Of a DNA stretch of 64,000 nucleotides, positions 1 through 64,000 are shown piece after piece. The translations under genes and the position numbers were made by a program. The stretch is taken from positions 1-64,000 of IMG/VR virus record IMGVR_UViG_3300033072_000303. One strand, written 5' to 3'. Source of the DNA: a virus. Lineage: Duplodnaviria > Heunggongvirae > Uroviricota > Caudoviricetes. A model generated the notes under the pieces. The model was given only the letters and a program-made list of their open reading frames with translations. It made no database searches and was not told the DNA's origin. Within the stretch, counting starts at the first letter, position 1. Each line of letters starts with the position of its first letter.

Positions 1-143
1 ATCCGTTTAGATGGGGTAGTGTTATTACAGTTAAGAATACTTCTAAAGATACTCGTCCAGTTTTGTCAAAAGGTTGGATTGAAAAAGTAATATACGATTC
101 AACTAAAGGTGCAGTGTCTTTAAAAAGTATGTTAGGCGAGTAA
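1..143 (+). CDS. 3' end of an upstream gene (partial, hypothetical protein)
   Basis: Frame 3 is open from the window edge to the TAA at 141-143. The other two forward frames hit stops within 90 nt. No start codon lies inside the window. Confidence 0.3.
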   Translation, partial: PFRWGSVITVKNTSKDTRPVLSKGWIEKVIYDSTKGAVSLKSMLGE

Positions 144-183
144 TGCTCAGAGATATTGTAAAAATAGCAGTAAGGTAAAAATA

Positions 184-1023
184 ATGATAATACTAAATAA
201 TGAAATAGTACCAGTAGCAAAGTTTCCTGCTGGGGAGATTAGGATTAATGTTAAGGCTCTTGATATTAATGAAATAGAACTAAAGTTTGAGGGTTCCGAT
301 GATATTATCGCGTTACAAATGATTTGTGACGCAATTAAACAACAAGGTAAAGAACCCAATGTATTAATTATGAGATATGTGCCTTATGGTCGTCAAGACA
401 GAGTTTGTAACACAGGTGAGTCGTTTAGCTTAGAAGTTTTTGCTAAGACTATTAATGAATTAAAGTTTGGTTCAGTAATTATACAAGACCCACACAGCTG
501 GCAACAAGTTACTATGATAGACAACTCAGTAGTAGTCCCACAAAGTGACACGTGGTTAGATGCTGTCAAAACGTTTAGTAAAACATATAAAGACAAAAAT
601 ACTGAGTTTACTTTAGTATCTCCTGATGCAGGAGCTAAAAAGAAAATTGAGACTTTATCATGCTTATCTGATATTTCATCGATTTACTGTGATAAAGTAA
701 GAGACCCTAAGACAGGTAGACTATCAGATTTTACTGTACAAGGTGACCAAAAGCTAAACGGCGTTTATTGTATTGTTGATGATATATGTGATGGTGGCGG
801 TACATTTATAGGGTTAGCTAAAGAGTTAAAAAGATTGGGTGCTAGTAAAGTACTGTTATGTTGTACTCACGGTATCTTTAGTAAAGGTATTGATTGTATC
901 TTAGAAGAAGTTGATGAAATTTACACTACAGATTCATTAATGTACTATACAAGATTTAGTAATGATGAAAAATTTAAAGTTATTTATAGTGGATATTTTG
1001 AGGAGACTTATAATGGAAATTAA
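184..1023 (+). CDS. Ribose-phosphate pyrophosphokinase family protein (PRPP-synthetase-like; could be the ADP-ribose pyrophosphokinase 'Adps' type)
   Basis: Prs hallmarks are present: YGRQDR and the PRPP-binding loop IVDDICDGGGT. It is 279 aa, the length of a Prs catalytic domain. It lies directly upstream of the NAMPT homologue. Confidence 0.7.
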   Translation: MIILNNEIVPVAKFPAGEIRINVKALDINEIELKFEGSDDIIALQMICDAIKQQGKEPNVLIMRYVPYGRQDRVCNTGESFSLEVFAKTINELKFGSVIIQDPHSWQQVTMIDNSVVVPQSDTWLDAVKTFSKTYKDKNTEFTLVSPDAGAKKKIETLSCLSDISSIYCDKVRDPKTGRLSDFTVQGDQKLNGVYCIVDDICDGGGTFIGLAKELKRLGASKVLLCCTHGIFSKGIDCILEEVDEIYTTDSLMYYTRFSNDEKFKVIYSGYFEETYNGN

Positions 1024-1330
1024 AAGCCAAACAGTAGAGTATAAAGGTACTACAAAGTTTAAGTACACTATTACTAGTGACAACGAGGTTAGGATTAAAA
1101 TCCCTGATAGGTTTATTGGAACGGTATTTGAGCAAGGCTGGATTAGTATGTGTAATGAAATGACCCAAGTATTGCTAACAGTGCCTAGAACTGCCACGTT
1201 AAGAGGCAGAACTGGGCAAAAGGTTAGTAAAATAGCGCCAAAAGTACACTTACGTATTGGACAAAAACACGTAGGCAACTATGATATTTTTAATAAGACA
1301 TACACAGAAGTTAAAAAGGAAGTAGAATGA
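1013..1330 (+). CDS. Hypothetical small protein
   Basis: An internal ATG at 1013 follows AGGAG at 1001-1005. The ORF fills the gap between the Prs-like gene and nadV and ends in a TGATG-type overlap with the nadV start. The track ORF 962..1330 gives the longer alternative. Confidence 0.35.
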   Translation: MEIKSQTVEYKGTTKFKYTITSDNEVRIKIPDRFIGTVFEQGWISMCNEMTQVLLTVPRTATLRGRTGQKVSKIAPKVHLRIGQKHVGNYDIFNKTYTEVKKEVE

Positions 1331-3009
1331 GAATTATGAGAAAAAATCCGATACTTTGTATCGACAGTTATAAGCTTGGACACATCACAATGGTTCCAGA
1401 AGGTGTTGAAACAAGCTACTTAAACTTTACTCCAAGAAGTCTTAAGCATCTAGATAAGATAATCCCAAAAGAGGTTCAAGATGATACTCTAGTTGCGTAT
1501 GGTGCTAGATTAGCAATAAAAGAGATTCACGAGAACTTTAAGCAAGATTTCTTTGCTTTAGATATTGATGAGATTATGGAGGAGTTTTTAATAGAAATTA
1601 AACCTTTTGTTGGAGATAACTCTACGGAAGTAATTGAAAGAAGTATTAGAAATTTACACGCTTTAGGTTACTTACCATTAGAGATAAAATGGATTGCTGA
1701 GGGAACTATAGTACCAGCTAACACTCCGATTATGACCATCAAAAACACTCATTCATCATTCGCTTGGCTTCCAGGGTACCTTGAAACTTACATTTCAGCT
1801 GAGTTCTGGAAAAGAGCAACAAGTGCAACTATAGCAAGAGCGTATAGAAAAATATTAATTAAGTATGCTAAAGAAACTTGCGATAACACTTTACACGTAG
1901 ACTATCAGGGTCACGACTTTAGTGCTAGAGGGTTGTCTGGTGCAGAAGATTTTATTAAAAATGGTACAGCACATTTATTATCATTTAAAGGTACTGATAT
2001 AATTCACTCTGCTACACTTATAAAGCACTTATATAACGTAGAAAACATTGACGTTATAGGCTGCTCAGTTCCAGCTACAGAGCATTCTGTGATGTGTCTT
2101 GGAAGTACAGCTGAAACTGAAGTTGAAACATTCAGAAGACTTATTAAGCTATATCCTAGAGGTATCGTTAGCATTGTATCTGATACTTGGGATTTCTGGG
2201 ATACAATTACAGTTAAAGCACTAGAGTTAAAAGAAGATATCTTAGCTCGTCAAGAGGACTCTTTAGGGTTATCTAAACTAGTATTCAGACCTGATACTGG
2301 AAATCCAGTTGATGTTATTTGTGGATTAAATATTATTAAAACATTAGATGTACAGGTACTAGGTTGGGATAAACTAACGTTGAATGAAGTTCCCGTACAA
2401 AACACAGTGTATTTTGATGGTAACAAGTACAGATGGATTTATGCTAGATGTGACGAAACTACAGGATTATGCGTAGAGATTGATATTGACCAGGCTGAAT
2501 ATCCTGTACCTGAAGCAGAAGCTAAAGGTGCTATTGAATGCTTATGGGACATCTTTGGTGGTAGTGTAAACGATAAAGGTTTCAGAGTTCTTAATCCTAA
2601 AGTTGGTCTAATCTACGGGGATAGTATTACATCTCAAAGAGCAATAGATATTTGTGAAAGGCTTAAAGCTAAAGGATTCGCTTCAAGTAACATAGTATTT
2701 GGTATTGGGTCTTATACTTACAATTATACTACAAGAGATACATTAGGTTCTGCTATTAAAGCAACATACGCTGAGATTAGCGGTAAAGGGTTTGATATAT
2801 TTAAAGCCCCTAAAACAGACTCTGGTAAAAACTCAGCTAAAGGTCTATTATCAGTAGTATTAGAAAACAATAAAATTGTAACATTACAGCAATGCACAAA
2901 AGAACAAGAAGAAAAAGGGTTATTAGTTGTTGGTTATAACTCTGGGGTATTTTCAGAAGAGAAGCCATACTTCAATGAAATTAGAGCAAGAGCTCAAATA
3001 AATTTATAA
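1327..3009 (+). CDS. nadV: Nicotinamide phosphoribosyltransferase (NAMPT/NadV family; possibly the Namat variant)
   Basis: The N-terminus NPILCIDSYKLGH matches the canonical NAMPT start (DSYK..H). It is 560 aa and globular. A good RBS (AAGGAAG) sits 6 nt upstream. Confidence 0.8.
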   Translation: MRIMRKNPILCIDSYKLGHITMVPEGVETSYLNFTPRSLKHLDKIIPKEVQDDTLVAYGARLAIKEIHENFKQDFFALDIDEIMEEFLIEIKPFVGDNSTEVIERSIRNLHALGYLPLEIKWIAEGTIVPANTPIMTIKNTHSSFAWLPGYLETYISAEFWKRATSATIARAYRKILIKYAKETCDNTLHVDYQGHDFSARGLSGAEDFIKNGTAHLLSFKGTDIIHSATLIKHLYNVENIDVIGCSVPATEHSVMCLGSTAETEVETFRRLIKLYPRGIVSIVSDTWDFWDTITVKALELKEDILARQEDSLGLSKLVFRPDTGNPVDVICGLNIIKTLDVQVLGWDKLTLNEVPVQNTVYFDGNKYRWIYARCDETTGLCVEIDIDQAEYPVPEAEAKGAIECLWDIFGGSVNDKGFRVLNPKVGLIYGDSITSQRAIDICERLKAKGFASSNIVFGIGSYTYNYTTRDTLGSAIKATYAEISGKGFDIFKAPKTDSGKNSAKGLLSVVLENNKIVTLQQCTKEQEEKGLLVVGYNSGVFSEEKPYFNEIRARAQINL

Positions 3010-3018
3010 GGAGTAAAA

Positions 3019-3264
3019 ATGCTTAATGTAGATTATAAGCACGATGTAGGAAGTGAGGTTTACTTCCTATCTGAAAATAAAGTTGTTACTGGTAAGGTTA
3101 AGGAAGTTACTATTAAGGTAACAAGAAATCATTATAATGTACAGGAAGTTCTGGTAGTTTGTGATGTACAGTATAGACGTGCAGAACGCGCTGATATTGT
3201 GAAAACAAGTATAAACCAAGACTTACTGTTTAGTACAAAAGACGAGTTATTAAAATCACTATAA
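3019..3264 (+). CDS. Hypothetical protein
   Basis: RBS AAGGAG upstream. 81-aa ORF packed against its neighbours. Confidence 0.5.
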   Translation: MLNVDYKHDVGSEVYFLSENKVVTGKVKEVTIKVTRNHYNVQEVLVVCDVQYRRAERADIVKTSINQDLLFSTKDELLKSL

Positions 3265-3273
3265 AGGAACAAA

Positions 3274-3624
3274 ATGTTTGGATTAAGAAGGCTTAAGATA
3301 TTTACAGTACCACATATGACTGTAAAAGATAAGTTAACTGAGGCTTTGGGGGTGTTTAACACAGCTAAAACTCAGTTACAAGAAGTGGTGTTCTCAGCTA
3401 ATACTGAGATTAAAGAGAAAGAGGAGTTAGTTGCTAAGGCTTTAGAAGAGTTTGAAAGGGTTAAAAAGGTACTAGACGCTAATATTGAAAAGAGTAAGCA
3501 AGAAACTGATGCTCTACAAGAGCTTAAAGTACAAGCTCAAAATATTATGAGTAATATTGATGCTTTAACAAATAATAAAATTCAAATTGTAAAGGATGAA
3601 GAAGATGATGGAAGAAATTGTTAA
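3274..3624 (+). CDS. Hypothetical coiled-coil protein
   Basis: 116 aa rich in E/K/L heptads. RBS AAGGAAC upstream. Confidence 0.5.
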   Translation: MFGLRRLKIFTVPHMTVKDKLTEALGVFNTAKTQLQEVVFSANTEIKEKEELVAKALEEFERVKKVLDANIEKSKQETDALQELKVQAQNIMSNIDALTNNKIQIVKDEEDDGRNC

Positions 3625-3793
3625 AAAGTTTACTAAAATTAAAGAGACTATTATGGCTCTTAATACTTCTGATTGGGAGGTATTAGGATTAGCTTCAATA
3701 AGTTGTATGTTAGTTAATTTTGGGTTTGGTGGCACTTTAGGGGGCATCGCCTCTGGTGTTGTTATTGGTTTATTACTTTTAAAGAAAATTTAA
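3596..3793 (+). CDS. Small membrane protein
   Basis: 65 aa with a C-terminal Gly-rich hydrophobic helix (GFGGTLGGIASGVVIGLLLL). It overlaps the upstream ORF. Confidence 0.4.
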   Translation: MKKMMEEIVKKFTKIKETIMALNTSDWEVLGLASISCMLVNFGFGGTLGGIASGVVIGLLLLKKI

Positions 3794-3803
3794 GGAGATT
3801 AGA

Positions 3804-4658
3804 ATGAAGACAAAATTATATGCAGTATTATTTGTAGGGTTTTTAGTTGCCATCACAGTATATGATGGGTTTTTTATTACACAAGAGGGTAATACTTCTG
3901 TTGTAAAGTCGTTTGGTAAAGCACAAAAAGAAGTTGAACCAGGTTTCCACTTCAAAGTTCCGTTCACAGATTCTGTTGTTAATCTAGATATTAGAGAAAG
4001 AAAATCTGGTGGTGCTATGCAAGTGTCTACTTCAGAACAAATGCCAGTAGATGCTATCATCACTGCTAACTGGAGTATTAAAAAAGGTTCTGGGCTTGGG
4101 TTATATAAAGACTATGGTTCATTAGAGCAATTTGAAGATAAAGTACTTGCACCTAAACTTTTAGAAGCTGCTAAGCAAGGTGCTGCGAAGTTTACTGCTG
4201 AAGAACAAATGAACAAAAGAGACTTAGTTACGAATACAATCAAAGAAGCATTTATACAAAAAGTTTCTTATTTACCTATTGATGTGTCTGCAGTACAAAT
4301 TGAAGAGTTAGTGTTTAACAAAGATTACTTAAATAGTATTGCTAATAAACAAACTCAAAAGAATAATGCTGATGCTGAAAGATTTGTATTAGAAAAACAT
4401 AACTTAACAGCTAGACAAAAAGAGAATACTGCACAAGCAGAGGCTAATGCTACTATAATGGTTGCTAAAGCTGAAGCTGAGAGTATTGAGTTAAAAGGGA
4501 GAGCTGAAGCTCAAGCTATTGAAGCTAAGGCTAAAGCTTTACAAGGTAACCCATTAATCATAGAATTAACAAAGGCTCAGAACTGGAATGGTAGCTATGT
4601 AACTACTAATATTGGTGCTGGTACTCAACCTATTGTTGATTTAAGAGAGAAAAAATAA
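3804..4658 (+). CDS. SPFH/band-7 (prohibitin/HflC-like) membrane protein
   Basis: An N-terminal TM helix is followed by a band-7 core (TQEGNTSVVKSFGK..EPGFHFKVPF..DIRE) and a C-terminal Ala/Glu coiled coil. There is a strong RBS (AAGGAGA). Confidence 0.6.
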   Translation: MKTKLYAVLFVGFLVAITVYDGFFITQEGNTSVVKSFGKAQKEVEPGFHFKVPFTDSVVNLDIRERKSGGAMQVSTSEQMPVDAIITANWSIKKGSGLGLYKDYGSLEQFEDKVLAPKLLEAAKQGAAKFTAEEQMNKRDLVTNTIKEAFIQKVSYLPIDVSAVQIEELVFNKDYLNSIANKQTQKNNADAERFVLEKHNLTARQKENTAQAEANATIMVAKAEAESIELKGRAEAQAIEAKAKALQGNPLIIELTKAQNWNGSYVTTNIGAGTQPIVDLREKK

Positions 4659-4667
4659 GGATTCATT

Positions 4668-4907
4668 ATGGGCATATTTGCTTTATATGTAGTTTCATCG
4701 TTATTAATGATGATGTTTATCCTCTACGTTGAAAATCTGTACAGATTCAACGTAGAGCCCGATGGTCACGAGCTAACAGAAACTAATAATAAAGGGGTAT
4801 TAATTATCCTTAGTTTTATTCCAATAATTCAATACTTAACAGTACTATTTTTCTTAGTTAAACTTGCTGTATATTATATGGAGTTTAGCGATGTTAAAAA
4901 GGGTTAA
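4668..4907 (+). CDS. Small membrane protein (2 TM)
   Basis: 79 aa with two hydrophobic helices. RBS AAGGAT upstream. Confidence 0.45.
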   Translation: MGIFALYVVSSLLMMMFILYVENLYRFNVEPDGHELTETNNKGVLIILSFIPIIQYLTVLFFLVKLAVYYMEFSDVKKG

Positions 4908-5076
4908 AGAAGTATTTAAAGAGTCAGTTAATAGCATAGAGTTACCATCTATATCTAGTATAGTTTGGGCAGTAACCCCTACTATAATAAAAACGATTCT
5001 TATAGCAGGCTTTGTGTCTGCTCTAGCATTACTTGGACTAATATTATACGTATTAGTTTCATCTTTGCTTAATTGA
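4891..5076 (+). CDS. Small membrane protein
   Basis: The track ORF 4864..5076 is trimmed to the internal ATG at 4891, which is preceded by GGAG. The product is a hydrophobic C-terminal helix. It ends at the terminator. Confidence 0.35.
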   Translation: MLKRVKEVFKESVNSIELPSISSIVWAVTPTIIKTILIAGFVSALALLGLILYVLVSSLLN

Positions 5077-5097
5077 GGGCTTTACGCCCTCTTTATG
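5075..5097 (+). terminator. Rho-independent terminator
   Basis: GAGGGC (5075-5080), loop TTTAC, GCCCTC (5086-5091), then TTTATGATT. Confidence 0.55.
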
Positions 5098-5143
5098 ATT
5101 GTTACGGAACACAAAGTGTTGGAGTTCGAATCTCTGGACAATC
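5097..5143 (+). ncRNA. tRNA-like acceptor/T-arm minihelix (no D or anticodon arm)
   Basis: GATTGTT (5097-5103) pairs 7/7 with GACAATC (5137-5143), including one U-G pair. The arm TGGAG-TTCGAAT-CTCTG (5120-5136) is a canonical T-arm with a TTCGAAT loop. Confidence 0.3.
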
Positions 5144-5169
5144 TATATCAAATATTATAAAGGATTATT

Positions 5170-6504
5170 ATGCAAAAAGGAAGTTTTGTTCAAGATACTG
5201 AAACAGGTAATAAATATGTTGTTGAAAGAGTTGGTTCTAGAAACCTCTCAGTGTATGGAAAAGACGGTACTGTTAGAACTGCCGACTGTACTGAAGAAAT
5301 CTTATGCAGAAGTTCAATTGGAAGTAATGTTTATTTCACGAAGTTATCTGCTGTAGTAAATGGTGCTACATCTGGTAGTAAAGTTAAGGTGAAGATTATA
5401 GAGTGTAAAGTGTTAAAAGAAGACTTTGAGTTTGTGGCTGAGTTCAATAATACATCAGATTTATATATATCTTTGGCTATGGCTGTGTCTAAAAAAATAG
5501 AAGAGGAGTTATCAGATAATGTAATTAGAGAAAAGGGTAAACAACCACTCGATATTAACCATAGAAGCGACATAGAGTTTTCTGTTATAGAAATTGACGA
5601 AACAGCTAGTGTAGATGAACAATATATGCAAATTGTTGGTGCTATTACAGGTATGACAAAAGAGATTAATGACTCTGCTGAACTTGCTGATACAAAAGAT
5701 TTAGAAGCATTATTTGAAAAAGCTAAAAGTGCTTTAGATGGTTACGGTAAGATTAAACAAAAAGAAACATCAGGCTGGTTTAATAAATTAACGAAAGCAA
5801 AAGACAAAAAAGAGGCTGAATTATCTTCTGTTAGTTCTCATATTGATTACTTATTTGGTATCATAAACGACAAGTTTGACAAGCTTGTGAAGACGGGTGA
5901 AAAGTTTCAAAAGCTTAAAGTTGAAATGACTTCTCAAGTTGACGCTTTAGGAAAAGTACTAGATAAGTCTAATGAAGAGATGGAAGAGTACACAAGAAAT
6001 GGTCAAATGGTTCCTATGAGATTGATATCAATTAACTCGCAAATTGCAGCATCATTTGAAGCGTACAAAGCTAAACTACTAAACATTGAAGCAGGTATCA
6101 CTATGACTACTGGAGCAGTAATTGCGTTAGGTGCTAAACTGCCTGCAATGAGAGCTGGTATAAATGATGAGATGGCATTTGCTAGTTTATTAGCTGATGT
6201 CGGAAATGTACACGGTATGATTACTGAGGCAGCCGACTTGATGTTAGGTATTGCAGATAATACTTCCACTAATATTTATAATAAAGTGGAAGAAATCTTG
6301 ACATCTCAGATAAATGATGATACAATGTTAAAGTACTTAGCATCAAGACAAGATAATACAGAGAAAATTGCTATTATGGTTTCTGGTAAAGCTCAAGAGT
6401 TGGCTGATAAGCTTTTATTAGAGTCTAATACTATTAAACAGATAGCATCAGAAAGTTCTGCGGAATCTAGTACTAGAAAGTTGAAGTTACTAAATGCGAA
6501 GTAG
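5170..6504 (+). CDS. Hypothetical protein (mostly alpha-helical, 444 aa)
   Basis: RBS AAAGGA upstream. Long ORF with coiled-coil-rich composition. No motif recognised. Confidence 0.55.
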   Translation: MQKGSFVQDTETGNKYVVERVGSRNLSVYGKDGTVRTADCTEEILCRSSIGSNVYFTKLSAVVNGATSGSKVKVKIIECKVLKEDFEFVAEFNNTSDLYISLAMAVSKKIEEELSDNVIREKGKQPLDINHRSDIEFSVIEIDETASVDEQYMQIVGAITGMTKEINDSAELADTKDLEALFEKAKSALDGYGKIKQKETSGWFNKLTKAKDKKEAELSSVSSHIDYLFGIINDKFDKLVKTGEKFQKLKVEMTSQVDALGKVLDKSNEEMEEYTRNGQMVPMRLISINSQIAASFEAYKAKLLNIEAGITMTTGAVIALGAKLPAMRAGINDEMAFASLLADVGNVHGMITEAADLMLGIADNTSTNIYNKVEEILTSQINDDTMLKYLASRQDNTEKIAIMVSGKAQELADKLLLESNTIKQIASESSAESSTRKLKLLNAK

Positions 6505-6898
6505 TAGACCAGGGCTTATGATTAAGTTCGGCGAGGGCTGCCCAGAGGCGGTTGTTGCTGGTATAATACAAAAGCTCCTAAGATTGAGAGTTCGTTTTAA
6601 TAAGGACAGTAATAACCATCATCATACGTTTGGTTACACTGGTGAAGAGAATACATTGTTTATAATAGACGATGCTAACTACCTTGGGTGGGCAACTGAT
6701 TATATCTCAGGGATTCACGAGTTTTACTATCAAAACTATGGTAATTACATAGTAGTTTCTGTGTTGGAGTTGATTGAAATACTAAGACTCAAAAATCTGC
6801 ATAAAGGTACTTTTTACCAAGTTTTATCAGGTTATTCTGGAAGAGAGGTGAAATTTGACAAAAATAGTAATGTTTATAGGTACACTACTCTACTCTAG
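6494..6898 (+). CDS. Hypothetical protein
   Basis: 134-aa ORF overlapping the upstream stop by 11 nt. Confidence 0.45.
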   Translation: MRSSRPGLMIKFGEGCPEAVVAGIIQKLLRLRVRFNKDSNNHHHTFGYTGEENTLFIIDDANYLGWATDYISGIHEFYYQNYGNYIVVSVLELIEILRLKNLHKGTFYQVLSGYSGREVKFDKNSNVYRYTTLL

Positions 6899-7361
6899 TA
6901 GTCTACTAGCTTGGAATTTTAACCAAGACGATTATAATAGGTTATCTGAAAAGCAGAAAGTTGTAATTAAAGATAGTTACGTGGTTGGTGAGTTGTACAA
7001 TCTAGGTTACACTTTAGCGGCTTTATCTATTGTTGAGACTAGAGCTGGTGAGTATAAAGATTCCAATAATAACAGAATTTGTGGTCCTCATCAAATTGAC
7101 GTTAAAGTTGCTTTAGAGCAAACTAACTCTAAAGGAGATTACAAAAAGTTATGTAAAAACGTACAAAATCATAGTATATTGTCTAGTCATTTAGCATTAC
7201 GAAATCTAATATATTGGAAAAAGCATTCTAAAGGTTATAGACAAATGGTTAATAGATACAATAGAGGTTGGAACAGAACTAGTCATGACCTAGAATTTTT
7301 AAGAAGATTTGAGGTTGTTTTAAAAGTACTTCAAAAAAATCAGATGAATGGTATTTTATAA
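6855..7361 (+). CDS. Secreted protein, possibly lysozyme-like (lytic transglycosylase/GH23-like)
   Basis: N-terminal signal-peptide-like segment (FIGTLLYSSSLLA). 'LSIVETRAGEY' resembles the GH23 catalytic E-S/T motif, and a YNRGW motif lies near the C-terminus. The assignment is weak. Confidence 0.35.
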   Translation: MTKIVMFIGTLLYSSSLLAWNFNQDDYNRLSEKQKVVIKDSYVVGELYNLGYTLAALSIVETRAGEYKDSNNNRICGPHQIDVKVALEQTNSKGDYKKLCKNVQNHSILSSHLALRNLIYWKKHSKGYRQMVNRYNRGWNRTSHDLEFLRRFEVVLKVLQKNQMNGIL

Positions 7362-7644
7362 TATGGCTGTATTCCTTGACCAAGATGCAATAGATAGACT
7401 TGAATACGAATTATCTATCGTATCAGCAAGAAACGATTTAGCTAAAAAAGCCCGTGATAAGCTAAAGATTATGTACTTGGACGTTACTAAACAGCACCTA
7501 GATGGACCTTTATTAACGCTTCTTGAAATTCGTAATGTTATTACAGTACTGTCAAGTGTAATACAATCAGATAACAGGTATTACCAGTCTTTTATGTTAT
7601 TAAAAAAGACATATATTAAACGTGGATGTGCTCCAGAATTATAA
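7348..7644 (+). CDS. Hypothetical protein
   Basis: 98-aa ORF with the usual AT-rich codon bias. Confidence 0.45.
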   Translation: MVFYNMAVFLDQDAIDRLEYELSIVSARNDLAKKARDKLKIMYLDVTKQHLDGPLLTLLEIRNVITVLSSVIQSDNRYYQSFMLLKKTYIKRGCAPEL

Positions 7645-7923
7645 TTTACTCAACTGACTATGACATATATGTTGAGTGTCATCGCGATAGTCATATATTC
7701 GGTGGATGACCGTGTAAGTGGAAATCTTATTAGGTATAGTACGAAGTTTACAAGCTGTGCCAAGAACAAGCTCACCCAGAGGGGTCGCAGTACCTTTCAA
7801 GCCTCTGTAACATATACAAATACCAAGTTGGGCAAAGGGTGTAAAGGTACATTCCTGCATAGCAAAGAAAAACCTAAGACGAGAGCCAGTAATGCGTCAG
7901 TAATGGGTATTTGTGATGAACAA

Positions 7924-7966
7924 GTAGGGTATTAAGGCTAAGCCTTTTGTTACCCTACGTTTTTAG
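7924..7966 (+). terminator. Compound hairpin followed by a T5 run (terminator-like)
   Basis: Outer stem GTAGGGTA (7924-7931) pairs with TACCCTAC (7951-7958). It encloses the inner hairpin AAGGCT-a-AGCCTT. It is followed by GTTTTTAG. Confidence 0.4.
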
Positions 7967-7972
7967 TCTAAA

Positions 7973-8071
7973 GGGCGCAAAGCATTGATGGTGATGCACT
8001 CCCCTCATAAGGGAGAATAAGGAGCGTGAGACACTTCTTCAACTAGGTTCAAGTCCGTAGTGTGCCCACCA
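7973..8071 (+). tRNA. Atypical tRNA-like gene with a CAT anticodon (Met/Ile2-type) and an encoded 3' CCA; over-long variable/T region
   Basis: Acceptor GGGCGCA (7973-7979) pairs with TGTGCCC (8061-8067), followed by A and CCA. D-stem GCAT/ATGC encloses an 8-nt loop containing GG. Anticodon stem CTCCC/GGGAG has the 7-nt loop CTCATAA (U33, CAT, A37). A GGTTCAAGTCC T-loop-like motif is present, but the T-stem pairs poorly and the 3' half carries about 23 extra nt. Confidence 0.4.
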
Positions 8072-8221
8072 ACAACGTTTATAAATATTGGTTATACGCC
8101 TATGCTCAGGCTGGTTACCTGAGATTGACTATAATGTGGCTGGACGTAGTCTGCTCGCCATTTTAATTTTATATAGATTATAAAGGTATTTTATGTAAAG
8201 TTCAATTAACAAAGGATTTAA

Positions 8222-8671
8222 ATGAGTGAACTATATGATTCAAAATTATTTAAAGTATACAAAGACTCTGATACTAGAATACTACACGTAGGTGATGTGA
8301 TTATTTACACAATGTCTACAAGCAACTCCATCACGGATAACAAACCTTACGTAGTACGTGAAGTTGGTGTAGAAAATAGAAGCATAGTACTACTTGATAA
8401 TACTAATAATGTCAGACGGTTGTATAAAGGTGCTGGATTTAAAGTAGTAGCGACTCAACCAATAGAGCAAGCAACCGCTGGAGACATATGTATAGCATTT
8501 AATAATAAAACGTATATAGCAGATGATACTACTTGGTTGGATTGGAATAAACAACCAAGATTAGCGGATAAAGTATTGGTGTTATCTACAAAATATGCTA
8601 AAGTTAGAAGATTTAAAAATAGTAAAATTACAACATTAAAGGAGACACCAAGTGGATATGATATCATTTAG
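8222..8671 (+). CDS. Hypothetical protein
   Basis: 149-aa ORF with RBS AAAGGA upstream. Confidence 0.5.
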   Translation: MSELYDSKLFKVYKDSDTRILHVGDVIIYTMSTSNSITDNKPYVVREVGVENRSIVLLDNTNNVRRLYKGAGFKVVATQPIEQATAGDICIAFNNKTYIADDTTWLDWNKQPRLADKVLVLSTKYAKVRRFKNSKITTLKETPSGYDII

Positions 8672-8849
8672 AGGAATGCTGACGAAAATGCTTTACAACA
8701 AGCCAAAAATAGTTGAAGAGAGGGTAAAAAATAAAATTGCAAGGGTCTTGGATATTACTAATCAAACTTCTCTTAGTCCTGAGTCTTGCGCTATTATTAT
8801 AATGATTACTGAAAACGAACTTGAAAGGGAACTTAATGCTACTAATTAA
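8652..8849 (+). CDS. Hypothetical small protein
   Basis: 65-aa ORF overlapping its neighbours. Confidence 0.3.
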   Translation: MDMISFRGMLTKMLYNKPKIVEERVKNKIARVLDITNQTSLSPESCAIIIMITENELERELNATN

Positions 8850-9066
8850 AATATTAAGTATACTAGGTGCAGTAACAGGTATTACTGGGGCAATACTATT
8901 AGCGCTACATTTATTTATGGTGTACGCTTATATGCTGTTTTTAATATCGTCTATATCGTGGTTTATAGTCGGGTGGTTATCTAAAAATATATCTCTTATA
9001 TTAATGAACTTAGTATTTTTAGTTATCAACTCTTTAGGAATTTACACATATATGAGGTTAGGATGA
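8821..9066 (+). CDS. Small membrane protein (2-3 TM)
   Basis: Strongly hydrophobic 81 aa. It overlaps the downstream start with ATGA. Confidence 0.4.
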   Translation: MKGNLMLLIKILSILGAVTGITGAILLALHLFMVYAYMLFLISSISWFIVGWLSKNISLILMNLVFLVINSLGIYTYMRLG

Positions 9067-9551
9067 TTAACTCAATACAGACAAATACAATAGAGTGTAT
9101 AGTTGGTAGAACAGAACTTATACATTTGTTAGATAATAAAGAATTAGATGCTAAAGACTTAGTTTTAATATCAATATCTGAACCTGTGCTAGAGCATTAT
9201 GAAGATGAAACTCTACCTGACACTTACGCTAAGATGTTTAAAGGGAGCATCAGATGTAAGTTCTGGGACATTGAAGAGAAAATAGGGAATTATGATGTTA
9301 TTGATGACGAGTTAGCTGAACTATTACAAAAATTTATAGTTAAACATATTAAAAAGAGATTCGTAGTACAATGCAGGGCTGGAGTTAGTAGAAGTGCTGG
9401 GGTAGGTAGAGCTATTGAGTGTATAAAGTATTTTGGAATTGGCGAAGAAGCTAAATACAATTATTTAACGTCGTTTAATTCTGAGATTACACAACACAGT
9501 AGGTATCATCCTAACATGACTGTATTTGATAAACTTGTAAAGGAGTATTAA
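9063..9551 (+). CDS. Dual-specificity/tyrosine protein phosphatase (CX5R family)
   Basis: VVQCRAGVSRSAG matches the HCxAGxxRS(G) P-loop of VH1-like dual-specificity phosphatases. The 162-aa size fits a minimal DSP domain. Confidence 0.55.
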   Translation: MINSIQTNTIECIVGRTELIHLLDNKELDAKDLVLISISEPVLEHYEDETLPDTYAKMFKGSIRCKFWDIEEKIGNYDVIDDELAELLQKFIVKHIKKRFVVQCRAGVSRSAGVGRAIECIKYFGIGEEAKYNYLTSFNSEITQHSRYHPNMTVFDKLVKEY

Positions 9552-9603
9552 TGGAACTTTTATTATTTGTAATTCTAATATACCTAATAGTAAAGTCAAA
9601 TAG

Positions 9604-9792
9604 ATGAAAATAGCAGGAACACCTACTAATAAAGGTAATTATGTATTTTGTAATACTTGTGTGTATCAGCTTAGTACTGGTAAATATCCGTGCAGTAAAT
9701 CACATAGTCAAGTGCGACGAAGTGGTAATGTAAGGTACGAAAGAGATTTCAGAATGTGTGGATTAATAAAGCTAAAGGAATTAAATGAATGA
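9604..9792 (+). CDS. Small Cys-rich protein
   Basis: 62 aa with CNTC...C...C spacing, suggesting a possible zinc ribbon. Confidence 0.3.
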   Translation: MKIAGTPTNKGNYVFCNTCVYQLSTGKYPCSKSHSQVRRSGNVRYERDFRMCGLIKLKELNE

Positions 9793-10063
9793 CATAATAC
9801 AAAATAACGAGGCGTACGAATTTGTAGTCGAATTTGATGATAACTTAGAAAATGATTGGAGTAACAGAATAGAATTTTGTAATAATATAGATGTTACTAA
9901 AACTGTACTATTTTATGAATCCTATAAAAATGTACTAAGATACATAAATGATGATTTTATTGTAGTACTTGAAGATTACAGATACGGGTTTGAAAGAGAA
10001 GCAAATATTGGTGCATTAATACAGAATGTAGATAACGTTAAAATTTATAAAAAAAAAGGATAG
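9785..10063 (+). CDS. Hypothetical acidic protein
   Basis: 92-aa ORF whose 3' end encodes KKKG through an A9 run. Confidence 0.45.
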   Translation: MNDIIQNNEAYEFVVEFDDNLENDWSNRIEFCNNIDVTKTVLFYESYKNVLRYINDDFIVVLEDYRYGFEREANIGALIQNVDNVKIYKKKG

Positions 10064-10066
10064 AAG

Positions 10067-12067
10067 ATGAGTAGTTTTGGAAAATTTGCAGAAGTAGTTA
10101 AAAAACAATTTGATAGTATGACTTCAGGTGAGTTGTTTGTAGTTGATATTCCTAGGGACACTTTATGGGATTTGTATATGGCAGCATTCCCAGCTGGGAC
10201 AAATGAGATTTTTAAAGAAAGAAGAGAGTACGATTGTCAGACTTGTAGACAGTTTATAAAAAATATAGCTGGTGTTGTTACTATTAAAGATAATAAGTTA
10301 GTTTCTATCTGGGATGTTAAAGCCGAAGGTTATTACCAAGTTGTTGCTAACTTTATGGCTGAAAAAGTTAAAGCTAGTACTATTAAAACAAAATTTATGC
10401 ACAATGAGGCGGTATTTGGTAAAGCCCAAAATGTGCAAGTTTTAGAAGATAACACAACTTTAGTATTTAACCACTTTAATTGTATAGTTCCTAGTAATCT
10501 AGTAAGCAGAGATTACAGAACCATTTTATCAGAAGTAGAGGGTACTAAACAAGTATTCCAAAGAGGTTTAAATGAAATTACAATTGATGCACTTGAAACT
10601 ACTCTTGAATTAATTGCTCAAAACTCATTATACAGAGGTGCTGAGTTTAAAGATACTATTAGTGATTTTTTAAGTAGTAAGAAAAAATATATTAATCTAA
10701 CAGTACAAGAACAAGACATATTTGTATGGTCTAATCTTAAATCTAGAGGCGCTAGAATCAGGAATACTGCTATTGGTACGTTGCTTCAAGATTTATCTGA
10801 GGGAAGAGATTTAGAAAGCGCTGTGAAAGCCTTTGAAAGTGTTGTTGCACCTAGTAACTATAAAAGACCCACAGCGTTAGTAACTAAAACTATGATTGAC
10901 AGAGCATTAAAAACTATTGATGAATTAGGTATCGAGGATGCTTTATATAGAAGACACGCAAAAATTGAAGATGTTTCTGTAACTGACGTATTGTATGCCG
11001 ATAAAGCATCAGCTAAAGTTATGAAGAACTCGGTTGCTGACTTATTAAACTCAGAGGTTAAAGTAACTGAAAAGTCTCTAGGTAAAGTTGAAGAGATAAC
11101 TATAGATGACTTTATTACTAATGTATTACCTACTGTAACATCTTTAGAGTTATTATTAGAAAATAAGCACAACTCTAATTTATGTAACTTAATTGCTCCT
11201 GTTGATGAAAGTGCTAAGAGTATCCTTAAATGGGATTCAAACTTCTCTTGGTCATATAATGGTAATATTACAGACTCTATGAAGCAAAATGTTAAAAATG
11301 CTGGAGGGAACGTTGAGGGTGTATTAAGATTTAGTATCCAATGGAATGATAACAATGACAATAGAAATGACCTAGACGCTCATTGTATTGAACCAGACAC
11401 TTACGAAATTTATTGTGGTAATAAACGTACAAAATCTCCATCTTATGGTATGCTAGATGTTGATATTATAACTCCAGGGTCAAAAGTAGCAGTAGAAAAC
11501 ATTATATATACTGAAAAAAGTAAAATGAAAGAAGGAACATATCAGTTTTTTGTTAGAAATTTCTCAGGAACGTCTGGTAGAAATTTCACAGCTGAAATTG
11601 AATTCGATGGAGTTATACACTCTTACTCTTATGAGGGTTTAACAAAAGGTAATATGTATGTAGCTGAAGTTACTTATAGTAAAGCTAAAGGATTTAGTAT
11701 TAAGCATAAAATGCCTACTAGTACTTCTTCTAAAGAGATTTATGGGCTTAAATCACAACAATTCCATAAAGTGCAATTAGTTACTTTATCACCTAACTTC
11801 TGGGGCAATAACGAAGTTGGGAATAAGCATTATATGTTTATGTTAGAGGGTTGCAAAAACCCTGAAAAAGTGAGAGGGTTCTATAATGAGTTCTTAAGTA
11901 ATGATTTAGCAGAACACAGAAAAGTGTTTGAAATGTTGGCTTCTAAAATGGAGTGTGAACATAGTGACGAGCAATTAGCTGGACTAGGCTTCAGTTCTAC
12001 TCAAAGAAATGACGTTACAGTAAAAGTTAAAGGTGCGTTTACAAGAACGCTTAAAATTAAGTTCTAA
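10067..12067 (+). CDS. Large hypothetical protein (666 aa)
   Basis: RBS AAGGATAG. Long ORF with globular composition. No catalytic motif recognised by eye. Confidence 0.55.
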   Translation: MSSFGKFAEVVKKQFDSMTSGELFVVDIPRDTLWDLYMAAFPAGTNEIFKERREYDCQTCRQFIKNIAGVVTIKDNKLVSIWDVKAEGYYQVVANFMAEKVKASTIKTKFMHNEAVFGKAQNVQVLEDNTTLVFNHFNCIVPSNLVSRDYRTILSEVEGTKQVFQRGLNEITIDALETTLELIAQNSLYRGAEFKDTISDFLSSKKKYINLTVQEQDIFVWSNLKSRGARIRNTAIGTLLQDLSEGRDLESAVKAFESVVAPSNYKRPTALVTKTMIDRALKTIDELGIEDALYRRHAKIEDVSVTDVLYADKASAKVMKNSVADLLNSEVKVTEKSLGKVEEITIDDFITNVLPTVTSLELLLENKHNSNLCNLIAPVDESAKSILKWDSNFSWSYNGNITDSMKQNVKNAGGNVEGVLRFSIQWNDNNDNRNDLDAHCIEPDTYEIYCGNKRTKSPSYGMLDVDIITPGSKVAVENIIYTEKSKMKEGTYQFFVRNFSGTSGRNFTAEIEFDGVIHSYSYEGLTKGNMYVAEVTYSKAKGFSIKHKMPTSTSSKEIYGLKSQQFHKVQLVTLSPNFWGNNEVGNKHYMFMLEGCKNPEKVRGFYNEFLSNDLAEHRKVFEMLASKMECEHSDEQLAGLGFSSTQRNDVTVKVKGAFTRTLKIKF

Positions 12068-12084
12068 TGAATAAAAATAAACTA

Positions 12085-12117
12085 GAGGGCTTATTGTAGC
12101 CCTCGTGCTTATTTTTA
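12085..12117 (+). terminator. Rho-independent terminator
   Basis: GAGGGC (12085-12090), loop TTATTGTA, GCCCTC (12099-12104), then GTGCTTATTTTTAT. Confidence 0.55.
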
Positions 12118-12242
12118 TCTCACTAAGCCTTACCCGTCGCCAGACATTAATGAAATGACCTACTCAAGGAAGTTTCATTAGAGTTAATATACTTGTATGT
12201 GTATATTGATTCTACTGAAATTTAAAAAAAAAAGGATTAAAA

Positions 12243-12623
12243 ATGTTTGAAAAAGCTGCAAGATTAAAAGTACGATTTACTACACAAAATGGTGTATTAT
12301 CTGTTGAAGACTTATGGGATTTACCTCTTGAGTCTAAAGTTAAAGCCAATCTAAACACTATTGCTATTGGTTTAAATAAAGAAATTAAAGAATCTGGTGA
12401 AGAGTCATTTGTTGGGACTAGTAAAGCTAATCCTGTTACTTTACTTAAATTTGAGATTGTTAAACATATTATTGCTGTTAGATTAGCTGAAGCTGATGAA
12501 AAAGCTAAAGCAAGAGCAAAAGCAGAACAAAAAGAAACAATAGGTAGGTTAATTGCTGAAAAAGAGCAAGAGGGTCTAAAATCGCTATCTCTAGATGATT
12601 TAAAAAAGTTATACAATGCGTAG
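12243..12623 (+). CDS. Hypothetical protein
   Basis: An A10 run and AGGATTAAAA precede the ATG. 126 aa, K/E-rich. Ends with TAG. Confidence 0.5.
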   Translation: MFEKAARLKVRFTTQNGVLSVEDLWDLPLESKVKANLNTIAIGLNKEIKESGEESFVGTSKANPVTLLKFEIVKHIIAVRLAEADEKAKARAKAEQKETIGRLIAEKEQEGLKSLSLDDLKKLYNA

Positions 12624-12837
12624 TTTATCGTTTAGTGACTATCTAGACTTAGACAGCACATTAAAGTATCAAGATGAGTTAGAAGAAGCTTTTGATTTAC
12701 TTGGTCTTGATGTGCATAGGCACTTTCATATGAGTAAAGAAGAATTTATTCACGAAAAGCTTGAAGAGAAGTATGTAGCGTCATACGAAGACGCTGTAGA
12801 TAGAGCATATGAAGAGCATAGAGAAAGGAATATATAA
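12616..12837 (+). CDS. Hypothetical acidic protein
   Basis: 73 aa. Overlaps the upstream and downstream genes. Confidence 0.45.
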   Translation: MRSLSFSDYLDLDSTLKYQDELEEAFDLLGLDVHRHFHMSKEEFIHEKLEEKYVASYEDAVDRAYEEHRERNI

Positions 12838-13217
12838 TGGGATATATTAGAAAATTGCCAGGAGTCGACGGTGGATTTATTGAGAGTATAGGCAACCTTG
12901 AGATTGCTTACTTAACGTGGGGAGAGCCAGAAACATCTCCAGTATGCAGACCTGTTAAAGATTTAGCTCCAAATTAGAGAGCGTTTACAAAAGCAATTGG
13001 TGCTTTTAAAGTTGATGGGAGTGCTTGGGTAGTACGTCAAGCTACTTTTGGTAATTATCATGTGCCTGCAAATCTTGTTGCTAAGTTTGCTCCTGTTAAG
13101 CGAAGAGTACCTTTAGATGTATTCAACTATATGTTTGCTGATGCTTATATTAGAGCCTTGCAAGTAGAATCTGAGAATATTATAAATAAATTAGATAACG
13201 GGGAGACTATATGTTAG
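12837..13217 (+). pseudogene. 126-codon frame interrupted by a single in-frame TAG (pseudogene, readthrough candidate or sequencing error)
   Basis: The ATG at 12837 overlaps the upstream stop (TAATG). A TAG lies at 12975-12977. The same frame stays open for 79 more codons to the TAG at 13215-13217, which overlaps the next gene's ATG at 13211. Confidence 0.35.
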
Positions 13218-13432
13218 CAGTATTGATATACCTACTTGGAGTAATGTGTGTATTTATGATAATCTATTCATTTAATAAATCTAGTTCAGCTTACTATTAT
13301 AAATACGATTTATATGAGACAGGAATTGGGGCTGTATTAAGTTGGGTAGCAGTAATAGTGCTATTACTATTAATATTTGAAGCTAAATACAAATTTTTTG
13401 AGTCTTTAAATGATAAGTTTAAAGGAGAATAA
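13211..13432 (+). CDS. Small membrane protein
   Basis: 73 aa with two hydrophobic helices. Confidence 0.4.
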   Translation: MLAVLIYLLGVMCVFMIIYSFNKSSSAYYYKYDLYETGIGAVLSWVAVIVLLLLIFEAKYKFFESLNDKFKGE

Positions 13433-15523
13433 ATGATATTAGAAAAAGACTTACACGATGTTGAAAGTATAGGTTTTGCTAGTACTAAAGTTGCTGAAAT
13501 AAAAGCTACACCTCAAATGCTAAGAATGCTTAGCTCTGGTATATACTCTGATAAGATAGCAGCCTTTATAAGAGAACTTAGTACAAATGCTTATGATGCA
13601 ATGGTAGAAAATGGTACAATAAGGGACAAAACATTTTATGTTCATTTGCCAACAAAACTTGAGCCTTGGTATTCAATTAGAGATTACGGTAATGGGCTAA
13701 GTAGTACTGGTATGGAAACTAATTTCTCTAATTTTGGTGATGGTACAAAAGCTGAGTCAAACGCTTATAACGGTGCATTTGGGTTAGGTTCTAAGTCACC
13801 TTTAAGCTACGTTAGAGATTTTACAATAACAAGTTATCATAAAGGTACTAAAACATTTTACAACTACGGTAAAAATGATGAAGATGTACCTATGCTTAGT
13901 ACCGCGTATAGTATACCATCAGATGAACCATCTGGATTAGAAATACAAATTGCTATACAGCAAAATGACATACCAGAAGTACTAAGAAAAGCTGAGTTAG
14001 TTTATAGGTACTTTGATAAAAAGCCCGATACAAATGTAACTATAGAGTATCATAAACTTGAAAAAATCCTTTCAGGTGATGATTGGTTTTTAACTACAGG
14101 TGATAAAACTGGTAGCTACGTTTCCACAAGTACCCCTACTAGAGTAGTTATGGGGAACGTAGCTTATCCTATTACTGGTGCTAGTGGTAACATAGCATCG
14201 CTTAACTACACTCCATTAGTTATAATTGCTAATATCGGTGACGTTCAGATGACTCCGTCAAGAGAGTCATTAGAGATGACACCTAAAACTATTAAGTTTC
14301 TTGAAGATAAGTTTAAAGTCATTAAATCAGAGTTATCAACTAATATAGAAAAGACCATAGACCCTGCTTTATCTGGCTTTGATAAAGTTATAAAAGGTAT
14401 TGAAGCATTAAAGGCACTGCCGTCAACTATTAAAACGAACGTAAAAATAGGTGAATATGAGATTCCAACATCAATGTGGCAAAGTATATTTAAGATACCG
14501 AAAGATATTGTTGATTTAGTGTCTTTTAGAATACTGTGTAAAAATCCTGGGTATAGTGATAAGAAAAACTTATTGGTATCCGAAGAGTGGAGACCAAAAG
14601 AAACTAATGACTACAGCTTTTTAGTAGTGGATGACAACAAGCGTGTTGATAGTATTATAGCAGACTTAAAAGATAAGTATAAATATGTGTATGTACTTAG
14701 ATTTAGTAAAATGCCGCCTGCAGAAAAGCTTGCTACATTAGATAAATTCTTAAAATCTTGTGGTAATCCTAAATACATTAAAGCTTCGGATTACATAGCT
14801 ACCTTACCACCTTTGGTTAAAAAACCTAAGGGTACTACCACAAGTACTACTAAGCGTGTAATTGGACTAATAAAAGGGACTGAGCTACGAGTAGGACCTC
14901 AGTATCACGGACTTTGTAGTATAGCCTCTATAGTAATTCACCCTGATGATAAAGGACCGTTTTACTATGTTAAAACTTACAATGGTGAACTGCTAGACCA
15001 TAAGGGTAATAAGCTTTGGGGTTTAACTGGTATTCTATGTAATATCATTCAGAAATTTACTGATAGTCTAGGTAAAAAAGATATAACTATATTATCAGTA
15101 ACTTCACAGTACTACAATAAGGTTGAAAAAGACCCTAGATTTGAGTGTTTATTTAAAACTATTACAGATACTAAGCTTAAAATATCTTGGTTGACAGATA
15201 AAGAATCAATGGACTTTTTAAGTAAAATATCATTTAATAGTAATATTAAAAAGTATGTATCAGCTGAAAAAAGTCCAGACTTAGTAGAGTTACTTAAACT
15301 AAAAGACGAGTATGTATATAATAACTATAAATCTAGTTATGAGTACTTAAATTGTGAAATAATTCCAGCTCAGCCAGTTGATGTTGATAAGCATAAGGAT
15401 AAAGTAGAAAAATATTTGTACTTAAACCATTTATCACACACAGCTCCAGCTGAGTTAGTTGAGTTTATAATAGACCTTATAGAAGATAATAAATTAAATT
15501 TAATACCAAAGGATAAAAAATGA
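13433..15523 (+). CDS. GHKL (Bergerat-fold, Hsp90/MORC-like) ATPase domain protein
   Basis: N-box ELSTNAYDA, G1 box DYGNG and G2 box GAFGLGSKS appear in Hsp90-like order and spacing. The remaining ~450 aa are unassigned. Confidence 0.55.
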   Translation: MILEKDLHDVESIGFASTKVAEIKATPQMLRMLSSGIYSDKIAAFIRELSTNAYDAMVENGTIRDKTFYVHLPTKLEPWYSIRDYGNGLSSTGMETNFSNFGDGTKAESNAYNGAFGLGSKSPLSYVRDFTITSYHKGTKTFYNYGKNDEDVPMLSTAYSIPSDEPSGLEIQIAIQQNDIPEVLRKAELVYRYFDKKPDTNVTIEYHKLEKILSGDDWFLTTGDKTGSYVSTSTPTRVVMGNVAYPITGASGNIASLNYTPLVIIANIGDVQMTPSRESLEMTPKTIKFLEDKFKVIKSELSTNIEKTIDPALSGFDKVIKGIEALKALPSTIKTNVKIGEYEIPTSMWQSIFKIPKDIVDLVSFRILCKNPGYSDKKNLLVSEEWRPKETNDYSFLVVDDNKRVDSIIADLKDKYKYVYVLRFSKMPPAEKLATLDKFLKSCGNPKYIKASDYIATLPPLVKKPKGTTTSTTKRVIGLIKGTELRVGPQYHGLCSIASIVIHPDDKGPFYYVKTYNGELLDHKGNKLWGLTGILCNIIQKFTDSLGKKDITILSVTSQYYNKVEKDPRFECLFKTITDTKLKISWLTDKESMDFLSKISFNSNIKKYVSAEKSPDLVELLKLKDEYVYNNYKSSYEYLNCEIIPAQPVDVDKHKDKVEKYLYLNHLSHTAPAELVEFIIDLIEDNKLNLIPKDKK

Positions 15524-16500
15524 TTAAAGTAAAAGTTGGTGACACAGTTACGCTTAAAGACAATTTGTATGATACTTCGCGTGTGTTCTGTACTAAAAAG
15601 ATGAAAAAATTTGCAGGAGGCACTGTAAAAGTAACCTTTGCAGATTGTGATGGTTGTTTCTTAATCAATGGTTGTGAAGACTATTTTGATTCTGAACATA
15701 TTCTACAAAAACACAAGACGGTTAAAACTGTGAAAAAACCTGAACCAAAAGCGGTTAAAAAACCTGAAACACAGTTTGCTATGATTAGGACTGCAGAAGG
15801 TATTACTGTAATTATAGACTCGGTACCTTATATTGTAAGTAATTCACACGTTAACTATGATAAAATAGTATTATCTATAAAAGAAAAAGAATATCATAAA
15901 ATTCATGATTTAGTAAATATTAGTAAATCAATAGAGTCTTTTGGAGGTGCTAGGTTAGAAGTTAAACAAGGCGTTGTAAAATTTGATGGTAAAGAGCTGC
16001 ACGGATGTATAGTTGATAGTATATTGTCATTAATGAGGGATGGGTTTGATATTAGACCTATTGAAGCGTTTTTAGAAAACTTAAGCCTAAATCCTTCACA
16101 TAGAGCTGTGACTGAATTATATGGTTTCTTAGAATACGGTAAACTACCTATAACTGAAGACGGGTGTTTCTTAACCTACAAAAAAGTTAGAAGAGACTTT
16201 AAAGACATTCATTCTGGTACGTTTGACAACTCTGTAGGTAAAGTTTGTGAGATGCCAAGAAACAAAGTTGATGATGTTTCTACAAATACCTGCTCTACAG
16301 GTCTTCACGTTTGTAGTTATGAGTACACTAAGTCATTTGGTGGACCAGACTCTAGACTTGTTTTATGTAAAGTAAACCCAAGAGATGTTGTATCTATTCC
16401 AGTAGATTATAATAATACTAAAATGAGATGTTGTAGATACGAAGTTGTTGCAGATATCACTGGACAAGGTGATGTATTAAAAGGTAAATCATTATATTAA
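15520..16500 (+). CDS. Hypothetical protein (Cys-rich, 326 aa)
   Basis: Translationally coupled to the GHKL gene through an ATGA overlap. No motif assigned. Confidence 0.5.
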   Translation: MIKVKVGDTVTLKDNLYDTSRVFCTKKMKKFAGGTVKVTFADCDGCFLINGCEDYFDSEHILQKHKTVKTVKKPEPKAVKKPETQFAMIRTAEGITVIIDSVPYIVSNSHVNYDKIVLSIKEKEYHKIHDLVNISKSIESFGGARLEVKQGVVKFDGKELHGCIVDSILSLMRDGFDIRPIEAFLENLSLNPSHRAVTELYGFLEYGKLPITEDGCFLTYKKVRRDFKDIHSGTFDNSVGKVCEMPRNKVDDVSTNTCSTGLHVCSYEYTKSFGGPDSRLVLCKVNPRDVVSIPVDYNNTKMRCCRYEVVADITGQGDVLKGKSLY

Positions 16501-16509
16501 AGGATGTAA

Positions 16510-17622
16510 ATGCGTAAATTAGTTACAATTAGGACAGTTGATAGGTTAATTCCTATCAACGGTTGTGATAATATTTGCTTGGCTGTTATAGATGGTTGGC
16601 AAGTTATCGTTAAGAAAACAGAATTTGTAGTTGGTGATTCTTGTTTATTTTTTGAGATTGATAGTTTTATCCCAGTAAAAGATACGAGATTTCAGTTCTT
16701 AAACAAAGTTACTAAGTTTAATGGTTTTGAAGGTTACAGAATTAAAACCTTAAAAATGAGAGGCGTTTTATCTCAGGGGTTAGCACTACCATTAACTATG
16801 TTTCCAGAGATACAAAATTTCTTTTTGGAAGACTATAGCGAAGCCTTAGGTGTTGTTAAATATGATAATGCAGTTGCTGAGGCTAAAGGTGGACCTAAAG
16901 CTGGTAATTCAGCTGGTAAGTTTCCATCATTTATTCCTAAGACAGACCAAGAAAGGGTACAGAACTTAACATCATACTTTACTACGATGAAGGATGAAGT
17001 ATTTGAAGAGACTTTAAAACTAGATGGCTCTAGTTTAACTTGTTTTACAATGCCAAGACCTAGAACGTGGTTTCAAAAATTACTAAATAAAATAGGGATA
17101 AGAACTGAAATCAAACAAGAGTTTAGAGTTTGTTCTAGAAACCTAGAAATTAAAGAACCACAAAAAGAAGATGAACCTAAAACTTATGATAATAATGGCA
17201 GACCAACCACTGTAAAACAAAGTGATTACTGGACGGTTGTTAAAAAATATAACCTACACAAAAAGATTCCTTTAGGTTTTGCAGTGCAAGGTGAAATGAT
17301 TGGTCCTAAAATTCAAGCTAATCACGAGAAAGTGCACGACCTCGAGTTTTATGCTTTTGACGTGTATGATATAGGTGAATCAAAATACTTGTTACCTCAC
17401 GAAAGAAGAGAGTTTTGTGCTACTTATGATATTCCTCATGTACCTGTTGTTTCGCAAGGAATAAAACCATTTAATATGAGTTTAGAAGAACTTTTAACTC
17501 ACGTTGAAGGAGAGTCTATGAATGCTGGAACAATTTCTGAGGGTAGAGTGTATAAACATATATATAAAGACATCAGTTTTAAAGTTATTAGCAATAGTTA
17601 TTTATTAAAATCAGAAAGGTAA
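16510..17622 (+). CDS. RNA ligase (Rnl, DRB0094/Rnl5-like family)
   Basis: The N-terminus MRKLVTIRTVDRLIPINGCDNICLAVIDGWQVIVKKTEFVVGD..FFEIDSFIP is typical of PF09414-type RNA ligases. Nucleotidyltransferase motif I is present as KLDGSS. Confidence 0.6.
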   Translation: MRKLVTIRTVDRLIPINGCDNICLAVIDGWQVIVKKTEFVVGDSCLFFEIDSFIPVKDTRFQFLNKVTKFNGFEGYRIKTLKMRGVLSQGLALPLTMFPEIQNFFLEDYSEALGVVKYDNAVAEAKGGPKAGNSAGKFPSFIPKTDQERVQNLTSYFTTMKDEVFEETLKLDGSSLTCFTMPRPRTWFQKLLNKIGIRTEIKQEFRVCSRNLEIKEPQKEDEPKTYDNNGRPTTVKQSDYWTVVKKYNLHKKIPLGFAVQGEMIGPKIQANHEKVHDLEFYAFDVYDIGESKYLLPHERREFCATYDIPHVPVVSQGIKPFNMSLEELLTHVEGESMNAGTISEGRVYKHIYKDISFKVISNSYLLKSER

Positions 17623-17625
17623 AAT

Positions 17626-17916
17626 ATGAGAACAAATAAAGTTAAAGTTTTAGATAGAACAAAAGTTCAAGAAGTTATTAAAGAGAACAAAGGGAAATTC
17701 TTTAGTGCTGTGTTCACAAAGGTAGACAATACTGAAAGAATGATTCACGGTAGAACAGGTGTTAAAAAATACCTAAAAGGTGGTAAAAATAACGTACAAA
17801 AACCTAGTAATTCTTTACTTAGTATTTGGGATAGAAGGGCTGAGGATTACAGAAGCTTGAATATCAAGACGATGTCTAGCTTAACGTTAAGAGGTGTAAA
17901 GTATAGAATTGTATAA
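17626..17916 (+). CDS. Hypothetical basic protein
   Basis: 96 aa, coupled to the RNA ligase gene. Confidence 0.45.
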   Translation: MRTNKVKVLDRTKVQEVIKENKGKFFSAVFTKVDNTERMIHGRTGVKKYLKGGKNNVQKPSNSLLSIWDRRAEDYRSLNIKTMSSLTLRGVKYRIV

Positions 17917-17931
17917 TATACCTTAAATTAT

Positions 17932-17953
17932 GCTTAAATTATGGTATTTAAGC
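17932..17953 (+). terminator. AT-rich hairpin (weak terminator)
   Basis: GCTTAAAT, loop tatggt, ATTTAAGC, then ATATATT. Confidence 0.3.
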
Positions 17954-17979
17954 ATATATTAAGTTAAAGTACATTTCCT

Positions 17980-18055
17980 TTAAGTTAAGTTTAAGCAGAA
18001 CTTGGGTATACTATCTTTACCGCTGAAAGGGAGCTAAACCTATTATATAGCTAGT
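17980..18055 (+). promoter_or_regulatory. Conserved promoter-like intergenic element, copy A
   Basis: 76 nt ttaagttaagtttaagcagaacttgggtatactatctttaccgctgaaagggagctaaacctattatatagctagt. It is 94% identical to copy B. It carries TTTACC..(19)..TATTAT and a TGGGTATACT extended -10-like motif, 37 nt before the ATG at 18093. Confidence 0.45.
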
Positions 18056-18092
18056 AGTATAGTTTCGTTCTGTTAACATTATAAGGATAATT

Positions 18093-18416
18093 ATGAGTAG
18101 TATAGAAGATGTAGTAGTAGAAGAGTTAGAAGACTCTTTAGAGTTAAGATTTGGTAAGTATAGAGTTAGAAGATTAGACGCGTACAATATTGTAGTAGAA
18201 GAAATGAGGATTACTCAGACTGGTGAAAATAAAGGTTCAGAATATCCTGTAAATATAGGTTACTATAAAAGACTGTATAATGCACTTGAAAAAGTACTCC
18301 ACTTTAATTTAGAAGCTAAAGCCATAAAAAGCTTACCAGATGTTATAAGTGCTTTGAAAGAAGCTGAAAAGACTCTTTATAAAGAGTTAGAAACTAAATA
18401 TAAAAATATAATATAA
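18093..18416 (+). CDS. Hypothetical protein
   Basis: 107 aa. RBS TAAGGATAA upstream. Confidence 0.45.
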   Translation: MSSIEDVVVEELEDSLELRFGKYRVRRLDAYNIVVEEMRITQTGENKGSEYPVNIGYYKRLYNALEKVLHFNLEAKAIKSLPDVISALKEAEKTLYKELETKYKNII

Positions 18417-18424
18417 GGACAAAA

Positions 18425-18817
18425 ATGGATAATTTAGAATTTGTAGAAAAGGCATTAAGGACTGAAAGTTCTTCTTTTAAACCACTAGTATCTCCAGATG
18501 GTACACAATATAACACTGAAAGACTATTACATGCTGCTTTAGGTATGCAGACAGAAACTGCAGAGTTCTCTGACGCATTAAAGAAAGCTTTGTTCTATGG
18601 TAAACCATTAGACGTAACAAATCTATGTGAGGAGCTTGGTGACTTATTCTGGTATATGGCTATTGCTGTAAACGAGTTAAAAACTACGTTTAATAAAGAA
18701 CAAGAGAGAGTAATCGCTAAACTTGAGTTAAGATATCCTGATAAGTTCTCAGAGGAAAAAGCAGAGAATAGAGACTTAGAAGCTGAAAGAGCTTTATTAG
18801 AGAGTCATAATGATTGA
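18425..18817 (+). CDS. MazG-like nucleotide pyrophosphohydrolase
   Basis: All-alpha NTP-PPase pattern with acidic ladders: LLHAALGMQTETAEFSDALKK and EELGDLFWYM. Confidence 0.55.
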   Translation: MDNLEFVEKALRTESSSFKPLVSPDGTQYNTERLLHAALGMQTETAEFSDALKKALFYGKPLDVTNLCEELGDLFWYMAIAVNELKTTFNKEQERVIAKLELRYPDKFSEEKAENRDLEAERALLESHND

Positions 18818-18937
18818 TAAAGTTAAAGAGTTTTATTCTAAATTAAATAAACCAGTAGAAGTTACTGGTTTAGATATGGTGTATATCTACTTGGGTTTAA
18901 CTTTGTTATATTTCAGTCAAGCAATTAAAGGATAATT

Positions 18938-19516
18938 ATGATAGTACTAATTCACGGTAAAAAGAGAAGTGGTAAGGATACTTTAGCAGGTATCCTCAAA
19001 GAGTTAGAGCCGAGGTTAACAGTTAAGTCTTTCGCAGGACCTTTAAAAGAGATTACTGCGAAGTCTTTTGATATATCGTTAGAAACTGTAGATTATTTAA
19101 AGAATAACGAAGATATTAAAATAGAATTCACAGACTCTAAAGAAAAGCTGTGCACTGGTAACTCAGTAAGAAACTTTTTACAAAACTTAGGTACTGAAGC
19201 TATTAAACCTATTTTTGGTAATGACGTTTGGGCTAAGTTATTAATAGAAGGTTATAATACACAAACACATTTATTAGTACCAGACTTTAGAGTTATAGAA
19301 GAGTACAATACATTAACAGATGTTTTAGGTAACGATGAAATAATTACTGTTAATATTATAAGACCTGACGCTGAAATATCTGGCGATACTCATATTACAG
19401 AACAGGGTTTAGCTAATTTTAAGTTTGATTATAGCATAGTTAATGAGGGGTCGCTTGACGACTTAAGAGCAGAAGCTACAGAATTTTTAGCGTACTTAAA
19501 AGGTACTATAAAATGA
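18938..19516 (+). CDS. Deoxynucleoside monophosphate kinase (T4 gp1-like P-loop kinase)
   Basis: The N-terminal P-loop LIHGKKRSGKDT resembles T4 dNMP kinase GVKRSGKDT. Confidence 0.5.
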   Translation: MIVLIHGKKRSGKDTLAGILKELEPRLTVKSFAGPLKEITAKSFDISLETVDYLKNNEDIKIEFTDSKEKLCTGNSVRNFLQNLGTEAIKPIFGNDVWAKLLIEGYNTQTHLLVPDFRVIEEYNTLTDVLGNDEIITVNIIRPDAEISGDTHITEQGLANFKFDYSIVNEGSLDDLRAEATEFLAYLKGTIK

Positions 19517-19665
19517 GTATACTGCAAGATTATTATGATAAAGCTGTAATAGGCTTAAAATTATTTCACGAACATAACTTAGAAATGAGAATCAACTTTT
19601 ATGAGTTTCTAGGTATAGTATGTGTTGCTGAAGTTATATCAAGTATATTTAGATAAGGATTAAAA

Positions 19666-20163
19666 ATGGATAAGAACATAAAAGCATTACAATTAAGATA
19701 TAGACTATACGGATTACCTTTGGATTGGTTTGACTGTACATTTGATAATACTGGTTTAAGTAAACCTGAAGCTGATAGGCTAAAAGGTGCTTTTAGTGTT
19801 CTTAGACGAGGTTCTGTATGTTATGTTCAAGGAACTGCAGGACCTATCGCTAATCAGTATTTAGAGATGGGGTTAATAGTTAGAGGAGTAGACGCTTCTA
19901 TATATATTAGTGACCCTTTTGATAAAGAAGAAAAGAAAGGTTTACCAGATAACGCAGATGTTGTATTTATATATAATTGTTATGAGGGCACAACACAATT
20001 ACCTTTAGTACAAAAAGTGCTTAAGAAACTTATTAATAGTTTTGGTGGTGGTACTATGATTGTGTTATGTGGTGATGCTTTAGGGCGAACATTTAGCAAG
20101 GATTACTACCAAGTACAGAATACTTGTAGTATACCTAAGAAAAAGGAGGAAAACTGGCTTTGA
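19666..20163 (+). CDS. Hypothetical protein
   Basis: 165-aa ORF with RBS AAGGATTAAAA upstream. Confidence 0.45.
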   Translation: MDKNIKALQLRYRLYGLPLDWFDCTFDNTGLSKPEADRLKGAFSVLRRGSVCYVQGTAGPIANQYLEMGLIVRGVDASIYISDPFDKEEKKGLPDNADVVFIYNCYEGTTQLPLVQKVLKKLINSFGGGTMIVLCGDALGRTFSKDYYQVQNTCSIPKKKEENWL

Positions 20164-20369
20164 ATATAATAATAAAAGAATTAGAGGGTATTGCTACGTT
20201 TACCCAACAAGACGGTAATATTATTGATTTTAGAAATATAAATGAACATATATTTATTATAGATAGAGGATTAAAAACACTTAAACCAGAGTGTAAATAT
20301 AAAGTAACTATCGAGCTAATTACAGAAACCGTAGAGGAGTGCAATAATGAAAATACTTTGCCTGAGTGA
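20160..20369 (+). CDS. Hypothetical small protein
   Basis: 69 aa with overlapping ends. Confidence 0.35.
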   Translation: MNIIIKELEGIATFTQQDGNIIDFRNINEHIFIIDRGLKTLKPECKYKVTIELITETVEECNNENTLPE

Positions 20370-20985
20370 TACTCACACTATGCACCATAAAATACAATTA
20401 CCAGATTTATCAGATATTGACGTAATTGTTCATACTGGTGACTTTAGTAATAGTGATGAAGCAAGTACTGATGTATTTTTATGTTGGTTTGCTGACTTAC
20501 CAGTACCTTGTAAAGTCCTGGTAGCGGGTAATCACGATAAATATGTTATGCACTACAACGATAGATTTAAAATAAAATGTGCTGTATTAGGCATAGAGTA
20601 TCTACAAGACTCTGGATGTGAAATTAATGGCATTAAATTTTGGGGTACACCTTGGGTTAATCAGTTTTATAACTGGGCGTTTATGATGTACGAAAAAGAC
20701 TTAAGTAAAGTTTATAAGTTAATACCTAAAAACACCGAGATTCTACTGTCCCACGGACCAGCTAAAGGTATACTAGACTTTGTTGATAGAGTAGGTGGAG
20801 GTAATGTTGGAGCTATGACGTTAAAAGAGCGTTTAGCTAAACTGCCTAAACTGAAATACCACATCTTTGGTCATATCCACGAGGGTTATGGTATTTTAGA
20901 TACTGGCAGCTACATAGCAGTAAATGCTTCTTCTGTTACAGAATTATATAAACCAGTTAATCAACCTATAATAATAGAGGTGTAA
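20347..20985 (+). CDS. Calcineurin-like metallophosphoesterase
   Basis: Metallophosphoesterase motifs are in order: LSDTH, HTGDFS, AGNHD, SHGP, GHIHEG. Confidence 0.6.
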   Translation: MKILCLSDTHTMHHKIQLPDLSDIDVIVHTGDFSNSDEASTDVFLCWFADLPVPCKVLVAGNHDKYVMHYNDRFKIKCAVLGIEYLQDSGCEINGIKFWGTPWVNQFYNWAFMMYEKDLSKVYKLIPKNTEILLSHGPAKGILDFVDRVGGGNVGAMTLKERLAKLPKLKYHIFGHIHEGYGILDTGSYIAVNASSVTELYKPVNQPIIIEV

Positions 20986-23300
20986 TGAAAAATATAGTAC
21001 AAGCACAACAAACAGGTCTTTTATGGTTTTTAAAAGATAGCTTAACACAAGAGCAACAAGACAGGATTAAAACATACTATACGTATATTAACCCTAAAGA
21101 CCAAGATAATATTTTTAGTACCTTTATAGAGCTAAAAGATAAGATTGGAGTCCCTTATGGAGATAAAGATAAAATTAGAAACTTACTCCAAGTTGAACTA
21201 GAGGTTCAAGATAACAGGATATCCCCTAAGTTTAAAAAGAAAAAAGTTTCTAAGCTTAAATTACGAGACTATCAAGAGCTTGTTATGAAAGATATAATGA
21301 CATTTATAAATAACAATGGAACATCATTTAATTTATCTGGTGAACCTGGTTGCGTTGATAAAGACACAGAGTTTTTATCACTAGATGGTTGGAAGAAAAT
21401 ATCAGAGTACAAAGAAGGGGATTTAGTAGGTACTTATAAAGATGGTATAGTTGAGTTTGAGAAACCTTTAACTTATATCGTTAAACCTTGTGATAAGTGG
21501 ATTAATTTGTATTCTGGTACTAAACACATAGCACAACTTTCAGAAGAGCATAGAGTTGTTTATAAGACCTCTAAAGGTAATATGGCTATAAAGACTGCTA
21601 GTAACTTATTACAAGATAAAAATAGAGTAAATTTAATCACAAATGCTAATGGTAATAATTTAAAAGGTATAGACTTAAGTGATGACTTAATTAGATTACA
21701 ATGTGCTATCGCAGCTGATGGTACTAAGTTACCACAACCTAATAAGTTTAGACTTAATCTTAAAAAGCAGCATAAAATTTCAAGATTGAGAATATTACTA
21801 AAAAATTGTAAAATAGACTACACAGAGTCATTTAGTAATGTTACTGGATACACAGTATTTTATTTTTATGTACCTGATAGACTAGTTAAAAGTCTCCTAC
21901 CTTTTTATAGTTGTAATACTAGACAACTTAAAATCATAGCAGAAGAAGTTTTATTATGGGATGGCTCACAATCACAACGTACTTTTTATAGTACTATAAA
22001 AGAAGAGGCTGACTTTGTTCAATACTGTTTTACGTTACAAGGATATACTGCTAGTATGGTTATTGATGATAGAATAGGAGAACAGCAGGGTAAATACACA
22101 AGAAAGAGTAAAACATACGAGGTTAGACTAACCAAAGATAGTTCTATAGCTTTAAATTTTAAATCTGTTGGTAGATGTCCAGACACGATATCAGAAGTTC
22201 CTGCTGAGCCTAATGATTTAAAATACTGCTTTACAGTGTCATCTGGTATGTTCTTTATTCGTAAAAATTTAAAAGTACATGTTACTGGTAATTCAGGGAA
22301 AAGTTTCATGTTAGCAAATATATTAGCAAATCTTGGAACTAAAACCCTTATTATTGCTCACTTAAGTCAACTAACAAAACAGTTAGCAAAAGAGATAGAA
22401 GCAGTTCTTGGGTATAAACCTCAGATATTAGATAAAGACACAAAAGAGTTAGCTGATATTAATATAGCGACTTCTCAACTTATATCTAAAAATCCTGATT
22501 TATGGTACCTTATAAAGAAAGGTATAGGTTGTATAGTTATAGATGAAGCAGAAACTCTAGCATCTTTAAGTACATTAAGAATTGTACAAAGAGCTCACGC
22601 TAAATACCATATATTTATATCTGCTACATTCACTAGGTCAGTAGACCATAGAACTGAGGCTTTAATAGATTTTGCTGGACCTAACGTGTTTACACTTAAA
22701 AACCCTGCTCTGTTAAAACCACAAGTTATAACAGTTCAATGTTCAGAAACTTTTACAGCGCCTATGGATACAAAGTTATATAACTTAGCACGAGGTAGAT
22801 TTTATAAACGTGACTCTATATCTGATAAAGTTTTGTTAATTACTAAAGCATCGTTAAGAAAAAATAGACAAGTGCTGATAGCATGTGATGTAGTAGAACT
22901 ACAGCTTAAGTTAAAAGACTTATTGACAGACATTGGTATTAAGTCTGAATGTATTAACTCTGGTACTAAAGCGTCTTTGAGAGATTCTGCGATGGTAGAC
23001 TTTGATAATGGTGACTTACAAGTATTAATTGGTTTTGGTACACTAAATGCTGGTTTAAGTATACCTAAGATTAGTACTATTATAAGAGTCGCTACACCCA
23101 GTTCACAAGAAAAATTAGAGCAACTTATCGGTAGAGCACGAAGAGACTTTGATGGTAAAGACGGAGCATTTGTTATAGACCTTATGTTTCAAGGGTTTAA
23201 CAATGATAGTCGTTTAAAGTTATATAAAAAGAAACGAAGACAAGATGATTGGAAACTTAATCAAACAACTTGGGACGAGTTTGAAAGGAAGATAAAATGA
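20985..23300 (+). CDS. SF2 (DEAD/DEAH, UvsW-like) helicase interrupted by an intein
   Basis: Extein motifs are RDYQ, a Walker A rebuilt as GEPG|SGKS across the insert, VIDEAE (motif II), ISATFTR (motif III) and IGRARR (motif VI). A 314-aa insert starts with Cys and ends with Asn before a Ser at +1. Confidence 0.65.
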   Translation: MKNIVQAQQTGLLWFLKDSLTQEQQDRIKTYYTYINPKDQDNIFSTFIELKDKIGVPYGDKDKIRNLLQVELEVQDNRISPKFKKKKVSKLKLRDYQELVMKDIMTFINNNGTSFNLSGEPGCVDKDTEFLSLDGWKKISEYKEGDLVGTYKDGIVEFEKPLTYIVKPCDKWINLYSGTKHIAQLSEEHRVVYKTSKGNMAIKTASNLLQDKNRVNLITNANGNNLKGIDLSDDLIRLQCAIAADGTKLPQPNKFRLNLKKQHKISRLRILLKNCKIDYTESFSNVTGYTVFYFYVPDRLVKSLLPFYSCNTRQLKIIAEEVLLWDGSQSQRTFYSTIKEEADFVQYCFTLQGYTASMVIDDRIGEQQGKYTRKSKTYEVRLTKDSSIALNFKSVGRCPDTISEVPAEPNDLKYCFTVSSGMFFIRKNLKVHVTGNSGKSFMLANILANLGTKTLIIAHLSQLTKQLAKEIEAVLGYKPQILDKDTKELADINIATSQLISKNPDLWYLIKKGIGCIVIDEAETLASLSTLRIVQRAHAKYHIFISATFTRSVDHRTEALIDFAGPNVFTLKNPALLKPQVITVQCSETFTAPMDTKLYNLARGRFYKRDSISDKVLLITKASLRKNRQVLIACDVVELQLKLKDLLTDIGIKSECINSGTKASLRDSAMVDFDNGDLQVLIGFGTLNAGLSIPKISTIIRVATPSSQEKLEQLIGRARRDFDGKDGAFVIDLMFQGFNNDSRLKLYKKKRRQDDWKLNQTTWDEFERKIK
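21351..22292 (+). mobile_element. Intein with LAGLIDADG homing-endonuclease domain, inserted in the helicase P-loop
   Basis: The N-terminus is CVDKDTEFLSLDGW..EGDLV (Hint block A), with GTKH in block B. Two LAGLIDADG-like motifs are present: LIRLQCAIAADGT and IIAEEVLLWDGSQ. The C-terminus is KVHVTGN|S. Excising it restores GEPGSGKS. Confidence 0.55.
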
Positions 23301-23728
23301 AACTATATGACGAAATACAATCAAAAGATACTATGTATAGTAGCTTCCCAATAAAAGAAACTATGCTAACAGAAGGTAAAACGTACTCTGTAATTTATGT
23401 TGATGGTGGTAAGTTTGCGTTATTTGACGATAACAACCATCATATAGAGTTTTGGGATGTAGAATTTGATGAATACTTTACAAGTGTTACAGAAGATTTT
23501 AATAATCTAATAAAACATCTGGAAATAAGTTGTAAGTTGAATAAAAATATACCTATTAAAATGTATGATTATGTGTTTAAAAATTACAAGAGTTTTAATA
23601 TGATTTATACAAAACTAGAAAATAGAAGCGTAGAAAAATCTTTTGATTCTATAATAATTAAAGACACAGCATATAGTACGAAATTAACTAGCGAAGAACT
23701 TCTAGCTAAATTAAAGGAAACGATATGA
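23297..23728 (+). CDS. Hypothetical protein
   Basis: 143 aa. ATGA-coupled on both sides. Confidence 0.45.
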   Translation: MKLYDEIQSKDTMYSSFPIKETMLTEGKTYSVIYVDGGKFALFDDNNHHIEFWDVEFDEYFTSVTEDFNNLIKHLEISCKLNKNIPIKMYDYVFKNYKSFNMIYTKLENRSVEKSFDSIIIKDTAYSTKLTSEELLAKLKETI

Positions 23729-24783
23729 TAAAAGATAAAATAAAAGAATTAGAGATTGCTCACGATATCAGAGTTATATACTTGATAAAAAGCGGTTCAG
23801 CCCTATATGGTACTAATTCAGATAGTTCTGATACGGATTATATGGGTATTTTTATACCTAGTGCTAGGTCAGTAATGCTGAAAAAAGACCTAGAACATAT
23901 ATGTCTAACTACTGGTGAAGCTAACTCTAGAAACTCTGCAGATGATGAAGACTTACAACTATGGAGTATTTATAAATTCCTACATCTGGTAAAGAAAGGT
24001 GAAACTGGTGCGTTAGATTTATTATTTAGTTTTAACGCTAAACACTCATCTGAAATACACGTAATAAACGACACAATGTACACAGATACGATAACAGAAA
24101 ATATACCTAAGCTTGTATCAAAAAACTTACAAGCTTTTGTTGGTTACTGCCTAGGACAAGCTAAAAAGTACAATATAAAAGGTGAAAGGTATTCTGAAGT
24201 AGAAGTCTTCTATAGAGAATTTAAAGAACTTGAAGTAAAGACTACTAAAAGTTCTTTACATACTATACATAGGACACTAGAAGATATAATAGATAAGGCT
24301 AGGTTTAAATACATTAAGTTAGTAAGGGCAAGAGGACCAAAAAGGTTTACAGAAGAAGATATTTGGTACATTGAAATACTAGGCAGAAAACACGCTTTAG
24401 ATATCTCTATAGCAGAATTCACAGCTCGTATAGACAAACTATTCAACTCTTTTGGAGCAAGAGTTATAGCCGCAGCTGACGGTGTAGACAATAAAGCTTT
24501 AAGCCACGCTACAAGAGTTATCTTAGAGTGTAAAGAGTTACTAGAAAAAGGTTATATTACATTCCCATTACCATCTGCTGAGTTTATTAAAGAAATAAAA
24601 TATCATAAAGACTTAGTTAATGGTACTCCAGAAAATCCTGGATTAACTTTAGAAAGTATTATGGTTTTATTAGAAAGAACTTTAGATGATGTTAATAGGT
24701 TACTAGAAGATTCAGAGTTACCTGATAAAGTATCAGAGGAATTAATAACAGAAATGTTAATAGAAATAATGGAGATAGTATGA
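23725..24783 (+). CDS. Pol-beta-superfamily nucleotidyltransferase (minimal NTase fold)
   Basis: SGSALYGTNSDSSDTDYMGIF fits hG[GS]x(9-13)Dh[DE]h. It is ATGA-coupled to the CCA-adding enzyme gene. Confidence 0.45.
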   Translation: MIKDKIKELEIAHDIRVIYLIKSGSALYGTNSDSSDTDYMGIFIPSARSVMLKKDLEHICLTTGEANSRNSADDEDLQLWSIYKFLHLVKKGETGALDLLFSFNAKHSSEIHVINDTMYTDTITENIPKLVSKNLQAFVGYCLGQAKKYNIKGERYSEVEVFYREFKELEVKTTKSSLHTIHRTLEDIIDKARFKYIKLVRARGPKRFTEEDIWYIEILGRKHALDISIAEFTARIDKLFNSFGARVIAAADGVDNKALSHATRVILECKELLEKGYITFPLPSAEFIKEIKYHKDLVNGTPENPGLTLESIMVLLERTLDDVNRLLEDSELPDKVSEELITEMLIEIMEIV

Positions 24784-26093
24784 TGTTTAACACACCGAAT
24801 GTGTATGTTGTAGGTGGTGCTGTAAGAGATATTCTTATGGGTGTACAACCTAGAGATATAGACTACGTTGCAGTAGGTTTAACTGCACAGCAACTAATAG
24901 ATGATGGTTTCGTTCCTATAGATGCTGAATTCCCTGTTTTCCTTGACCCTAATGATAACTCAGAAGTAGCTTTGGCTCGTAGAGAAAAAAGCACTGGTAA
25001 AGGTTATAAAGACTTTACCACTGACACGTCTGATGTAACTTTAGAAGAAGATTTAAGAAGACGTGACTTAACAATTAATGCTATGGCTATGGATTCTGAA
25101 AAAACTATTATAGACCCATTTGGAGGACAGAAAGACCTACAGTCTAAAATATTAAGGCATACTTCTGACGCGTTCTTTGAAGACCCCTTAAGAGTATTAA
25201 GGTTAGCAAGATTTCAAACTAAGTACCCAGACTTTAGGATTCATGAAAGTACTATAGAAATTGTTAAAGCAAACAAAGACTCGCTTAAAGCTTTGACTCC
25301 TGAAAGAGTACAAAAAGAAATGTATAAAGCTTTAGAGTACAAGTACCCTAGTTTGTACTTTAGAACACTAGAGTTTTTAGGTGTTTTGGATTTAGTTCAT
25401 CCAGAACTTTATGATATGAAGCAATGTATTCAAAAACCTACACATCACGCAGAAGGTGACGTTTTTCTACACTCTATGATGGTATTAGATGAATGCGCTA
25501 AGTTATCTAAGGATGTTAACACTAGATTAGGAGCACTTTACCACGATATAGCAAAACCTATATGCGATGTTAAAAAACAAGGTTTTCATAAAGGTCACGA
25601 TGGTATTAATGTAGTACAACCTTTAGTACAAGAATTAAAAAATAGGTATAAGCTTCCTAATAAAGCTGAGAAGCGTATTGTCCAAGGTGCTTTATTTCAT
25701 ATGAAGCTACACAAATTAAAAGATATGAATTCTAGTACTATTGCAAGTATGTTTAACGATAAGTTCTTTCCAAAAACTAAAGAAGATTTAATTCAGTTAC
25801 TATGTATAAGCGTAGCTGATTCAAGAGGTAGAATCACAATCGGGTATGATAAAGAGGAAGTAAATGTTGATGCTATAGTTAATACTTTTAACGCTATTAA
25901 GGCGTATAGCCCAAAAGCTGAAATTGAAGAATATAACAAAAGACATCTTGATGATGGTAAAACTGCTAATCCAGAACTGATTAAACAAATGATTCATAAA
26001 TACTCTATTAAGTGTGTTGACGCTTGGTTAAGACCTCATTATACTATATCTAAAGATAAACAAGATAACTATACTAAACATCTCTTAAGTTAA
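24780..26093 (+). CDS. cca: CCA-adding tRNA nucleotidyltransferase with HD domain
   Basis: The class II head is VVGGAVRDILMG..RDIDYV. The HD domain is present as HHAEGDVFLHSMMVLD and LYHDIAKP. Confidence 0.75.
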   Translation: MMFNTPNVYVVGGAVRDILMGVQPRDIDYVAVGLTAQQLIDDGFVPIDAEFPVFLDPNDNSEVALARREKSTGKGYKDFTTDTSDVTLEEDLRRRDLTINAMAMDSEKTIIDPFGGQKDLQSKILRHTSDAFFEDPLRVLRLARFQTKYPDFRIHESTIEIVKANKDSLKALTPERVQKEMYKALEYKYPSLYFRTLEFLGVLDLVHPELYDMKQCIQKPTHHAEGDVFLHSMMVLDECAKLSKDVNTRLGALYHDIAKPICDVKKQGFHKGHDGINVVQPLVQELKNRYKLPNKAEKRIVQGALFHMKLHKLKDMNSSTIASMFNDKFFPKTKEDLIQLLCISVADSRGRITIGYDKEEVNVDAIVNTFNAIKAYSPKAEIEEYNKRHLDDGKTANPELIKQMIHKYSIKCVDAWLRPHYTISKDKQDNYTKHLLS

Positions 26094-26160
26094 GTTTAAG
26101 CAAACTTTCGGTAAACTATCTTTACCGCTGAAAGGGAGCTAAACCTATTATATAGCTAGT
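26085..26160 (+). promoter_or_regulatory. Conserved promoter-like intergenic element, copy B
   Basis: Same 76-nt element as copy A, with an identical 3' 45 nt. It overlaps the cca stop and ends 39 nt before the ATG at 26200. Confidence 0.45.
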
Positions 26161-26199
26161 TACTAGCTAATTTTCTAAAAATAATTTATAAGGATAAAT

Positions 26200-27561
26200 A
26201 TGACTCTTTCTATAAGTACTATCTGTAAAATCCTACAAGGGCTAATAGATACAAAAGGTACAAATGATAAAGAAACTTACTTATCTAATGTATGTAATAA
26301 TCCAGAAGTTAAACATCTATTAACTATACTGTTAGATTCTAAGTATACACTAGGTATAAAAAAGTTAGGAGATATTAAAGTGTCTTCTGATAAAACAATA
26401 AGGAATTTTGATGAACTGAAACAACTATTAGATACACTAAATTCTAGTAATATAAATGACTCTTTAAGAGAGCAAGTTATTAAGTTTTTAGGCGGGTGTA
26501 CTAAAGAAGACCAAAGCATCTTAAAAGGTATATTCCAAAAAACCTTAAAATTAGGTGTTACTAGTAAAACGTTCTCAAAAGTATTTAAAGGAGTGATTAA
26601 AGAACATCCTATCGCATTAGCAAAAAGTCCTACTGAAGCAGTACCGCCAATACCTTGTATAGTTAGTACTAAGTACGATGGTATTAGGTACACACAAGTA
26701 AAGGTTGTAGTAAATGAAGATAACTCAGTTGATATAGGTACTGCTCTTACTAGAGACCGTAATGTAATGAGATTTAAAAGGATTGAGAACGGTATTAAAC
26801 AGTTACTTAATAACCAAGTTGGTGAATGGGTTATAGATGGTGAACTAGAAACATTAGATGAAGACTTCGATAAAATCCAAGGAGTAGTTAGCTCTAATAT
26901 AGATAACAAGGTATATGAAGATGGAAATAACCTAAAGCTTACTGTATTTGATATTATTAGATATTCTGATTATATTGGTGAAACTAAATCTAAACCACAA
27001 TCTGAAAGACTAAAAGATTTAAGCAGGTTGTTCATAATAAATAAACCAACTGGTTTAGTGGAAGCTGAACATATAACTGTGTACTCACTAGAAAAGATTA
27101 AAGAACTTACTGATGAAAAAATTAATAAAGGGCTTGAGGGTACAATTATTAAAGACCCAAAAGCAAATTATAAAAAAGGAAAAACATCAGCTTGGATTAA
27201 ACAAAAAGCTATAAATGACTGCACATTAAAATGTGTTGGTGTTACTATATCTGACAATAACAAAAGGGCTGGTAAAGTTGGTGCTTTATGTATGGAGTCA
27301 AGTGATGGTTTAATTAAAGTTAATGTAGGTTCTGGGTTGTCCGACGACTTAGTTGAATTATATACAAAGACACCTCCTATTGGTAAGTTCTTTGATGTAC
27401 TTTTCAACCAAGTTTCTCAGGCAGAGGATTTACAAATGAGTTTAAGGTTACCTAGACTTAAAGGAGCTAGAATTGATGTTGTTGAAGCTGATAGCTTTGA
27501 GAAAATAAAAGCGCAACATATTGGTGCGATGAAATTAAAAGGAGATAAAGATGAAGATTAA
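26200..27561 (+). CDS. ATP-dependent DNA ligase
   Basis: Motif I KYDGIR, motif IV EGTIIKDP and motif V WIKQK, with a T7-ligase-like overall layout. Confidence 0.75.
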   Translation: MTLSISTICKILQGLIDTKGTNDKETYLSNVCNNPEVKHLLTILLDSKYTLGIKKLGDIKVSSDKTIRNFDELKQLLDTLNSSNINDSLREQVIKFLGGCTKEDQSILKGIFQKTLKLGVTSKTFSKVFKGVIKEHPIALAKSPTEAVPPIPCIVSTKYDGIRYTQVKVVVNEDNSVDIGTALTRDRNVMRFKRIENGIKQLLNNQVGEWVIDGELETLDEDFDKIQGVVSSNIDNKVYEDGNNLKLTVFDIIRYSDYIGETKSKPQSERLKDLSRLFIINKPTGLVEAEHITVYSLEKIKELTDEKINKGLEGTIIKDPKANYKKGKTSAWIKQKAINDCTLKCVGVTISDNNKRAGKVGALCMESSDGLIKVNVGSGLSDDLVELYTKTPPIGKFFDVLFNQVSQAEDLQMSLRLPRLKGARIDVVEADSFEKIKAQHIGAMKLKGDKDED

Positions 27562-27823
27562 AGATTTAGTATTAATAGATTTAATAGAGGATAAAGCACT
27601 AGGTATAGCTAGTGAAGTTACTGGTACACTATATACAGCATTTGATGCTTATGATAAAGTACAATTTAATATAGATGCTGATTGTCTTAAAAAGAAGTAT
27701 AAAAGAGAATTTTATGGTAGAGCAGTAATTTTGCTCTCATTAATTAGAGAATTTAATTTAATAACTGATTCTAGATGTTATAATTTATTAAGACACATAG
27801 AAGATACATTTGGACCAAAGTAA
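27551..27823 (+). CDS. Hypothetical protein
   Basis: 90 aa. Overlaps the ligase gene end. Confidence 0.4.
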   Translation: MKIKDLVLIDLIEDKALGIASEVTGTLYTAFDAYDKVQFNIDADCLKKKYKREFYGRAVILLSLIREFNLITDSRCYNLLRHIEDTFGPK

Positions 27824-27862
27824 GGCTTAGTGCCTTACTAATAACAAAAAAAAAGGATATTA

Positions 27863-29182
27863 ATGAAAAAGGCTATGTTAATTTATGTAAGCTCTACTGG
27901 TAACGGTAAAGGTGGTAATACAGGAAATAATAACAAGTTCTATTATATTGAGCTAAAAGAATCAGGTGATGTGTATTTTAGGTATGGTAGAGTTGGTACT
28001 AGTGGTTCTGATGGAACAAAGCAAGGCGTTGGTCTAGCGGGTTTTCATAAGTTAATGAAAAGTAAAACTTCTAAAGGTTATGTAGAAGTTCCTTTAGACT
28101 TAGACGCAGACGTATCGTCAATAGATACTAATACTTCTGGTTCGGACATTATGATGATAGCATTATCTCAAATAAAGTCTGATGATGATTCTAAAGCACT
28201 TATTAAAAAACTTGTAGCACGTAATATACATAATATTACAAGTAACACAAAGATTACATTTAATGCTAGTACAGGATTATTTAAAACTCCGTTAGGTGTT
28301 GTTACTAAAGAGGGTATTGACAAAGCTGAAAGTATCTTAGATGAGCTTTCTAAGATACTTGCGAGACCTACTCTTGATTCTAGTTATATAACATACGAAG
28401 TGGATATTAGAAATTACTCTGAACAGTATTACTGTATCATCCCAACCACTGTTGATAACTTAAGAAGTATCTACTCACACATTTATAACAAAGATGCTTT
28501 ATCTAAACAGTATGACATTTGTTCTGCGTTAAGACAGAGCATAGATATTTTAGATAAAGATAAGCTTAAAGCTATACAAGCCGCTCAGGCTGACACAAGT
28601 ATTCCAGTACTGTTTAATACATCTTTAGTGAAGCTTACTGATAGTAAAGAGTTCGATAGAATAGAAAGGTATTTTGAGAAGTCTAAAAACTCACAACACG
28701 GTCGTACTACTTCTAAAGCTAAAATTAAAAATATATATTGTATAAATATAAAATCAGATGATGATGCGTATAGACACGATTTAACTAATCAGATGGAGTT
28801 ATGGCATGGTACTAAGGTAGTTAACATCTTAAGTATATTAAAGTCAGGTCTGTTAATGCCAAAGTATAGTCCAGGTTCTGTTACAGGTTATATGTTTGGA
28901 CAAGGTTTATATTTTTCTAACCAATCATCTAAGTCATTAAATTACTGTGATGGTATGTACTGGAATAACTCGAATAGGAGTGATAATTTTATCTATATGT
29001 TTGTTGCTAATATAGCTATGGGTAACTACCAAGTACCTAAAGGAAGTACATCAAAATTACCTGATAATGGTTATGACTCTTATTGGGCACAGCCTGGTAA
29101 GTCTGGTATAATGAATGACGAAATGATTGTGTTCAAAAATGAACAAATACAATTAAAGTACTTATTAGAAATAGAGGTTTAA
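27863..29182 (+). CDS. Poly(ADP-ribose) polymerase homologue (WGR domain plus PARP catalytic domain)
   Basis: The N-terminal WGR-like segment reads KFYYIELKESGDVYFRYGRVG. The C-terminus ELWHGTKVVNILSILKSGLLMP..GYMFGQGLYFSNQSSKSLNYC..NDEMIVFKNEQIQLKYLL aligns with PARP1 ELLWHGSR..GYMFGKGIYFAD..SANYC..YNEYIVY. The H-Y-E triad is intact. Confidence 0.75.
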   Translation: MKKAMLIYVSSTGNGKGGNTGNNNKFYYIELKESGDVYFRYGRVGTSGSDGTKQGVGLAGFHKLMKSKTSKGYVEVPLDLDADVSSIDTNTSGSDIMMIALSQIKSDDDSKALIKKLVARNIHNITSNTKITFNASTGLFKTPLGVVTKEGIDKAESILDELSKILARPTLDSSYITYEVDIRNYSEQYYCIIPTTVDNLRSIYSHIYNKDALSKQYDICSALRQSIDILDKDKLKAIQAAQADTSIPVLFNTSLVKLTDSKEFDRIERYFEKSKNSQHGRTTSKAKIKNIYCINIKSDDDAYRHDLTNQMELWHGTKVVNILSILKSGLLMPKYSPGSVTGYMFGQGLYFSNQSSKSLNYCDGMYWNNSNRSDNFIYMFVANIAMGNYQVPKGSTSKLPDNGYDSYWAQPGKSGIMNDEMIVFKNEQIQLKYLLEIEV

Positions 29183-29184
29183 AA

Positions 29185-29526
29185 ATGTATAAAATTTATC
29201 TAGTACAAGCAGATGACAGGTGCTATGAAGATGGTTCAGTATATACTATAACAGCTTTTTCTAATAGAGAGACAGCAGAACTTTTGAAGTGTAAAATAGA
29301 ACAAGTATTCTATTATGTAGAACAAAGAGCTGATAAGTACTTAGCCAAACACCCAGAGTGCTACTTGAATAGTGTACAAGAAAGAATATTTAATAGTATT
29401 AAAAGAAACAAAATGTTTAAATATCTTAAAGATATAGACTGGAGTTATTGGTATGACTCTGGTCCAACTATTATAATAAACGAATTAAATCTACACGATA
29501 ACTTTACAGACTACATTGGAGAATAA
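29185..29526 (+). CDS. Hypothetical protein
   Basis: 113 aa, 3 nt downstream of the PARP gene. Confidence 0.45.
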   Translation: MYKIYLVQADDRCYEDGSVYTITAFSNRETAELLKCKIEQVFYYVEQRADKYLAKHPECYLNSVQERIFNSIKRNKMFKYLKDIDWSYWYDSGPTIIINELNLHDNFTDYIGE

Positions 29527-29696
29527 ATGAATATATCAAATATAGAAGAACTAGAAGAAAAAGTTACTGATTTAACTATGGCTACAAAAGACTTACTAAG
29601 TGCTATAGAACAAAATACAGAATATTTAAATGACGGTGAAGCTTGGGTTAAAATCCAGTATTTAGCCGACGAAATAGATGCATTTGGAGCAATAAT

Positions 29697-30284
29697 ATGA
29701 AAGAAAAGCTATTAAAATACGAGAATATGAAATTAAAAAACCAGTACATATTTACTTTACCAGCAACCAAAAGTGTATGCGGTAGGGTGTGTCCAGGGTG
29801 TTATGCAATAAAGTTTCAGGTTAGATTTCCCAAAACATTAGAGTACAGAGAAAGAATGCTAGAAAGAAGTAAACAAGATGAATTTGTTAATGATATTGTA
29901 GATGAGCTGAATAAAAGTAAAAGGGAGTACACTTCAGTTAGGATACACGAAAGTGGTGAATTTTATTCACAAGAGTATATTAATAAATGGGAAAAGATTG
30001 CTAAGCAGTTACCTAACACAAAATTTTACGCTTTTACAAAACGTATGAAAGATTTTGATTTTAAAAGGATTATGAGCTTACCTAATGTTGTTATTATAGA
30101 CTCAATGAAGTTTAATGGTCTTAATTATGGACCAAAAGAAGATATGATGAAACTAAGAGCGGAACATGGTACTATGATTTGCCCCGCTACTATAAGCAAC
30201 AATAAAGAAACGTGTGGAGTTACCTGTGACTGGTGTTGGACTAAAAAAGCACAAGAGTTTGGCACTGTGTTCGTTAAACATTAA
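29697..30284 (+). CDS. Radical-SAM activase-like protein (NrdG/glycyl-radical-activase family), two Cx3Cx2C motifs
   Basis: SVCGRVCPGCYA matches the NrdG cluster motif C-x3-CPGCY. A second motif, CGVTCDWC, lies at the C-terminus. Its 195-aa size fits NrdG. Confidence 0.45.
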   Translation: MKEKLLKYENMKLKNQYIFTLPATKSVCGRVCPGCYAIKFQVRFPKTLEYRERMLERSKQDEFVNDIVDELNKSKREYTSVRIHESGEFYSQEYINKWEKIAKQLPNTKFYAFTKRMKDFDFKRIMSLPNVVIIDSMKFNGLNYGPKEDMMKLRAEHGTMICPATISNNKETCGVTCDWCWTKKAQEFGTVFVKH

Positions 30285-30431
30285 TAAGGAATAACTATGA
30301 CAGAAGAACAATTAAAAACATTCTATAGACTTCTAGAAACAAAAAATAGTTGGGGTAAAAATGAAGTTAAAACTTTACTCCTAGAAGTAATTGCTGGTAT
30401 AAGACAATGAATACACCATTAGGAATATAAT

Positions 30432-30689
30432 ATGCTACCGTACAAGGAAGTGTTAACTATACACGAAGATACAGAAGGAGTGTATAAAAAGATGTCTGGG
30501 TCTGGGTATACTATAACAGGTGTGGCTAAAGAATACCTTTTACACGCAGCTCTTATGTTTATACGTAATGATAATAATGATTATTACTGTGTAAAAAATA
30601 GAATAACTGGTGTCACAGGACCAATGACAATAGCTGAAGTGGATAAACTACAAAAAGAATATTTCAATAGAAGGGGTCTAAATGGTTAA
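30432..30689 (+). CDS. Hypothetical protein
   Basis: 85 aa. Overlaps the DNA polymerase gene start. Confidence 0.4.
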   Translation: MLPYKEVLTIHEDTEGVYKKMSGSGYTITGVAKEYLLHAALMFIRNDNNDYYCVKNRITGVTGPMTIAEVDKLQKEYFNRRGLNG

Positions 30690-33393
30690 AGAACTAAAAT
30701 TAATACCAAATTCAACACCTGATACAGCAGTACTAATAAAAGATTACGATGTTACTGAAAAGAATAAAACAAACTTAATGTATAGGTACATTCAAAAGTT
30801 AACAGCTTTAGGTGTTGAAAAACCAGGATTTAGATTTACATTTTTAGGGTTAGTACAAAACCCAGACTCTAAGAAAAAAGTAAATAAAACAGTGGCTTTA
30901 GAGTGTTTAGGTAATATCCTAGAGCACTGTGACATTCAAGGTATAACTACATTATTATGTACTGACGCTACGTATTTTCAGCTACTTACAGGTAGAAGTA
31001 AATTAGAAGAAAGTATTGATGGAGTGTATAAAGTAGTGATAACGGGTTTTGAGCATATTACTGTGTTGCCTAGTTTACACTATAACGCTTTAATAATGGC
31101 TCCACAAAAAGAATCAGTACTTGAAAAATCGCTTAAAGTACTAGCTATGCACTTAAACGGAAGCTATTCCAAACCTGGTGCAGATGTACTTAAAGATTAC
31201 ACTAAGTGTTATTCAGCAAACGAGTTAAAGAGAGTATTAAACGAATACATGGTTCTCCCAGAAATAACTTGTGATATTGAGGCTACTCATTTAAAGTTTT
31301 ATAAATCTGAGTTACTTACAATAGCCTTTGGTAAAGATAAGCACACCGCTATGACTTGTGCTGTACATCATTTGTATCATAATCAGCTAGAGTCAAATAG
31401 TATTAAACAAGTACTTAAAGAATTCTTTATTAACTATAAAGGTAAAGTATGGTTTCATAACGCACTATTTGACGTTAAGCAACTAACATACAGACTATTT
31501 ATGAGGAGTTTAGACGACTTTACAGGGATGCAAGAAGGTTTAGATGCTTTCGAGAATGTACACGATACATTTATGGTTGCTTACTTAGCTAAGAACTCAA
31601 CGTACCGTCAAGGGTTAGGATTAAAAGAACTATCTAAAGAGTTTATGGGTGAATACGCAGAGGATGTTAAAGAGGCAATAAAAGTTCCGTTAGAAGACTT
31701 AATGCTGTATAACGCAAAAGACTGCTGTGCTACTTGGTATGTACTAGATACGTATAGACCTATAATGATTCAAGATGACCAACAGTATGTGTATGACACA
31801 ATAATGCAACCTAGTATGAAGCCATTGCTTAAGATGATGCTTACTGGTTTGCCAATAGACTTAGGAAGAACCGAAGAGGCTAGAATCGAGCTACAAGCTA
31901 AACTAGATGATGCAGTAAATACCCTTAATAAGTCACACTATGTTAAGCGTGCTGTTTCAGTTTTAAAGTATAATGCTGCTGAAAAGTACAATGCTACACA
32001 TAAGACTAAAAAGATAAATGCAAATGATGTTGAACTGGAGTTTAATCCTAACTCATCAGACCAATTAAGACTATTATTATTTGAAATCTTAGGGTTTGAA
32101 GAAATAGAGAAAACTAAAGCTGGTAAGTCTAGTACTAAAAGAAATTTTATAGAGGAATACCTAGCAGAGGCTAAAGCTGACGGCGAGTCTGATGTAGTTT
32201 CTTGCTTAGAGGCTTTAGTAAATGTTTCTCAGATAAGTATTATATTGAACACTTTTATAACAGCTTTTGAAGAGCTTAGTGTTGAGCATCCAAGTGGTTA
32301 TAAATTCCTTAAGGGTAATTTAAAACTAGGTGGAACACAATCAGGAAGACTGTCTAGTTCTGAACCTAACTTACAAAACTTACCATCTGGTTCAAAGTAT
32401 GGTAAAATTATTAAGAACTGCTTTGTTGCACCAAAAGGTTGGCTGTTCGCTGGAGCAGACTTTAGCGCCCTCGAAGATAGAATAGGGGCAATCCTAAGTA
32501 ACGATATGAATAAGACAAAGGAATTTGCCTACGGGTTTGACGGTCATAGTTTACGTGCTTTAGCATTCTTTCCAGAAGAGCTACCAGAAGGCTTATCTAT
32601 TGATTCACTAGAGGATAATAAACTTATAAAGAAACAATACGGTGACATTAGAGGTAAGTCAAAAGGACCATCGTTTGCAATGCAATACGGGTGTGGTCCT
32701 GGAAAAATACAACAGTTACTAAAATGCTCTAAAGCAAAAGCTGAAGAAGTCTACTCAGCGTTTCATAATCTATATTCAGGGTTATCTAAATTTGCTCAAG
32801 TTAATAAAATCCAAGGTATGACTAATGGGTATGTAACAGGAGCCTTTGGATTAAGACTTAGAACTCCTAAGCTGAAAGCACACAGAGCTGGTACTAAAGA
32901 GTCTACCGAGGTAGGTTCTGAAGCGCGTTCTGCCTCTAATATGGTTACACAGTCTTGGGGTATGTTGATGAATAGAGCTTTAATTGAGTTTAATCAGAGA
33001 CTTGAAAACTCAGAATTCAAACATAAAGTTAGACTTATTAATACTATACACGATGCTGGTTATCTATTAGTTAAAGCTGAGCCAGAAGTGGTAGAGTGGG
33101 TTAATATTAACTTTGTAGAGTGCATGAAATGGCAGGACGGATTAATTGCTTCTGATGAAGTTAAAATGGAGGCTGAAGTAGACTTTGGTCTAGATTGGGC
33201 ACATCAAGAAACGTTACATAACAACGCGTCTAAAGAGGAGTGTAAAGCTTTTATAGATGCTATTAATATGTATGACTCAGTTAAACATCTTGAGTATAAC
33301 AATCAACCAGTAAAATTTAACGTTGTGTATAAACTAGCACTAGAAGGTTTTGACAATCTATCAAAATTAATAACAAAATTAAGCGAAGTTTAA
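30682..33393 (+). CDS. Family A DNA polymerase with 3'-5' exonuclease domain
   Basis: Exo I is TCDIEATH, Exo II is WFHNALFDVKQL, Exo III is YNAKD. Pol motif A is ADFSALEDRIGA and motif B is RGKSKGPSFAMQYGCG. Motif C reads IHDAG, HDA rather than HDE. An N-terminal extension of about 190 aa is unassigned. Confidence 0.85.
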   Translation: MVKELKLIPNSTPDTAVLIKDYDVTEKNKTNLMYRYIQKLTALGVEKPGFRFTFLGLVQNPDSKKKVNKTVALECLGNILEHCDIQGITTLLCTDATYFQLLTGRSKLEESIDGVYKVVITGFEHITVLPSLHYNALIMAPQKESVLEKSLKVLAMHLNGSYSKPGADVLKDYTKCYSANELKRVLNEYMVLPEITCDIEATHLKFYKSELLTIAFGKDKHTAMTCAVHHLYHNQLESNSIKQVLKEFFINYKGKVWFHNALFDVKQLTYRLFMRSLDDFTGMQEGLDAFENVHDTFMVAYLAKNSTYRQGLGLKELSKEFMGEYAEDVKEAIKVPLEDLMLYNAKDCCATWYVLDTYRPIMIQDDQQYVYDTIMQPSMKPLLKMMLTGLPIDLGRTEEARIELQAKLDDAVNTLNKSHYVKRAVSVLKYNAAEKYNATHKTKKINANDVELEFNPNSSDQLRLLLFEILGFEEIEKTKAGKSSTKRNFIEEYLAEAKADGESDVVSCLEALVNVSQISIILNTFITAFEELSVEHPSGYKFLKGNLKLGGTQSGRLSSSEPNLQNLPSGSKYGKIIKNCFVAPKGWLFAGADFSALEDRIGAILSNDMNKTKEFAYGFDGHSLRALAFFPEELPEGLSIDSLEDNKLIKKQYGDIRGKSKGPSFAMQYGCGPGKIQQLLKCSKAKAEEVYSAFHNLYSGLSKFAQVNKIQGMTNGYVTGAFGLRLRTPKLKAHRAGTKESTEVGSEARSASNMVTQSWGMLMNRALIEFNQRLENSEFKHKVRLINTIHDAGYLLVKAEPEVVEWVNINFVECMKWQDGLIASDEVKMEAEVDFGLDWAHQETLHNNASKEECKAFIDAINMYDSVKHLEYNNQPVKFNVVYKLALEGFDNLSKLITKLSEV

Positions 33394-33431
33394 TGTAATT
33401 AAAGTATAATATTACTTTTAAAAGGAGAACA

Positions 33432-34160
33432 ATGAGACACTACGACTTTGCAGTGTCTTTAAAAGAACAGTATAAAGCTATTAAGGGACTTCCTGAAAAT
33501 GAAGTCGCTTACAGTTTACAGTACATACCTTGGATTTTAAAGACAACTGCTGACACATATAAAAAGCATCATAAAAGGTATGATTTTAATGAGCTGCTAA
33601 GCGTAGCTTTTACAGCTGCTGTAGAAGCTGAAAAGAAGTACGATGCTAGTACATCTAATAAGTTTACTACCTATGCTCAGTACCACGTTGAGCCTGCGCT
33701 TAATGAATACGTGAGTAATATGTCAAAGACACAATTAGACTTACAAAAAAGAATTCAAGGGTTTATCAGCAGCTACTTTGAAGCTAACAAAGTATATCCA
33801 GCTGAAAATATCATATTAAGTGAACTAAACATCTCAGAAGAAACGTTTAGAAATTTAATAAATAACGGTGTTGATTTAATATATCTAGATGATGAAGAAG
33901 ATAGTATTGTATGTAACGATGCTACCGCTGAGCAATCCCTGCAACTAGATGAGTATATTAAAATCATAGAATATATTGATGTAGATAATCAAGGTGTACT
34001 AAAAATGTATTTAGTAGATGAGCATTCATTTACTATAATAGGTAAACTATTAGGTATTACTAAAGAAAAAGCCCAAAGACTTTTTGATAAAGCTTTATTA
34101 GAGCTCAGAGAAGAGTTTAAACGTAGGGGTATAACAAAAGAGGATTTAGTATGGAACTAG
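33432..34160 (+). CDS. Sigma-70-family RNA polymerase sigma factor
   Basis: A region 2-like segment reads LLSVAFTAAVEAEKKYDASTSNKFTTYAQYHVEPAL. A C-terminal region 4 HTH-like segment reads FTIIGKLLGITKEKAQRLFDKALLELR. Confidence 0.6.
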   Translation: MRHYDFAVSLKEQYKAIKGLPENEVAYSLQYIPWILKTTADTYKKHHKRYDFNELLSVAFTAAVEAEKKYDASTSNKFTTYAQYHVEPALNEYVSNMSKTQLDLQKRIQGFISSYFEANKVYPAENIILSELNISEETFRNLINNGVDLIYLDDEEDSIVCNDATAEQSLQLDEYIKIIEYIDVDNQGVLKMYLVDEHSFTIIGKLLGITKEKAQRLFDKALLELREEFKRRGITKEDLVWN

Positions 34161-34290
34161 TATTATTGCTAGAACAACAACAAAAACTAAGAGCTTTAAA
34201 AGAGACTGAATACCTAAATAATAACATTAGTAAAGTACACGCTATCACAGAAATTATGAATGAAAATTCTATAAATATAAGGAAAATTAA

Positions 34291-34923
34291 ATGGAAGTAA
34301 AACTAGAGCATTATACCCCTCTATGGGTGTGCAGTACAGCAATACGAACTTGTTGGGACTCTCACGATAAGAGTGATACAGAATTCATAAAAGGTATGCA
34401 CCATTATCTACAAAACATAGAGGCAGGACAAGCGGATAAAGATTTAATTGATAGAATTGGTAATAAGATGAAACATACATCTGTTAAAAATCACATTAAT
34501 TATAACTTTAGTATTAAAGGTATAACTACCAAAACGTTATTAGCCTTAACAAGACACGACGTTGGAACTGAGTTTAGCGTACAATCAACAAGATACACGA
34601 CTAAAAAATCTGTTAACAATAACTCAGCTGGTTACACATTAAGTAAAAGTGATTTAGTAAATGAAAAATTAGCAATACTACATAAAATGATTAAAGAATG
34701 TGTAGATGCTGGTGCATCTAATGATGAAATAAGTTTATTATTACCACAAGCTTGGAATTATAACCTAATGGCTACATTTAGTTTAGGGGCTTTACAACAT
34801 TTTTTAACATTAAGACTTAAATCGGATGCACATTGGGACATTAGGGACTTAGCCCATAAACTATATAAAGCTATTCCAGAAGAACATAAATATATTTTTG
34901 AGGATACAAAGCCAAATGATTAA
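34291..34923 (+). CDS. thyX: FAD-dependent thymidylate synthase ThyX
   Basis: The ThyX signature is present as RHDVGTEFSVQSTRY (RHR-x7-S..QSxRY), with the third R replaced by D. Its 210-aa size fits. Confidence 0.55.
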   Translation: MEVKLEHYTPLWVCSTAIRTCWDSHDKSDTEFIKGMHHYLQNIEAGQADKDLIDRIGNKMKHTSVKNHINYNFSIKGITTKTLLALTRHDVGTEFSVQSTRYTTKKSVNNNSAGYTLSKSDLVNEKLAILHKMIKECVDAGASNDEISLLLPQAWNYNLMATFSLGALQHFLTLRLKSDAHWDIRDLAHKLYKAIPEEHKYIFEDTKPND

Positions 34924-35086
34924 ATCAGGATTTAAAATTACACCAGATAATGTAGATTATCTAATAGGTGGCGTTAAAGTAGCACAGGAAGACCCAGATA
35001 AAAGTAGAGTGTTAAAAAACTTATTCTTTGAAAAAGGCGAAGTTAGTGAACAAACTAAAAAGAAGTTAAAACAGATATGGTGGTAA
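34898..35086 (+). CDS. Hypothetical small protein
   Basis: 62 aa. Overlaps the thyX end. Confidence 0.3.
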   Translation: MRIQSQMIKSGFKITPDNVDYLIGGVKVAQEDPDKSRVLKNLFFEKGEVSEQTKKKLKQIWW

Positions 35087-35087
35087 A

Positions 35088-35330
35088 ATGAAAGAATACG
35101 TAGAATACGATATTGAAGGGCATAAATTAGAACACGGGGATAAAGTAGTAACTATAATAAAAAACTATAGAGCTAAAGGTGGTGATGTAGCAATCGCTTA
35201 CGTACATAAACCAAAGGTTACTGATAGAGCTACACTAGTGTTAAAAGAAGAAGAATTATTAGAAGAAAAAGCTCCTAGAAGCTATGGTTTCTATGATAGA
35301 CTGTCAGGTAAAGTATATAAAATTAAATAA
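35088..35330 (+). CDS. Hypothetical protein
   Basis: 80 aa. Confidence 0.4.
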   Translation: MKEYVEYDIEGHKLEHGDKVVTIIKNYRAKGGDVAIAYVHKPKVTDRATLVLKEEELLEEKAPRSYGFYDRLSGKVYKIK

Positions 35331-35339
35331 GGATGTATT

Positions 35340-35666
35340 ATGAGCATTAGAACAAGATTAAATAAAGCGACTAATTTTACTAGAAAAGCTAAGGCTATAG
35401 CAAGAGTAGGTAACTACTACCAACTAAGTAAAAACACGTCAGTAAACGGTGTGGAGTATAACAACATAACTAAAGCCCACAAACAAGTACCGTTTAGGCT
35501 GCCTAAATTAGGATTAAACACAGTATTTAATTACTTATTAAAAGATATAAAAGGAAGGACTGAACTTATGACTTATGCTTCTATTCAGCAAAAAATTGCA
35601 GAGTTAAGTACTAACAAAATAAATAATGAACTTGATGAATTACAAAAAGAAGGTGGTGACGCTTAA
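35340..35666 (+). CDS. Hypothetical protein
   Basis: 108 aa. RBS AAGGATG upstream. ATGA-type coupling into nrdA. Confidence 0.45.
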   Translation: MSIRTRLNKATNFTRKAKAIARVGNYYQLSKNTSVNGVEYNNITKAHKQVPFRLPKLGLNTVFNYLLKDIKGRTELMTYASIQQKIAELSTNKINNELDELQKEGGDA

Positions 35667-37513
35667 TGGGTATCAATAATATTAGTGGTAGAGGTTGGGA
35701 TGGGCTCCATCCTCTATCTAAAGCATTGTACAAAGAGACCTACTTTAAACCTAATGAAGACTATGAATTATGGTTAGAAAACAGAGTTAAACCGTATTCT
35801 AATAATGAGACTCATAAAGAAAGAGTTAAAACTATTATAAGAAATTTTTGGTTCCACCCTAGTACACCACCATCATCTGGTAGAGGATTGCCTATCAGCT
35901 GTTATGTATCACATATTCCTGACACAAGAGAAGGAATCTTTGAAGGGTACTTAGAAGGAATGTGGTTAGGTGCTGAAGGTGGAGGTAGAGGTGTATACTG
36001 GGGAGATGTAGGAGGTGCTGGACGTCCTATAGGGTTAACTATAGAAGAACTTTCTAAACTAACTTGGGAAGAAATCCAGCAAGACGACGATATACCTAAG
36101 TCTAGCGGTACAATTCCATTCTTCGGGATATCAGATAGAGCCACTTACGCAATATCTCAAGCAGGTGTCAGAAGAAGTACAGAAGCCGTGTATTTATGCG
36201 ATACACACCCAGATTTAGTAGAGTTCTTGCATATAAGACTAGAAACTGGTGATAAAAATAGAAGAATGCCCAATTTACATCATGGTGTTTGTTTATCACA
36301 CGCTTTTATGGAAGCCGTGAGAACATTAAGCTCTTGGGACTTAATCTGCCCTAAAACAGGTAAAGTTACAGATACGATAGACGCTTTTGATTTATGGATT
36401 GAACTATTAACTATAAGAAAAACAGAAAGTGGTGAACCATATATTTTGTTTATTGATAATGTAAATGATAGAACACCTATAGAGTACAAGAAGTTAGGGT
36501 TAAGAGTCGTATCATCAAACATATGTACAGAAATAGTAACACACACTGCGCCAGATAAAACTACGATATGTTGTTTAGGCTCAATGAACTTAGAGTACTA
36601 TGACGAGTATAAAGACATACTAGACGAGGTAGTAGCAGATTTAACTGACTTCTTACATAACATATTGTTAGTGTTCTTGAAAGACACAGAGGGAAGAGAA
36701 GGATTTAAAAGAGCTCGTAAAGCAGTTCTTGAAGAGTATAACATAGGGTTAGGTGTTATGGGTTGGCACTCTTTATTACAAAAGAAGAGAATTCCGTTTG
36801 AATCACCTATGGCATTCGCATTGAACAAACAGATATTTAGCGGTATAAGAAGAGCTTCAGATAAACATCAAGCGGATATTACAGCTAAAAACCCAGAGTT
36901 AATTTGCCCTATGTCTAGAGAAGCTGGTACGTCTAGAAGAAATATTCATACACTGGCAGTCGCACCTACAATGTCGATTAGTATGTTATGTGACTTATCA
37001 TCTAGCGGTATTGAACCTTGGGTAACAAATGCCTTTGTTAAGAAAGTACCTACTGGGTCGTTCAGTATTAAGAATAAGTATTTACATGAATTAATTGTAG
37101 ATTATTGCCATAACGTAGCATTTGCTGGTTCACAAAACTTGTATGGTCCAGATGCTTGGATTGAAGAGCAATGGGACTCCATTGTAGCAAATGGAGGTTC
37201 AGTTCAACATTTAAAGTGGATGTCTGATTACGATAAAGATGTATTTAAAACAGCATTCGAAATAAACCCTCTAGCTATGATTAAACAAATGGGTGACAGA
37301 GTTGATTATGTTGACCAAGCAGTTAGTAATAACCTATTTATACCATCTGAAGTATCTTATGAAGAGTTGCATACTATTCACTTCACTGCGTACACTCTAG
37401 GAGTTAAGTCATTATACTACTTAAGGTCAGAACCAGAGGCTAAAGCACAAACAGGTAAAAAAGAACGTAAAGCTATTGTCTTAACTGATGATACTTGTAC
37501 AGCGTGTACTTGA
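35666..37513 (+). CDS. nrdA: Ribonucleotide reductase large subunit (class I-type active site, no ATP cone)
   Basis: The active-site loop VVSSNICTEIV matches SNLCxEI (Asn, Cys, Glu). A C-terminal CTAC redox pair is present. 615 aa. Confidence 0.8.
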   Translation: MGINNISGRGWDGLHPLSKALYKETYFKPNEDYELWLENRVKPYSNNETHKERVKTIIRNFWFHPSTPPSSGRGLPISCYVSHIPDTREGIFEGYLEGMWLGAEGGGRGVYWGDVGGAGRPIGLTIEELSKLTWEEIQQDDDIPKSSGTIPFFGISDRATYAISQAGVRRSTEAVYLCDTHPDLVEFLHIRLETGDKNRRMPNLHHGVCLSHAFMEAVRTLSSWDLICPKTGKVTDTIDAFDLWIELLTIRKTESGEPYILFIDNVNDRTPIEYKKLGLRVVSSNICTEIVTHTAPDKTTICCLGSMNLEYYDEYKDILDEVVADLTDFLHNILLVFLKDTEGREGFKRARKAVLEEYNIGLGVMGWHSLLQKKRIPFESPMAFALNKQIFSGIRRASDKHQADITAKNPELICPMSREAGTSRRNIHTLAVAPTMSISMLCDLSSSGIEPWVTNAFVKKVPTGSFSIKNKYLHELIVDYCHNVAFAGSQNLYGPDAWIEEQWDSIVANGGSVQHLKWMSDYDKDVFKTAFEINPLAMIKQMGDRVDYVDQAVSNNLFIPSEVSYEELHTIHFTAYTLGVKSLYYLRSEPEAKAQTGKKERKAIVLTDDTCTACT

Positions 37514-37530
37514 TACAAAGAAGTAAATCT

Positions 37531-37560
37531 CCAACGATATGCGAAAGCATATCTGATTGG
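37531..37560 (+). terminator. Stable hairpin with GNRA tetraloop (terminator or RNA-stability element)
   Basis: CCAAC-GATATGC-GAAA-GCATATC-TGATTGG, followed by TTTAT. Confidence 0.4.
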
Positions 37561-37619
37561 TTTATACTACTACAAAGCATAGCTTTTAATAAAACTAAGC
37601 AAATTTTTAAAGGACAATA

Positions 37620-38186
37620 ATGAAAAAAGATAAAGTACAGATTGTGTGTATATTAGATATGTCTGGCTCAATGAGGGACTTAGCTACCGAAGTTATAAAC
37701 TCATTTAATCATTTTATATCAGAACAAAAGAAACTAAAAGGTAAAGCTGAGGTAACACTGGTATTATTTGACCACGTTATAGAAAAACCTTATTATAAAG
37801 TTAAGTTAAAAGACGTAAAAGATATTGACGAAACATTGTATAAACCAAGAGGTATGACAGCGTTATATGATGCTATTGGGCTTACCGTAGAAGAATTTAG
37901 TGAACATAAAGACGTCGTATTATTAATACAGACAGATGGAGAAGAGAATTCATCTAAAGAGTACACACAGAGTATAATAAAAGATATGATTAAAGATAAA
38001 GAACAAGATGGTTGGGATATTACATTCTTAGGAGCTAATATAGATGCTAAAGCAGTAGGTTCTAGCCTTGGGGTATCTTTGTTAAAGAGTGTACAGTACA
38101 GTAATTCAGCTGACGGAATACACGAAGCTTTTGCTTGTATGAGTAAAATGTCTAGTGATTATAGAGCAAAGAAATTAGGAGATTAA
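37620..38186 (+). CDS. von Willebrand factor A (vWA) domain protein
   Basis: MIDAS motif DMSGSM near the N-terminus. 188 aa. Ends in an ATGA overlap with nrdB. Confidence 0.55.
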   Translation: MKKDKVQIVCILDMSGSMRDLATEVINSFNHFISEQKKLKGKAEVTLVLFDHVIEKPYYKVKLKDVKDIDETLYKPRGMTALYDAIGLTVEEFSEHKDVVLLIQTDGEENSSKEYTQSIIKDMIKDKEQDGWDITFLGANIDAKAVGSSLGVSLLKSVQYSNSADGIHEAFACMSKMSSDYRAKKLGD

Positions 38187-39211
38187 TGAGTAATTTATTA
38201 AACAGAGGAACACCAGTACCAGTGTATAAAGAAGCTACTGGTATGAAGTACCCACAATTCGACAAATACACAGAGTCATTAATGAATATGTTCTGGATGT
38301 TTAACGCAGTTGAACTTGGGCAGGATATTGAAGATTATAGAAAAGCATCACCTGAAGAGAAACTGTTTATACAAAATATAATGAAACTATTTACTCAGAA
38401 TGAGGTTATAGTTTCTAATGGGTACGTTAAGTTAGCTAGTATATTTAAACCGAACGAAGTGCAAAACTGGTTTAATTACGCTAATGGAACAGAAGTTATG
38501 CACCAAAAAGCCTATAGTTTATTCATAGAAACCTTAGGACTGCCTGATACAATATACACAGACTTCCTAGACATTAACGTTATGAGTACAAAAACTGGGT
38601 ATTTAGATAAGGCTAAAGTTAAAAAGTTTGAAGAATACAAAGCTATGGGTATGACCGATGCTGAAGTAGACAAAGAGTTCAGAAGAGCTGTAGCTAGAAT
38701 GTTAGCACTATACGGTGGTGGTGCTGAGTTAGTTTCGTTGTACGCACAATTTGCTATGCTTTTAGCATTCCAGTTTCAAGGTAAATACCCAGGTTTATGT
38801 CAGATTGTTGAATACTCGATTAGAGATGAGTATATGCACGGTACAGGAAACTGTGATGTATTTAGAACATATATTGCAGAGAATCCTGATATATTTGATG
38901 ATGAACTTAAGTTCGACATCTACGAGGGGATGAGAGAGTTAGTTTCATATGAAGAAGCTACAGTAGACTTTGTAAATCCCCCTCATATGAACTCAGATGA
39001 GTGTAAACAGTATATTAAACACCAAGCGGATGAAGCATTAAAACTATTAGGTATGAAACCTAATTATAATGTTAAAAACCCATTTAAGTTTATGGACGAA
39101 GTTACTGGAACAATCTTAACAGATTTCTTTAGTGGTAAAGTTACAAGCTACTCTAGAAAGATTACAGGAAGTAAGTCAGATTTAAGAGCAAAAATAAAAA
39201 GTTTAAGCTAG
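38186..39211 (+). CDS. nrdB: Ribonucleotide reductase small subunit (diiron/tyrosyl radical R2)
   Basis: EVMHQKAYSLF provides the ExxH iron ligands and the radical Tyr. RDEYMHGTG matches E. coli RDEALHLTG. Confidence 0.8.
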   Translation: MSNLLNRGTPVPVYKEATGMKYPQFDKYTESLMNMFWMFNAVELGQDIEDYRKASPEEKLFIQNIMKLFTQNEVIVSNGYVKLASIFKPNEVQNWFNYANGTEVMHQKAYSLFIETLGLPDTIYTDFLDINVMSTKTGYLDKAKVKKFEEYKAMGMTDAEVDKEFRRAVARMLALYGGGAELVSLYAQFAMLLAFQFQGKYPGLCQIVEYSIRDEYMHGTGNCDVFRTYIAENPDIFDDELKFDIYEGMRELVSYEEATVDFVNPPHMNSDECKQYIKHQADEALKLLGMKPNYNVKNPFKFMDEVTGTILTDFFSGKVTSYSRKITGSKSDLRAKIKSLS

Positions 39212-39223
39212 GTTTAATCAAAG

Positions 39224-39272
39224 TTTGGCTATACTCTATTTATCGCCAAGCGGGGGTTAAACCTATTATATA
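39224..39272 (+). promoter_or_regulatory. Promoter-like element, diverged copy C
   Basis: TTTGGCTATACTCTATTTATCGCCAAGCGGGGGTTAAACCTATTATATA shares the GG-TATACT-TTTAyCGC and TAAACCTATTATATA blocks with copies A and B. It lies 10 nt before the phoH ATG. Confidence 0.35.
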
Positions 39273-39282
39273 AAGGATAGTT

Positions 39283-40671
39283 ATGATAGAGGGATTAAAG
39301 TATATAGTAGTAGATACTAATATACTTCTTATAGACGCTGAGAACTTATTACAACATAATAAAATTGTAGTAATACCAGAAGTAGTTATTGATGAAATGG
39401 ACTCTAAAAAGAGTTTATTAGGGAGTGAACTAGGCTATCAAGCTAGAAAGTTCTCAAGATTACTATCTAAAGCCGAAGTAATTACTATTAATTACGATGA
39501 GCATAAAGATATTAAAGTATCTGAAACACTTTTAAAGATAAAAGACTGTTATGTATTGTTCACAGCGTTTAGCCACTATAAAGCAGAAGAAGGCAGAAGT
39601 TATACAAATGATAGAAAGATACTAGAAGTAGCTAAATATTACAGTGAAAAAAATAAAGCAGTATTTATGTCGAATGATAATGCTGCTAGGTTAAGAGCGG
39701 TGTCTTTAGGTATAGCAACAACAGAACACTTAGTAGTTGAGGAAGTAAACACAGAATTTACAAAAGAGGTTACTATAGAAGATGAACTATTGTTTGATAA
39801 ACTTGACTACAAAGATATTCTGTCAGTAATACCAAACCATACACAAGGTACATTTAACTACATTATAAAGAATCCTGAGACAACTCAAGTTAAGTTATGC
39901 TATGTAGATAATGGAATACTACATCATATAAGTAGTACTGTTGAAAAGGACATTAGAAAGAATGTAGATGTAGCCCCTATAAATACACAGCAGATATTTT
40001 TAGCAAGAGCTTTACAAGATGTCTCAACGGATATAGTAATATGCGAGGCTAAAGCAGGCTCTGGTAAAACACTGGTAACGTTAAGTAACGCTATTAGGAT
40101 GGTTAAACTTGGTAAATATTCTGGTATAACCTACATTAGGCACTCTGTAGATGACGTACCAAAAGAAGAAGAAGTAGGTTTCTTATCTGGTAACGATGAA
40201 AAAATGGCAGTTTATTTTCATCCGCTTTATGACTCATTAGAGGTTATAGTTAGAGGTAAGCATAAAGCGTCTAAGCTAAAAGGTAAAGAGTTCGAAGACT
40301 TTATAACTAAGCAGATAGAAGAACTAATGGCTGAGTGTAAAATTCAACCTATGACGGGTTTAGGACTAAGAGGTAGAACGCTTACTAACCAGTTTGTTAT
40401 CATTGACGAAGCACAAAACCCATCAGCGTCTTCAATGCAAAAGACTCTAACTAGGTTAGGTAAAGGATGTAAAGTTGCTATTATAGGTTCAAATAAACAA
40501 ATAGACAATCCGTATATTACAAAACATAATAATGGATTGAGTTACCTAATAGACGCTTTAAGAAAGACAGACAATAGCGGGGTTAAAATATATGGTGTAG
40601 ACCTACATAAAGTAGTAAGGTCATCAATTGCAGAGTTCGCAGAAAATTTATATTCAAAGGAAGTTAAGTGA
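39283..40671 (+). CDS. phoH: PIN-domain/PhoH-like ATPase (PhoH2 type)
   Basis: N-terminal PIN domain (VVDTNILL). The PhoH P-loop is EAKAGSGKT, with Walker B in VIIDEAQN. Confidence 0.75.
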   Translation: MIEGLKYIVVDTNILLIDAENLLQHNKIVVIPEVVIDEMDSKKSLLGSELGYQARKFSRLLSKAEVITINYDEHKDIKVSETLLKIKDCYVLFTAFSHYKAEEGRSYTNDRKILEVAKYYSEKNKAVFMSNDNAARLRAVSLGIATTEHLVVEEVNTEFTKEVTIEDELLFDKLDYKDILSVIPNHTQGTFNYIIKNPETTQVKLCYVDNGILHHISSTVEKDIRKNVDVAPINTQQIFLARALQDVSTDIVICEAKAGSGKTLVTLSNAIRMVKLGKYSGITYIRHSVDDVPKEEEVGFLSGNDEKMAVYFHPLYDSLEVIVRGKHKASKLKGKEFEDFITKQIEELMAECKIQPMTGLGLRGRTLTNQFVIIDEAQNPSASSMQKTLTRLGKGCKVAIIGSNKQIDNPYITKHNNGLSYLIDALRKTDNSGVKIYGVDLHKVVRSSIAEFAENLYSKEVK

Positions 40672-41486
40672 CAGGTAAAGACGCAGAAAAACTACATAAG
40701 TCTATGAAAAAAGCTTACAAAGACGCAGAAAAAGGTCATAAAGCTGAAATAACATACGATGAAGACGACAGAATATATAATATCTATATAACTGATGAAA
40801 TAACTGGTCCAGAAGATTATACAAACGTATTTGATACGTTTGTATTAGCAAAAGAAAATGAAACTATTAGAGTATTCTTAGCTACACCAGGAGGTAGACT
40901 AGATACCACTAATAAGATTAGGGGATTAGCTTTAATGACTAGGGCTAGAACAATAGCAGTAGTTGGTGATGTAGCTTCTGCTGGTACTATACTAGCGTTA
41001 TGTTTTGATGAAATGGTAGTTTTACCTAACATAGAATTTATGATACATAATTATAGTGGTGGAGCTAGAGGTAAAGGTCATGAAGTATATTCAGCTGTAA
41101 ACTTCTTACAGAAAGAGATGCCTAGAATCTTTAAAGATTACTATGATGTGTTTTTAACAGATGAAGAGATAGCTGATGTTATTGCTGGAAATGACTTATA
41201 CTTAAATTCAGATGAAGTAGCAGAAAGATGGGAAAGAAAAGTTAGACACTTTGAACAACTACTAGAACTAGAGCAGATAGAGGAGCAGAAACAACAATTA
41301 GCACAAGCTAAAACTCTACTAGAAGCTAACGGTTATATAGTTAAAAACCCTAGTTCTATTGTTAAAGATAATCCTAAAACTGCTTTAGAAAAGATTAAAG
41401 ATATAAAAGTAAAACCTAAAAAGAAGCTAAGAGAGTCTGTAGAGGATGAGTACGAACCACTTATTTCTAATGGGGTAGCACAGTAA
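40668..41486 (+). CDS. ClpP-like serine protease
   Basis: ATPGGRLD, GDVASAGT and MIHNYSGG align with ClpP NSPGG, GQAASMGA and MIHQPLGG. A C-terminal extension carries a coiled coil. Confidence 0.65.
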   Translation: MTGKDAEKLHKSMKKAYKDAEKGHKAEITYDEDDRIYNIYITDEITGPEDYTNVFDTFVLAKENETIRVFLATPGGRLDTTNKIRGLALMTRARTIAVVGDVASAGTILALCFDEMVVLPNIEFMIHNYSGGARGKGHEVYSAVNFLQKEMPRIFKDYYDVFLTDEEIADVIAGNDLYLNSDEVAERWERKVRHFEQLLELEQIEEQKQQLAQAKTLLEANGYIVKNPSSIVKDNPKTALEKIKDIKVKPKKKLRESVEDEYEPLISNGVAQ

Positions 41487-41493
41487 TTTGTTA

Positions 41494-41518
41494 GAGAGCC
41501 TTACGAGGCTCTTTATAC
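41494..41518 (+). terminator. Rho-independent terminator
   Basis: GAGAGCC, loop ttacga, GGCTCTT, then TATAC. Same GAGrGC/GCyCTC style as the terminators at 5075 and 12085. Confidence 0.5.
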
Positions 41519-41556
41519 AGGATACTAAAAGTAGACTGAAATAACAAAGGAGTAAT

Positions 41557-42789
41557 ATGATAGATTTTGAAAAACTAGCGCTTAAGTCATTACTAGATGG
41601 TAATGTAAGTTTAGTTTCACATTTAAAGCTTGAATACTTCACTAAAGGTAATATTAAATTATATGAGAAGATACTTGAGTTCTTTGCTCAGTATAAACGA
41701 TTACCTACATACGATGAAATCGGTTCTTTAATACAAGCGAAAGCACCTGCTAATGTTGTGCCCCAGTTTATGGCTATTATTGCATCGTTACAAAGTATAC
41801 ATCAAACTATTGATACAGAGTTAGTAATACAAGAGCTTAAAGAGGCTTTTACAGTACGAACAGTTGATAATGAAATAGTAGACTTAGTAGAAGCGAACAA
41901 AATTAAAGATACAAAAGAGGTTAAACGTTTACTTAATATACTTAATGAAAAAGTAAACTTATGCGGAATTAAAGTTAAAAGCTTAGAGGACGTTAAAGAT
42001 GAAGATGATACGCATACATTAGTACGAACATTCTTAGACAAAGATGCGGAATCAGAGTTCTTTGGTGGTGGGCACACAGGTTTAACGATATATTCAGCTG
42101 AATCTGGTGGTGGTAAATCAATAGCACTAGGGCAAACTGCACTTAATAACTATAAAGATGGTAAGAATGTATTTTTTATATCGTTAGAGTTATCGCGAAA
42201 AGTTATGTATAATAGAATCATCTCGGCTGAGTCTGGTGTAGACTTTAGTATTATTAATGATAGTAAACAAACACCTGAGCAGCAACTATTAATTGACAAA
42301 GCGCATAAAACTTTATTTGACCCTAATAATAAGAATAAGTTCTTAATAGTAGATGATGACATAACAGACACAGAGCTTATTAATTTAATTGCTGTTGAGG
42401 CTCAAGTTAATAAAATTGACGTGTTTGTTATAGACTACTTACAGCTTGTAGAACCTGACAGTTCTGGTGATGAGTGGAAAGCACTTACTAAGTTATGTAA
42501 AAAGTTGCATAAATTAACTAAAGCATACGACATAGCAGTTATTTCAGCCTCACAAGTAAATGAAGAGGGTACTGAGAAAGGTACTATAATGCCTAAGATT
42601 TCATCAAGAGGTTCTAAAGAGGTTAAATTCTCTAGTTCACAATTTATTCACTTTGCAAGAGATAGGGAAACAGGTATGCTAAATATGTTCCAAATGAAAA
42701 ATAGGATAGCTAAAGCTAGACACTTGATATTAGAACCAGAGTTTGAGCATATGAAAATGAACTCAACAGGCGTGGAGTTAAACATATGA
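41557..42789 (+). CDS. DnaB-family replicative helicase
   Basis: Walker A is AESGGGKSIALGQ. The DnaB H3 motif is present as FVIDYLQLV. A SASQVNEEG motif follows. An N-terminal helical domain is present. Confidence 0.75.
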   Translation: MIDFEKLALKSLLDGNVSLVSHLKLEYFTKGNIKLYEKILEFFAQYKRLPTYDEIGSLIQAKAPANVVPQFMAIIASLQSIHQTIDTELVIQELKEAFTVRTVDNEIVDLVEANKIKDTKEVKRLLNILNEKVNLCGIKVKSLEDVKDEDDTHTLVRTFLDKDAESEFFGGGHTGLTIYSAESGGGKSIALGQTALNNYKDGKNVFFISLELSRKVMYNRIISAESGVDFSIINDSKQTPEQQLLIDKAHKTLFDPNNKNKFLIVDDDITDTELINLIAVEAQVNKIDVFVIDYLQLVEPDSSGDEWKALTKLCKKLHKLTKAYDIAVISASQVNEEGTEKGTIMPKISSRGSKEVKFSSSQFIHFARDRETGMLNMFQMKNRIAKARHLILEPEFEHMKMNSTGVELNI

Positions 42790-43664
42790 GTTTTAAAGCT
42801 CACTTAGAAAGTAAACTCAAAAGCCTAGGTAAAGAGTACACCATATCTGGTAATGAAATTAGAACAACCTGTATGAACCCAGCCCATATAGACCATAAGC
42901 CTAGTTACTTTATCAATGTAAAGACTGGTGTAAGTCATTGTTTTTCTTGTGGATTTAGCCCTCATCCAGCAAAACTAATAGACGCGTCAGAAGAAGACAC
43001 AGAGGAACTATTAAGGCAAGCCCAGTATATTTATTTAGAAGAACTCACAAAAAGTAAAGAGGAACAAGAAGTTGTAGCATTTACCTTACCACCAAAAGCG
43101 TACGATATAAATAAACCTTGGAGAGGTGTTTCACTAGACCTACTACAAGCGCTAGGCGTGTATTATTGTGATACTGGTAGGTTCGCTGGGAGGCTAATCT
43201 TTCCAGTATATCAAAAAGGATTACTACAAGGTTTTGACGCTAGGATTGTTAATCCTACAATAGTACCTGAACAATTACAAGATGTAAAGTGGTTAAGACC
43301 TAAAGGTATGCAAGTACAAAAATTATGTTATCCTTTTGAGTATCTTAAAACAATGGACTGTAGTCACTTAGTGATATGTGAGGGTATTGCAGATTGTATT
43401 TCATACTTAGAACTAGGAGTACCTGCCATACCATCGTTTGGAGTATCACCACCAGAAGACGAAAGAATATCGTCTCTACTAGAATTAGGAGTTAATACTA
43501 TAGGGTTAGCTTATGATAATGATGAAGCAGGTAGAACCGCTTCGTTAAAAGTTTACAAACACTATGTTAAGTGGTTTAAAATAAAAAACCACAGTGTAAC
43601 ATACAAGGTATTCCAATCAGGGGTTAAAGACTGTAACGAGTATCTAAAATTAATAAAAGGATAA
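42786..43664 (+). CDS. DnaG-type primase (zinc ribbon plus Toprim)
   Basis: Zinc binding is CMNPAHIDH..CFSCG. The Toprim acidic residues are ICEGIADC and YDNDEAG. Coupled to the dnaB-like gene through ATGA. Confidence 0.65.
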   Translation: MSFKAHLESKLKSLGKEYTISGNEIRTTCMNPAHIDHKPSYFINVKTGVSHCFSCGFSPHPAKLIDASEEDTEELLRQAQYIYLEELTKSKEEQEVVAFTLPPKAYDINKPWRGVSLDLLQALGVYYCDTGRFAGRLIFPVYQKGLLQGFDARIVNPTIVPEQLQDVKWLRPKGMQVQKLCYPFEYLKTMDCSHLVICEGIADCISYLELGVPAIPSFGVSPPEDERISSLLELGVNTIGLAYDNDEAGRTASLKVYKHYVKWFKIKNHSVTYKVFQSGVKDCNEYLKLIKG

Positions 43665-43666
43665 TA

Positions 43667-43882
43667 ATGAAAACATTTAAAGACGTATTTTTAGAAAAGG
43701 TAAATACTACGTATGATAGAATACAAGCTATAAATAAAGTTGATACTTCAGGAGAATTCTTGGCATCAAGAGTAAAAGACTTACAAACAAAGATGGTCGG
43801 TACGTTAGACATTGATGTTGGTATAGACTTAATAACAGAGTTAGCTGTAATAAGCTACATAGTTACTAAAGAGGTGGTATGA
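43667..43882 (+). CDS. Hypothetical small protein
   Basis: 71 aa. Confidence 0.35.
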   Translation: MKTFKDVFLEKVNTTYDRIQAINKVDTSGEFLASRVKDLQTKMVGTLDIDVGIDLITELAVISYIVTKEVV

Positions 43883-44865
43883 AATACATATACTTTGTAG
43901 ATACTAAACTAATATGTTACTACTTATTCCAAAGAGGTTCTAGTATAACTGGTATGTATGATAAGATAGCACAACTTATTTATAATTTCCCTAAAGGTGA
44001 AATATACTTAGGTTGGGATATTGGTAAATCCAGTTACAGATTAGGTATATCTCCAACGTATAAAGGGCATAGACAGGCTGAAAAAGAAAAGCTATCACAA
44101 GAAGAGCAAGAAGCTCTGGTAAATTTTAATATAGAGTATCTTAAAATGGCTGAATTAGCCGATTTAATCCCAGTACACAACTTAAAGGTTAGTGGGGTTG
44201 AATGTGATGATATGTGTTCTATATTGGCTAAAAAGTATGAGAATAAGACTGAGTATACTGTATACCTCGTAACAGCAGATATGGACTGGATACACTCAGT
44301 AGTAAATACTAGTAATGTATTCATAATTGATGTGTATAATGGTGGTTCAGTTATCGACTCTAAGTACGTTGAGCAGACTTACAACTTAGACACAAGAAAA
44401 AAGTTTACAGTACTAAAATCTATTCTTGGTGATAAATCAGATAATATTAAGTTCTGTACTAATATAGGTCCAGTTAAAGCTAAAGAAATATTTGATAAAA
44501 TATATCTAAAGTACAAAGACCCTACAGTAGACGAGATAATACTGGAGATAGAAAAGTACCTAGCTGATAAAGAGGCGGATAGGATTAAACGAAAGTTGAA
44601 AACAAGTATATCTATACATAGTGACCACACTAGCGTAGGTAGAACAACAGTTAAAGAAGCTTTTTTAGCAAACTTAAGTATAGCTGACCCTTTCCAAGAT
44701 ACTAGTAATTTAACAGATGAGCAGCTTATAGCTTTTAATAAATGCTTAGAAAGAGTCCCTCCTAAAAGTATATCATTTGATAAAATACTAGATGCTAGTA
44801 TAGAGAGTTTAGGGTATGCTCTACAGTTTGGTCATAGGGCTTCTAAAGTATTTAAGGTTGTATAA
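43879..44865 (+). CDS. 5'-3' exonuclease / flap endonuclease (RNase H-like, FEN family)
   Basis: FEN family acidic clusters are LGWDIGKSSYR, VECDDM and VTADMDW. The motif ILGDKSDNI is present. Confidence 0.6.
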   Translation: MKYIYFVDTKLICYYLFQRGSSITGMYDKIAQLIYNFPKGEIYLGWDIGKSSYRLGISPTYKGHRQAEKEKLSQEEQEALVNFNIEYLKMAELADLIPVHNLKVSGVECDDMCSILAKKYENKTEYTVYLVTADMDWIHSVVNTSNVFIIDVYNGGSVIDSKYVEQTYNLDTRKKFTVLKSILGDKSDNIKFCTNIGPVKAKEIFDKIYLKYKDPTVDEIILEIEKYLADKEADRIKRKLKTSISIHSDHTSVGRTTVKEAFLANLSIADPFQDTSNLTDEQLIAFNKCLERVPPKSISFDKILDASIESLGYALQFGHRASKVFKVV

Positions 44866-45155
44866 TGAATGAGGTAATGATTGCAGAATTTTATAATAGA
44901 CTAAAAACTGAGCTAGGTGTATCTATAAGGGTAGCCAGAGAGATTCATAAAGGGTATAAAGCAGTATATTTAGCTTGTATAGCTAATGGTGAGTCCTTTC
45001 AACTACCTGGAATAGGTTTTATAGAACTACGTCCTTACACAGATACACAAGCTCGTAACCCTAAGACTAAAAGTATGGTTGAGCGTCAGGCTAAATATAA
45101 GATAATATTTTCAGCGTCAAAAACTGCTAAACGACTAATAGGAAAAAGGGTATGA
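44865..45155 (+). CDS. HU/IHF-family DNA-binding protein
   Basis: Beta-arm signature ELRPYTDTQARNPKTKSMV. 96 aa. Confidence 0.7.
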   Translation: MNEVMIAEFYNRLKTELGVSIRVAREIHKGYKAVYLACIANGESFQLPGIGFIELRPYTDTQARNPKTKSMVERQAKYKIIFSASKTAKRLIGKRV

Positions 45156-46777
45156 TTAAGTTTAAAAAGTTAGTTATAAATAATTATAAGAGTATCAGCA
45201 AAGCTGAGCTATTATACACTAAAGGTTTATGGGAAGTATCAGGAATTAATAATGATTCTACCTTTAAATCAAATGGTGCAGGTAAAAGTACTGTGCTCGA
45301 AGCTATACAACAGTGTTTATATAATAAAAATATTAAGAGTATATCAATAGAAGACACATATAATAGACTCACTAAGAAGGGCTACAGTATAACTATTTAT
45401 TTTAGTAAAGGTCAGGATGAATATACTATTACTAATGATAGGGAGTCTGGGTGTATCACAATAGTGAAAAATAATACCGATATATCAGAAAAAGGTATAG
45501 CGAATAACTTAAAGTTAATTCAGACAATCATTGGATTTGACTTTAGTACGTTTTGTGCTTTAACGTATGTATCCCACCAAAATATCGTTAGTATTATGGA
45601 ATCATTTAGCTCTAGTAACTTAATGAAAGTACTGCTTGACTTTGATACTATTTCAAATTTTGAAACAGTAACAAAAGATTCTTTAAGTAAATCTAAGGAG
45701 TTGGTTCAAAGATTACTACAAGAAAACGTACAAATTAATGATACAATTACATTAATGGCAGAGTTTAAGTATACTGATTTAACACCTATGTATAATGAAA
45801 AGCAGAGACTACAAAACGAGTTTTTTGAGAATACGTCTAATATAAATATACAAGGTCTATCAAATAAGCTTGATAGTCTAAATAGTTCTATTCAATTAAA
45901 TAAGTCTGCAATACAGCAACTAGAGTTAAAAATTAACGGAAAGACCTGCCCAACGTGTGGGCAAGAGACTACGCATTATGGTGATGTAACGAAAGGTTTA
46001 TTACAGTACGAATTAACAGCTTTACTAGAGGCTAATGAGAAATATAGTACTGATTTTGAGATAGCAAAAGAAGCATTTAATTTAGCAAATGAGAAACTAA
46101 TCATTTTAAGGACAGAGTTTGATGAAGCTATAAGAGTAGTTGATACTAATATAACTATAGGTGAGTATAAAAATGATTTATATGAACGTAATAAAGGACA
46201 GTTAAACGGCGCAACAAGTAAGTTAGAAGAAAATAACAAGCTTATTAGTACTGAGTACTTTAATCAAGACTTATATGATACTATATTAAAGACTATTAAA
46301 TCAGGAAAAATGCACAAAGATTTATTAGATAATTTTACTAAAGTACTTAATACTTATATAGATGATTATATAAAATATATGAGTATAGATTATTTAAATG
46401 TAAAAGCTAAAGCTTCAAAAGCAGCTATAGACTTTATTCTATATGATAACAGAACAAAACAGTTTATAGATATCAATACCCTTTCAGGTGGAGAGTTAAC
46501 TAGAATACGTATTGTAGTATTAATGAGTATGTTAAAGACCATAAGTACTTTGACTAAAATGAGTACAAACATACTAGTATTGGATGAAGCACTAGACACA
46601 TTAGATAAATCTGCAGCAGATGACTTAGCTAGTCTATTCGAGTACTTAATAAAGTCTGAGGATAAGTTTATTGCTTTGGTATCACACGGTGAGCAACTGA
46701 GTAACATAGATTTTAGTGGTAAAATCAAGGCTATTAAAACAAATGGAATTACTACAATAATCCAAGAAAAGGAATAA
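45152..46777 (+). CDS. sbcC: SbcC/Rad50-like ATPase (T4 gp46-like)
   Basis: Walker A is SNGAGKST. The ABC signature is LSGGELTRI. Walker B is ILVLDEALD. The middle is a coiled coil. Confidence 0.65.
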   Translation: MIKFKKLVINNYKSISKAELLYTKGLWEVSGINNDSTFKSNGAGKSTVLEAIQQCLYNKNIKSISIEDTYNRLTKKGYSITIYFSKGQDEYTITNDRESGCITIVKNNTDISEKGIANNLKLIQTIIGFDFSTFCALTYVSHQNIVSIMESFSSSNLMKVLLDFDTISNFETVTKDSLSKSKELVQRLLQENVQINDTITLMAEFKYTDLTPMYNEKQRLQNEFFENTSNINIQGLSNKLDSLNSSIQLNKSAIQQLELKINGKTCPTCGQETTHYGDVTKGLLQYELTALLEANEKYSTDFEIAKEAFNLANEKLIILRTEFDEAIRVVDTNITIGEYKNDLYERNKGQLNGATSKLEENNKLISTEYFNQDLYDTILKTIKSGKMHKDLLDNFTKVLNTYIDDYIKYMSIDYLNVKAKASKAAIDFILYDNRTKQFIDINTLSGGELTRIRIVVLMSMLKTISTLTKMSTNILVLDEALDTLDKSAADDLASLFEYLIKSEDKFIALVSHGEQLSNIDFSGKIKAIKTNGITTIIQEKE

Positions 46778-46778
46778 T

Positions 46779-47459
46779 ATGTTTGAGAATATAAGTATAA
46801 CTACAATAGAGAAAGTAGTTAATGATTTATTTAAGATAGTACAAGAAAAATCTATTAGTGCCTCTAGACAAGCATTGTATTCATATTCAATGGCAGCACA
46901 AAGAGAGGATAAAGTATTATTCGATATGATAATATCTTACGCTATGCAGAGTACGCTACATAATGATATTATAAGTAGATATAATACGAGACCTTTAACA
47001 CAAGAGTCATTAGTGGAAGTACAACAGCTTTACTTTAGTTATGATAGTAGAAGATTTAAAAAACTCCCTAATACAGCTCAAAGACTCTTATGGTTATGCT
47101 CAAGTACTAGTGTTTATAGAGATAGTATAGCAAAGTTAAGAAGATTAATCACTGAGTATCATCCAGTTGAGTTCCCTAAGACAGTACAAAGTCAATGTAA
47201 ACGTTGCTACTCAGATTCCGAAAATACTCTATGCGCCTCTTGTATAAAAAAGATAGAATCTTGTGTCGAGTTTACTTCGGACTCATTCTCTAGTACAGGT
47301 ACAACAATGGAACCATTTGAGTACTATTTTAAAGATTGGGAGGTTACCGTTAATAACCAAGGTGAGTATAAGTTTAAAAAACTAAATAAAAGTCTTCAAA
47401 GGTATCAACCTAATTTACCTATAAAAGAATTTCAAAATTTAATGGTGCTAATAGGTTAG
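46779..47459 (+). CDS. Hypothetical protein with C-terminal Cys cluster
   Basis: 226 aa. CKRCYSDSENTLCASCIKKIESC suggests a zinc finger. Confidence 0.45.
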   Translation: MFENISITTIEKVVNDLFKIVQEKSISASRQALYSYSMAAQREDKVLFDMIISYAMQSTLHNDIISRYNTRPLTQESLVEVQQLYFSYDSRRFKKLPNTAQRLLWLCSSTSVYRDSIAKLRRLITEYHPVEFPKTVQSQCKRCYSDSENTLCASCIKKIESCVEFTSDSFSSTGTTMEPFEYYFKDWEVTVNNQGEYKFKKLNKSLQRYQPNLPIKEFQNLMVLIG

Positions 47460-47460
47460 T

Positions 47461-47498
47461 TTAAGTTTAATTTAAGTATAACTTGGTATAATGCTATC
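47461..47498 (+). promoter_or_regulatory. Sigma-70-type extended -10 promoter within a diverged copy of the 5' half of the repeat element
   Basis: ttaagtttaatttaagtataacTTGGTATAATgctatc contains TGnTATAAT at 47484-47492 and resembles the 5' part of copies A and B. Confidence 0.4.
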
Positions 47499-47623
47499 AA
47501 GTTTTTAAGGAGAGTCATGTTATAGATTATGATATAAGTAATTAATAAAGAATGTAAGCGAGTAAGGTGAATAGTCTAACAATATTAAAAGTTACAAAGT
47601 AAAGATAAAAATAAGGAAACACA

Positions 47624-48442
47624 ATGGAAAATATGTCAAGAGAAGAATTAATAGCGTTATTTGGTTTAGAGGCTGGTGAAGAGATGTACAAACAACAAAC
47701 TGCTGCTAATGTTACAGGTGGTTCTAGAGAGCCTTTCCCATTACTTAAAAAAGTAGTAGATGGTGATTTAGGGTTAGGTAAATTTGGAACGTTTGTATTC
47801 GGTACAGAGTTTGAGAAAGATAGAGATGCAAATGGTGATAAAGTTATTTCTAACTTTGGAACAAACGTAGGTGACTCGTTTAGATTTATCATCCTTAATG
47901 TGTCATATAGATTCAAAAGATGGGTTGAAGGTGCTGGTAAAGATAAAAAAGGTAAAAATGAGTTCTCTAATATCTTCACAGATATGAATGGGTTTAAAAC
48001 AGCAGTTGACTATAATGGTAATCCAATTCCTGATAATAAACAAGCAAGAGATGCTTTAGGTTGGAGAACAGTTAAAATTATGGGTGGTTTAGTAGAAGTA
48101 AGTGGTGAATGGAAACCAGTTATATTTGAAGTAGATGGTAAAATGTACTTCACAGTAAATGAGTTATTAGACAAAGCACCTAACAAAGGTGTTATCGGTT
48201 GTATTTGTAACTTTGCGACTAAAACTGAAAAACAAGGTTCAACTAAGTTTACAGTTATTGATGTAGAGAAATCATCTTGGACTACAGACGGTATTCAAGA
48301 TATCTTAAGAGATAATAAAGAAACTGTTACAGATATGGCTATTAAGATGAAAGCTTATCAAGCAGATAATGACTACAAAAATAAAGCTAAAAATACTACG
48401 CCAGTTAATAAAAGCGTAGAGTCAGACGACACGAACTGGTAA
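47624..48442 (+). CDS. Hypothetical protein (272 aa) between sbcC and sbcD
   Basis: RBS AAGGAAACACA upstream. Globular and Gly-rich. No motif assigned. Confidence 0.5.
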   Translation: MENMSREELIALFGLEAGEEMYKQQTAANVTGGSREPFPLLKKVVDGDLGLGKFGTFVFGTEFEKDRDANGDKVISNFGTNVGDSFRFIILNVSYRFKRWVEGAGKDKKGKNEFSNIFTDMNGFKTAVDYNGNPIPDNKQARDALGWRTVKIMGGLVEVSGEWKPVIFEVDGKMYFTVNELLDKAPNKGVIGCICNFATKTEKQGSTKFTVIDVEKSSWTTDGIQDILRDNKETVTDMAIKMKAYQADNDYKNKAKNTTPVNKSVESDDTNW

Positions 48443-48447
48443 TAAAT

Positions 48448-49407
48448 ATGAACATCGCAATAGTAGGTGATGTTCATCTTTCTCTTAGAAAGTATAAGGA
48501 GTTTGAAGAAAATCGCTTCAAGCTCCTTATAGATGAGCTAATAAATAAAAAACCAAATATTGTTGTATTTGCAGGAGACTTGCTAGATAAACCTAACCCA
48601 ACTTTAGAAGAGCAACAATTGTTACTGTACGCTATACATAGACTAAGAGCACGTAACATAACCGTTAAAATCATTTCAGGAAATCATGAAGCAGTGACTG
48701 GTACTACTAGCACATATGATTTTATATTTCCGTATGATAATACCTACGTTAATAAATGCAGACTGTATAACTTAAAAAGTACAACACCAGACCTAGGTAT
48801 AGTACTAAATGGTTGGACGACAGTAAAAGTATCTAATCACGAAAAGACTGACGATATACTTATTACACATCTTAGAGCAAACCACGGACTGATTAAAGAA
48901 GAGTTTAACATAAAAGAGTTAAGCGAAAAATATAGTCAGGTATTCATGGGAGACTTACACTTTAGGTACAGTCCATATGATAATGTACATTACACGTCAT
49001 CCCCTTATAGTACTAAGTTTACAGATAAGCCTCTGTCAGATTACGGGTATATTATGTTAGATACTGTAACTAAAAATTGGATGTATATTGATTTACAGTT
49101 ACCGTGTAAAGTAAAGATAGCCAGTAAAGCAAAGGACGTTGAAAAGGTTATTAAAGGTTTAGATAAACACTTAATTAAAGTAGAAGTATCAGGTACTTTA
49201 GAGGAACTTAAAACATTAAAAGAATATACTAATGTAATATACGTTAAAGAAGTACTAGATATAAGCACTATATCAGTTAAAAGCGTTAAATCTAACACAC
49301 TGGATTCACTAGAAGATTATATAGAAGAGTCTGGGTTTAGTAAAAAGTATCCTAATAGCGAAGAAAAAGTAAAAGATATATTAAATAATCTTAAAGGTAA
49401 ATTATGA
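48448..49407 (+). CDS. sbcD: SbcD/Mre11-like nuclease (T4 gp47-like)
   Basis: Phosphoesterase motifs are IVGDVH, FAGDLLD, GNHE and THLRANHG. Confidence 0.7.
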   Translation: MNIAIVGDVHLSLRKYKEFEENRFKLLIDELINKKPNIVVFAGDLLDKPNPTLEEQQLLLYAIHRLRARNITVKIISGNHEAVTGTTSTYDFIFPYDNTYVNKCRLYNLKSTTPDLGIVLNGWTTVKVSNHEKTDDILITHLRANHGLIKEEFNIKELSEKYSQVFMGDLHFRYSPYDNVHYTSSPYSTKFTDKPLSDYGYIMLDTVTKNWMYIDLQLPCKVKIASKAKDVEKVIKGLDKHLIKVEVSGTLEELKTLKEYTNVIYVKEVLDISTISVKSVKSNTLDSLEDYIEESGFSKKYPNSEEKVKDILNNLKGKL

Positions 49408-49610
49408 ATGAAATAATAAAAAAGATGTACAATGTGCAAGACCTATTTAAAGTACCCATTAATGTACTACAAGCAATAGAAGATGCAGACGAACTTTGTA
49501 GAAGAGCTGGTGGTCAACTAGTATCTAGGCAGGTTATAGCAGCTATAATAGTAGAGCATGACACTCTTAAAACATATGACAAAGAGTCAAAGTACTACAT
49601 AGGAGCTTAA
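49404..49610 (+). CDS. Hypothetical small protein
   Basis: 68 aa. ATGA coupling. Confidence 0.35.
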   Translation: MNEIIKKMYNVQDLFKVPINVLQAIEDADELCRRAGGQLVSRQVIAAIIVEHDTLKTYDKESKYYIGA

Positions 49611-49611
49611 T

Positions 49612-50163
49612 ATGAGGTTATCAGAAACATTATTAACAGGTTATGGTATATCCCCAAAAACTGTTAGACCAACACAGTTACTAGATATCATTGATGGATT
49701 ACTATTATATAGCGATATAAGTAGAGTTACGAGTAATATAAAAAAGCTATCTAATTTAGATTATACAGGTGATACAAGTAGTTTAAACGCAGTAGCTAAA
49801 AGTATTGTATTAGTAAAGTTACTTAGTAAACCAAAAGCAACTAAACTATATTCGAAGTTACTACTTAACATCATGCTAGGTACTAGCACAGAGTTATCTA
49901 AAGAGGACGTATTAGACGCGTTAGGCGGTATTACTAATGTAAACGCTCAATATAAAGCTTTAGCAAAAACAGTAGAACAAATTAATGAAGTACTTGAAGA
50001 TACGATTATATTGTACTCACAGTATTCTGATGTAGTACGCTTTATAATATTAAAAGGTAGTACTAGCGAAGAACTCAAAACTAGCTTAATGAACTCTGGG
50101 TACCAATCACCAGCTTTATTAGACAAGTTACATATAACTCTGTTAGTAAAAGGTTTAGAGTGA
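49612..50163 (+). CDS. Hypothetical protein
   Basis: 183-aa ORF. Confidence 0.45.
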   Translation: MRLSETLLTGYGISPKTVRPTQLLDIIDGLLLYSDISRVTSNIKKLSNLDYTGDTSSLNAVAKSIVLVKLLSKPKATKLYSKLLLNIMLGTSTELSKEDVLDALGGITNVNAQYKALAKTVEQINEVLEDTIILYSQYSDVVRFIILKGSTSEELKTSLMNSGYQSPALLDKLHITLLVKGLE

Positions 50164-50648
50164 GTAATCCAAAAATACCACATAAGCCTTGGGTGCAATT
50201 AGAGACAAAAGACATATCACAACTTAGAGATAAACTTTTAAAAGAGCAATTAAATAAGTGTGGAATATGTGGTACAACCGATGGCATTGTGTGGACATTA
50301 GACCATAGTCACAAGAAAGGTTTTGGAGGTACAGGACTAATACGTGGTGTTCTTTGTAGAAGTTGTAACTCAGTAGAAGGAAAGATTGTAAGAGCCTTAA
50401 AAAGGTTCGGTGTTAAGATACATAATATGTCGGATTGGTTAAGAAATCTAGCAGACTGGTTAGATAAACCTCATTACCCATACATCCACCCTACTGAGAA
50501 AGAAGTTATAAAGATAACTAAAACAGACTTTAAGGCATTAATGAAAAAGTACCTAGAAAAGTATCCTAAGAAAGTAGCTCTTAAGTACCCTGTTGGCGGT
50601 AAAGCTAATACTAGACTACAAGAAATAATAAAGGAGTTTAATGATTAA
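50160..50648 (+). CDS. Endonuclease VII-like Holliday junction resolvase (HNH-type)
   Basis: CGICG..WTLDHSH..GLIRGVLCRSCN matches the T4 endo VII zinc/HNH core. It has a GTG start. Confidence 0.6.
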   Translation: MSNPKIPHKPWVQLETKDISQLRDKLLKEQLNKCGICGTTDGIVWTLDHSHKKGFGGTGLIRGVLCRSCNSVEGKIVRALKRFGVKIHNMSDWLRNLADWLDKPHYPYIHPTEKEVIKITKTDFKALMKKYLEKYPKKVALKYPVGGKANTRLQEIIKEFND

Positions 50649-51039
50649 AATATATAAATCAAAACCAATACGCGATAAAGACCTTAAGACATTAGACGAA
50701 GTAAAAATATTTGTTAGACCTACGGAGTTATGGTATGGGTATGAGATTAAATTAGATGACGTAAAAGAACGTTTAAGATTTGGCGAAGCGGAGATACAAG
50801 TTGATGATATTAAGTTACAAACCAATATAATATACTATGATGATATTATACTAGGTAGTACTCATTGCTCTATTAACGAACTAATTACGGCTTGTAAAGG
50901 AACTAAGTACTCTATTCCCCCAGTAGAGATTACTAGAATGGGTTATATAGACGAAGTACACAGAAGAAAGTATATTAGCACACCAATAAATGGTTATTGG
51001 GACTATAGTTTAGCACCAATTATAATGATAAAGATTTAA
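50641..51039 (+). CDS. Hypothetical protein
   Basis: 132 aa. Confidence 0.45.
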   Translation: MIKIYKSKPIRDKDLKTLDEVKIFVRPTELWYGYEIKLDDVKERLRFGEAEIQVDDIKLQTNIIYYDDIILGSTHCSINELITACKGTKYSIPPVEITRMGYIDEVHRRKYISTPINGYWDYSLAPIIMIKI

Positions 51040-51047
51040 GGACAAAG

Positions 51048-52322
51048 ATGAACAAGTTACAAAAGTTAATAAAAAGTTTAGAAGAAAATTATAAAGTTGA
51101 TATAGCAGAAATAGTAGACTTATATGAGCAGGCTTGGTCAGTAGCAGCTATAGCTGAAAACCAGGATGTTACACCATATGTTATTAGTAATATACTCAAA
51201 CACTTACAGTTAAAAAGACCAAAGAATAAAAGAGACATATGTGTAAAAGAACATTATGCTATGTTAAATGAAGAGTCTTTAGATGAGTACACTGAAGAGC
51301 TTGAAGATGAAAATGAAGTATTATTTAATAAGGTAAATAAGCTTGAAACAACACTAATAAAAACAAAGGCTGAACTGAACGCTAAGCGTAAAGCACAACG
51401 AGAAGCTATCAAATCGGAAATAATTACCGAAAAACTGTTAGATGCTTTAGATAAAAGTTTAAAAACTAAAACAATTAATAAAATTAATGTTAAGCTTAAC
51501 AAAACTTCAGAAATAGAGACAGACGAAGGATTAGTAATAGTATTATCTGACCAGCATATAGGTGAAGTAGTAGGACCAGATATTGTACAGAATACATACA
51601 ATTACAATGAGGCAATAAAAAGATTAGATAAATTTATAGGTAATGTATTAATGTTCCCTAGGCAATCTAGAAAAATTACTGTAGTACAATGTGGAGATAT
51701 GCTAAAAGGACTGATTCACGGTGGTTTGTATACATCAGAGGAGTCGTTTATTGAAAGTATAAATAAAGCTGTAGATTATAACGTATATTTATATAATATC
51801 TTAGCAGAAGTATATGATGAAGTTAATATATATTCTATTACTGGGAATCACGATAGAGTGACAGAAAACCCAAAAGTAGAAAGTAAAGCACTAGATTTTA
51901 CTAGATTAGTTGATTCTATGGTGTCAAGACAGTTAAGAGCATTAAAAGTAAATAATGTAAACTTATACGTTACACCTACTCCGTATCATTTAGTAGAAAT
52001 TAATACAGCAAACGTATTGATGTTTCACGGTGATACTGTAAGAAAGTATAACGCCGCTGATGCAGGACAAAGAGGATTGTTACAAGATTTATGTTTAGGT
52101 ACGTTTAAGAAACCATACACACACGCTATATCTGGTCACTCGCATAGTTTTGTTGCTTGTCATAACCAGTATGGTGGAATGAATATAGTTAACGGTACTT
52201 TAGTAGGTAGTAATGCTTTTGGAGTAGCAAATGGTATGAGAGACATCTGTGCTTCTCAAACAATCTGCTATATAGATACAGATGGAAATCTAGAGCTAGT
52301 TCAAGCTGTAAAGCTTAACTAG
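51048..52322 (+). CDS. Metallophosphoesterase with N-terminal coiled-coil domain
   Basis: Motifs LSDQHIG, CGDMLKG, TGNHDR, MFHGD and SGHSHS. Confidence 0.55.
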   Translation: MNKLQKLIKSLEENYKVDIAEIVDLYEQAWSVAAIAENQDVTPYVISNILKHLQLKRPKNKRDICVKEHYAMLNEESLDEYTEELEDENEVLFNKVNKLETTLIKTKAELNAKRKAQREAIKSEIITEKLLDALDKSLKTKTINKINVKLNKTSEIETDEGLVIVLSDQHIGEVVGPDIVQNTYNYNEAIKRLDKFIGNVLMFPRQSRKITVVQCGDMLKGLIHGGLYTSEESFIESINKAVDYNVYLYNILAEVYDEVNIYSITGNHDRVTENPKVESKALDFTRLVDSMVSRQLRALKVNNVNLYVTPTPYHLVEINTANVLMFHGDTVRKYNAADAGQRGLLQDLCLGTFKKPYTHAISGHSHSFVACHNQYGGMNIVNGTLVGSNAFGVANGMRDICASQTICYIDTDGNLELVQAVKLN

Positions 52323-52330
52323 TATAAATA

Positions 52331-52365
52331 ATCCCGTATTATGTCAAAGTGCGGGATGATTTTAA
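52331..52365. terminator. Hairpin at the convergent gene junction (possible bidirectional terminator)
   Basis: ATCCCGTA / TGCGGGAT stem with one G-U pair, followed by GATTTT on the + strand and preceded by an A/T run read from the - strand. Confidence 0.4.
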
Positions 52366-52379
52366 CAAAAACGCTATAT

Positions 52380-52510
52380 ATAAGAGTAGCGAATCGGAAG
52401 ATGAAGCTATACTATATAGCTATAGATTAGATAGTTAATAACTAGTTACTATATAGTTATTAGATATAGTATAGATACTTACTATTATAGAGTATAGACT
52501 AGATAGTACA
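52380..52510. repeat. Iterated TATAG/CTATA-rich region with palindromes at the strand-switch point
   Basis: At least 12 TATAG/CTATA pentamers lie within about 130 nt. The perfect palindrome TAACTAGTTA sits inside ATAACTAGTTACTAT. No ORF is present. Confidence 0.45.
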
Positions 52511-52529
52511 GGCGATTCTTAAAGTTAGC

Positions 52530-52994
52530 TTAAAAGGTTTCTGTAAACTTATTATATATTTTTAATAACTTACAAAAGTCTTTTTTCTTATCCATCATAA
52601 TACAAAATTCAGCGAACTCAGAATACAAGTGTAAAAATAAACACTTAGTATCAGAATCATTGATTCTTGACACCGTAGCGTTTAGTAGTAAGCCGTTTGA
52701 CTCTAACCCTAACACTCTATCTAGTTTATCAATTAACTTCCTCTTACCGTTCGCTACAGAGAACACAAACATTAGCTCAGCTAATTCTTGAGATACTATT
52801 TCATCACATTTTAGTTTAGACCAAAAGAATATATTATAAAAATCATCAACCAGTTCTTCATCAGGTATTTCACCTGAGTCAATAACCCTCCAACCTTCCC
52901 ACTTAGGAAAGAACTTACGATTAATCCCACAGTACTCTATAGTAGAGTAAGGTGGTTGTTTTAAGTGTTGTACAGCTTTAGCAAAGATAGCCAT
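52530..52994 (-). CDS. Hypothetical protein (lysis-cassette neighbour)
   Basis: 154 aa, directly downstream of the M15 peptidase gene on the - strand. Confidence 0.45.
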   Translation of the reverse strand: MAIFAKAVQHLKQPPYSTIEYCGINRKFFPKWEGWRVIDSGEIPDEELVDDFYNIFFWSKLKCDEIVSQELAELMFVFSVANGKRKLIDKLDRVLGLESNGLLLNATVSRINDSDTKCLFLHLYSEFAEFCIMMDKKKDFCKLLKIYNKFTETF

Positions 52995-52996
52995 AA

Positions 52997-53392
52997 TTAT
53001 CCTTTTAGTTCAAAGTGAGGCATATCGACAAAAGTTTTCCAATCACCTCCCCAAGTAATATCAATACCTAATCTAGTAGCAATAGCTTTAAACTCTTTTG
53101 CTAGTTTATGAAAAAGTTCTTTACTATTTTGACTTCCGTCAAACGGATTTACACCAGCTTTGTACGGAATAATATCAATAGCTAAACTAGGCGAGTAATT
53201 ATGTTTACCTTTTTTAGTAACGCCGTCAAGCTTACTAAAACCTTTATTAAATAATTCTTGTTGTCTAGCTAAGCTTCTATGTCCTTCAATTACAGTAAAG
53301 TCGACTACCTTAATCAGCTCATTACATATCTTTACCAGCCTTTGGTCTACATTAGATAAATTATCTAAACTTCTTTTACTAAAACTATACAT
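52997..53392 (-). CDS. Peptidase M15 (L-alanyl-D-glutamate / VanY-like) endolysin
   Basis: Zn-ligand pattern EGHRSLARQ ... AIDI ... DMPHFEL (H..D..H). 131 aa. Confidence 0.6.
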   Translation of the reverse strand: MYSFSKRSLDNLSNVDQRLVKICNELIKVVDFTVIEGHRSLARQQELFNKGFSKLDGVTKKGKHNYSPSLAIDIIPYKAGVNPFDGSQNSKELFHKLAKEFKAIATRLGIDITWGGDWKTFVDMPHFELKG

Positions 53393-53404
53393 TTTTATAT
53401 CCTT

Positions 53405-53818
53405 TTATTTTTTACTTAATAACCATCTTAAACCAAACGTTGCAGCTACTATACCTGAAATCATCAACATATACCAATCAGGTGTTTGTTGTAGTACTGC
53501 AAAACCTTGTAAAACAGTCTCCTGTGTTTTAGGGAAAAATGCAAGTATCAAAGGAATACTAAATAGTACTAAAAGATACTCATCTTTCCAACTTGTAGAC
53601 ATAGCTATCTGAGCCCTAGAGTCCCAGTCAGCTTCAGTTTGAATTCCTTGCTTAGCTAACTCGGAAGCTATATCCATCTTCTTTAAATTCAGTTCATGTT
53701 GTCTATCAAGAATTTTACCTTCAAGCTCAATCTCGATAGTCTTTCTTTGTTGATAACCTTTAACAACTTCTGTAATAGGGTTAACAATTACACCAAAAAT
53801 ACTTTCAAACCATCCCAT
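53405..53818 (-). CDS. Membrane protein, possible holin or spanin component
   Basis: Two C-terminal hydrophobic helices (LLVLFSIPLILAFF, MLMISGIVAATFGL). It lies next to the endolysin. Confidence 0.4.
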   Translation of the reverse strand: MGWFESIFGVIVNPITEVVKGYQQRKTIEIELEGKILDRQHELNLKKMDIASELAKQGIQTEADWDSRAQIAMSTSWKDEYLLVLFSIPLILAFFPKTQETVLQGFAVLQQTPDWYMLMISGIVAATFGLRWLLSKK

Positions 53819-53839
53819 AACTTATCCTTTATAGATAAT

Positions 53840-54034
53840 TTAGCAGCAGTACCTGTACGAATTAACACAACGTATTAACTTTTCCTCTTCGTCTCCGCTA
53901 AGCTTTAAACCCTTGACTATTTTGAGAGCACCAAGAAAATCTTTATTCCTAATACTCTCATCTAGTAAGTTACTGTTCTCTTCGCTAACACCAAGTAACT
54001 TACAACAAAACCCAGTAAGGGTTACTTTATCCAT
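53840..54034 (-). CDS. Hypothetical small protein
   Basis: 64 aa. Confidence 0.3.
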   Translation of the reverse strand: MDKVTLTGFCCKLLGVSEENSNLLDESIRNKDFLGALKIVKGLKLSGDEEEKLIRCVNSYRYCC

Positions 54035-54231
54035 AACCCTGCACCACTAATAACTAAAGCTAGTAAAGTAGGTATACCAGCAGTGAAGAAAGACTGCTTA
54101 ACTCTGCCTTCTACTACGTGAATCCTAATCTCAGTTACCATTTTACTCATCTCAGACATATCTCTCATGAGTGTACTAACAGCTTCCTCTAGCTTTCTTA
54201 TTCTATATTCTTCCATACTCTCTTGTGACAT
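54022..54231 (-). CDS. Small C-terminally anchored membrane protein
   Basis: 69 aa with a C-terminal TM helix (FFTAGIPTLLALVISGAGLWI). Confidence 0.35.
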   Translation of the reverse strand: MSQESMEEYRIRKLEEAVSTLMRDMSEMSKMVTEIRIHVVEGRVKQSFFTAGIPTLLALVISGAGLWIK

Positions 54232-54233
54232 GT

Positions 54234-54854
54234 CTATCCCTCAAACTTATATTTATCAAGCTCAGCTCTTAACTTCTGAACACAACTACTCTCAGCACAA
54301 TTATCTATAGCCTCTTTTAGCCCTAAATAATAATCCGTTACATCTCTACCAGTACCTACGGTTCCTAGTAACTTACCATCAGCATTATAAAAAGGCGCTT
54401 TATGTACTTCTAAATAAATATCTTTACCATTTACTTTACCATACTCCAAGAACTTCTCTTTATCAAGTTTAGCTAGTACTACAACGTCACTATTACCACA
54501 AATCTCACCAAATGTATGTTTATCATCTCCAACTAAAGCTTTACACATCTTAGATAACTCAATATCGTTTCTACCTAAAACAGCACTTTTATCCATACCA
54601 TAGAAAAGCACTCTTCTAATCTCTGGGTTAGCATAAATATAATTACCATCAGTATCTTTAGCCCACATTAAATCAGGAATAGTATTCCCAACAGCAATAA
54701 CTAAATTTTTATACTTATCTCTGTCCGCCCTTATAGTTCTAAGCTCATTATCTAATTTTCCTATTAATTCTCTATCATGGTTTAGCGTAGCGGATATTTC
54801 ATCTAGCTTACATAATAAGTCACCTTTAATAATCTTTTTAACCCACTCTACCAC
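54234..54854 (-). CDS. PAS-fold domain protein
   Basis: A PAS-like core reads WAKDTDGNYIYANPEIRRVLFYGMDKSAVLGRNDIEL. 206 aa. Confidence 0.4.
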   Translation of the reverse strand: MVEWVKKIIKGDLLCKLDEISATLNHDRELIGKLDNELRTIRADRDKYKNLVIAVGNTIPDLMWAKDTDGNYIYANPEIRRVLFYGMDKSAVLGRNDIELSKMCKALVGDDKHTFGEICGNSDVVVLAKLDKEKFLEYGKVNGKDIYLEVHKAPFYNADGKLLGTVGTGRDVTDYYLGLKEAIDNCAESSCVQKLRAELDKYKFEG

Positions 54855-55239
54855 GATACACCTCTTTAAATAAAAAACTCTTTAGTTTACCAACTAAAAG
54901 TTTAGTTTGTACTATAATCCAATTGTACTTTTTAAACTCTGTAACTATAAACATTTTATAATACAGTTCAGTTGTAACAACACGTTTAGTATTACAATCA
55001 ATAATGTCACCGTTTTTATACAATACACAATGACCATTTCCATTTAATTTGCAGTAATAGTAATCCCAATCGTTAAAATACTCTAGATGGTTTTTGAGGT
55101 ATATACAGTAAGATTCACAATCTCCGTATATAAAACCATCTTTATCAATACTTGGTAGTTCCCAAACTTCATTAAATCCAAATTTATCAATATCTTTTTT
55201 ATACCTATAAACTTTGTTAAACTCTTCTAATTTAACCAT
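54838..55239 (-). CDS. Hypothetical protein
   Basis: 133 aa. Confidence 0.4.
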   Translation of the reverse strand: MVKLEEFNKVYRYKKDIDKFGFNEVWELPSIDKDGFIYGDCESYCIYLKNHLEYFNDWDYYYCKLNGNGHCVLYKNGDIIDCNTKRVVTTELYYKMFIVTEFKKYNWIIVQTKLLVGKLKSFLFKEVYRGRVG

Positions 55240-55243
55240 CTTG

Positions 55244-55657
55244 TCAAACCTTTAATTCTTGGTTATTCTTAATAACTTTATACAAAGCATTAGGGCTAAC
55301 TTTTACACCTAAACCTAATGCTTCAGCACACCACTCAGAACAGTACCACTTTTTATTATCTTGTTTTTTAAGTGGTATAAACTCATTTAACAAAATACCT
55401 AATAAATCATATTTAGCTCCTTTAGTTTGATTAAACAAACTCAATGTCCTATCAATGTATTTAGAGGGTAGTTCAATAAAATCCCAATGTTCTGTGCTTG
55501 GATGAATCTTACGTCTAACAACACCACCATCATACCACGATGATGTATACCAATCATCCCCTATTACTAGCTCGCAATGACTATAATTACCAACTGTCCA
55601 AAACCTTATAAGTTTATCTGTCCAGTCACCTTCCGCTTTATAGAATGCGATTTTCAT
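55244..55657 (-). CDS. Hypothetical Cys/His-containing protein (possible papain-like hydrolase)
   Basis: The YSHCELV and WYCSEWCAEALG segments contain a candidate Cys/His pair. The assignment is weak. Confidence 0.35.
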   Translation of the reverse strand: MKIAFYKAEGDWTDKLIRFWTVGNYSHCELVIGDDWYTSSWYDGGVVRRKIHPSTEHWDFIELPSKYIDRTLSLFNQTKGAKYDLLGILLNEFIPLKKQDNKKWYCSEWCAEALGLGVKVSPNALYKVIKNNQELKV

Positions 55658-56055
55658 AATGTACTAGCTTCTATAAAAAGAGCGTCTATAGCTTCATCAG
55701 ATAAACCTAGTTCAGAGGCTAATCCTGATATTAGCGGACTATTTCTAAGAACCTCAGTTGCATACTCCCATTCTATCTTCCAAGCAGCGTTTTGCTCTAA
55801 CATATTATTGATAGTATCAAGTAAACCCAACTCTAAAAGTTTAAGTCTTATTTGTCTAGGTGTTACTGATACAACAGTAACATTAACCATTTTACTAAAA
55901 AACACTAATGCTTCATCAAAACTATCAAACCAATACCATCCATCTTGTGGATAAGTATAACTATCTTTATCCTCAGCCTTTAGTGTAACTACCGGAGAGA
56001 ACACGAAGTTCTCTCCTTTTAATATATCATTATCTGTTTTTTTATAAAATCCCAT
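55654..56055 (-). CDS. Hypothetical protein
   Basis: 133 aa. Confidence 0.4.
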   Translation of the reverse strand: MGFYKKTDNDILKGENFVFSPVVTLKAEDKDSYTYPQDGWYWFDSFDEALVFFSKMVNVTVVSVTPRQIRLKLLELGLLDTINNMLEQNAAWKIEWEYATEVLRNSPLISGLASELGLSDEAIDALFIEASTL

Positions 56056-56073
56056 ATTATCTCCTTTATTTCA

Positions 56074-57771
56074 TTAACCAGTTACAGTCCAACCCTTAGC
56101 AGTAGCAATTGACGGGTCGTCCTCACTCACTCCATAGTTTCCAGTTACTGTTACTGTTTGTCCAGTTACGGTTGGAAGTATGCTATACATCTCATTTAAT
56201 GCTGTTGCACTCATCTTAGCATTAGCTACTGAGAAAGTAAATCTTAGAGGCATTAGCATTCGTTTGAGGGAGTAACAGATATTTAATATTGAAGTATTAG
56301 CGGTGTATGAACTACCAACTGTAATACTTGGCATTACTTGTAAACTCGAACACCCATTTGCAAAAGATGCTAGACCATAAGAAGCAGCGATATTTCCAAA
56401 TATATAGGATGGAATTGTTGTTAAACACTTACAATTTGATAACATGTTTGCAATATTTGTAACACCACTACTATCGCTAAAAGTAGGAGCTTTTTCTAGT
56501 GACCAGCAGTTGTTGCACAAACTAGCTAAATTTGTACAACTAGCAGTAATATTAAAATTAGGCACAGATTTTAAACTATAACACCCATCCAGCATAAAAG
56601 CTAGTGTAGTAGCACTTGTATAATTATATGTTTGTAATATAGCTAATCTATCACAATATTGGAATGTATTACTAAACGTTGTACATAAACTTGTATCTAT
56701 TGCTGGGCTTTCTTTTATTCTAGTATATGCAAATGTCTGTGACAAGCTTGTAATTTTTCCAGTGCCACTGAAAGTTAACATAATATCCGCCAATGACGAA
56801 CATCCGTAGAACACTTGCGAAAATGAATAATCTATATTTGAATTTATAGTTAAATTAATATATCTTAATGACTTACATAAATAAAACATATTTAGAAAAT
56901 CATTACTATTACTTGGTGTTATAGTAATAGGATATGTTTCTATTAATGAACAACAACTGTAGAACATACTATTTAGACTAACACCAGCACTTCTAAACGT
57001 ATATGTAGGCATCTTTTGTAAGGCATAGTTGTTATAGTGCATATTAGTAAATGTTGTTACATTACTTGTATTTTTAATTGTTACTGATTGAAGTGAATGA
57101 CAATCGTAGAATAAATTAGCTAATGAAGTACTTGCTAATTCACCTATTAAGCATTGTTCTAACATAGTATGCTTAACATAATTTGCAACTGCCCCTATTG
57201 ATAAATTAGTACAATTTATCGCGTTTATTCTCATATCTAAAAACCCAGTAGTTAAATCATAGTTTGTACCACTTCCGATACTTGAATGATAAGTATGTAA
57301 AGCAAATTCTGTTAAATTCTGCCCAGCCTGAGGAGTAATAGTAATAATACATTGTTTATATCCAAACTTAGAAACTGTTGCACTATTTAGATTTACATTT
57401 GAGTAATCGTACTTATGTTCTGCTTTTATATTATCTGCAAAGTTTTCTACTACACCATCACCCCAATCAACTGTATAAGTTCCTCGACAAGTAAATGCTA
57501 CAAACTCACTATCTGTATCAAACACAGCATTTAATATACTAACCTTTTGTACTCCATCAACATTATCCGGTAAAGCTAACCATTCTGTAGGTCTTACCCA
57601 AGCATCTGCAACTTCACTTCCACCTCCACCTGTTGTTATCTCTCCAATCTTAGTTGCATAGTTTCTAAAGGTTGTACCAACAGGAACACTAACCCCTTTA
57701 GCTACTATAGCATTTTTAATTGCTGCTTTTGTATCTTGTAAATACAATAATTTATCTGATGTTGTTCCCAT
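56074..57771 (-). CDS. Tail fibre / receptor-binding protein with BspA-type leucine-rich repeats
   Basis: Repeated modules of about 22-25 aa ending in MFYxCxSL / FxxCxSL (LRR_5-like) occur at least 8 times. Its start overlaps the stop of the upstream fibre gene. Confidence 0.5.
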   Translation of the reverse strand: MGTTSDKLLYLQDTKAAIKNAIVAKGVSVPVGTTFRNYATKIGEITTGGGGSEVADAWVRPTEWLALPDNVDGVQKVSILNAVFDTDSEFVAFTCRGTYTVDWGDGVVENFADNIKAEHKYDYSNVNLNSATVSKFGYKQCIITITPQAGQNLTEFALHTYHSSIGSGTNYDLTTGFLDMRINAINCTNLSIGAVANYVKHTMLEQCLIGELASTSLANLFYDCHSLQSVTIKNTSNVTTFTNMHYNNYALQKMPTYTFRSAGVSLNSMFYSCCSLIETYPITITPSNSNDFLNMFYLCKSLRYINLTINSNIDYSFSQVFYGCSSLADIMLTFSGTGKITSLSQTFAYTRIKESPAIDTSLCTTFSNTFQYCDRLAILQTYNYTSATTLAFMLDGCYSLKSVPNFNITASCTNLASLCNNCWSLEKAPTFSDSSGVTNIANMLSNCKCLTTIPSYIFGNIAASYGLASFANGCSSLQVMPSITVGSSYTANTSILNICYSLKRMLMPLRFTFSVANAKMSATALNEMYSILPTVTGQTVTVTGNYGVSEDDPSIATAKGWTVTG

Positions 57772-60470
57772 TATATCACCTGCCCATTGATTGTGTCTAA
57801 TGCTGAGTTTATATCACCTATTAAACTATCTACTTCAGTTTTAGTATAAGTATCAGATATACCATAACCACTTAATGTTGTTGGGTTAGTTCCTGCTGTA
57901 ACCCTACCTTTCGCATCCACCGTTACAGATTTATACGTACCTGCTGTAACTCCGCTGTTTGCCAATGTAGCTGTTCCAGTAACGTTAGCTAATCCATTAA
58001 ACGCCGCTGAAGTCCATGTAACATCCCCAGTCATTCCTATTGTTCTGCCAGTAGCTAAAGCAGAAGCTGTTGAAATGTTACCTGTAATCTGATTTCCATT
58101 TATTTCAATATAATTACTATTACTATATAGACGTAACGTACCATTAGAGTCTAAACTTTGAATTCCTGACCTAAATACGCCACCAGACGTTCCAGATAAC
58201 AACCAAGTAGCAGAACTTGATGTACCCATTATAACATTAAGGGCGCCAGTACTAGTACCACTTGTAGCACCCCAAGATGTGCTTAAACCTGAAGATTGTA
58301 TAAACGATTGCGCACCTAGTGTTGTAGAAATACTAACGTCAGCTGAACCATCAAAGTTTACACTACCAACAATAGCTCCAGCTAAAGCAATATTTCTAGA
58401 AGTTTGTAACTTCGTTGCTGTTCCTGCATTACCGGAAATAGAACCACTAGGAATAACATAATCTGTTCCAGCTGTTGCTGCAGTCATTGCTCCAGTTCCA
58501 TTACCTTTAACTATACCAGTTAAAGTTGTAGCTCCAGTTCCTCCATTACCTACTGGTAATGTACCCGTTACACCTGGAGTTATATTTGCACTACCGTCAA
58601 ATGACGCACTTGCAGTTGAGCCTAAGTTAGTTTGAACTGTCCTAGCAGTTTGCAACGCAGTTGCTGTACCAGCGTTACCAGTAATAGTAGTTATATTAAC
58701 AACACCAGTTTGACCATTTACAGAGTCAACAGCTCCACTTGTTATGTAAACATATACAGAACCAGACCATCTATAAGTTTTATTAGTATCTAAAGCAACG
58801 TATATTTTTCCAGACTCACCTGTAGCTGGGAAACTAGCTTGATTAGCGAATTCTAAAACATCATCAACAAATGCAGGTAATCTCGCAGCATCAATAATAC
58901 CGGTTGTTATCTTACTTGCATCTAAAGATGGTATATCTGAAGCACTTAAAGACGTCCCTGAAGTAACCTGACCTTGCGCATTAGTTGTAACTTTTGTATA
59001 TGTACCAGCAGTTCCTACATTTGTTATTGCTACAGTAGGAGACCAACCTTCACCTGCTGTACCAGACACGGTGATACCTGTACCTTGAGTTAAACCCGCA
59101 ACATAATTTCCTGTTGTATCTGTACCTAAGGCTACTGAGTTAGCTGCAATAGTAGTAGTTATACTTGCGTTAGCCGACCCGTCAAAGTTTACAGTACCTG
59201 TTACATCACCTGTTAAAGATATACTTCTTGTTGTTTGTAGCTTAGTAGCTGTAGCTGCGTTTGCGTTTTCATTTAATGGATGTATTCTTATTTCTAAAAC
59301 CCCATTTGTCGCATGAGCACTAATAACAGCACAAACTATTATTTTAAGCTCAGTGCTACTAGGTACTACTTTTGTTAAACCAGTCCCATTAGGTTTAGCA
59401 TATAAAATATCCCCATCTGCCCAAGTTTCGCCATATAAACTCCCAGATGTATTTACACCACGTACTTTACCATCAATAGTAATAATACCATCAGCACCAG
59501 CTGCTATGTCTTGTGTAGCAACACCATACAGTAAGTGTGCTTCATTAAACCCACCAGTAAATGGTTTTACTTTTATTCTTCCGCTTGCACCTATAGTACC
59601 GTCGAACATTACAGGTGTACCATTAGTTATGATACTCGCCGTGCTATTTCTTACAGTCCTTATATTTTCTTGTCCTAGTTGAATAGAACTTCCGTTAAGC
59701 GTCCCTAGATTAACTGTATTTTCATCTGAGTTCCAAGTTAGCTGCCCTAAGTTAGGAGCTACGTTACCAGCAGTACTAAACCCTACGCTTGGTAATGAAC
59801 TTTGAACTTCAGATTTAGTATACACATCTAATAACGTAACTACCGACCAACCAGTTGAAGTTCTTACTTTCATTGCCTCTATAGTACTATTAAAGTACAG
59901 AGCACCTACTAATAAAGCCCCACCATCATTGTCAACAGTAGGGTCAGAAGCTTTTACTCCTAAGTACCTATCATCAAAACTATCATAACTAGCAGCAGCA
60001 GCATTAGCACTAGCTAAAGCATTCGCTGCACTTGTACTAGCCTCTGAGGCTTTTGTAGTAGCTGTTGTAGCAGAAGTCGTAGCAGAAGTTGCACTTGAAG
60101 CCGCACTAGTAGCACTTGAAGATGCACTAGTAGCACTTGAAGCAGCACTAGTAGCAGAAGTTGCAGCAGCATTTTTAGATGCTAAAGCATTAGTTTCTGA
60201 TGTAGCTGCAGCAGTTGCTTTAGTCGTTGCTGTAGTAGCACTTGTTGCTGCATTAGTTGCAGAAGTTGCAGCAGCATTTTTATATGCTAAAGCACTTGCA
60301 GCATCAGCTGCAGTAGCTGTTGTTATGCTTGTAGCAATACCATCATAAGTAGTCTCTACATACTCTTTAACATCGTCCATTAGTATATTAAGCTGTTCAT
60401 CAGCCTGCGCAATTAATGTATTACCATTAATCACAGCTGTTGTATTAAAATCAGGTATTACTATCGGCAT
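57771..60470 (-). CDS. Tail fibre protein (899 aa)
   Basis: An N-terminal Ala/Ser/Thr low-complexity stretch of about 110 aa, made of ATSA/SATS-type modules, is followed by a long beta-rich Gly/Thr/Asn fibre body. Confidence 0.6.
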   Translation of the reverse strand: MPIVIPDFNTTAVINGNTLIAQADEQLNILMDDVKEYVETTYDGIATSITTATAADAASALAYKNAAATSATNAATSATTATTKATAAATSETNALASKNAAATSATSAASSATSASSSATSAASSATSATTSATTATTKASEASTSAANALASANAAAASYDSFDDRYLGVKASDPTVDNDGGALLVGALYFNSTIEAMKVRTSTGWSVVTLLDVYTKSEVQSSLPSVGFSTAGNVAPNLGQLTWNSDENTVNLGTLNGSSIQLGQENIRTVRNSTASIITNGTPVMFDGTIGASGRIKVKPFTGGFNEAHLLYGVATQDIAAGADGIITIDGKVRGVNTSGSLYGETWADGDILYAKPNGTGLTKVVPSSTELKIIVCAVISAHATNGVLEIRIHPLNENANAATATKLQTTRSISLTGDVTGTVNFDGSANASITTTIAANSVALGTDTTGNYVAGLTQGTGITVSGTAGEGWSPTVAITNVGTAGTYTKVTTNAQGQVTSGTSLSASDIPSLDASKITTGIIDAARLPAFVDDVLEFANQASFPATGESGKIYVALDTNKTYRWSGSVYVYITSGAVDSVNGQTGVVNITTITGNAGTATALQTARTVQTNLGSTASASFDGSANITPGVTGTLPVGNGGTGATTLTGIVKGNGTGAMTAATAGTDYVIPSGSISGNAGTATKLQTSRNIALAGAIVGSVNFDGSADVSISTTLGAQSFIQSSGLSTSWGATSGTSTGALNVIMGTSSSATWLLSGTSGGVFRSGIQSLDSNGTLRLYSNSNYIEINGNQITGNISTASALATGRTIGMTGDVTWTSAAFNGLANVTGTATLANSGVTAGTYKSVTVDAKGRVTAGTNPTTLSGYGISDTYTKTEVDSLIGDINSALDTINGQVI

Positions 60471-60491
60471 TTAATTTCCTTTATTATTATT

Positions 60492-60911
60492 TTATAAACT
60501 ATTTTTTATTGTTAGTAATTCTAACTCAAGATTGTTAATTAATTCTCTAGTAGTATTTCTTTTATCCAGTATATCTTTATATTTAATTTTAAAATCAGTA
60601 TCCGATATAGACTGGGTTATTACTACTAGTTCATTATACTTTGATATAATATAATCAGTACTACTCATATAAGACTTTGATTCATTTATTAGCATATTAA
60701 TCCTATCTATTTTATCTGGTTCAAAGTATTTTTTATGTTCATCTTTATTATAACTTATTTCTATAACTTTATTATTTATATAGGCATACTCTTTATTAGG
60801 GTCTATTTCAACGTTATCTGGTAACTTTATTACATTATTACCAGATAGTTTAGTATTATCATCATAAAATCTAGCTTTTATAAATCCAGCTTCGTTTATA
60901 ATTATTGTCAT
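60492..60911 (-). CDS. Hypothetical protein (possible fibre assembly/chaperone)
   Basis: 139 aa between two fibre genes. Confidence 0.4.
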   Translation of the reverse strand: MTIIINEAGFIKARFYDDNTKLSGNNVIKLPDNVEIDPNKEYAYINNKVIEISYNKDEHKKYFEPDKIDRINMLINESKSYMSSTDYIISKYNELVVITQSISDTDFKIKYKDILDKRNTTRELINNLELELLTIKNSL

Positions 60912-60920
60912 ATTTACTCC

Positions 60921-62315
60921 TTAATCAACTCGGTATAATTTCCAGTTTATACCACCAGTAACTCTTCCATCACCCCATAATGCTTTAATGTATAACATTA
61001 CTTCTATACATCCTTCTGCATGACCTCCATCTGATGCACTTCCTGATGAGAACCCAGCGGCTACACCTAATTGGTGGTAAATACCGATTCTATATTGGTA
61101 GCTATACACGTACCCACCACCAATTCCTAAGTCCAACTGATATTTTCCACAAGGTGCAGTTGTATTATAGGTATTACCTGAGTCATATCCTGTGTTGAAC
61201 CACAACCACGTGTCACCAGTAAACTCACCAGGATTATAGTTACCTTGAGCTACTAAATACCTAGTTACGCTACCAGCACTATTAGCGTAATTAACGCTAA
61301 AGTTAGACGGGTTATACACGTACATTGCAGTACCATTACTACCACCCCATAACCATGGTGGTTGTCCTGTCTGACCAGACCAGTTAAAAGTCATAGCTGC
61401 TCCTGTACCACCACCTTGAGCAAGTGTAGAAGCCTTAGTTGCATTAGTAGCATTAGTAGCGTTAGTTGCATTAGTAGCGTTAGTTGCATTAGTTGCATTA
61501 GTAGCGTTAGTTGCATTAGTAGCGTTAGTTGCATTAGTTGCATTAGTTGCACTATCAGCCACTCTTGCAGAGTCCACCCTAACACCATATGTTTGACTTC
61601 CATTCCAACCCATTAACGTAGGGTATGTTGCACTCCATACATTAGTTGGTGTAGTGTTATTAACAGCAGTACCAGAAGGAGATAACCCTTTAGAGGCATC
61701 AAAAATAACATGATTATTACCATAGTTATTCCATGCTAACATATTAGCTACTGCCGAACTTCTATTAGTTGCCCAGTTACTAGCATCCCCAGATAGTGTT
61801 GTTGCAGCTCCAGTTAAGTTTGCTGTAATAGTACCAGCACTAAAGTTTCCACTAGCGTCACGTGCTACTATTGTACTTGCAGTATTAGTAGAACTCGAGT
61901 TCATACCATCGAGTAAATCTGCGTCTAACCCACTTCCAGTACCATCTACTGTTTTAATCTTTGTTAAAACGTCAGCAGCAGTATATGTAGTAGTATTTAG
62001 CTTTAATCCTAACTCATTATTTATTTTAGAAGCCGTCCATAAACTGTTTGTATCAGTACCAGTATCTAGAACTGTACACCCGTCTACTTTATCTACATCA
62101 ATCATGTACTTAGTAGCCATAGGATTCCACGCACTACCACTATATGTTTCCCAATACTTATTAGTATTATTCCATCTTTTTGCACCAGTAGGTAAGTTAG
62201 TAGGAGTTACCGTTGAGCTATCCAGCATTTGTAGTAAATCAGTATCCCTAGCCTTTAGCTCATTTAAAAAGTCACTATAAAGACTGGTTAAAGTTGGTTT
62301 TGCAAAATCTGCCAT
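60921..62315 (-). CDS. Tail fibre-like protein with (NAT)n repeat
   Basis: Gly/Thr/Asn-rich fibre composition with an internal stretch of at least 11 NAT repeats. Confidence 0.5.
   Translation of the reverse strand: MADFAKPTLTSLYSDFLNELKARDTDLLQMLDSSTVTPTNLPTGAKRWNNTNKYWETYSGSAWNPMATKYMIDVDKVDGCTVLDTGTDTNSLWTASKINNELGLKLNTTTYTAADVLTKIKTVDGTGSGLDADLLDGMNSSSTNTASTIVARDASGNFSAGTITANLTGAATTLSGDASNWATNRSSAVANMLAWNNYGNNHVIFDASKGLSPSGTAVNNTTPTNVWSATYPTLMGWNGSQTYGVRVDSARVADSATNATNATNATNATNATNATNATNATNATNATNATNATKASTLAQGGGTGAAMTFNWSGQTGQPPWLWGGSNGTAMYVYNPSNFSVNYANSAGSVTRYLVAQGNYNPGEFTGDTWLWFNTGYDSGNTYNTTAPCGKYQLDLGIGGGYVYSYQYRIGIYHQLGVAAGFSSGSASDGGHAEGCIEVMLYIKALWGDGRVTGGINWKLYRVD
61432..61548 (-). 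repeat. 9-bp tandem repeat (about 13 units) encoding (Asn-Ala-Thr)n
   Basis: The + strand shows gcattagta / gcgttagtt / gcattagtt units in head-to-tail array. Read on the - strand each is AAT GCT ACT. Confidence 0.7.
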
Positions 62316-62345
62316 ACTTTTCCTTTTATTAATATAACTAGAGGA

Positions 62346-63974
62346 TTAGTACCCTCTAGCAGACCAGCTAAACTGACCATTTATTCTGATACCAGAAGTA
62401 TCATACATTAAAACTTTAAATGACGTTGGGTTTGGTGTATCCACAAAGTCATAAATAGCAATTTGAGGTGTAGTACCAAGAGGAGTTACACTAATTGATG
62501 TAATGTCAACAAAACTTTTGTTAAAGTTAACAACTGTTCCACCTACATGTGTTGATAAAGCCGTACCAGTACCAGAATCATTTTTAATCTTAGAGTCAAG
62601 CTTAACGTTTAGTGTTTTAAGTCGAACCCCAGCATTCGTACCAGATACTTGTAGATGTATTTTAACATATCTAAAACCAGTACCATACACTTGTGTTTGA
62701 CCTGGGTAATTAGTATAAGTAGTACCATCAGCACTAATAGATATAGTAGGTGCTATTACAACATTACCAACAATATTCTCAATAGAGTATTCTAGTGTTA
62801 CTAAAGAACTAGATAAAGAGGTACCATAATCAAATACCTCAGTGTAAGAACCAGATGTTAAAAATGGTTGAATCCATAGTGGACTCCCTGCAGTTACTTG
62901 TGCTTGAGGCGCTGTCCAGCTATTATTAACAAAGTGTTGCTGAATTGTCTCAACAGTATTAACTGGAATAACTAGACCATTATCTATTTTAGCATTTACC
63001 TTAGTACCACTAAATGTACTAACCCAATTAACATTTAAAATGTAATCAGGTGGCTCTGAAACTAGCGTAGTAGCGGATTTTAATGCCCCTAGGTTACCAG
63101 CAGAATCAACAGCACCAAGCCAGTAAGTATACTGCCCAGAGTTATTTTCAAATATAGTTGTAAATGTACCTTTTTTCTCGCCTATTTCTACTAGTGAATT
63201 TATACTATTACCTTTGTATAGTATAAAGTTCTCAATAGGTAAACTACCTTGAGTAGCGCTCCATTTTAATAGTACGTTATTATCAATCACCTCAGTTTGT
63301 AATGCGTCTATAGTTCCTGTTGAAATACTTAAATTTGTCTCTATACCTGTGCTTCTCGCACCTAAAACATTTACCGTTGTTACTTTAAATGTTTTATTGC
63401 CTACCCAATATACTGGCAATCTATAGTTGTTAGATTTAGATTTAACAATCTTGCTATCATACTCTATTTCATAGTAGTCAATAGGAACAGCTGAATTAGG
63501 TACTCCCCAAGACATTACTGCCTCTTTACCTTCAATTACAATAGTAACGGCTAAAGGGTTTGGTACTTGTACCGTAACAGTTAATAGGTACTCAGCAGAT
63601 TTATTCCCAAGCACATCAGTAACAGTTATTTTAAATACTCTATCACCAGTAAAATTAGCCTTCATATAAGATATATTATCTTTGGTATTAACTGTAGTAC
63701 CATTGTAACTAACAGTATAATAATCTAAAGCAAAACCAGCAACACCGTCAGTAGTAGCATTTATTGTTAGTTTTATATCCTCACCGTCTACTATGTAGTT
63801 TGCACCTATCACGCTAGGTGGAACTGTAGTAAATGATTTGCTTAATGGATTAGATACTTTTTTAATCATATCCACAGCTTTAAACACATACGTAATACCA
63901 GATGTTCCTACTGGGTGTCTAAGTGTAAATGAGTCTGAAATCTGAGTAGAAATCTTAACATTATCTTTGTACAC
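62346..63974 (-). CDS. Structural protein with Ig/FN3-like beta repeats (tail or baseplate); 5' end may lie beyond the window
   Basis: 542 aa with a beta-strand-rich repetitive pattern. The listed start is GTG at 63974, but the frame stays open to the window edge (..PLDFAYYEV upstream). Confidence 0.45.
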   Translation of the reverse strand: MYKDNVKISTQISDSFTLRHPVGTSGITYVFKAVDMIKKVSNPLSKSFTTVPPSVIGANYIVDGEDIKLTINATTDGVAGFALDYYTVSYNGTTVNTKDNISYMKANFTGDRVFKITVTDVLGNKSAEYLLTVTVQVPNPLAVTIVIEGKEAVMSWGVPNSAVPIDYYEIEYDSKIVKSKSNNYRLPVYWVGNKTFKVTTVNVLGARSTGIETNLSISTGTIDALQTEVIDNNVLLKWSATQGSLPIENFILYKGNSINSLVEIGEKKGTFTTIFENNSGQYTYWLGAVDSAGNLGALKSATTLVSEPPDYILNVNWVSTFSGTKVNAKIDNGLVIPVNTVETIQQHFVNNSWTAPQAQVTAGSPLWIQPFLTSGSYTEVFDYGTSLSSSLVTLEYSIENIVGNVVIAPTISISADGTTYTNYPGQTQVYGTGFRYVKIHLQVSGTNAGVRLKTLNVKLDSKIKNDSGTGTALSTHVGGTVVNFNKSFVDITSISVTPLGTTPQIAIYDFVDTPNPTSFKVLMYDTSGIRINGQFSWSARGY

Positions 63975-64000
63975 CTCGTAGTAAGCAAAGTCTAGCGGTT

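What the first reader, a model, noticed from the sequence alone, without database searches (positions are those of the whole stretch)
184..3009. PRPP-synthetase-like kinase next to a NAMPT homologue: a two-gene NAD+ reconstitution pair
A Prs-family enzyme (YGRQDR, DDICDGGGT) sits beside a full-length NAMPT (DSYKLGH). This is the architecture reported for phage NAD+ reconstitution pathway 1. There, a Prs homologue pyrophosphorylates ADP-ribose and a NAMPT homologue joins it to nicotinamide to rebuild NAD+ after immune-driven depletion by Thoeris, DSR, SIR2 or SEFIR systems. It could instead be classical salvage of Nam through PRPP to NMN. No NMN adenylyltransferase was recognised in this window, which favours the NARP1-like reading. 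It pairs naturally with the NAD+-consuming PARP at 27863.
Basis: partly seen in the sequence, partly recalled or inferred. Interest (0 to 1): 0.6.

Follow-up and report, generated by a model that had tools for sequence, protein, structure and literature searches.

The report
Phage NAD+ rebuilding operon (NARP1)
An uncultivated phage carries the already-described two-enzyme pathway that rebuilds NAD+ from the fragments left by bacterial NAD+-destroying defences; it is an ordinary new example, with one small unknown gene wedged between the two enzymes.

Summary
ORFs at 184-1023 (279 aa, Prs-like) and 1327-3009 (560 aa, NAMPT-like) exist and carry the quoted motifs.

- **NAMPT-like protein.** Its best solved-structure match is SpbetaL1 Namat (396 bits, against 192 for human NAMPT and 186 for a KVP40-species NadV). 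It carries the published Namat signature (GSYTYNYTTRD), keeps all 20 ligand-contact positions, and falls in the Namat clade.
- **Prs-like protein.** It groups with the characterised Adps enzymes of ICP1 and SpbetaL1, not with canonical Prs. It keeps the catalytic Lys (K171), the acceptor-site residues and the DDICDG loop, and lacks the Prs C-terminal module.
- **Other pathways.** No NMNAT, Nudix, Macro, RyR, PnuC or NadR domain occurs in the 64 kb.

So this is a new member of a known, common system; about 3-4% of deposited phage records hold these genes.

Three departures were found:
- The operon has three translationally coupled genes. A conserved 105-aa gene (orfX, 1013-1330) of unknown fold sits where the Macro phosphatase sits in NARP1-AP.
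- Namat has a 62-aa insertion, at a site that also carries an insertion in the Namat of Felixounavirus phage Alf5.
- A close relative has a probable intein at the catalytic histidine.

The PARP at 27863 is real, but its functional pairing with this operon is untested. Interest is low.

The parts
184..1023 (+). adps: ADP-ribose diphosphokinase (Prs-like), 279 aa
   Evidence: ORF; Prs-family profiles; 36% and 35% identity to ICP1 and SpbetaL1 Adps against 24% to E. coli Prs; Adps clade in the NJ tree.
688..723 (+). Adps catalytic beta-hairpin (aa 169-180, CDKVRDPKTGRL) with catalytic Lys K171 (nt 694-696)
   Evidence: K171 aligns with ICP1 K185 and SpbetaL1 K162, both shown by mutation to be essential (PMC13586617; bioRxiv 10.1101/2024.02.11.579819). 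The K-x-R-D/N-x-x-T-G hairpin is shared with Adps proteins and is one residue longer than in Prs.
778..807 (+). Adps PP loop (aa 199-208, DDICDGGGTF)
   Evidence: DDICDG is identical to ICP1 D212-G217, and F208 equals ICP1 F221. Canonical Prs has DD-x-I-D/S-T-G/A-G-T.
1000..1005 (+). Shine-Dalgarno GAGGAG for orfX, 7-nt spacer to the ATG at 1013
   Evidence: Read directly from the sequence.
1013..1330 (+). orfX: conserved 105-aa gene of unknown function. It overlaps the adps stop by 11 nt and the namat start by ATGA.
   Evidence: 60% identical to the orthologue in relative L008 at the same position. pN 0.21 against pS 0.73. 18 close homologues and 24 representatives among 1.84 billion proteins. 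AF2 model pLDDT 84.8 with no convincing fold relative. No Pfam, PHROG, PADLOC or PDB hit.
1327..3009 (+). namat: nicotinamide ADP-ribose transferase (NAMPT-like), 560 aa
   Evidence: Best PDB match is 9W5X/9W5W, the SpbetaL1 Namat, at 396 bits against 192 for human NAMPT (PDB ids per PMC12774641). Namat clade.
1438..1485 (+). Namat selectivity-clamp loop (SCL) region, aa 38-53 (SLKHLDKIIPKEVQDD). Third residue is Lys40, followed by His41.
   Evidence: Aligns with SpbetaL1 T38-S39-R40. It is 8 residues longer than in SpbetaL1 and 11 longer than in the Nampts. The pattern 'third residue R/K/Y, next residue stacks' is from PMC12774641.
2083..2085 (+). Namat catalytic histidine H253 in PATEHSVMC
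   Evidence: Aligned with the catalytic His of Namat and Nampt. Nampts read PAREHSTT at this site.
2326..2511 (+). 62-aa lineage-specific insertion in Namat (aa 334-395) after VICG
   Evidence: Absent from the SpbetaL1 and ICP1 Namats and from all Nampts. Present in relatives L008 and L010. The Felixounavirus Alf5 Namat has an unrelated insertion at the same site.
2707..2739 (+). Namat selectivity-clamp helix (SCH) motif GSYTYNYTTRD (aa 461-471)
   Evidence: Matches the published Namat consensus GS-X-Phi-X-Phi-X-Phi-TRD with aromatic X (PMC12774641). The Nampts read GGGLLQ..RD.

Best explanation
This is a NARP1 (NAD+ reconstitution pathway 1) operon of an uncultivated virulent-type phage.

When a host defence such as Thoeris, DSR, SIR2-HerA/Nezha, SEFIR or Kongming cleaves NAD+ into ADP-ribose and nicotinamide, two enzymes act in turn. 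The Prs-like enzyme Adps (184-1023) transfers the beta-gamma pyrophosphate of ATP onto the 1'' hydroxyl of ADP-ribose, giving ADPR-pyrophosphate and AMP. The NAMPT-like enzyme Namat (1327-3009) then displaces that pyrophosphate with nicotinamide and regenerates NAD+ directly, with no NMN intermediate and no NMN adenylyltransferase.

Shown here: gene presence, operon structure, clade membership, and conservation of the catalytic and substrate-selectivity residues. Inferred from the characterised homologues (SpbetaL1, Bas63, ICP1): the two reactions and the anti-defence role. The 105-aa gene between the two enzymes is co-translated with them; its role is unknown.
For: Architecture: adps, orfX and namat lie on one strand with overlapping stop and start codons. 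The order, Adps upstream of Namat, is the same as in SpbetaL1 genes 190-191 and ICP1 ORF228-229.

Namat:
- Its top solved-structure hits are the SpbetaL1 Namat crystal structures 9W5X/9W5W at 396 bits, twice the score of human NAMPT (192) and Xanthomonas Nampt (178).
- phmmer gives 396, 354 and 315 bits to the SpbetaL1, Alf5 and ICP1 Namats, against 186, 162 and 152 to the phi-pp2 (species KVP40) NadV and two T4-like Nampts. It sits in the Namat clade of the NJ tree.
- The SCH signature is GSYTYNYTTRD, against GGGLLQ..RD in the Nampts.
- Of the 20 ligand-contact positions of the NAD+ complex, 17 are identical and 3 are substituted the same way as in the ICP1 and Alf5 Namats (R40->K, A362->S, F392->Y). 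At S462, Y463 and Y467 the Nampts have G, G and Q/E.

Adps:
- It sits in the Adps clade.
- K171 corresponds to the catalytic Lys. F14, R70, H104, D148, D199, D200 and D203 correspond to ICP1 F18, R87, H121, D161, D212, D213 and D216.
- The DDICDG loop is identical to ICP1's, and the Prs C-terminal alpha11-alpha12 module is absent.
- It scores far below every Prs equivalog cut-off, for example 111 bits against 296.

Absence of alternatives: no CTP_transf_like/NMNAT, NUDIX, Macro, RyR, PnuC or NadR-type domain in the window. The published survey found Adps-associated Namats and Nmnat-associated Nampts in separate clades, and no phage with both pathways.
Against: - No enzymology or infection assay exists for these proteins; function rests on 35-46% identity to characterised enzymes.
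- Two ICP1 Adps contact residues are not conserved (F92->C75, F223->G210). F92 is also missing in the active SpbetaL1 enzyme.
- Adps scores 91 bits to SpbetaL1 Adps and 74 bits to M. jannaschii Prs, so the separation there is modest.
- Namat has a 62-aa insertion and an SCL loop 8 residues longer than in SpbetaL1; their effects are unknown. The predicted adenine-stacking SCL residue would be a His, which is not among the published examples.
- Namat enzymes keep about half of the Nampt activity on PRPP in vitro, so some NMN formation cannot be excluded.
- Only 64 kb of a contig of at least 86 kb could be searched for an NMNAT.
- The trees are small neighbour-joining trees (9 sequences each) without support values.
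Confidence: 0.88

Rival explanations
1. Classical nicotinamide salvage. The 279-aa protein is a true Prs that makes PRPP. The 560-aa protein is a NadV/Nampt that makes NMN, and NMN is finished to NAD+ by a host enzyme (NadR or NadD/PncC) or by a phage NMNAT encoded outside the window, as in NARP2.
For: Both proteins hit the generic Prs and NAPRTase/Nampt profiles and are annotated that way in nearly all homologous phage records. Namat enzymes retain PRPP-dependent NMN synthesis in vitro. At least 22 kb of the source contig was not seen.
Against: The Nampt-clade signatures are absent: no GGGLLQ..RD, PAREHSTT or IQGDG, and no short SCL. The protein scores half as well against the KVP40-species NadV as against Namats. 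The Prs-like protein is outside the Prs clade, lacks the Prs PP-loop Thr and the C-terminal module, and is far below the equivalog cut-offs. SpbetaL1 Adps gave no PRPP-forming activity. There is no NMNAT or Nudix in 64 kb. In the published survey, Nampts of the NARP2 clade occur in phages without Adps.
Confidence: 0.05
2. Same chemistry, different purpose. The operon mainly recycles NAD+ consumed by the phage's own NAD+-using enzymes, such as the PARP at 27863-29182, rather than countering host NADase defences.
For: A full-length PARP (WGR, regulatory and catalytic domains, with an H-Y-E triad visible in LWHGT, GLYFS and NDEMIVF) is encoded in the same genome.
Against: PARP yields nicotinamide plus protein-linked ADP-ribose, not free ADPR. 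No Macro, PARG or ARH-type hydrolase was found in the window to release ADPR. The two loci are 25 kb apart. Relatives with the operon could not be checked for a PARP. NARP1 operons occur in phage records from dozens of host genera; their PARP content was not surveyed here. The phage DNA ligase at 26200-27561 is ATP-dependent, not NAD+-dependent.
Confidence: 0.06

Closest known systems
NARP1 of Bacillus phage SPbetaL1 (Adps = gene 190, Namat = gene 191; Namat structures 9W5X/9W5W)
   Same: Adps lies upstream of Namat on one strand. Namat is 46-47% identical, with the same catalytic core and SCH motif pattern (GSFTYQYNTRD against GSYTYNYTTRD). Adps is 35% identical, with the same catalytic Lys (K162 = K171) and the GGTF end of the PP loop.
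   Different: SPbetaL1 has no gene between the two enzymes; their coding sequences abut. Its SCL uses Arg40 and is 8 residues shorter. It has no 62-aa insertion. Its PP loop reads DDLSSF rather than DDICDG.
ICP1 NrsA/NrsB = Adps/Namat (Vibrio phage ICP1 ORF228/229; Adps structures in PMC13586617)
   Same: This is the closest characterised Adps: 36-38% identity and 130 bits. The DDICDG PP loop is identical, and F18, R87, H121, D161, K185, D212, D213, D216 and F221 are conserved. It likewise lacks the Prs C-terminal module. Its Namat has Lys at the SCL third position and the SCH motif GSYTYQYVTRD.
   Different: ICP1 has A-A-S where the window has G-G-T in the PP loop. ICP1 F92 and F223 are Cys and Gly here. 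ICP1 has no intervening gene and no Namat insertion.
Bas63 (JohannRWettstein) NARP1, represented here by Felixounavirus phage Alf5
   Same: Same gene order. The Namat SCL third residue is Lys followed by a ring-bearing residue (Alf5 K-W, window K-H). Alf5 also has a large insertion at the same site after the (I/V)-x-G that follows RPDSG.
   Different: The insertion sequences are unrelated. The Bas63 record itself was not retrieved. That Bas63 belongs to Felixounavirus is from my own knowledge, not a tool result, so Alf5 is only a presumed stand-in for it.
NARP1-AP (Adps-Adpp-Namat of Vibrio phage Gary; bioRxiv 10.64898/2026.01.28.702374)
   Same: A three-gene operon with an extra gene between Adps and Namat.
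   Different: The extra gene there is a Macro-domain ADPR-1''-phosphate phosphatase. OrfX here is 105 aa, has no Macro hit, and its confident model shows no Macro-like fold relative.
NARP2 (KVP40 NadV + NatV)
   Same: It contains a homologous nicotinamide-transferring enzyme of the NAPRTase/Nampt superfamily.
   Different: The window protein lacks the Nampt-clade motifs and groups apart from the KVP40-species NadV (186 bits against 396 for Namat). There is no Nmnat/Nudix partner, and an Adps partner is present.

Membership tests
NARP1 (system) | An Adps homologue and a Namat homologue encoded together in one operon | tested here: met
   184-1023 and 1327-3009 are on the same strand. They are linked through orfX by overlapping stop and start codons.
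NARP1 (system) | No Nmnat partner; NARP1 and NARP2 are not found together | tested here: inconclusive
   No NMNAT or Nudix in 64 kb by Pfam and by a six-frame motif scan. At least 22 kb of the source contig could not be retrieved.
NARP1 (system) | Rebuilds NAD+ from ADPR plus nicotinamide plus ATP and rescues phage from NAD+-depleting defence | not testable with these tools
   Needs enzymology and infection assays.
Adps | Groups with characterised Adps rather than with canonical Prs | tested here: met
   The NJ tree separates window, L008, L010, ICP1, Alf5 and SpbetaL1 from E. coli, B. subtilis and M. jannaschii Prs. Scores are 130, 119 and 91 bits against 74, 53 and 45. All Prs equivalog cut-offs are missed by a wide margin.
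Adps | Catalytic Lys on the beta-hairpin (ICP1 K185 / SpbetaL1 K162) | tested here: met
   K171 in CDKVRDPKTG.
Adps | Acceptor-groove residues R87, H121, D161, D212, D213, D216 (ICP1 numbering) | tested here: met
   R70, H104, D148, D199, D200, D203. These residues are also conserved in Prs, so they show an intact active site rather than ADPR specificity.
Adps | Remodelled PP loop (donor site, ICP1 C215-S220) conserved across Adps homologues | tested here: met
   DDICDG is identical to ICP1. The G-G-T-F ending matches SpbetaL1 and relative L010. The Prs-specific Thr (DTGGT) is absent.
Adps | Adenine contacts F18 and F92, and lid residues F221 and F223 | tested here: inconclusive
   F14 and F208 are conserved. 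F92 is C75 and F223 is G210. F92 is also unaligned (a gap) in the active SpbetaL1 enzyme.
Adps | Loss of the Prs C-terminal alpha11-alpha12 module | tested here: met
   The protein is 279 aa. The alignment with E. coli Prs shows the C-terminal segment missing, as in ICP1 and SpbetaL1 (criterion).
Adps | Pyrophosphorylates ADPR, not ribose-5-phosphate | not testable with these tools
   Requires an LC-MS assay.
Namat | Nampt-like catalytic core (D13', Y15', F189, R192, D215, catalytic His, R306, D308, G360-D361, R399') | tested here: met
   D13, Y15, F198, R201, D224, H253, R321, D323, G431-D432 and R470 are all conserved.
Namat | [quoted passage not shown] | tested here: met
   GSYTYNYTTRD at aa 461-471, with Y463 and Y467 aromatic. 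Phi3 is Thr rather than the usual Asn or Val. The Nampts read GGGLLQ..RD.
Namat | SCL loop whose third residue is Arg, Lys or Tyr and which supplies an adenine-stacking residue | tested here: inconclusive
   S38-L39-K40-H41. Lys at the third position fits the pattern. The stacking residue would be His41, which is not a documented case. The loop is 8 residues longer than in SpbetaL1.
Namat | Falls in the Adps-associated clade, distinct from the Nmnat-associated Nampt clade | tested here: met
   NJ tree and phmmer scores. The tblastn identities to phage homologues are bimodal: 35-44% in one group, and 28-32% for the KVP40-like and T4-like phages.
Namat | Prefers ADPR-PP over PRPP | not testable with these tools
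   Requires a competition assay.
NARP2 | Nampt-clade enzyme plus a bifunctional Nmnat/Nudix | tested here: not met
   The protein has Namat-clade motifs, and no Nmnat or Nudix is in the window.
NARP3 | PnuC-like transporter plus NadR-like kinase/adenylyltransferase | tested here: not met
   No such Pfam domains among the window proteins (definition).
NARP1-AP | Macro-domain ADPR-1''-P phosphatase (Adpp) in the operon | tested here: not met
   No Macro domain in the window. OrfX, in the Adpp position, has no Macro-like sequence or fold match.
Canonical Prs (ribose-phosphate diphosphokinase) | Reaches the equivalog/subfamily cut-offs and keeps the DTGGT ribose-5-phosphate loop and the C-terminal regulatory module | tested here: not met
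   Scores of 45-117 bits against cut-offs of 296-536; only the broad TIGR01251 model is just passed (117 against 113). The loop reads DGGGT, and the C-terminal module is absent.

The most novel reading that the evidence does not exclude
The conserved 105-aa orfX (1013-1330) is translationally coupled between Adps and Namat, in the position the Macro phosphatase Adpp occupies in NARP1-AP. It could be a new NARP1 accessory. One possibility is that it converts a further NADase or TIR product into usable ADPR. Another is that it binds and blocks a host NAD+-degrading effector. Either would define another extended variant of the pathway. Its core is unusually conserved and rich in invariant polar residues (GTTKFKYT.T.DN.VRIKIPDRF.G...EQ.W...C.E), it has no recognisable fold relative, and it stays within about 2.3 kb of Adps through three different gene orders.
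Probability: 0.15. Interest if true: 0.55.

Novelty: new member of a known kind. Interest (0 to 1): 0.2.

Why it matters
It adds a divergent, uncultivated-phage example, about 35-46% identical to the characterised enzymes, to a counter-defence pathway that is already well described. It also shows that the recently published structure-derived signatures separate NARP1 from classical Prs/NadV salvage on raw sequence. Those signatures are the Namat SCH motif, the Adps hairpin and PP loop, and the loss of the Prs C-terminus. Most database records still annotate these genes as Prs and NadV, so this is practically useful. The only part that could lead somewhere new is the unknown small gene embedded in the operon.

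Tried and rejected
- **Guessed Bas63 accession.** MZ501111 turned out to be Bas51. I used Felixounavirus Alf5 instead.
- **Source contig.** Exact-protein look-ups returned only contigs of about 1 kb. The IMG/VR and JGI metagenome scans returned only distant relatives. The region upstream of adps and the rest of the genome therefore remain unseen.
- **Literature.** Lee et al. 2017 (KVP40 NadV/NatV) is not held. The Osterman supplements gave no KVP40 coordinates. I used phi-pp2, which belongs to the same species.
- **OrfX as aRad1 (aRES inhibitor).** Rejected: hhalign probability 0.9%.
- **OrfX in other libraries.** PADLOC, PHROG and PDB sequence searches found nothing. The afdb50 fold library was unavailable.
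- **Distant orfX homologues.** Their contigs are too short to show whether NARP1 is nearby. They showed instead that the constant neighbour is a downstream signal-peptide protein. This weakens a specific NARP1 link.
- **Promoter scan of 1-3900.** No enrichment over shuffles, 15 sites against 14.7 expected.
- **Intein and helicase.** Pfam did not recognise a Hint or LAGLIDADG domain in the relative's Namat insertion or in the window helicase insertion.
Full report
**Observation.** The window holds a 279-aa ORF at 184..1023 and a 560-aa ORF at 1327..3009, both on the + strand. These are the coordinates given, and the quoted motifs (YGRQDR, DDICDGGGT, DSYKLGH) are present.
- The first protein matches Prs-family profiles. 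Its Pfam hits are weak. TIGR01251 scores 117 bits against a cut-off of 113. Every Prs equivalog model scores far below its cut-off. PHROG 619 scores 258 bits.
- The second protein is a full-length NAPRTase/Nampt-family protein: Pfam E 7.5e-34, PRK09198 at 485 bits, PHROG 448 at 566 bits.

**Genome context.** The DNA has no close relative among 50,697 deposited phage records. Protein identities to deposited phages peak near 40%. I scanned all window ORFs of at least 60 aa against Pfam.
- They form a typical large virulent-phage replication and nucleotide-metabolism module: PolA, class I RNR, ThyX, PhoH-PIN, DnaB, primase, Mre11/Rad50-like, endonuclease VII, ATP-dependent DNA ligase, RNA ligase, a CCA-adding enzyme and a dNMP kinase. 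Tail-fibre genes lie on the opposite strand.
- The gene pair is common. tblastn finds a Prs/Adps-like gene in 1,570 records and a Nampt/Namat-like gene in 2,027 records.

**Is the NAMPT homologue a Namat or a Nampt?**
- Its best solved-structure matches are 9W5X and 9W5W at 396 bits. Human NAMPT scores 192 and Xanthomonas Nampt 178. PMC12774641 identifies 9W5X/9W5W as the SpbetaL1 Namat bound to nicotinamide and to NAD+.
- That paper defines a 'selectivity clamp' that gives Namat its preference for ADPR-PP. It has a helix motif, GS-X-Phi-X-Phi-X-Phi-TRD with aromatic X, and a variable loop whose third residue is Arg, Lys or Tyr.
- The window protein reads GSYTYNYTTRD (aa 461-471), and its loop reads S-L-K-H.
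- I fetched reference genes: SpbetaL1 genes 190/191 (identity confirmed), ICP1 ORF228/229, Felixounavirus Alf5, the NadV of phi-pp2, a member of species KVP40, and two T4-like Nampts.
- In the alignment and NJ tree the window protein and its two metagenomic relatives fall inside the Namat clade. phmmer scores are 396, 354 and 315 bits to Namats, against 186, 162 and 152 to Nampts.
- The clades differ at several motifs, and the window protein has the Namat form at each: GSYTY.Y.TRD against GGGLLQ...RD, PATEHSVMC against PAREHSTT, and IYGDSIT against IQGDG. Its loop is long where the Nampts have SRGGKF-D.
- Of the 20 ligand-contact positions of the NAD+ complex, 17 are identical and 3 are substituted the same way as in the ICP1 and Alf5 Namats. 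At S462, Y463 and Y467 the Nampts have G, G and Q/E.
- tblastn identities of the window protein to phage homologues are bimodal: 35-44% for most phages, and 28-32% for the KVP40-like and T4-like phages.

**Is the Prs homologue an Adps or a Prs?**
- PMC13586617 gives structures of ICP1 Adps and lists the functional residues and family signatures.
- The window protein is 36% identical to ICP1 Adps, 35% to SpbetaL1 Adps and 24% to E. coli Prs.
- K171 aligns with the catalytic Lys: ICP1 K185 and SpbetaL1 K162, both essential by mutagenesis.
- F14, R70, H104, D148, D199, D200 and D203 match F18, R87, H121, D161, D212, D213 and D216. The DDICDG stretch is identical to ICP1, and F208 matches F221.
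- F92 and F223 are not conserved here. F92 is also absent from the active SpbetaL1 enzyme.
- The protein ends where Adps proteins end and lacks the Prs alpha11-alpha12 module.
- I aligned it with three canonical Prs: E. coli, and the aligned regions of B. subtilis 1DKR and M. jannaschii 1U9Y taken. The window protein groups with the Adps proteins.
- It shares three Adps features with them: the one-residue-longer hairpin K-x-R-D/N-x-x-T-G, the DPHS motif, and a PP loop without the Prs Thr.
- Scores are 130, 119 and 91 bits to Adps proteins, against 74, 53 and 45 to Prs. The gap between the weakest Adps score and the best Prs score is modest.

**Alternatives.**
- No NMNAT (CTP_transf_like), NUDIX, Macro, RyR, PnuC or NadR-type domain was found in any window protein.
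- No NMNAT or Nudix signature occurs in any of the six frames.
- This excludes NARP2, NARP3 (definition) and NARP1-AP for the 64 kb in hand.
- The published survey reports that Adps-associated Namats and Nmnat-associated Nampts form separate clades, and that no phage carries both pathways.
- The source contig, 86 kb according to the cluster records, could not be retrieved. An NMNAT in the unseen part cannot be strictly excluded.

**Mechanism.** By homology to the three characterised systems, Adps transfers the beta-gamma pyrophosphate of ATP to the 1'' position of ADP-ribose released by host NADases. Namat then couples ADPR-PP to nicotinamide to give NAD+ directly. Gene presence, operon structure, clade membership and residue conservation are shown here. 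The chemistry and the anti-defence role are inferred.

**Departures from the canonical two-gene operon.**
1. **A third gene, orfX (1013-1330, 105 aa).**
   - It has a GAGGAG ribosome-binding site. It overlaps the adps stop by 11 nt, and its stop overlaps the namat start as ATGA.
   - It is 60% identical to the gene at the same position in a relative (L008), with pN 0.21 against pS 0.73.
   - It belongs to a rare family: 18 close homologues and 24 representatives among 1.84 billion proteins. The core GTTKFKYT.T.DN.VRIKIPDRF.G is invariant.
   - A confident AF2 model (pLDDT 84.8) has no convincing fold relative.
   - It is not a Macro domain, an RyR domain or aRad1.
   - In six contexts it lies within about 2.3 kb of Adps, in three different gene orders. 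All of these phages are syntenic relatives.
   - Its most constant neighbour is a downstream signal-peptide protein, which is missing in the window. A specific role in NARP1 is therefore possible but unsupported.
2. **A 62-aa insertion in Namat (aa 334-395) after VICG.** Relatives share it. Felixounavirus Namat has an unrelated insertion at the same site. The site therefore seems to tolerate insertions.
3. **A 314-aa insertion in the relative's Namat.** It lies exactly between PA and TEHS of the catalytic-His motif. It begins with Cys and ends with Asn, followed by Thr, so it is a probable intein. Pfam did not recognise a Hint domain in it.

**The PARP remark.** A 439-aa protein at 27863-29182 has WGR, PARP regulatory and PARP catalytic domains. 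An H-Y-E triad is visible in its sequence. It is real and unusual for a phage. Nothing links it functionally to the operon. It would produce protein-bound ADP-ribose, and no ADPR-releasing hydrolase was found in the window.

**Verdict.** This is a bona fide NARP1 operon: a new and fairly divergent member of a known and widespread kind. Interest is low, apart from the embedded unknown gene.

Noticed in passing
window 1013-1330 (+): A conserved 105-aa gene (orfX) is translationally coupled between adps and namat. It belongs to a rare family, has an invariant polar core and no recognisable fold or domain, and sits in the position Adpp occupies in NARP1-AP.
   Followed up: yes
window 2326-2511 (+), Namat aa 334-395: A 62-aa insertion after VICG is shared with relatives L008 and L010. 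Felixounavirus Alf5 Namat has an unrelated insertion at the same site. Its structure and effect are unknown.
   Followed up: partly
L008:2160-3101 (relative, Logan SRR24540909): A 314-aa insertion in the relative's Namat lies exactly between PA and TEHS of the catalytic-histidine motif. It starts with Cys and ends with Asn followed by Thr, so it is a probable intein with a LAGLIDADG-like stretch. The window copy lacks it. Pfam found no Hint or LAGLIDADG hit.
   Followed up: partly
window 27863-29182 (+): A full-length PARP-like protein (WGR, PARP regulatory and PARP catalytic domains) with H-Y-E triad residues visible. It lies immediately downstream of an ATP-dependent DNA ligase (26200-27561). 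This is unusual for a phage.
   Followed up: partly
window 16510-17622, 23725-24783, 24780-26093 (+): An RNA-repair-like gene set: an RNA ligase with a PHA02142 OB domain, an RlaP-family nucleotidyltransferase, and a CCA-adding enzyme (PolyA_pol head, RNA-binding and HD domains). This suggests countering tRNA-targeting defences.
   Followed up: no
window 20985-23300 (+): A 771-aa ResIII/DEAD helicase has roughly 300 extra residues between an N-terminal ...SGEPG|C... junction and the helicase core. This may be an intein or an inserted domain. Pfam gave no Hint or endonuclease hit.
   Followed up: partly
L010:3126-3917; L018:688-1473; L019:1260-2036; L020:1-358: A reverse-transcriptase gene (RVT_1, about 260 aa) is conserved 2-3 kb upstream of the orfX/NARP1 locus in all relatives with enough flank. 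The corresponding region of this phage lies beyond the left edge of the window.
   Followed up: no
window 3804-4658 (+): An SPFH/Band_7 membrane protein lies just downstream of namat. This synteny is conserved in relatives L008, L010 and the ERZ22666135 contig.
   Followed up: no
window 54234-54854 (-): A 206-aa protein with a PAS sensor domain sits among the lysis and tail genes on the minus strand. This is uncommon in phages.
   Followed up: no
window 18938-20985 and 48448-49407, 51048-52322 (+): A MazG-like pyrophosphohydrolase, a dNMP kinase and three calcineurin-like phosphoesterases are present. One of the phosphoesterases (48448-49407) lies about 1.7 kb downstream of the SbcC/Rad50-like ATPase gene (45152-46777).
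   Followed up: no

What the first reader, a model, noticed from the sequence alone, without database searches (positions are those of the whole stretch)
17980..18055. About 76-nt intergenic element repeated at 94% identity before two distant operons, with two diverged relatives
Copies at 17980-18055 and 26085-26160 differ at 5 of 76 positions and share an identical 45-nt 3' core (ctatctttaccgctgaaagggagctaaacctattatatagctagt). Each lies 37-39 nt upstream of an ATG with an AAGGATAA RBS. Diverged copies occur before phoH (39224-39272) and before the gene at 47624 (47461-47498), which carries a TGnTATAAT motif. The core reads as TTTACC-N19-TATTAT plus a TGGGTATACT block. This may be a promoter class for the phage's own sigma factor (33432) or for host sigma-70 with a non-optimal spacer. 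Nested palindromes inside it may be operator sites.
Basis: seen in the sequence. Interest (0 to 1): 0.6.

Follow-up and report, generated by a model that had tools for sequence, protein, structure and literature searches.

The report
Repeated phage promoter-plus-leader cassette
An uncultured phage places nearly identical copies of a host-type promoter, fused to a conserved 30-base start-of-message segment, in front of its DNA-replication operons; this is a fairly ordinary kind of phage control element, and the role of the extra segment is still open.

Summary
The repeat is real. Positions 17980-18055 and 26085-26160 differ at 5 of 76 bases, share an exact 45-mer, and have sharp edges. A third in-register copy (72% identical) lies at 39203-39278.

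The element has two parts:
- **Promoter module.** TTAAG-N4-6-TTTAAG-N10-11-(G)G-TAnAAT occurs at five gene starts (18093, 26200, 33432, 39283, 47624). It matches published Campylobacter-type sigma-70 promoters: gnTAnaAT, no TTGACA, phased signals at -27 and -38, and an aAGGa ribosome site.
- **Core.** CGCYrArs-GGGG-GTTAAACC-TTATATA starts about 2 nt after the predicted start site. It is present at three of the five sites.

Uncultured relatives carry the same cassette at the same sites. Copies are identical within a genome and diverged between genomes. At site 3 the cassette is 87% conserved where silent sites are about 45% identical.

The true -10 is their "TGGGTATACT block".

The core has no conserved RNA fold and no Rfam match. 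It always contains a Shine-Dalgarno-like purine run. My best guess, held weakly, is a 5'-leader ribosome-binding or stabiliser site. An operator is nearly as likely. Overall it is a new member of a known kind, of modest interest.

The parts
17979..18055 (+). Cassette copy 1, before the 107-aa gene, MazG, dNMP kinase ... CCA-enzyme operon. Phased TTTAAG/TTAAG/TTTAAG at 17979-17995. GGG+TATACT -10 at 18004-18012. Predicted start A at 18019. Core CCGCTGAAAGGGAGCTAAACC at 18020-18040. TATTATATA at 18041-18049.
26085..26160 (+). Cassette copy 2, before the DNA ligase, PARP-like ... PolA operon. It overlaps the stop codon of the upstream CCA-adding enzyme gene (26091-26093). -10 TAAACT at 26112-26117. 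Predicted start A at 26124. Core at 26125-26145. TATTATATA at 26146-26154.
26153..26169 (+). Terminator-like hairpin TAGCTAGT-T-ACTAGCTA followed by ATTTTCT, in the leader of copy 2 only. It overlaps the last 8 nt of the repeat.
39202..39278 (+). Cassette copy 3, before PIN-PhoH. TTTAAG at 39202-39207. TTTAAT at 39213-39218. GGC+TATACT with the -10 at 39230-39235. Predicted start A at 39242. Core TCGCCAAGCGGGGGTTAAACC at 39243-39263. TATTATATA at 39264-39272. True SD AAGGA at 39273-39277.
33379..33410 (+). Same promoter module without the core, before the FliA-like sigma gene (ATG 33432). The real SD lies about 4-11 nt after the predicted start (33417).
47461..47492 (+). Same promoter module without the core (TGGTATAAT), before the gene at 47624. 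Predicted start at 47499.
47507..47525 (+). Strong SD (AAGGAGAG) near the 5' end, followed by a two-codon mini-ORF ATG TTA TAG in the site-4 leader. The arrangement is conserved in two relatives (ATG AGA TAG; GTG AGG TAA).
17919..17966 (+). Imperfect inverted repeat (21-nt arms, 6-nt gap) carrying GCTTAAAT/ATTTAAGC, between the WYL_2 gene and copy 1. A counterpart exists in relative L006.

Best explanation
The element is a promoter-plus-leader cassette of an uncultured lytic phage, not a single odd promoter.

**Upstream half (about -40 to -7).** This is a promoter read by the host's main sigma factor, of the type described for Campylobacter and its relatives. It has a TAnAAT -10 preceded by G at -14/-13. 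It has no TTGACA -35. Instead TTTAAG motifs sit one helical turn apart, centred near -27 and -38. Five such promoters head the replication and nucleotide-metabolism operons of the + strand.

**Downstream half.** At three of the five promoters, transcription is predicted to start at an A 7 nt after the -10 and run straight into a conserved 30-nt segment: CGC-Y-purines-GGGG-GTTAAACC-TTATATA.

**Likely role of that segment.** I think it most likely acts in the nascent mRNA. Its purine run is a Shine-Dalgarno-like site about 8-18 nt from the 5' end. It could bind 30S subunits and protect or prime the long operon transcripts, as 5' stabilisers do in bacteria that lack RNase E.

**Why copies match within a genome.** Recombination (gene conversion) between copies keeps them near-identical, while selection keeps the cassette conserved between genomes.

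**Shown:** the repeat, its two-part anatomy, its conservation, the selection on it, and its concerted evolution.

**Inferred:** the sigma-70 assignment, the start site, a Campylobacterota-like host, and above all the leader's mechanism.

**Sub-confidences:** promoter-plus-leader cassette about 0.8; host-type sigma-70 promoter about 0.65; 5' ribosome-binding/stabiliser role of the core about 0.3.
For: **Promoter module**
- The pattern TTAAN{4,6}TTTAAKN{10,11}TAWAMT gives 5 hits against 0.08 expected. All are on the + strand and abut gene starts. The pattern was written from four of these sites; the fifth (33379) was new.
- The module is conserved at the same sites in relatives: before the ligase, the 107-aa gene, the sigma gene, PhoH, and site 4.
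- Published C. jejuni sigma-70 promoters have -35 TTTAAGTnTT, TGn and TATAAT (PMC3824568).
- A second study describes gnTAnaAT 4-8 nt before the start, no -35 box, periodic signal at -17/-27/-38, and RBS aAGGa (PMC3847290). The window's TTTAAG motifs fall at -29..-24 and -40..-35, and its ribosome sites read AAGGA.
- E. coli-type -35/-10 pairs are not enriched: 87 found against 87.5 in shuffles, and 63 against 72.8.

**Selection**
- Between the window and L109, fourfold-degenerate sites are 43-46% identical. The 71-nt site-3 intergenic region is 87% identical with no indels.
- The distance from the -10 to CGC is 8 nt in every lineage except L011 (7 nt), although the sequence in between varies.

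**Concerted evolution**
- L006 has a 62-nt tract identical at both sites that differs from the window's version.
- Copies 1 and 2 share six derived changes. Copy 3 keeps the form seen in L003, L014 and L109.
- Every Logan contig of the relatives breaks inside the element. The window's own Logan contig L001 starts exactly 30 nt before the end of the 45-mer, as expected for k=31.

**Leader**
- Every core variant keeps an anti-SD-complementary run: GGGAG, GGGGG, GAAGG, GAGGGG or GGGGAAG. Predicted duplex energies are -4.1 to -10.1 kcal/mol, mostly stronger than the real SDs. Only 4% of background windows reach -7.
- The unrelated site-4 leader has AAGGAG plus a two-codon mini-ORF at the same distance from the start, conserved in three genomes.
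- The sigma promoter places the real SD at that same position.
- A strong SD without a start codon is a known 5' stabiliser where RNase E is absent (PMC3997798).
Against: - No transcript data exist. The start site and the sigma assignment rest on sequence grammar only.
- The host is unknown. No relative was found in cultured phages, IMG/VR, JGI metagenomes or GTDB genomes.
- The TTTAAG motifs could equally be sites for a phage activator.
- The stabiliser idea does not explain why CGC and GTTAAACC are the best-conserved bases of the core, while the purine run is the most variable part.
- L006's SD-like run is weak (-4.1 kcal/mol).
- The core variants descend from one ancestor, so their shared SD-likeness is not many independent observations.
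- Short dyads in the core, and its position from +2 to +27, fit a DNA operator just as well.
Confidence: 0.55

Rival explanations
1. The core is a DNA operator. A phage or host DNA-binding protein binds from +2 to +27 and blocks or times transcription from the three promoters. Copies within a genome match because they co-evolve with that protein.
For: - The core overlaps the start site, which is the classic operator position.
- GTTAAACC and CGC are the most invariant bases.
- There are two short dyads one helical turn apart: GCT-N-AGC and GGTT-N-AACC.
- In some lineages only the centre base changes while the arms are kept: GGTT-C-AACC in L014/L087 and GCT-G-AGC in L109.
- No conserved RNA fold was found.
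- The phage encodes an HU-like DNA-binding protein at 44865-45155.
Against: - The dyads are only 3-4 bp per arm.
- They are broken in the window's own copies 1 and 2 (AGCT-A-AACC, and GCT...AGC spread 7 nt apart), and also in L002 and L011.
- No sequence-specific regulator (HTH, RHH) was recognised among the window's ORFs.
- The variable purine run keeps its SD-like character, which a DNA site has no reason to do.
Confidence: 0.22
2. The TTTAAG motifs are binding sites for a phage-encoded activator. That would make this a phage 'middle' promoter class, analogous to T4 MotA-box promoters, rather than plain host promoters.
For: - The architecture is the same as at T4 middle promoters: a good -10 plus a box near -30, set 10-11 bp from the -10. 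T4's MotA box is centred at -30 and lies 12+/-1 bp from the -10 (PMC2988021).
- All five sites serve replication, recombination and nucleotide-metabolism genes, the typical middle class.
- Other intergenic regions of the window do not obviously carry the motif.
Against: - The motif equals the published Campylobacter -35 consensus TTTAAGTnTT and sits at the published periodic positions, so no phage factor is needed.
- The box sequence is unrelated to TGCTTtA.
- No MotA or AsiA homologue was detected in the window by Pfam or PHROGs. About 22 kb of the source contig lies outside the window and was not searched.
Confidence: 0.2
3. The core is a second, phage-specific promoter in tandem with the host-type one. 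It would be read by the phage FliA-like sigma or by a phage RNA polymerase, with TTATATA as the melting or -10 region and the start just after it. This is the spirit of the first reader's proposal.
For: - The block is about 30 nt, highly conserved, and ends in TATATA followed by a purine in most variants.
- Its sequence is lineage-specific, as with T7-type promoters.
- The phage encodes its own sigma factor.
- GCTAAG-N16-17-TATATA spacing can be read into most variants.
Against: - The would-be -35 is the most variable part, and the would-be spacer (GTTAAACC) is the most conserved.
- TTATATA is lost in L003, and TATTAT is not conserved.
- At copy 3 and in L109 the start would fall on or inside the SD.
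- There is no CGAT-type sigma-28 -10.
- No phage RNA polymerase gene is found in 64 kb.
- There are only three copies, never apart from the host-type promoter, and always at a fixed 8-nt offset from its -10.
- None occurs in the 12 kb of late genes.
Confidence: 0.1
4. The core is a processive-antitermination or pause site, working like lambda nut, HK022 put, or RfaH ops/JUMPstart. It would load a factor onto RNA polymerase at the head of long operons.
For: - It sits in the leader of operons 8-13 kb long.
- Copies are alike within a genome and differ between genomes, as with nutL/nutR.
- A -10-like TTATATA at about +25 could cause sigma-dependent pausing.
- Hairpins lie inside the downstream operons, in the gaps 27824-27862 and 41487-41556.
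Against: - No conserved RNA hairpin was found, which nut and put require.
- No NusG/RfaH-like or N/Q-like gene was recognised.
- The internal hairpins lack clear U-tracts.
Confidence: 0.08
5. The core is a structured cis-regulatory RNA (a riboswitch or sRNA).
For: It is a conserved leader segment in front of nucleotide-metabolism genes.
Against: - There is no Rfam hit at gathering threshold in the window, and none near threshold around copy 1.
- Fold z-scores run from -0.8 to +0.9.
- RNAalifold predicts zero pairs on 10 variants.
Confidence: 0.03

Closest known systems
Campylobacter jejuni-type (Campylobacterota) sigma-70 promoters (Wosten 1998; Petersen 2003; Porcelli 2013)
   Same: Both have a gnTAnaAT -10 and no TTGACA -35. 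TTTAAG(T) lies near -35/-38 with a 10-11 bp periodic signal (-27, -38). The RBS is aAGGa. Promoters sit tightly against the upstream genes.
   Different: Here the TTTAAG motif is unusually sharp and duplicated. The setting is a phage whose host is unknown. No start sites have been mapped.
T4 middle promoters (MotA box at -30 plus sigma-70 -10)
   Same: Both pair a -10 element with a box 10-13 bp upstream in place of a -35. Both serve replication and nucleotide-metabolism genes. Read-through from upstream operons also reaches these genes.
   Different: The box sequence is unrelated. No MotA or AsiA homologue was found. The box matches a host promoter consensus, so an activator may not be needed.
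PeSL cassettes of T4-like phages (Arbiol 2010; Comeau 2014)
   Same: Both are short composite regulatory cassettes containing a promoter. Both are repeated nearly identically within a genome and act as substrates for homologous recombination.
   Different: PeSLs are terminator-plus-early-promoter units that flank variable accessory ORFs in hyperplastic regions. Here the cassette is promoter-plus-leader, sits before conserved core replication operons at conserved positions, and shows no sign of gene shuffling.
STAB-SD and polypurine 5' mRNA stabilisers (B. thuringiensis cryIIIA; phage SP82 in B. subtilis)
   Same: Both have a Shine-Dalgarno-like purine run in a 5' leader with no associated start codon, close to the 5' end of a long mRNA.
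   Different: Stabilisation is untested here. The most conserved bases of the core (CGC, GTTAAACC) lie outside the purine run. The host's RNase set is inferred, not known.
Lambda nutL/nutR and HK022 putL/putR
   Same: Both occur as paired, near-identical leader elements just downstream of promoters of long operons, and are lineage-specific in sequence.
   Different: nut and put act as RNA hairpins. No conserved hairpin exists here.

Membership tests
Campylobacterota-type sigma-70 promoter | -10 element gnTAnaAT (TAnAAT with G two bases upstream) | tested here: met
   The window sites read GGGTATACT, CGGTAAACT, GGCTATACT, AAGTATAAT and TGGTATAAT. Relatives read TGGTACAAT, GGGTAAAAT and AGGTATAAT. 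Consensus from PMC3847290.
Campylobacterota-type sigma-70 promoter | No TTGACA -35; instead TTTAAGTnTT near -35 and a 10-11 bp periodic signal (-27, -38) | tested here: met
   TTTAAG lies at -29..-24 and at -40..-35 relative to the predicted start. A standard -35/-10 scan does not call the element and finds no enrichment. Literature.
Campylobacterota-type sigma-70 promoter | Transcription starts 4-8 nt downstream of the -10, driven by host RpoD holoenzyme | not testable with these tools
   Needs 5'-end mapping or in vitro transcription. An A lies 7 nt after the -10 in nearly all variants.
Campylobacterota-type sigma-70 promoter | The host belongs to Campylobacterota | tested here: inconclusive
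   No close relative exists in cultured phages or in GTDB genomes. Only indirect support: 32% GC, an AAGGA RBS, and sample names that look like sewage studies.
T4-type middle promoter | Activator box centred near -30, 12+/-1 bp from a sigma-70 -10 | tested here: met
   TTTAAG lies 10-11 bp from the -10. T4 definition from PMC2988021.
T4-type middle promoter | MotA-box sequence (a/t)(a/t)(a/t)TGCTTtA and MotA/AsiA proteins | tested here: not met
   The box is TTTAAG. There are no MotA or AsiA hits among about 55 window ORFs scanned with Pfam, PHROGs or NCBIfam.
PeSL cassette | Composite terminator stem-loop plus early promoter | tested here: inconclusive
   Only copy 1 has an upstream stem-loop (17919-17966). 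Copies 2 and 3 overlap the stop codon of the upstream gene, with no terminator.
PeSL cassette | Many copies flanking variable ORFs, with indels at the cassettes between close relatives | tested here: not met
   There are three copies, located before conserved core genes at the same positions in relatives.
STAB-SD / polypurine 5' stabiliser | SD-like sequence complementary to the 16S 3' end in the leader, not used for initiation of the downstream gene | tested here: met
   Predicted anti-SD duplexes are -4.1 to -10.1 kcal/mol at +5..+18 in all variants. No AUG, GUG or UUG follows at initiation distance.
STAB-SD / polypurine 5' stabiliser | Increases mRNA half-life through 30S binding that blocks 5' exonuclease | not testable with these tools
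   Needs half-life and toeprint assays. Concept from PMC3997798.
nut/put-type antitermination RNA | Conserved RNA stem-loop(s) in the leader | tested here: not met
   RNAalifold predicts 0 pairs on 10 variants. Single-sequence z-scores are about 0.
Sigma-28 (FliA)-type promoter for the phage sigma | TAAA-N15-(GC)CGATAA | tested here: not met
   There is no CGAT-type -10 at the right spacing after either TAAA/TAAG in any variant. The sigma is FliA-like only weakly: 47 bits against a cut-off of 201.
Canonical sigma-70 promoter as read by the first stage (TTTACC-N19-TATTAT) | Two hexamers 16-18 bp apart, conserved among orthologous sites | tested here: not met
   The spacer is 19 bp. Neither hexamer is conserved in L006, L014, L087, L011 or L109.
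Any Rfam family | Score at or above the gathering threshold | tested here: not met
   There are 0 hits in the window. Around copy 1 only two chance-level hits appear (E 3.6 and 6.2).

The most novel reading that the evidence does not exclude
The 30-nt core is a new, clade-specific cis-acting control site that co-evolves with an unidentified phage factor. It could be an operator, or a nut/ops-like loading site for an antitermination or RNA-binding protein. It would coordinate the three replication operons of a previously undescribed group of phages, probably of Campylobacterota such as sewage Arcobacter. Within-genome identity would then reflect co-evolution with the factor and not only gene conversion.
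Probability: 0.25. Interest if true: 0.55.

Novelty: new member of a known kind. Interest (0 to 1): 0.35.

Why it matters
- It gives a usable promoter and start-site model for an uncultured phage clade with no cultured relative.
- It suggests a host type from promoter and ribosome-site grammar alone.
- It provides a clean example of concerted evolution of regulatory cassettes within phage genomes, which also explains why k-mer assemblies of these phages always break at the same places.
- The conserved core is under clear purifying selection and has no known counterpart. It is therefore a defined, testable candidate for a new leader or operator element, though nothing yet shows it works in an unusual way.

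Tried and rejected
1. **Anti-SD sequestration.** UAUCUUUA at -5..+1 pairs with the SD in copies 1 and 2. The segment is not conserved (TAGGAAC in L006) and lies upstream of the predicted start.
2. **Conserved leader RNA structure, riboswitch or sRNA.** No Rfam hit, z-scores about 0, RNAalifold empty.
3. **Pairing or dyad between the -30 TTTAA element and TTAAAC in the core.** It is striking in copy 3 (25-nt arms, 76% complementary) and in L006b. The register differs between genomes, and L014/L087 changed TTAAAC to TTCAAC without changing TTTAAG.
4. **TTTACC-N19-TATTAT promoter.** Not conserved.
5. **Sigma-28-type or T7-type second promoter.** The conservation pattern is wrong and no phage RNA polymerase gene was found.
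6. **A mini-ORF AUU-AUA-UAR in the core.** AUU is present in only 5 of 11 variants.
7. **Extended pairing of GGGGGUUMAACC with the 16S 3' region** (down to -18 kcal/mol). I discount it from my own knowledge of 16S structure: the GGUU it pairs with lies in helix 45 and is not in the free tail.
8. **Searches for relatives.** INPHARED (DNA and protein), IMG/VR (pattern and protein), JGI metagenomes (one chance hit, L012) and GTDB genomes all lacked the clade.
9. **Host inference from the tail protein.** The single hit was to a Curvibacter phage at 44%, which is uninformative.

Full report
**1.
The 45-mer CTATCTTTACCGCTGAAAGGGAGCTAAACCTATTATATAGCTAGT occurs exactly twice, at 18011-18055 and 26116-26160. 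None is expected in shuffles. The 76-nt copies 17980-18055 and 26085-26160 differ at 5 positions. All five lie between the upstream motifs and the -10. Identity falls to random level immediately outside: 15/40 on the left and 14/40 on the right. The repeat finder independently returns the family with a third in-register copy before PhoH, at 39188-39278. That copy matches copy 1 at 55 of 76 positions. Each of copies 1 and 2 lies 37-39 nt upstream of an ATG preceded by AAGGATAA.

**2. Genomic setting.**
The window is part of a large, AT-rich (about 32% GC) phage genome.
- From 1 to 52.3 kb the + strand carries metabolic, replication and nucleotide-metabolism genes. These include PRPP synthetase, NAMPT, rIIA/rIIB, RNA ligase, MazG, dNMP kinase, a helicase, a CCA-adding enzyme, an ATP-dependent ligase, a WGR-PARP protein, PolA, a sigma factor, ThyX, RNR, PIN-PhoH, DnaB, primase and SbcCD.
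- From 52.5 kb the - strand carries tail and structural genes.
- No cultured phage is close. Nucleotide searches of the copy-1 region find nothing, and the best protein identities are 28-50%.
- IMG/VR, JGI metagenomes and GTDB genomes also lack the clade.
- Relatives do exist in Logan and ENA assemblies, at 57-86% ligase identity and 53-89% PhoH identity.

**3. The element has two modules.**
A regular-expression scan found that the left third of the repeat recurs at five places: 17980, 26085, 33379, 39203 and 47461. The shared form is TTAAG-N4-6-TTTAA(G/T)-N10-11-TA(T/A)A(A/C)T. A formal search gives 5 hits against 0.08 expected. All are on the + strand and end 20-130 nt before a gene start. 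The pattern was derived from four of these sites, so the figure is partly circular. The site before the sigma gene was a new find.

Aligned across genomes it reads CGC-Y-RARSR-GGGG-GTTAAACC-(T)TTATATA. It is present at only three of the five sites.

**4.
The conserved features across the window and relatives (L006, L007, L011, L014, L087, L107, L109) are:
- two TTAAG/TTTAAG motifs about 10 bp apart;
- an 11-bp spacer ending in GG;
- TAnAAT;
- exactly 8 nt (7 in L011) before CGC.

With an A 7 nt after the -10 taken as +1, the TTTAAG motifs are centred near -27 and -38.

This matches what is published for Campylobacter jejuni sigma-70 promoters:
- a -35 region TTTAAGTnTT, a TGn/-16 region, and a -10 TATAAT (PMC3824568);
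- from dRNA-seq, gnTAnaAT 4-8 nt upstream of the start, no -35 box, periodic signal at -7/-17/-27/-38, and RBS aAGGa (PMC3847290).

The phage's ribosome sites are uniformly (A)AAGGA. E. coli-style -35/-10 pairs are not enriched, and the standard scan does not call the element.

By contrast, TTTACC is replaced by GGAACC, GTTTAA or TGTATA in relatives. TATTAT is replaced by TTTATA, CTTATA, TTTTAT or CTTTAT, even in the 89% relative L109. At copy 3, a start after TATTAT would remove the SD.

The phage sigma is a weak FliA-like match, 47 bits against a cut-off of 201. The element has no sigma-28-type -10.

I therefore read the module as a strong host sigma-70 promoter, and I infer a Campylobacterota-like host. 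Some ENA sample labels (MUNK22, LIAN20) look like sewage and gut study codes to me, and from my own knowledge Arcobacter is common in sewage. This is inference, not a result. A T4 MotA-style activator binding the -30 box (PMC2988021) cannot be excluded.

**5. The cassette is under selection and evolves in concert.**
Between the window and L109, fourfold-degenerate sites in the flanking RNR-beta and PhoH genes are 43% and 46% identical, which is near saturation. The 71-nt intergenic cassette is 87% identical with no indel.

Copies are homogenised within genomes:
- L006 has a 62-nt tract identical at both orthologous sites (before the 113-aa gene and before the ligase). That tract differs from the window's version at many positions.
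- In the window, copies 1 and 2 share six derived substitutions in the core. Copy 3 keeps the form seen in L003, L014, L087 and L109.
- Every Logan contig of a relative that carries the ligase begins inside the element.
- The window's own Logan contig L001 starts exactly 30 nt before the end of the 45-mer, as expected for a k=31 graph breaking at an exact repeat. So an exact repeat of at least 31 nt probably exists in each of those genomes. Strain-level variation in a metagenome could cause some of these breaks instead.

Gene conversion between copies is the simplest cause. Co-evolution with a trans factor is the alternative.

**6. What the core does.**
No RNA structure is supported:
- Single-sequence folds have z-scores from -0.8 to +0.9.
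- RNAalifold predicts no pair on ten variants.
- Rfam gives nothing.

Ideas tied to copies 1 and 2 alone fail in relatives. These include anti-SD pairing, the CGGTAAA/TTTACCG dyad, and pairing of the -30 box with TTAAAC.

Two observations bear on mechanism.

(a) Every variant keeps a purine run complementary to the anti-SD, at about +8 to +18: GGGAG, GGGGG, GAAGG, GAGGGG or GGGGAAG. Predicted duplexes are -4.1 to -10.1 kcal/mol, usually stronger than the true SDs of the downstream genes. Only 4% of background 28-nt windows reach -7. The two promoters without the core have the same feature by other means:
- The sigma promoter has the true SD at +4..+11.
- The site-4 leader has AAGGAG followed by a two-codon mini-ORF.
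- That mini-ORF is conserved in three genomes whose silent sites are saturated: ATG TTA TAG, ATG AGA TAG and GTG AGG TAA.

In bacteria without RNase E, a strong SD near the 5' end, even without a start codon, stabilises long mRNAs (PMC3997798). From my own knowledge, Campylobacterota rely on RNase J and RNase Y.

(b) Against this, the best-conserved bases are CGC and GTTAAACC, not the purine run. These form short dyads, GCT-N-AGC and GGTT-N-AACC. In some lineages the centre base changes while the arms are kept. That fits a protein-binding DNA site at +2..+27. The dyads are broken in copies 1 and 2, and no sequence-specific regulator was recognised.

I commit, weakly, to a 5'-leader ribosome-binding/stabiliser role (about 0.3), with an operator close behind (about 0.22).

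A tandem phage-specific promoter is less likely:
- Its would-be -35 is the most variable part.
- Its would-be spacer is the most conserved part.
- It never occurs apart from the host-type promoter.
- No phage RNA polymerase gene is seen.

**7. Comparison with known systems.**
The promoter module meets the sequence criteria of Campylobacter-type sigma-70 promoters. It resembles T4 middle promoters in architecture only. The cassette resembles PeSLs (PMC2839356, PMC4122927) in being a repeated, recombining regulatory unit. It is not a terminator-promoter unit flanking variable genes. It resembles nut/put in placement and lineage specificity, but it lacks RNA hairpins.

**8. Verdict.**
This is a real, selected, repeated promoter-plus-leader cassette. 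The promoter part is ordinary. The conserved core is unexplained, and nothing yet shows it is exotic. Interest is modest.

Noticed in passing
window 47566-47580 (and L109, L107 site-4 leaders): An invariant 15-nt block GGTGAATAGTCTAAC lies in the long leader of the gene at 47624. It is conserved in three genomes whose silent sites are saturated. It could be another cis-element or part of a small unannotated gene.
   Followed up: partly
window 47517-47525: A two-codon mini-ORF (ATG TTA TAG) lies behind a strong SD, about 19 nt from the predicted start. It is conserved as ATG AGA TAG and GTG AGG TAA in relatives.
   Followed up: partly
window 52323-52529: The convergent gap between the + and - gene blocks holds a GC hairpin (CCCGTATTATGTCAAAGTGCGGG) and then about 130 nt of reiterated TATAG/CTATA/TAGAT motifs with dyad symmetry. 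It could be a bidirectional terminator, an origin, or a packaging site.
   Followed up: no
window 27863-29182: The phage encodes a WGR + PARP-regulatory + PARP-catalytic protein, conserved in relatives (L001, L006, L010, L011, L087). This is an unusual ADP-ribosyltransferase for a phage.
   Followed up: no
window 61400-61588 and 59997-60290 (- strand genes): Long arrays of 9-nt (and 21/63-nt) tandem repeats lie inside tail-fibre-like genes. They encode repeated tripeptide units.
   Followed up: no
window 7973-8071 and 5100-5150: The tRNA-Met call is 99 nt, long for a tRNA. At about 5110-5145 the sequence GTTGGAGTTCGAATCTCTGGACAATC looks like a tRNA T-arm and acceptor fragment that ARAGORN did not call.
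   Followed up: no
L002 5528-6343; L005 4352-8779; L013 2980-6495; L109 12209-14491: Relatives differ in selfish-element content. PolA is split by an HNH gene or carries an intein. DnaB and the RNR large subunit carry LAGLIDADG or intein insertions. The window's copies are uninterrupted.
   Followed up: no
Logan contigs L001-L005, L008, L013, L015, L091: All k-mer assemblies of this phage clade break at the same point 46-117 nt upstream of the ligase gene, because of the repeated cassette. This is a practical warning for recovering these genomes.
   Followed up: yes
L014 636-672 and L087 1463-1499: In one lineage a 7-bp inverted repeat CCCGTAC...GTACGGG brackets the TTAAG/TTTAAG motifs of the promoter. 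It is absent from the window.
   Followed up: no
window 17626-17916: A WYL_2 (Sm-like SH3 barrel) protein of 96 aa is encoded directly upstream of copy 1. It holds the same position in relatives (L006, and the ENA 107-kb contig). It is a possible nucleic-acid-binding candidate, but untested.
   Followed up: no

What the first reader, a model, noticed from the sequence alone, without database searches (positions are those of the whole stretch)
21351..22292. LAGLIDADG intein inserted in the Walker A loop of an SF2 helicase
The helicase motif I is split as ...LSGEPG | C...N | SGKSF.... A 314-aa insert begins CVDKDTEF..DGW (Hint block A) and contains two LAGLIDADG-like motifs (LQCAIAADGT, LLWDGSQ). 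It ends in Asn before Ser+1 and lacks the usual penultimate His. Splicing would restore GEPGSGKS. Its size, position and apparently intact endonuclease domain suggest an active mobile element.
Basis: partly seen in the sequence, partly recalled or inferred. Interest (0 to 1): 0.55.

Follow-up and report, generated by a model that had tools for sequence, protein, structure and literature searches.

The report
Mobile intein splitting a phage helicase
A 314-residue self-splicing protein insert (an intein carrying its own homing endonuclease) sits exactly in the ATP-binding loop of a phage helicase. It is real and probably still mobile, and it is a new member of an already known, very large phage intein family rather than a new kind of element.

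Summary
Window 21351-22292 is a precise in-frame 942-bp insertion in a 771-aa SF2 helicase ORF (20985-23300). It splits the Walker A motif as GEPG|C...TGN|SGKS.

A syntenic intein-free relative has contiguous GEPGSGKS. The DNA alignment breaks exactly at 21349/22293.

An AlphaFold model (pLDDT 93.7) matches endonuclease-bearing inteins (TliVMA, PI-SceI, PI-PfuI) and I-DmoI. Both LAGLIDADG aspartates (D123, D204) are present.

The same insert, at 30-40% identity, occurs in terminases, PhoH, RtcB, RecD-like and primase-helicase proteins and a metallophosphoesterase. It matches 13,387 protein clusters.

Among helicase orthologues, full, mini and intein-free alleles interleave. Some intein+/intein- pairs have 94-98% identical exteins.

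The missing penultimate His is a family trait (TGN). Two relatives have been studied experimentally: the mycobacteriophage Bethlehem gp51 intein, which splices, and the AceL NrdHF class 3 split intein.

Verdict: a new member of a known kind.

Two points remain open. The family keeps both Cys1 and a class-3-type block-F Cys invariant. Some intein-free relatives carry small frameshifting insertions exactly at the homing site.

The parts
20985..23300 (+). Helicase precursor gene (771 aa plus stop): N-extein, intein and C-extein in one ORF
   Evidence: ORF list. Pfam ResIII 428-551, DEAD 437-554, Helicase_C 623-720. An identical 771-aa protein (P0169) lies on an 86-kb JGI contig.
20985..21350 (+). 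N-extein, 122 aa, ending ...NLSGEPG (first half of Walker A)
   Evidence: Aligns to intein-free orthologues at 63-81% identity.
21351..22292 (+). Intein, 314 aa: HINT splicing domain with a nested LAGLIDADG homing endonuclease
   Evidence: AF2 model pLDDT 93.7. Foldseek top hits are TliVMA, PhoVMA, PI-SceI and PI-PfuI inteins. Family profile E=4e-108. The alignment with the empty-site allele L002 breaks at exactly these ends.
21351..21353 (+). Cys1 codon (block A nucleophile)
   Evidence: Cys in 169/169 family members.
21540..21557 (+). Block B core: Ser64 (B:7), His67 (B:10), Arg68 (B:11), Val69 (B:12)
   Evidence: His67 is invariant. Position 64 is S/C/T. Position 69 is V/I/M/L and never Trp in the six commonest residues. 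These residues align with S65-H68-R69-M70 of AceL NrdHF (PMC7891396).
21651..22205 (+). Homing endonuclease domain (about aa 101-285), the part missing from mini-inteins at the same site
   Evidence: Foldseek matches to I-DmoI and I-Tsp061I. Alignment with the 142-146-aa mini-inteins P0187, P0203 and P0250.
21687..21722 (+). LAGLIDADG motif 1 (LIRLQCAIAADG, Asp123)
   Evidence: Helix 111-123 in the model. Asp123 is conserved in 164/169 members and Gly124 in 159/169.
21933..21965 (+). LAGLIDADG motif 2 (IIAEEVLLWDG, Asp204)
   Evidence: Helix 190-204 in the model. Trp203 168/169, Asp204 163/169, Gly205 158/169.
22227..22229 (+). Cys293 codon, block F position 4 (KYCFTV)
   Evidence: Cys in 169/169 members. 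It aligns with residue 124 of AceL NrdHF (Ala in the C124A crystal), which is that intein's proven branch-point Cys (PMC7891396).
22284..22292 (+). Thr312-Gly313-Asn314 (G:5-G:7), the C-terminal splice junction
   Evidence: Thr 93%, Gly 95%, Asn 100% in the family. The same T-G-N|S occurs in AceL NrdHF and in Bethlehem gp51.
22293..23300 (+). C-extein, 335 aa plus stop, starting Ser+1-GKSF (second half of Walker A) and holding the helicase core
   Evidence: 84-90% identical to intein-free or interrupted orthologues.

Best explanation
The segment is a full-length intein. The helicase is translated as a 771-aa precursor whose ATP-binding loop is interrupted. The HINT domain then excises the 314 residues and joins Gly122 to Ser437, restoring GEPGSGKS and an active helicase.

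The most likely chemistry (inferred) is the standard class 1 route. Cys1 makes a thioester at the N-junction, the N-extein is transferred to Ser+1, Asn314 cyclises to release the intein, and an O-to-N shift makes the peptide bond. The missing block-G and block-F histidines are probably compensated by Arg68 (B:11), as in the close relative AceL NrdHF.

At the DNA level (inferred) the nested two-motif LAGLIDADG endonuclease cuts intein-free helicase alleles at GGT|TCN during co-infection. Repair then copies the intein in, which is homing.

Shown here: the fold, the catalytic residue set, the precise insertion, and the sporadic distribution across hosts and alleles. Not shown here: splicing and DNA cleavage themselves.
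For: - Precise in-frame insertion in Walker A. The syntenic empty site in L002 breaks the alignment at 21349/22293.
- High-confidence model (pLDDT 93.7, pTM 0.89). Its best matches are endonuclease-bearing inteins (7qsu E=2e-12, PI-SceI, PI-PfuI), and the centre matches I-DmoI.
- Homologous inserts at 30-40% identity occur in unrelated hosts: terminase large subunits, PhoH, RtcB, AAA_28, T2SSE and a metallophosphatase. They occur in 156 cultured phage records and 13,387 cluster representatives.
- In 169 full-length members, C1, H67, C293 and N314 are invariant and the +1 residue is always C/S/T.
- In the helicase family, 14 clusters carry a full intein, 3 a mini-intein and about 56 none, interleaved on the extein tree. 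Intein+/intein- pairs have 94-98% identical exteins.
- The mini-intein P0187 looks like a deletion derivative of a P0191-like full intein.
- The Bethlehem gp51 intein belongs to the family (E=4e-17; C1, Cys at F:4, TGN|S). It was shown to splice completely and to be toxic through its endonuclease (PMC5050341).
Against: - No experiment exists on this allele.
- Pfam and NCBIfam intein models do not detect it.
- Both histidines usually needed for Asn cyclisation (F:13, G:6) are absent.
- The window copy departs from the family consensus at a few block F/G positions (K305, L307, H310 instead of R, N/G, F).
- Its nearest same-site relatives are only 55-56% identical, so recent homing of this particular copy is not demonstrated.
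- The invariant Cys at F:4 is unexplained by a plain class 1 scheme.
Confidence: 0.85

Rival explanations
1. It is an intein, but it splices by a class-3-like or hybrid route. The invariant block-F Cys293 would carry the N-extein as a branched thioester, either taking it from the Cys1 thioester or attacking the N-junction directly, before passing it to Ser+1.
For: - Cys293 is invariant in 169/169 members, and Thr312 (G:5) is 93% conserved.
- The best solved-structure match of the HINT-only profile is the AceL NrdHF class 3 intein (E=1.6e-9). The family Cys falls on its Cys124 and Thr312 on its Thr144.
- AceL NrdHF also has S-x-x-H-R in block B, a non-Trp B:12, no F:13 or G:6 His, and ends TGN|S. 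It was proven to use Cys124 as first nucleophile (PMC7891396).
Against: - Cys1 is also invariant, which a pure class 3 mechanism would not require.
- Trp at B:12 is absent.
- Class 1 inteins with Cys at F:4 are known and polyphyletic (PMC3196547).
- The family member Bethlehem gp51 was treated as class 1 (PMC5050341), though no C1A or F:4 mutants are reported in the passages read.
Confidence: 0.2
2. It is a domesticated or decaying intein. It still splices, but its endonuclease is inactive, so it is now inherited only vertically.
For: - The homing cycle predicts such stages. Mini-inteins lacking the endonuclease exist at the same site.
- This copy is only 55-56% identical to its nearest same-site relatives.
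- The only near-identical copy found (P0169) is the same protein on a JGI contig.
Against: - Both LAGLIDADG aspartates and the conserved Lys138/Lys139 and Lys217 are intact.
- The endonuclease domain is modelled with high confidence.
- There are no frameshifts or stops.
- Related alleles show recent gain or loss (94-98% identical exteins with and without the intein).
Confidence: 0.2
3. The 314 residues are a permanent structural or regulatory domain of the helicase, or a HINT/BIL-type domain that only cleaves. In this view it is not a splicing element.
For: Standard intein HMMs in Pfam and NCBIfam give no hit.
Against: - Orthologues about 80% identical lack the insert and have an intact P-loop.
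- The insert would separate the Walker A glycines from the GKS, so the helicase could not bind ATP without excision.
- A nucleophilic +1 residue and a terminal Asn are invariant. Splicing requires both, and type B BILs lack them.
- Relatives splice experimentally.
Confidence: 0.02

Closest known systems
Mycobacteriophage Bethlehem gp51 (RDF / metallophosphoesterase) intein (Kelley et al. 2016, PMC5050341)
   Same: It matches the family profile at E=4e-17. It is 317 aa with a nested LAGLIDADG domain, Cys1, [ST]-x-x-H in block B with Val at B:12, Cys at F:4 (VWCLRVP), and the ending Thr-Gly-Asn|Ser. Experimentally it splices to completion. Its endonuclease is toxic in E. coli, and changing the penultimate Gly to His slows splicing.
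   Different: Its host protein and insertion site differ: the HEGNHD|C motif of a phosphoesterase, not a P-loop. Its N-terminal block (CSWTNA...) is more diverged than the CVDKDTEF consensus. It comes from an actinobacteriophage.
AceL NrdHF naturally split class 3 intein (PDB 6ZGQ; Hoffmann et al. 2020, PMC7891396)
   Same: It is the best solved-structure match of the HINT-only profile (E=1.6e-9). It shares Ser at B:7, His at B:10, Arg at B:11, a non-Trp B:12, Cys at F:4 followed by x-x-V-P-G, no His at F:13 or G:6, and the ending Thr-Gly-Asn|Ser. It has a phage-like metagenomic origin.
   Different: It has Ala1 instead of Cys1. It is split into two genes with a free-standing GIY-YIG endonuclease between them rather than a nested LAGLIDADG domain. 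It lies in NrdHF. Its class 3 mechanism is proven, whereas the mechanism here is unknown.
Endonuclease-bearing VMA and polymerase inteins (PI-SceI, TliVMA, PhoVMA, PI-PfuI)
   Same: Same overall architecture: a HINT domain with a nested two-motif LAGLIDADG domain. These are the best Foldseek matches (E 2e-12 to 1e-7, TM about 0.6). The VMA inteins also interrupt a P-loop just before the x-GKT residues (my own knowledge, not tested here).
   Different: Sequence identity is only 10-15%. They have the canonical His-Asn ending and a non-Cys F:4. PI-SceI has an extra DNA-recognition region. Their hosts are archaeal or eukaryotic.
Canonical class 3 (WCT) inteins, e.g. mycobacteriophage Bethlehem DnaB, Msm/Mch DnaB1
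   Same: Cys at F:4, Thr at G:5, Ser/Thr at +1, phage association, and mostly LAGLIDADG-bearing (PMC2807308, PMC7891396).
   Different: They lack a nucleophile at position 1 and have Trp at B:12. They keep the penultimate His. The family profile does not hit their solved structures at E<=10.

Membership tests
Intein (HINT self-splicing domain), class 1 | Cys, Ser or Thr at intein position 1 | tested here: met
   Cys1. Invariant in 169/169 family members.
Intein (HINT self-splicing domain), class 1 | Block B T/S-x-x-H | tested here: met
   Ser64-Glu-Glu-His67. His is invariant.
Intein (HINT self-splicing domain), class 1 | C-terminal Asn followed by Cys/Ser/Thr at +1 | tested here: met
   Asn314|Ser+1. 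In the family Asn is 100% conserved and +1 is C/S/T in all members.
Intein (HINT self-splicing domain), class 1 | Penultimate His (G:6) and block F His (F:13) and Asp (F:4). These are usual but not obligatory. | tested here: not met
   Gly313, Gly299 and Cys293 occupy these positions. Splicing without these residues is documented (PMC5050341, PMC7891396; Chen et al. 2000, cited).
Intein (HINT self-splicing domain), class 1 | HINT fold | tested here: met
   AF2 model pLDDT 93.7. Foldseek hits to solved inteins. Profile hits to intein and hedgehog chains.
Intein (HINT self-splicing domain), class 1 | Excision with ligation of the exteins | not testable with these tools
   Indirect only. Excision restores GEPGSGKS, and relatives splice.
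Class 3 intein | Cys at block F position 4 | tested here: met
   Cys293 is invariant and aligns with Cys124 of AceL NrdHF.
Class 3 intein | Thr at G:5 | tested here: met
   Thr312, 93% conserved in the family.
Class 3 intein | Trp at B:12 | tested here: not met
   Val69. The family has V/I/M/L/C/F here. The atypical class 3 intein AceL NrdHF has Met.
Class 3 intein | No nucleophile at position 1 (original definition) | tested here: not met
   Cys1 is invariant.
Class 3 intein | Obligate block-F branched thioester intermediate | not testable with these tools
   Needs C1A, C293A and S+1A mutants and thiol-lability assays.
LAGLIDADG homing endonuclease (single-chain, two-motif) | Two LAGLIDADG helices, each ending in an acidic residue followed by Gly | tested here: met
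   Asp123-Gly124 and Asp204-Gly205 lie at the ends of helices 111-123 and 190-204.
LAGLIDADG homing endonuclease (single-chain, two-motif) | Pseudo-dimeric alpha-beta-beta-alpha-beta-beta-alpha fold | tested here: met
   Foldseek matches to I-DmoI (E about 4e-5), I-Tsp061I, and the endonuclease domains of PI-SceI and PI-PfuI.
LAGLIDADG homing endonuclease (single-chain, two-motif) | Site-specific cleavage of the intein-free allele | not testable with these tools
   Indirect only: interleaved intein+/intein- alleles and small insertions clustered at the site in intein-free alleles.
Mobile (homing) genetic element | Precise insertion relative to an empty site in a syntenic relative | tested here: met
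   L002 has the same gene order, a 457-aa helicase, and an alignment break at 21349/22293.
Mobile (homing) genetic element | Sporadic distribution among close orthologues and presence in unrelated host genes | tested here: met

The most novel reading that the evidence does not exclude
This helicase P-loop and its intein family may hold two new things.

[quoted passage not shown] The proven class 3 intein AceL NrdHF would then be a derived member that lost Cys1, which implies a second, divergent origin of the class 3 mechanism.

(b) Intein-free relatives that carry conserved 1-, 2- or 4-nt insertions exactly at the homing site may be endonuclease-resistant alleles. They could be kept functional by ribosomal frameshifting, for example +1 at CCC-AGG, which would restore a perfect GxPGAGKS.
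Probability: 0.2. Interest if true: 0.7.

Novelty: new member of a known kind. Interest (0 to 1): 0.35.

Why it matters
As found, it adds one more insertion site, motif I of an SF2 helicase, to a huge and poorly annotated phage intein family. It also shows the full homing cycle (empty, occupied, endonuclease-deleted) within one gene family.

Practically, the family escapes Pfam and NCBIfam. It contaminates PHROG 32482: the helicase's best PHROG hit is 'PhoH-like' only because of the intein, so it causes misannotation.

If the two-cysteine reading is right, the family would be a direct experimental handle on how class 3 splicing arose. Published work disagrees on whether it arose by divergence or convergence (PMC7664689). 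Fast TGN-type inteins are also of interest as protein-ligation tools.

Tried and rejected
- Pfam and NCBIfam scans of the insert gave nothing usable. The only Pfam hit was DUF6164 at E=0.07, taken as chance.
- A single-sequence PDB search gave only a chance ribosomal-protein hit. The profile searches were needed.
- Megablast of the gene against cultured phages found no match. The phage has no close cultured relative: its DNA polymerase is 37% identical to those of Pectobacterium and Kosakonia phages of about 75 kb.
- I looked for further copies of the intein in the window and found none.
- I tried to read Tori & Perler 2011 (PMC3133030) and Nicastri et al. 2013 (PMC3801215), on WCT inteins with Cys1 and on Cys1/internal-Cys disulfides. 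Neither is held, and term searches gave nothing. Those points therefore rest on secondary citations or my own memory.
- I considered that the short C-extein-only ORFs were split inteins or intron-interrupted genes. The DNA shows only 1-4-nt insertions and no intervening element.
- I first took dN/dS=0.08 in both halves of the interrupted genes as proof of long-term function. I then weakened that claim. The region around the site is much more similar than the rest of the gene, so the interrupted patch may have moved by recombination.
- The antisense ORF 22019..22309 inside the intein is treated as spurious.
Full report
**1. The observation**

The window holds one long ORF, 20985..23300 (+), of 771 aa. 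Residues 123-436, encoded by 21351-22292 (942 nt, 314 aa), start CVDKDTEFLSLDGW and end KVHVTGN. The flanks read ...NLSGEPG and SGKSFMLAN... Removing the segment creates GEPGSGKS, a canonical Walker A. Pfam places ResIII/DEAD and Helicase_C downstream of the insert. The penultimate residue is Gly, not His. GC content does not differ between insert (30.6%) and exteins (31.8%).

**2. It is an insertion, not a helicase domain**

A search with the spliced 457-aa extein found 85 orthologous clusters.
- About 56 are 444-468 aa with a contiguous GxxGSGKS, the closest about 80% identical.
- 14 carry a 299-322-aa insert at exactly the same place.
- 3 carry a 142-146-aa version.

One intein-free relative, L002, has the same gene order as the window: DNMK-like kinase, 165-aa ORF, metallophosphatase, helicase, RlaP, tRNA nucleotidyltransferase. 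The spliced extein DNA aligns with it in one 1364-nt HSP (75.6% identity). The unspliced window aligns up to 21349 and again from 22293, while the subject coordinates run on without a gap. T5-like Vibrio and Providencia phage helicases also align across the junction in one piece.

**3. What the insert is**

Pfam and NCBIfam do not recognise it. The only library hit is PHROG 32482 'PhoH-like' (E=2e-33), which evidently contains the same insert.

A sequence search found 22 homologues at 31-39% identity. They are embedded in quite different proteins: terminase large subunits, PhoH, RtcB, AAA_28, T2SSE and a metallophosphatase. All begin G|C[VL]D and end [TS][GK]N|[SC].

With an alignment of 17 of them (A1), AlphaFold gave a confident model (pLDDT 93.7, pTM 0.89). 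Its best PDB matches are endonuclease-containing inteins: TliVMA at 2e-12, then PhoVMA, PI-SceI and PI-PfuI. The middle of the model matches the single-chain LAGLIDADG enzymes I-DmoI and I-Tsp061I.

Their acidic residues, Asp123 and Asp204, are 97% and 96% conserved. Lys138/Lys139 and Lys217 are conserved too. So the structure is a HINT domain with a nested, apparently intact LAGLIDADG endonuclease.

**4. Size and signature of the family**

An exhaustive profile search found 13,387 cluster representatives at E<=1e-3 and 1,953 at E<=1e-30. In the 169 full-length domains available to me:
- Cys1, His67 (B:10), Cys293 and Asn314 are invariant.
- Thr312 is 93% and Gly313 95% conserved, and Arg304 99%.
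- The residue before the intein is Gly in 90%.
- The +1 residue is always Cys, Ser or Thr.

Most insertions are of the form G|xGK[ST], that is, in P-loops. The missing penultimate His is therefore the family norm.

The family is present in 156 cultured phage records: RtcB of Pseudomonas and Bacillus phages, PhoH of Acinetobacter phages, primase-helicase of the KIL phages, and Vibrio, Mycobacterium and Staphylococcus phages. In the rows shown it is not annotated as an intein.

**5. Known relatives**

(a) *Bethlehem gp51.* Mycobacteriophage Bethlehem gp51 ('may contain intein') holds a 317-aa member (profile E=4e-17) with Cys1, TANH-RV, VWC at F:4 and HLTGN|S. Kelley et al. showed that this 'RDF' intein splices completely. 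Its endonuclease is toxic, and Gly316His causes precursor accumulation (PMC5050341).

(b) *AceL NrdHF.* A HINT-only profile (A2) has as its best solved-structure match the AceL NrdHF split intein (6ZGQ, E=1.6e-9). The next match is far weaker (0.009). The family Cys aligns with the Ala that replaces Cys124 in that crystal, Thr312 with Thr144, and His67/Val69 with His68/Met70.

The paper reports Ala1, an 'MCT' triplet, no His at F:13 or G:6, and a Gly145-Asn146|Ser ending. Arg69 (B:11) compensates at the C-junction, G145H kills activity, and the class 3 mechanism through Cys124 is proven (PMC7891396). The window intein has the matching Arg68.

Canonical WCT class 3 inteins are not hit. The literature records that class 1 inteins with Cys at F:4 exist and are polyphyletic (PMC3196547; PMC4031507).

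**6. Mobility**

On a neighbour-joining tree of the C-exteins, full-intein, mini-intein and intein-free alleles are thoroughly interleaved. Pairs with and without the intein have 97.6%, 96.1% and 94.1% identical exteins (P0178/P0173, P0183/P0172, P0180/P0177), so gains or losses are recent.

Same-site inteins are 32-90% identical to each other. The window's intein is closest to other helicase-site inteins (55-56%) rather than to those in other hosts (<=40%), as expected for an allelic homing lineage. The mini-intein P0187 retains fragments of a P0191-like endonuclease region. All stages of the homing cycle are thus represented.

For the window copy itself, recent movement is not shown. The only near-identical sequence (P0169) is the same protein on an 86-kb JGI contig.

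**7. Mechanism**

The best-supported reading is a class 1 intein: Cys1 thioester, transfer to Ser+1, Asn314 cyclisation. Splicing of the P-loop is a precondition for helicase activity, and the LAGLIDADG enzyme homes to GGT|TCN. The steps are inferred from residue conservation and from the two studied relatives; nothing was measured here.

The open point is the invariant Cys293, together with Thr312 and the kinship with a proven class 3 intein. A relay through Cys293 cannot be excluded, and I put it at about 0.2. A redox switch by a Cys1-Cys293 disulfide is another possibility. That idea is from my own knowledge of other inteins and was not tested.

**8. Side observation at the same site**

Eleven of the 85 orthologue clusters are 'C-extein-only' ORFs. 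In all eight loci I read, the helicase has no intein but a small insertion within about 10 nt of the homing site:
- TCCG tandem duplication exactly at GGT|TCCG (L003-5)
- +C in the Ser+1 codon (L006-8)
- +TA after the Pro codon (L009, L013)
- +C in the +1 codon (L010)
- +C giving CCC-AGG (L011/12, L014, L015)

All are insertions, and each occurs in several samples. Deleting the inserted bases, or a +1 ribosomal shift in the 1-nt cases, restores a perfect P-loop.

Both halves show dN/dS of 0.07-0.2. However, L009 and L013 are 91-97% identical for about 120 nt around the site against 77% overall. L009 is also closer overall to an uninterrupted allele (L016) than to L013. The interrupted patch may therefore travel by recombination, and the selection argument is weakened.

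I cannot decide between three readings: scars of endonuclease cutting, endonuclease-resistant alleles rescued by frameshifting, or plain pseudogenes.

**9. Verdict**

It is a new member, at a new insertion site, of a known kind: a phage LAGLIDADG intein of the 'Cys1 ... Cys(F:4) ... Thr-Gly-Asn' family, with experimentally characterised relatives. By itself it is of modest interest. The two-cysteine signature and the interrupted homing-site alleles are the parts worth an experiment.

Noticed in passing
Related loci L003-L015 (helicase P-loop region, e.g. L003:4990-5030, L006:3990-4030, L009:1585-1620, L010:1740-1775, L011:2530-2560, L013:1470-1500, L014:200-240, L015:1465-1500): Intein-free relatives of the helicase carry small frameshifting insertions (+1, +1, +1, +2, +4 nt; no deletions) within about 10 nt of the intein insertion point. 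These split the gene into two open, conserved halves. 11 of 85 orthologue clusters are of this type. Three diverged lineages share CCC-AGG, where a +1 ribosomal shift would restore GxPGAGKS. Possible readings are endonuclease scars, endonuclease-resistant alleles, or programmed frameshifting.
   Followed up: partly
L009:1545-1665 vs L013, and L014:195-240 vs L015: Around the interrupted site the DNA of diverged lineages is far more similar than the rest of the gene (91-97% vs 77%). L014 and L015 share an identical GC-rich stretch, CCCAGGCGCGGGCAAGAGCT, in genes otherwise 52% identical. This suggests patch-wise recombination or a constraint at the nucleotide level.
   Followed up: partly
Proteins P0187, P0203, P0250 (orthologues of window 20985-23300): Mini-inteins of 142-146 aa occupy the same Walker A site. 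P0187 keeps scraps of the endonuclease region of a P0191-like full intein, so it is an in situ deletion derivative.
   Followed up: yes
window 20985-23297 (whole helicase): The best PHROG hit of the helicase is phrog_32482 'PhoH-like phosphate starvation-inducible' (E=4e-38). That hit is due solely to the intein (insert alone: E=2e-33). Pfam and NCBIfam intein models miss the family, so automatic annotation would be misleading.
   Followed up: yes
Proteins P0023-P0029, P0039, P0045, P0058 (deep-search hits): Several metagenomic proteins of 850-1300 aa contain two or three inteins of this same family in one polypeptide, for example P0023 at 148-450 and 605-928. The second type sits at ...EGE|CF... 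sites rather than in P-loops.
   Followed up: no
window 22019-22309 (- strand): A 96-aa antisense ORF lies wholly inside the intein coding region. It is most likely a chance ORF in AT-rich sequence.
   Followed up: no
window 1315-3006, 13433-17619, 24729-27558, 30682-33390, 35660-37510, 45131-46774, 57774-60470: Context is a large lytic phage with no close cultured relative. Genes include nicotinamide phosphoribosyltransferase, rIIA-like, RNA ligase, tRNA nucleotidyltransferase, ATP-dependent DNA ligase, family A DNA polymerase (37% to Pectobacterium and Kosakonia phages of about 75 kb), RNR large subunit, SbcC-like protein, and a large tail-fibre-like protein on the minus strand.
   Followed up: partly
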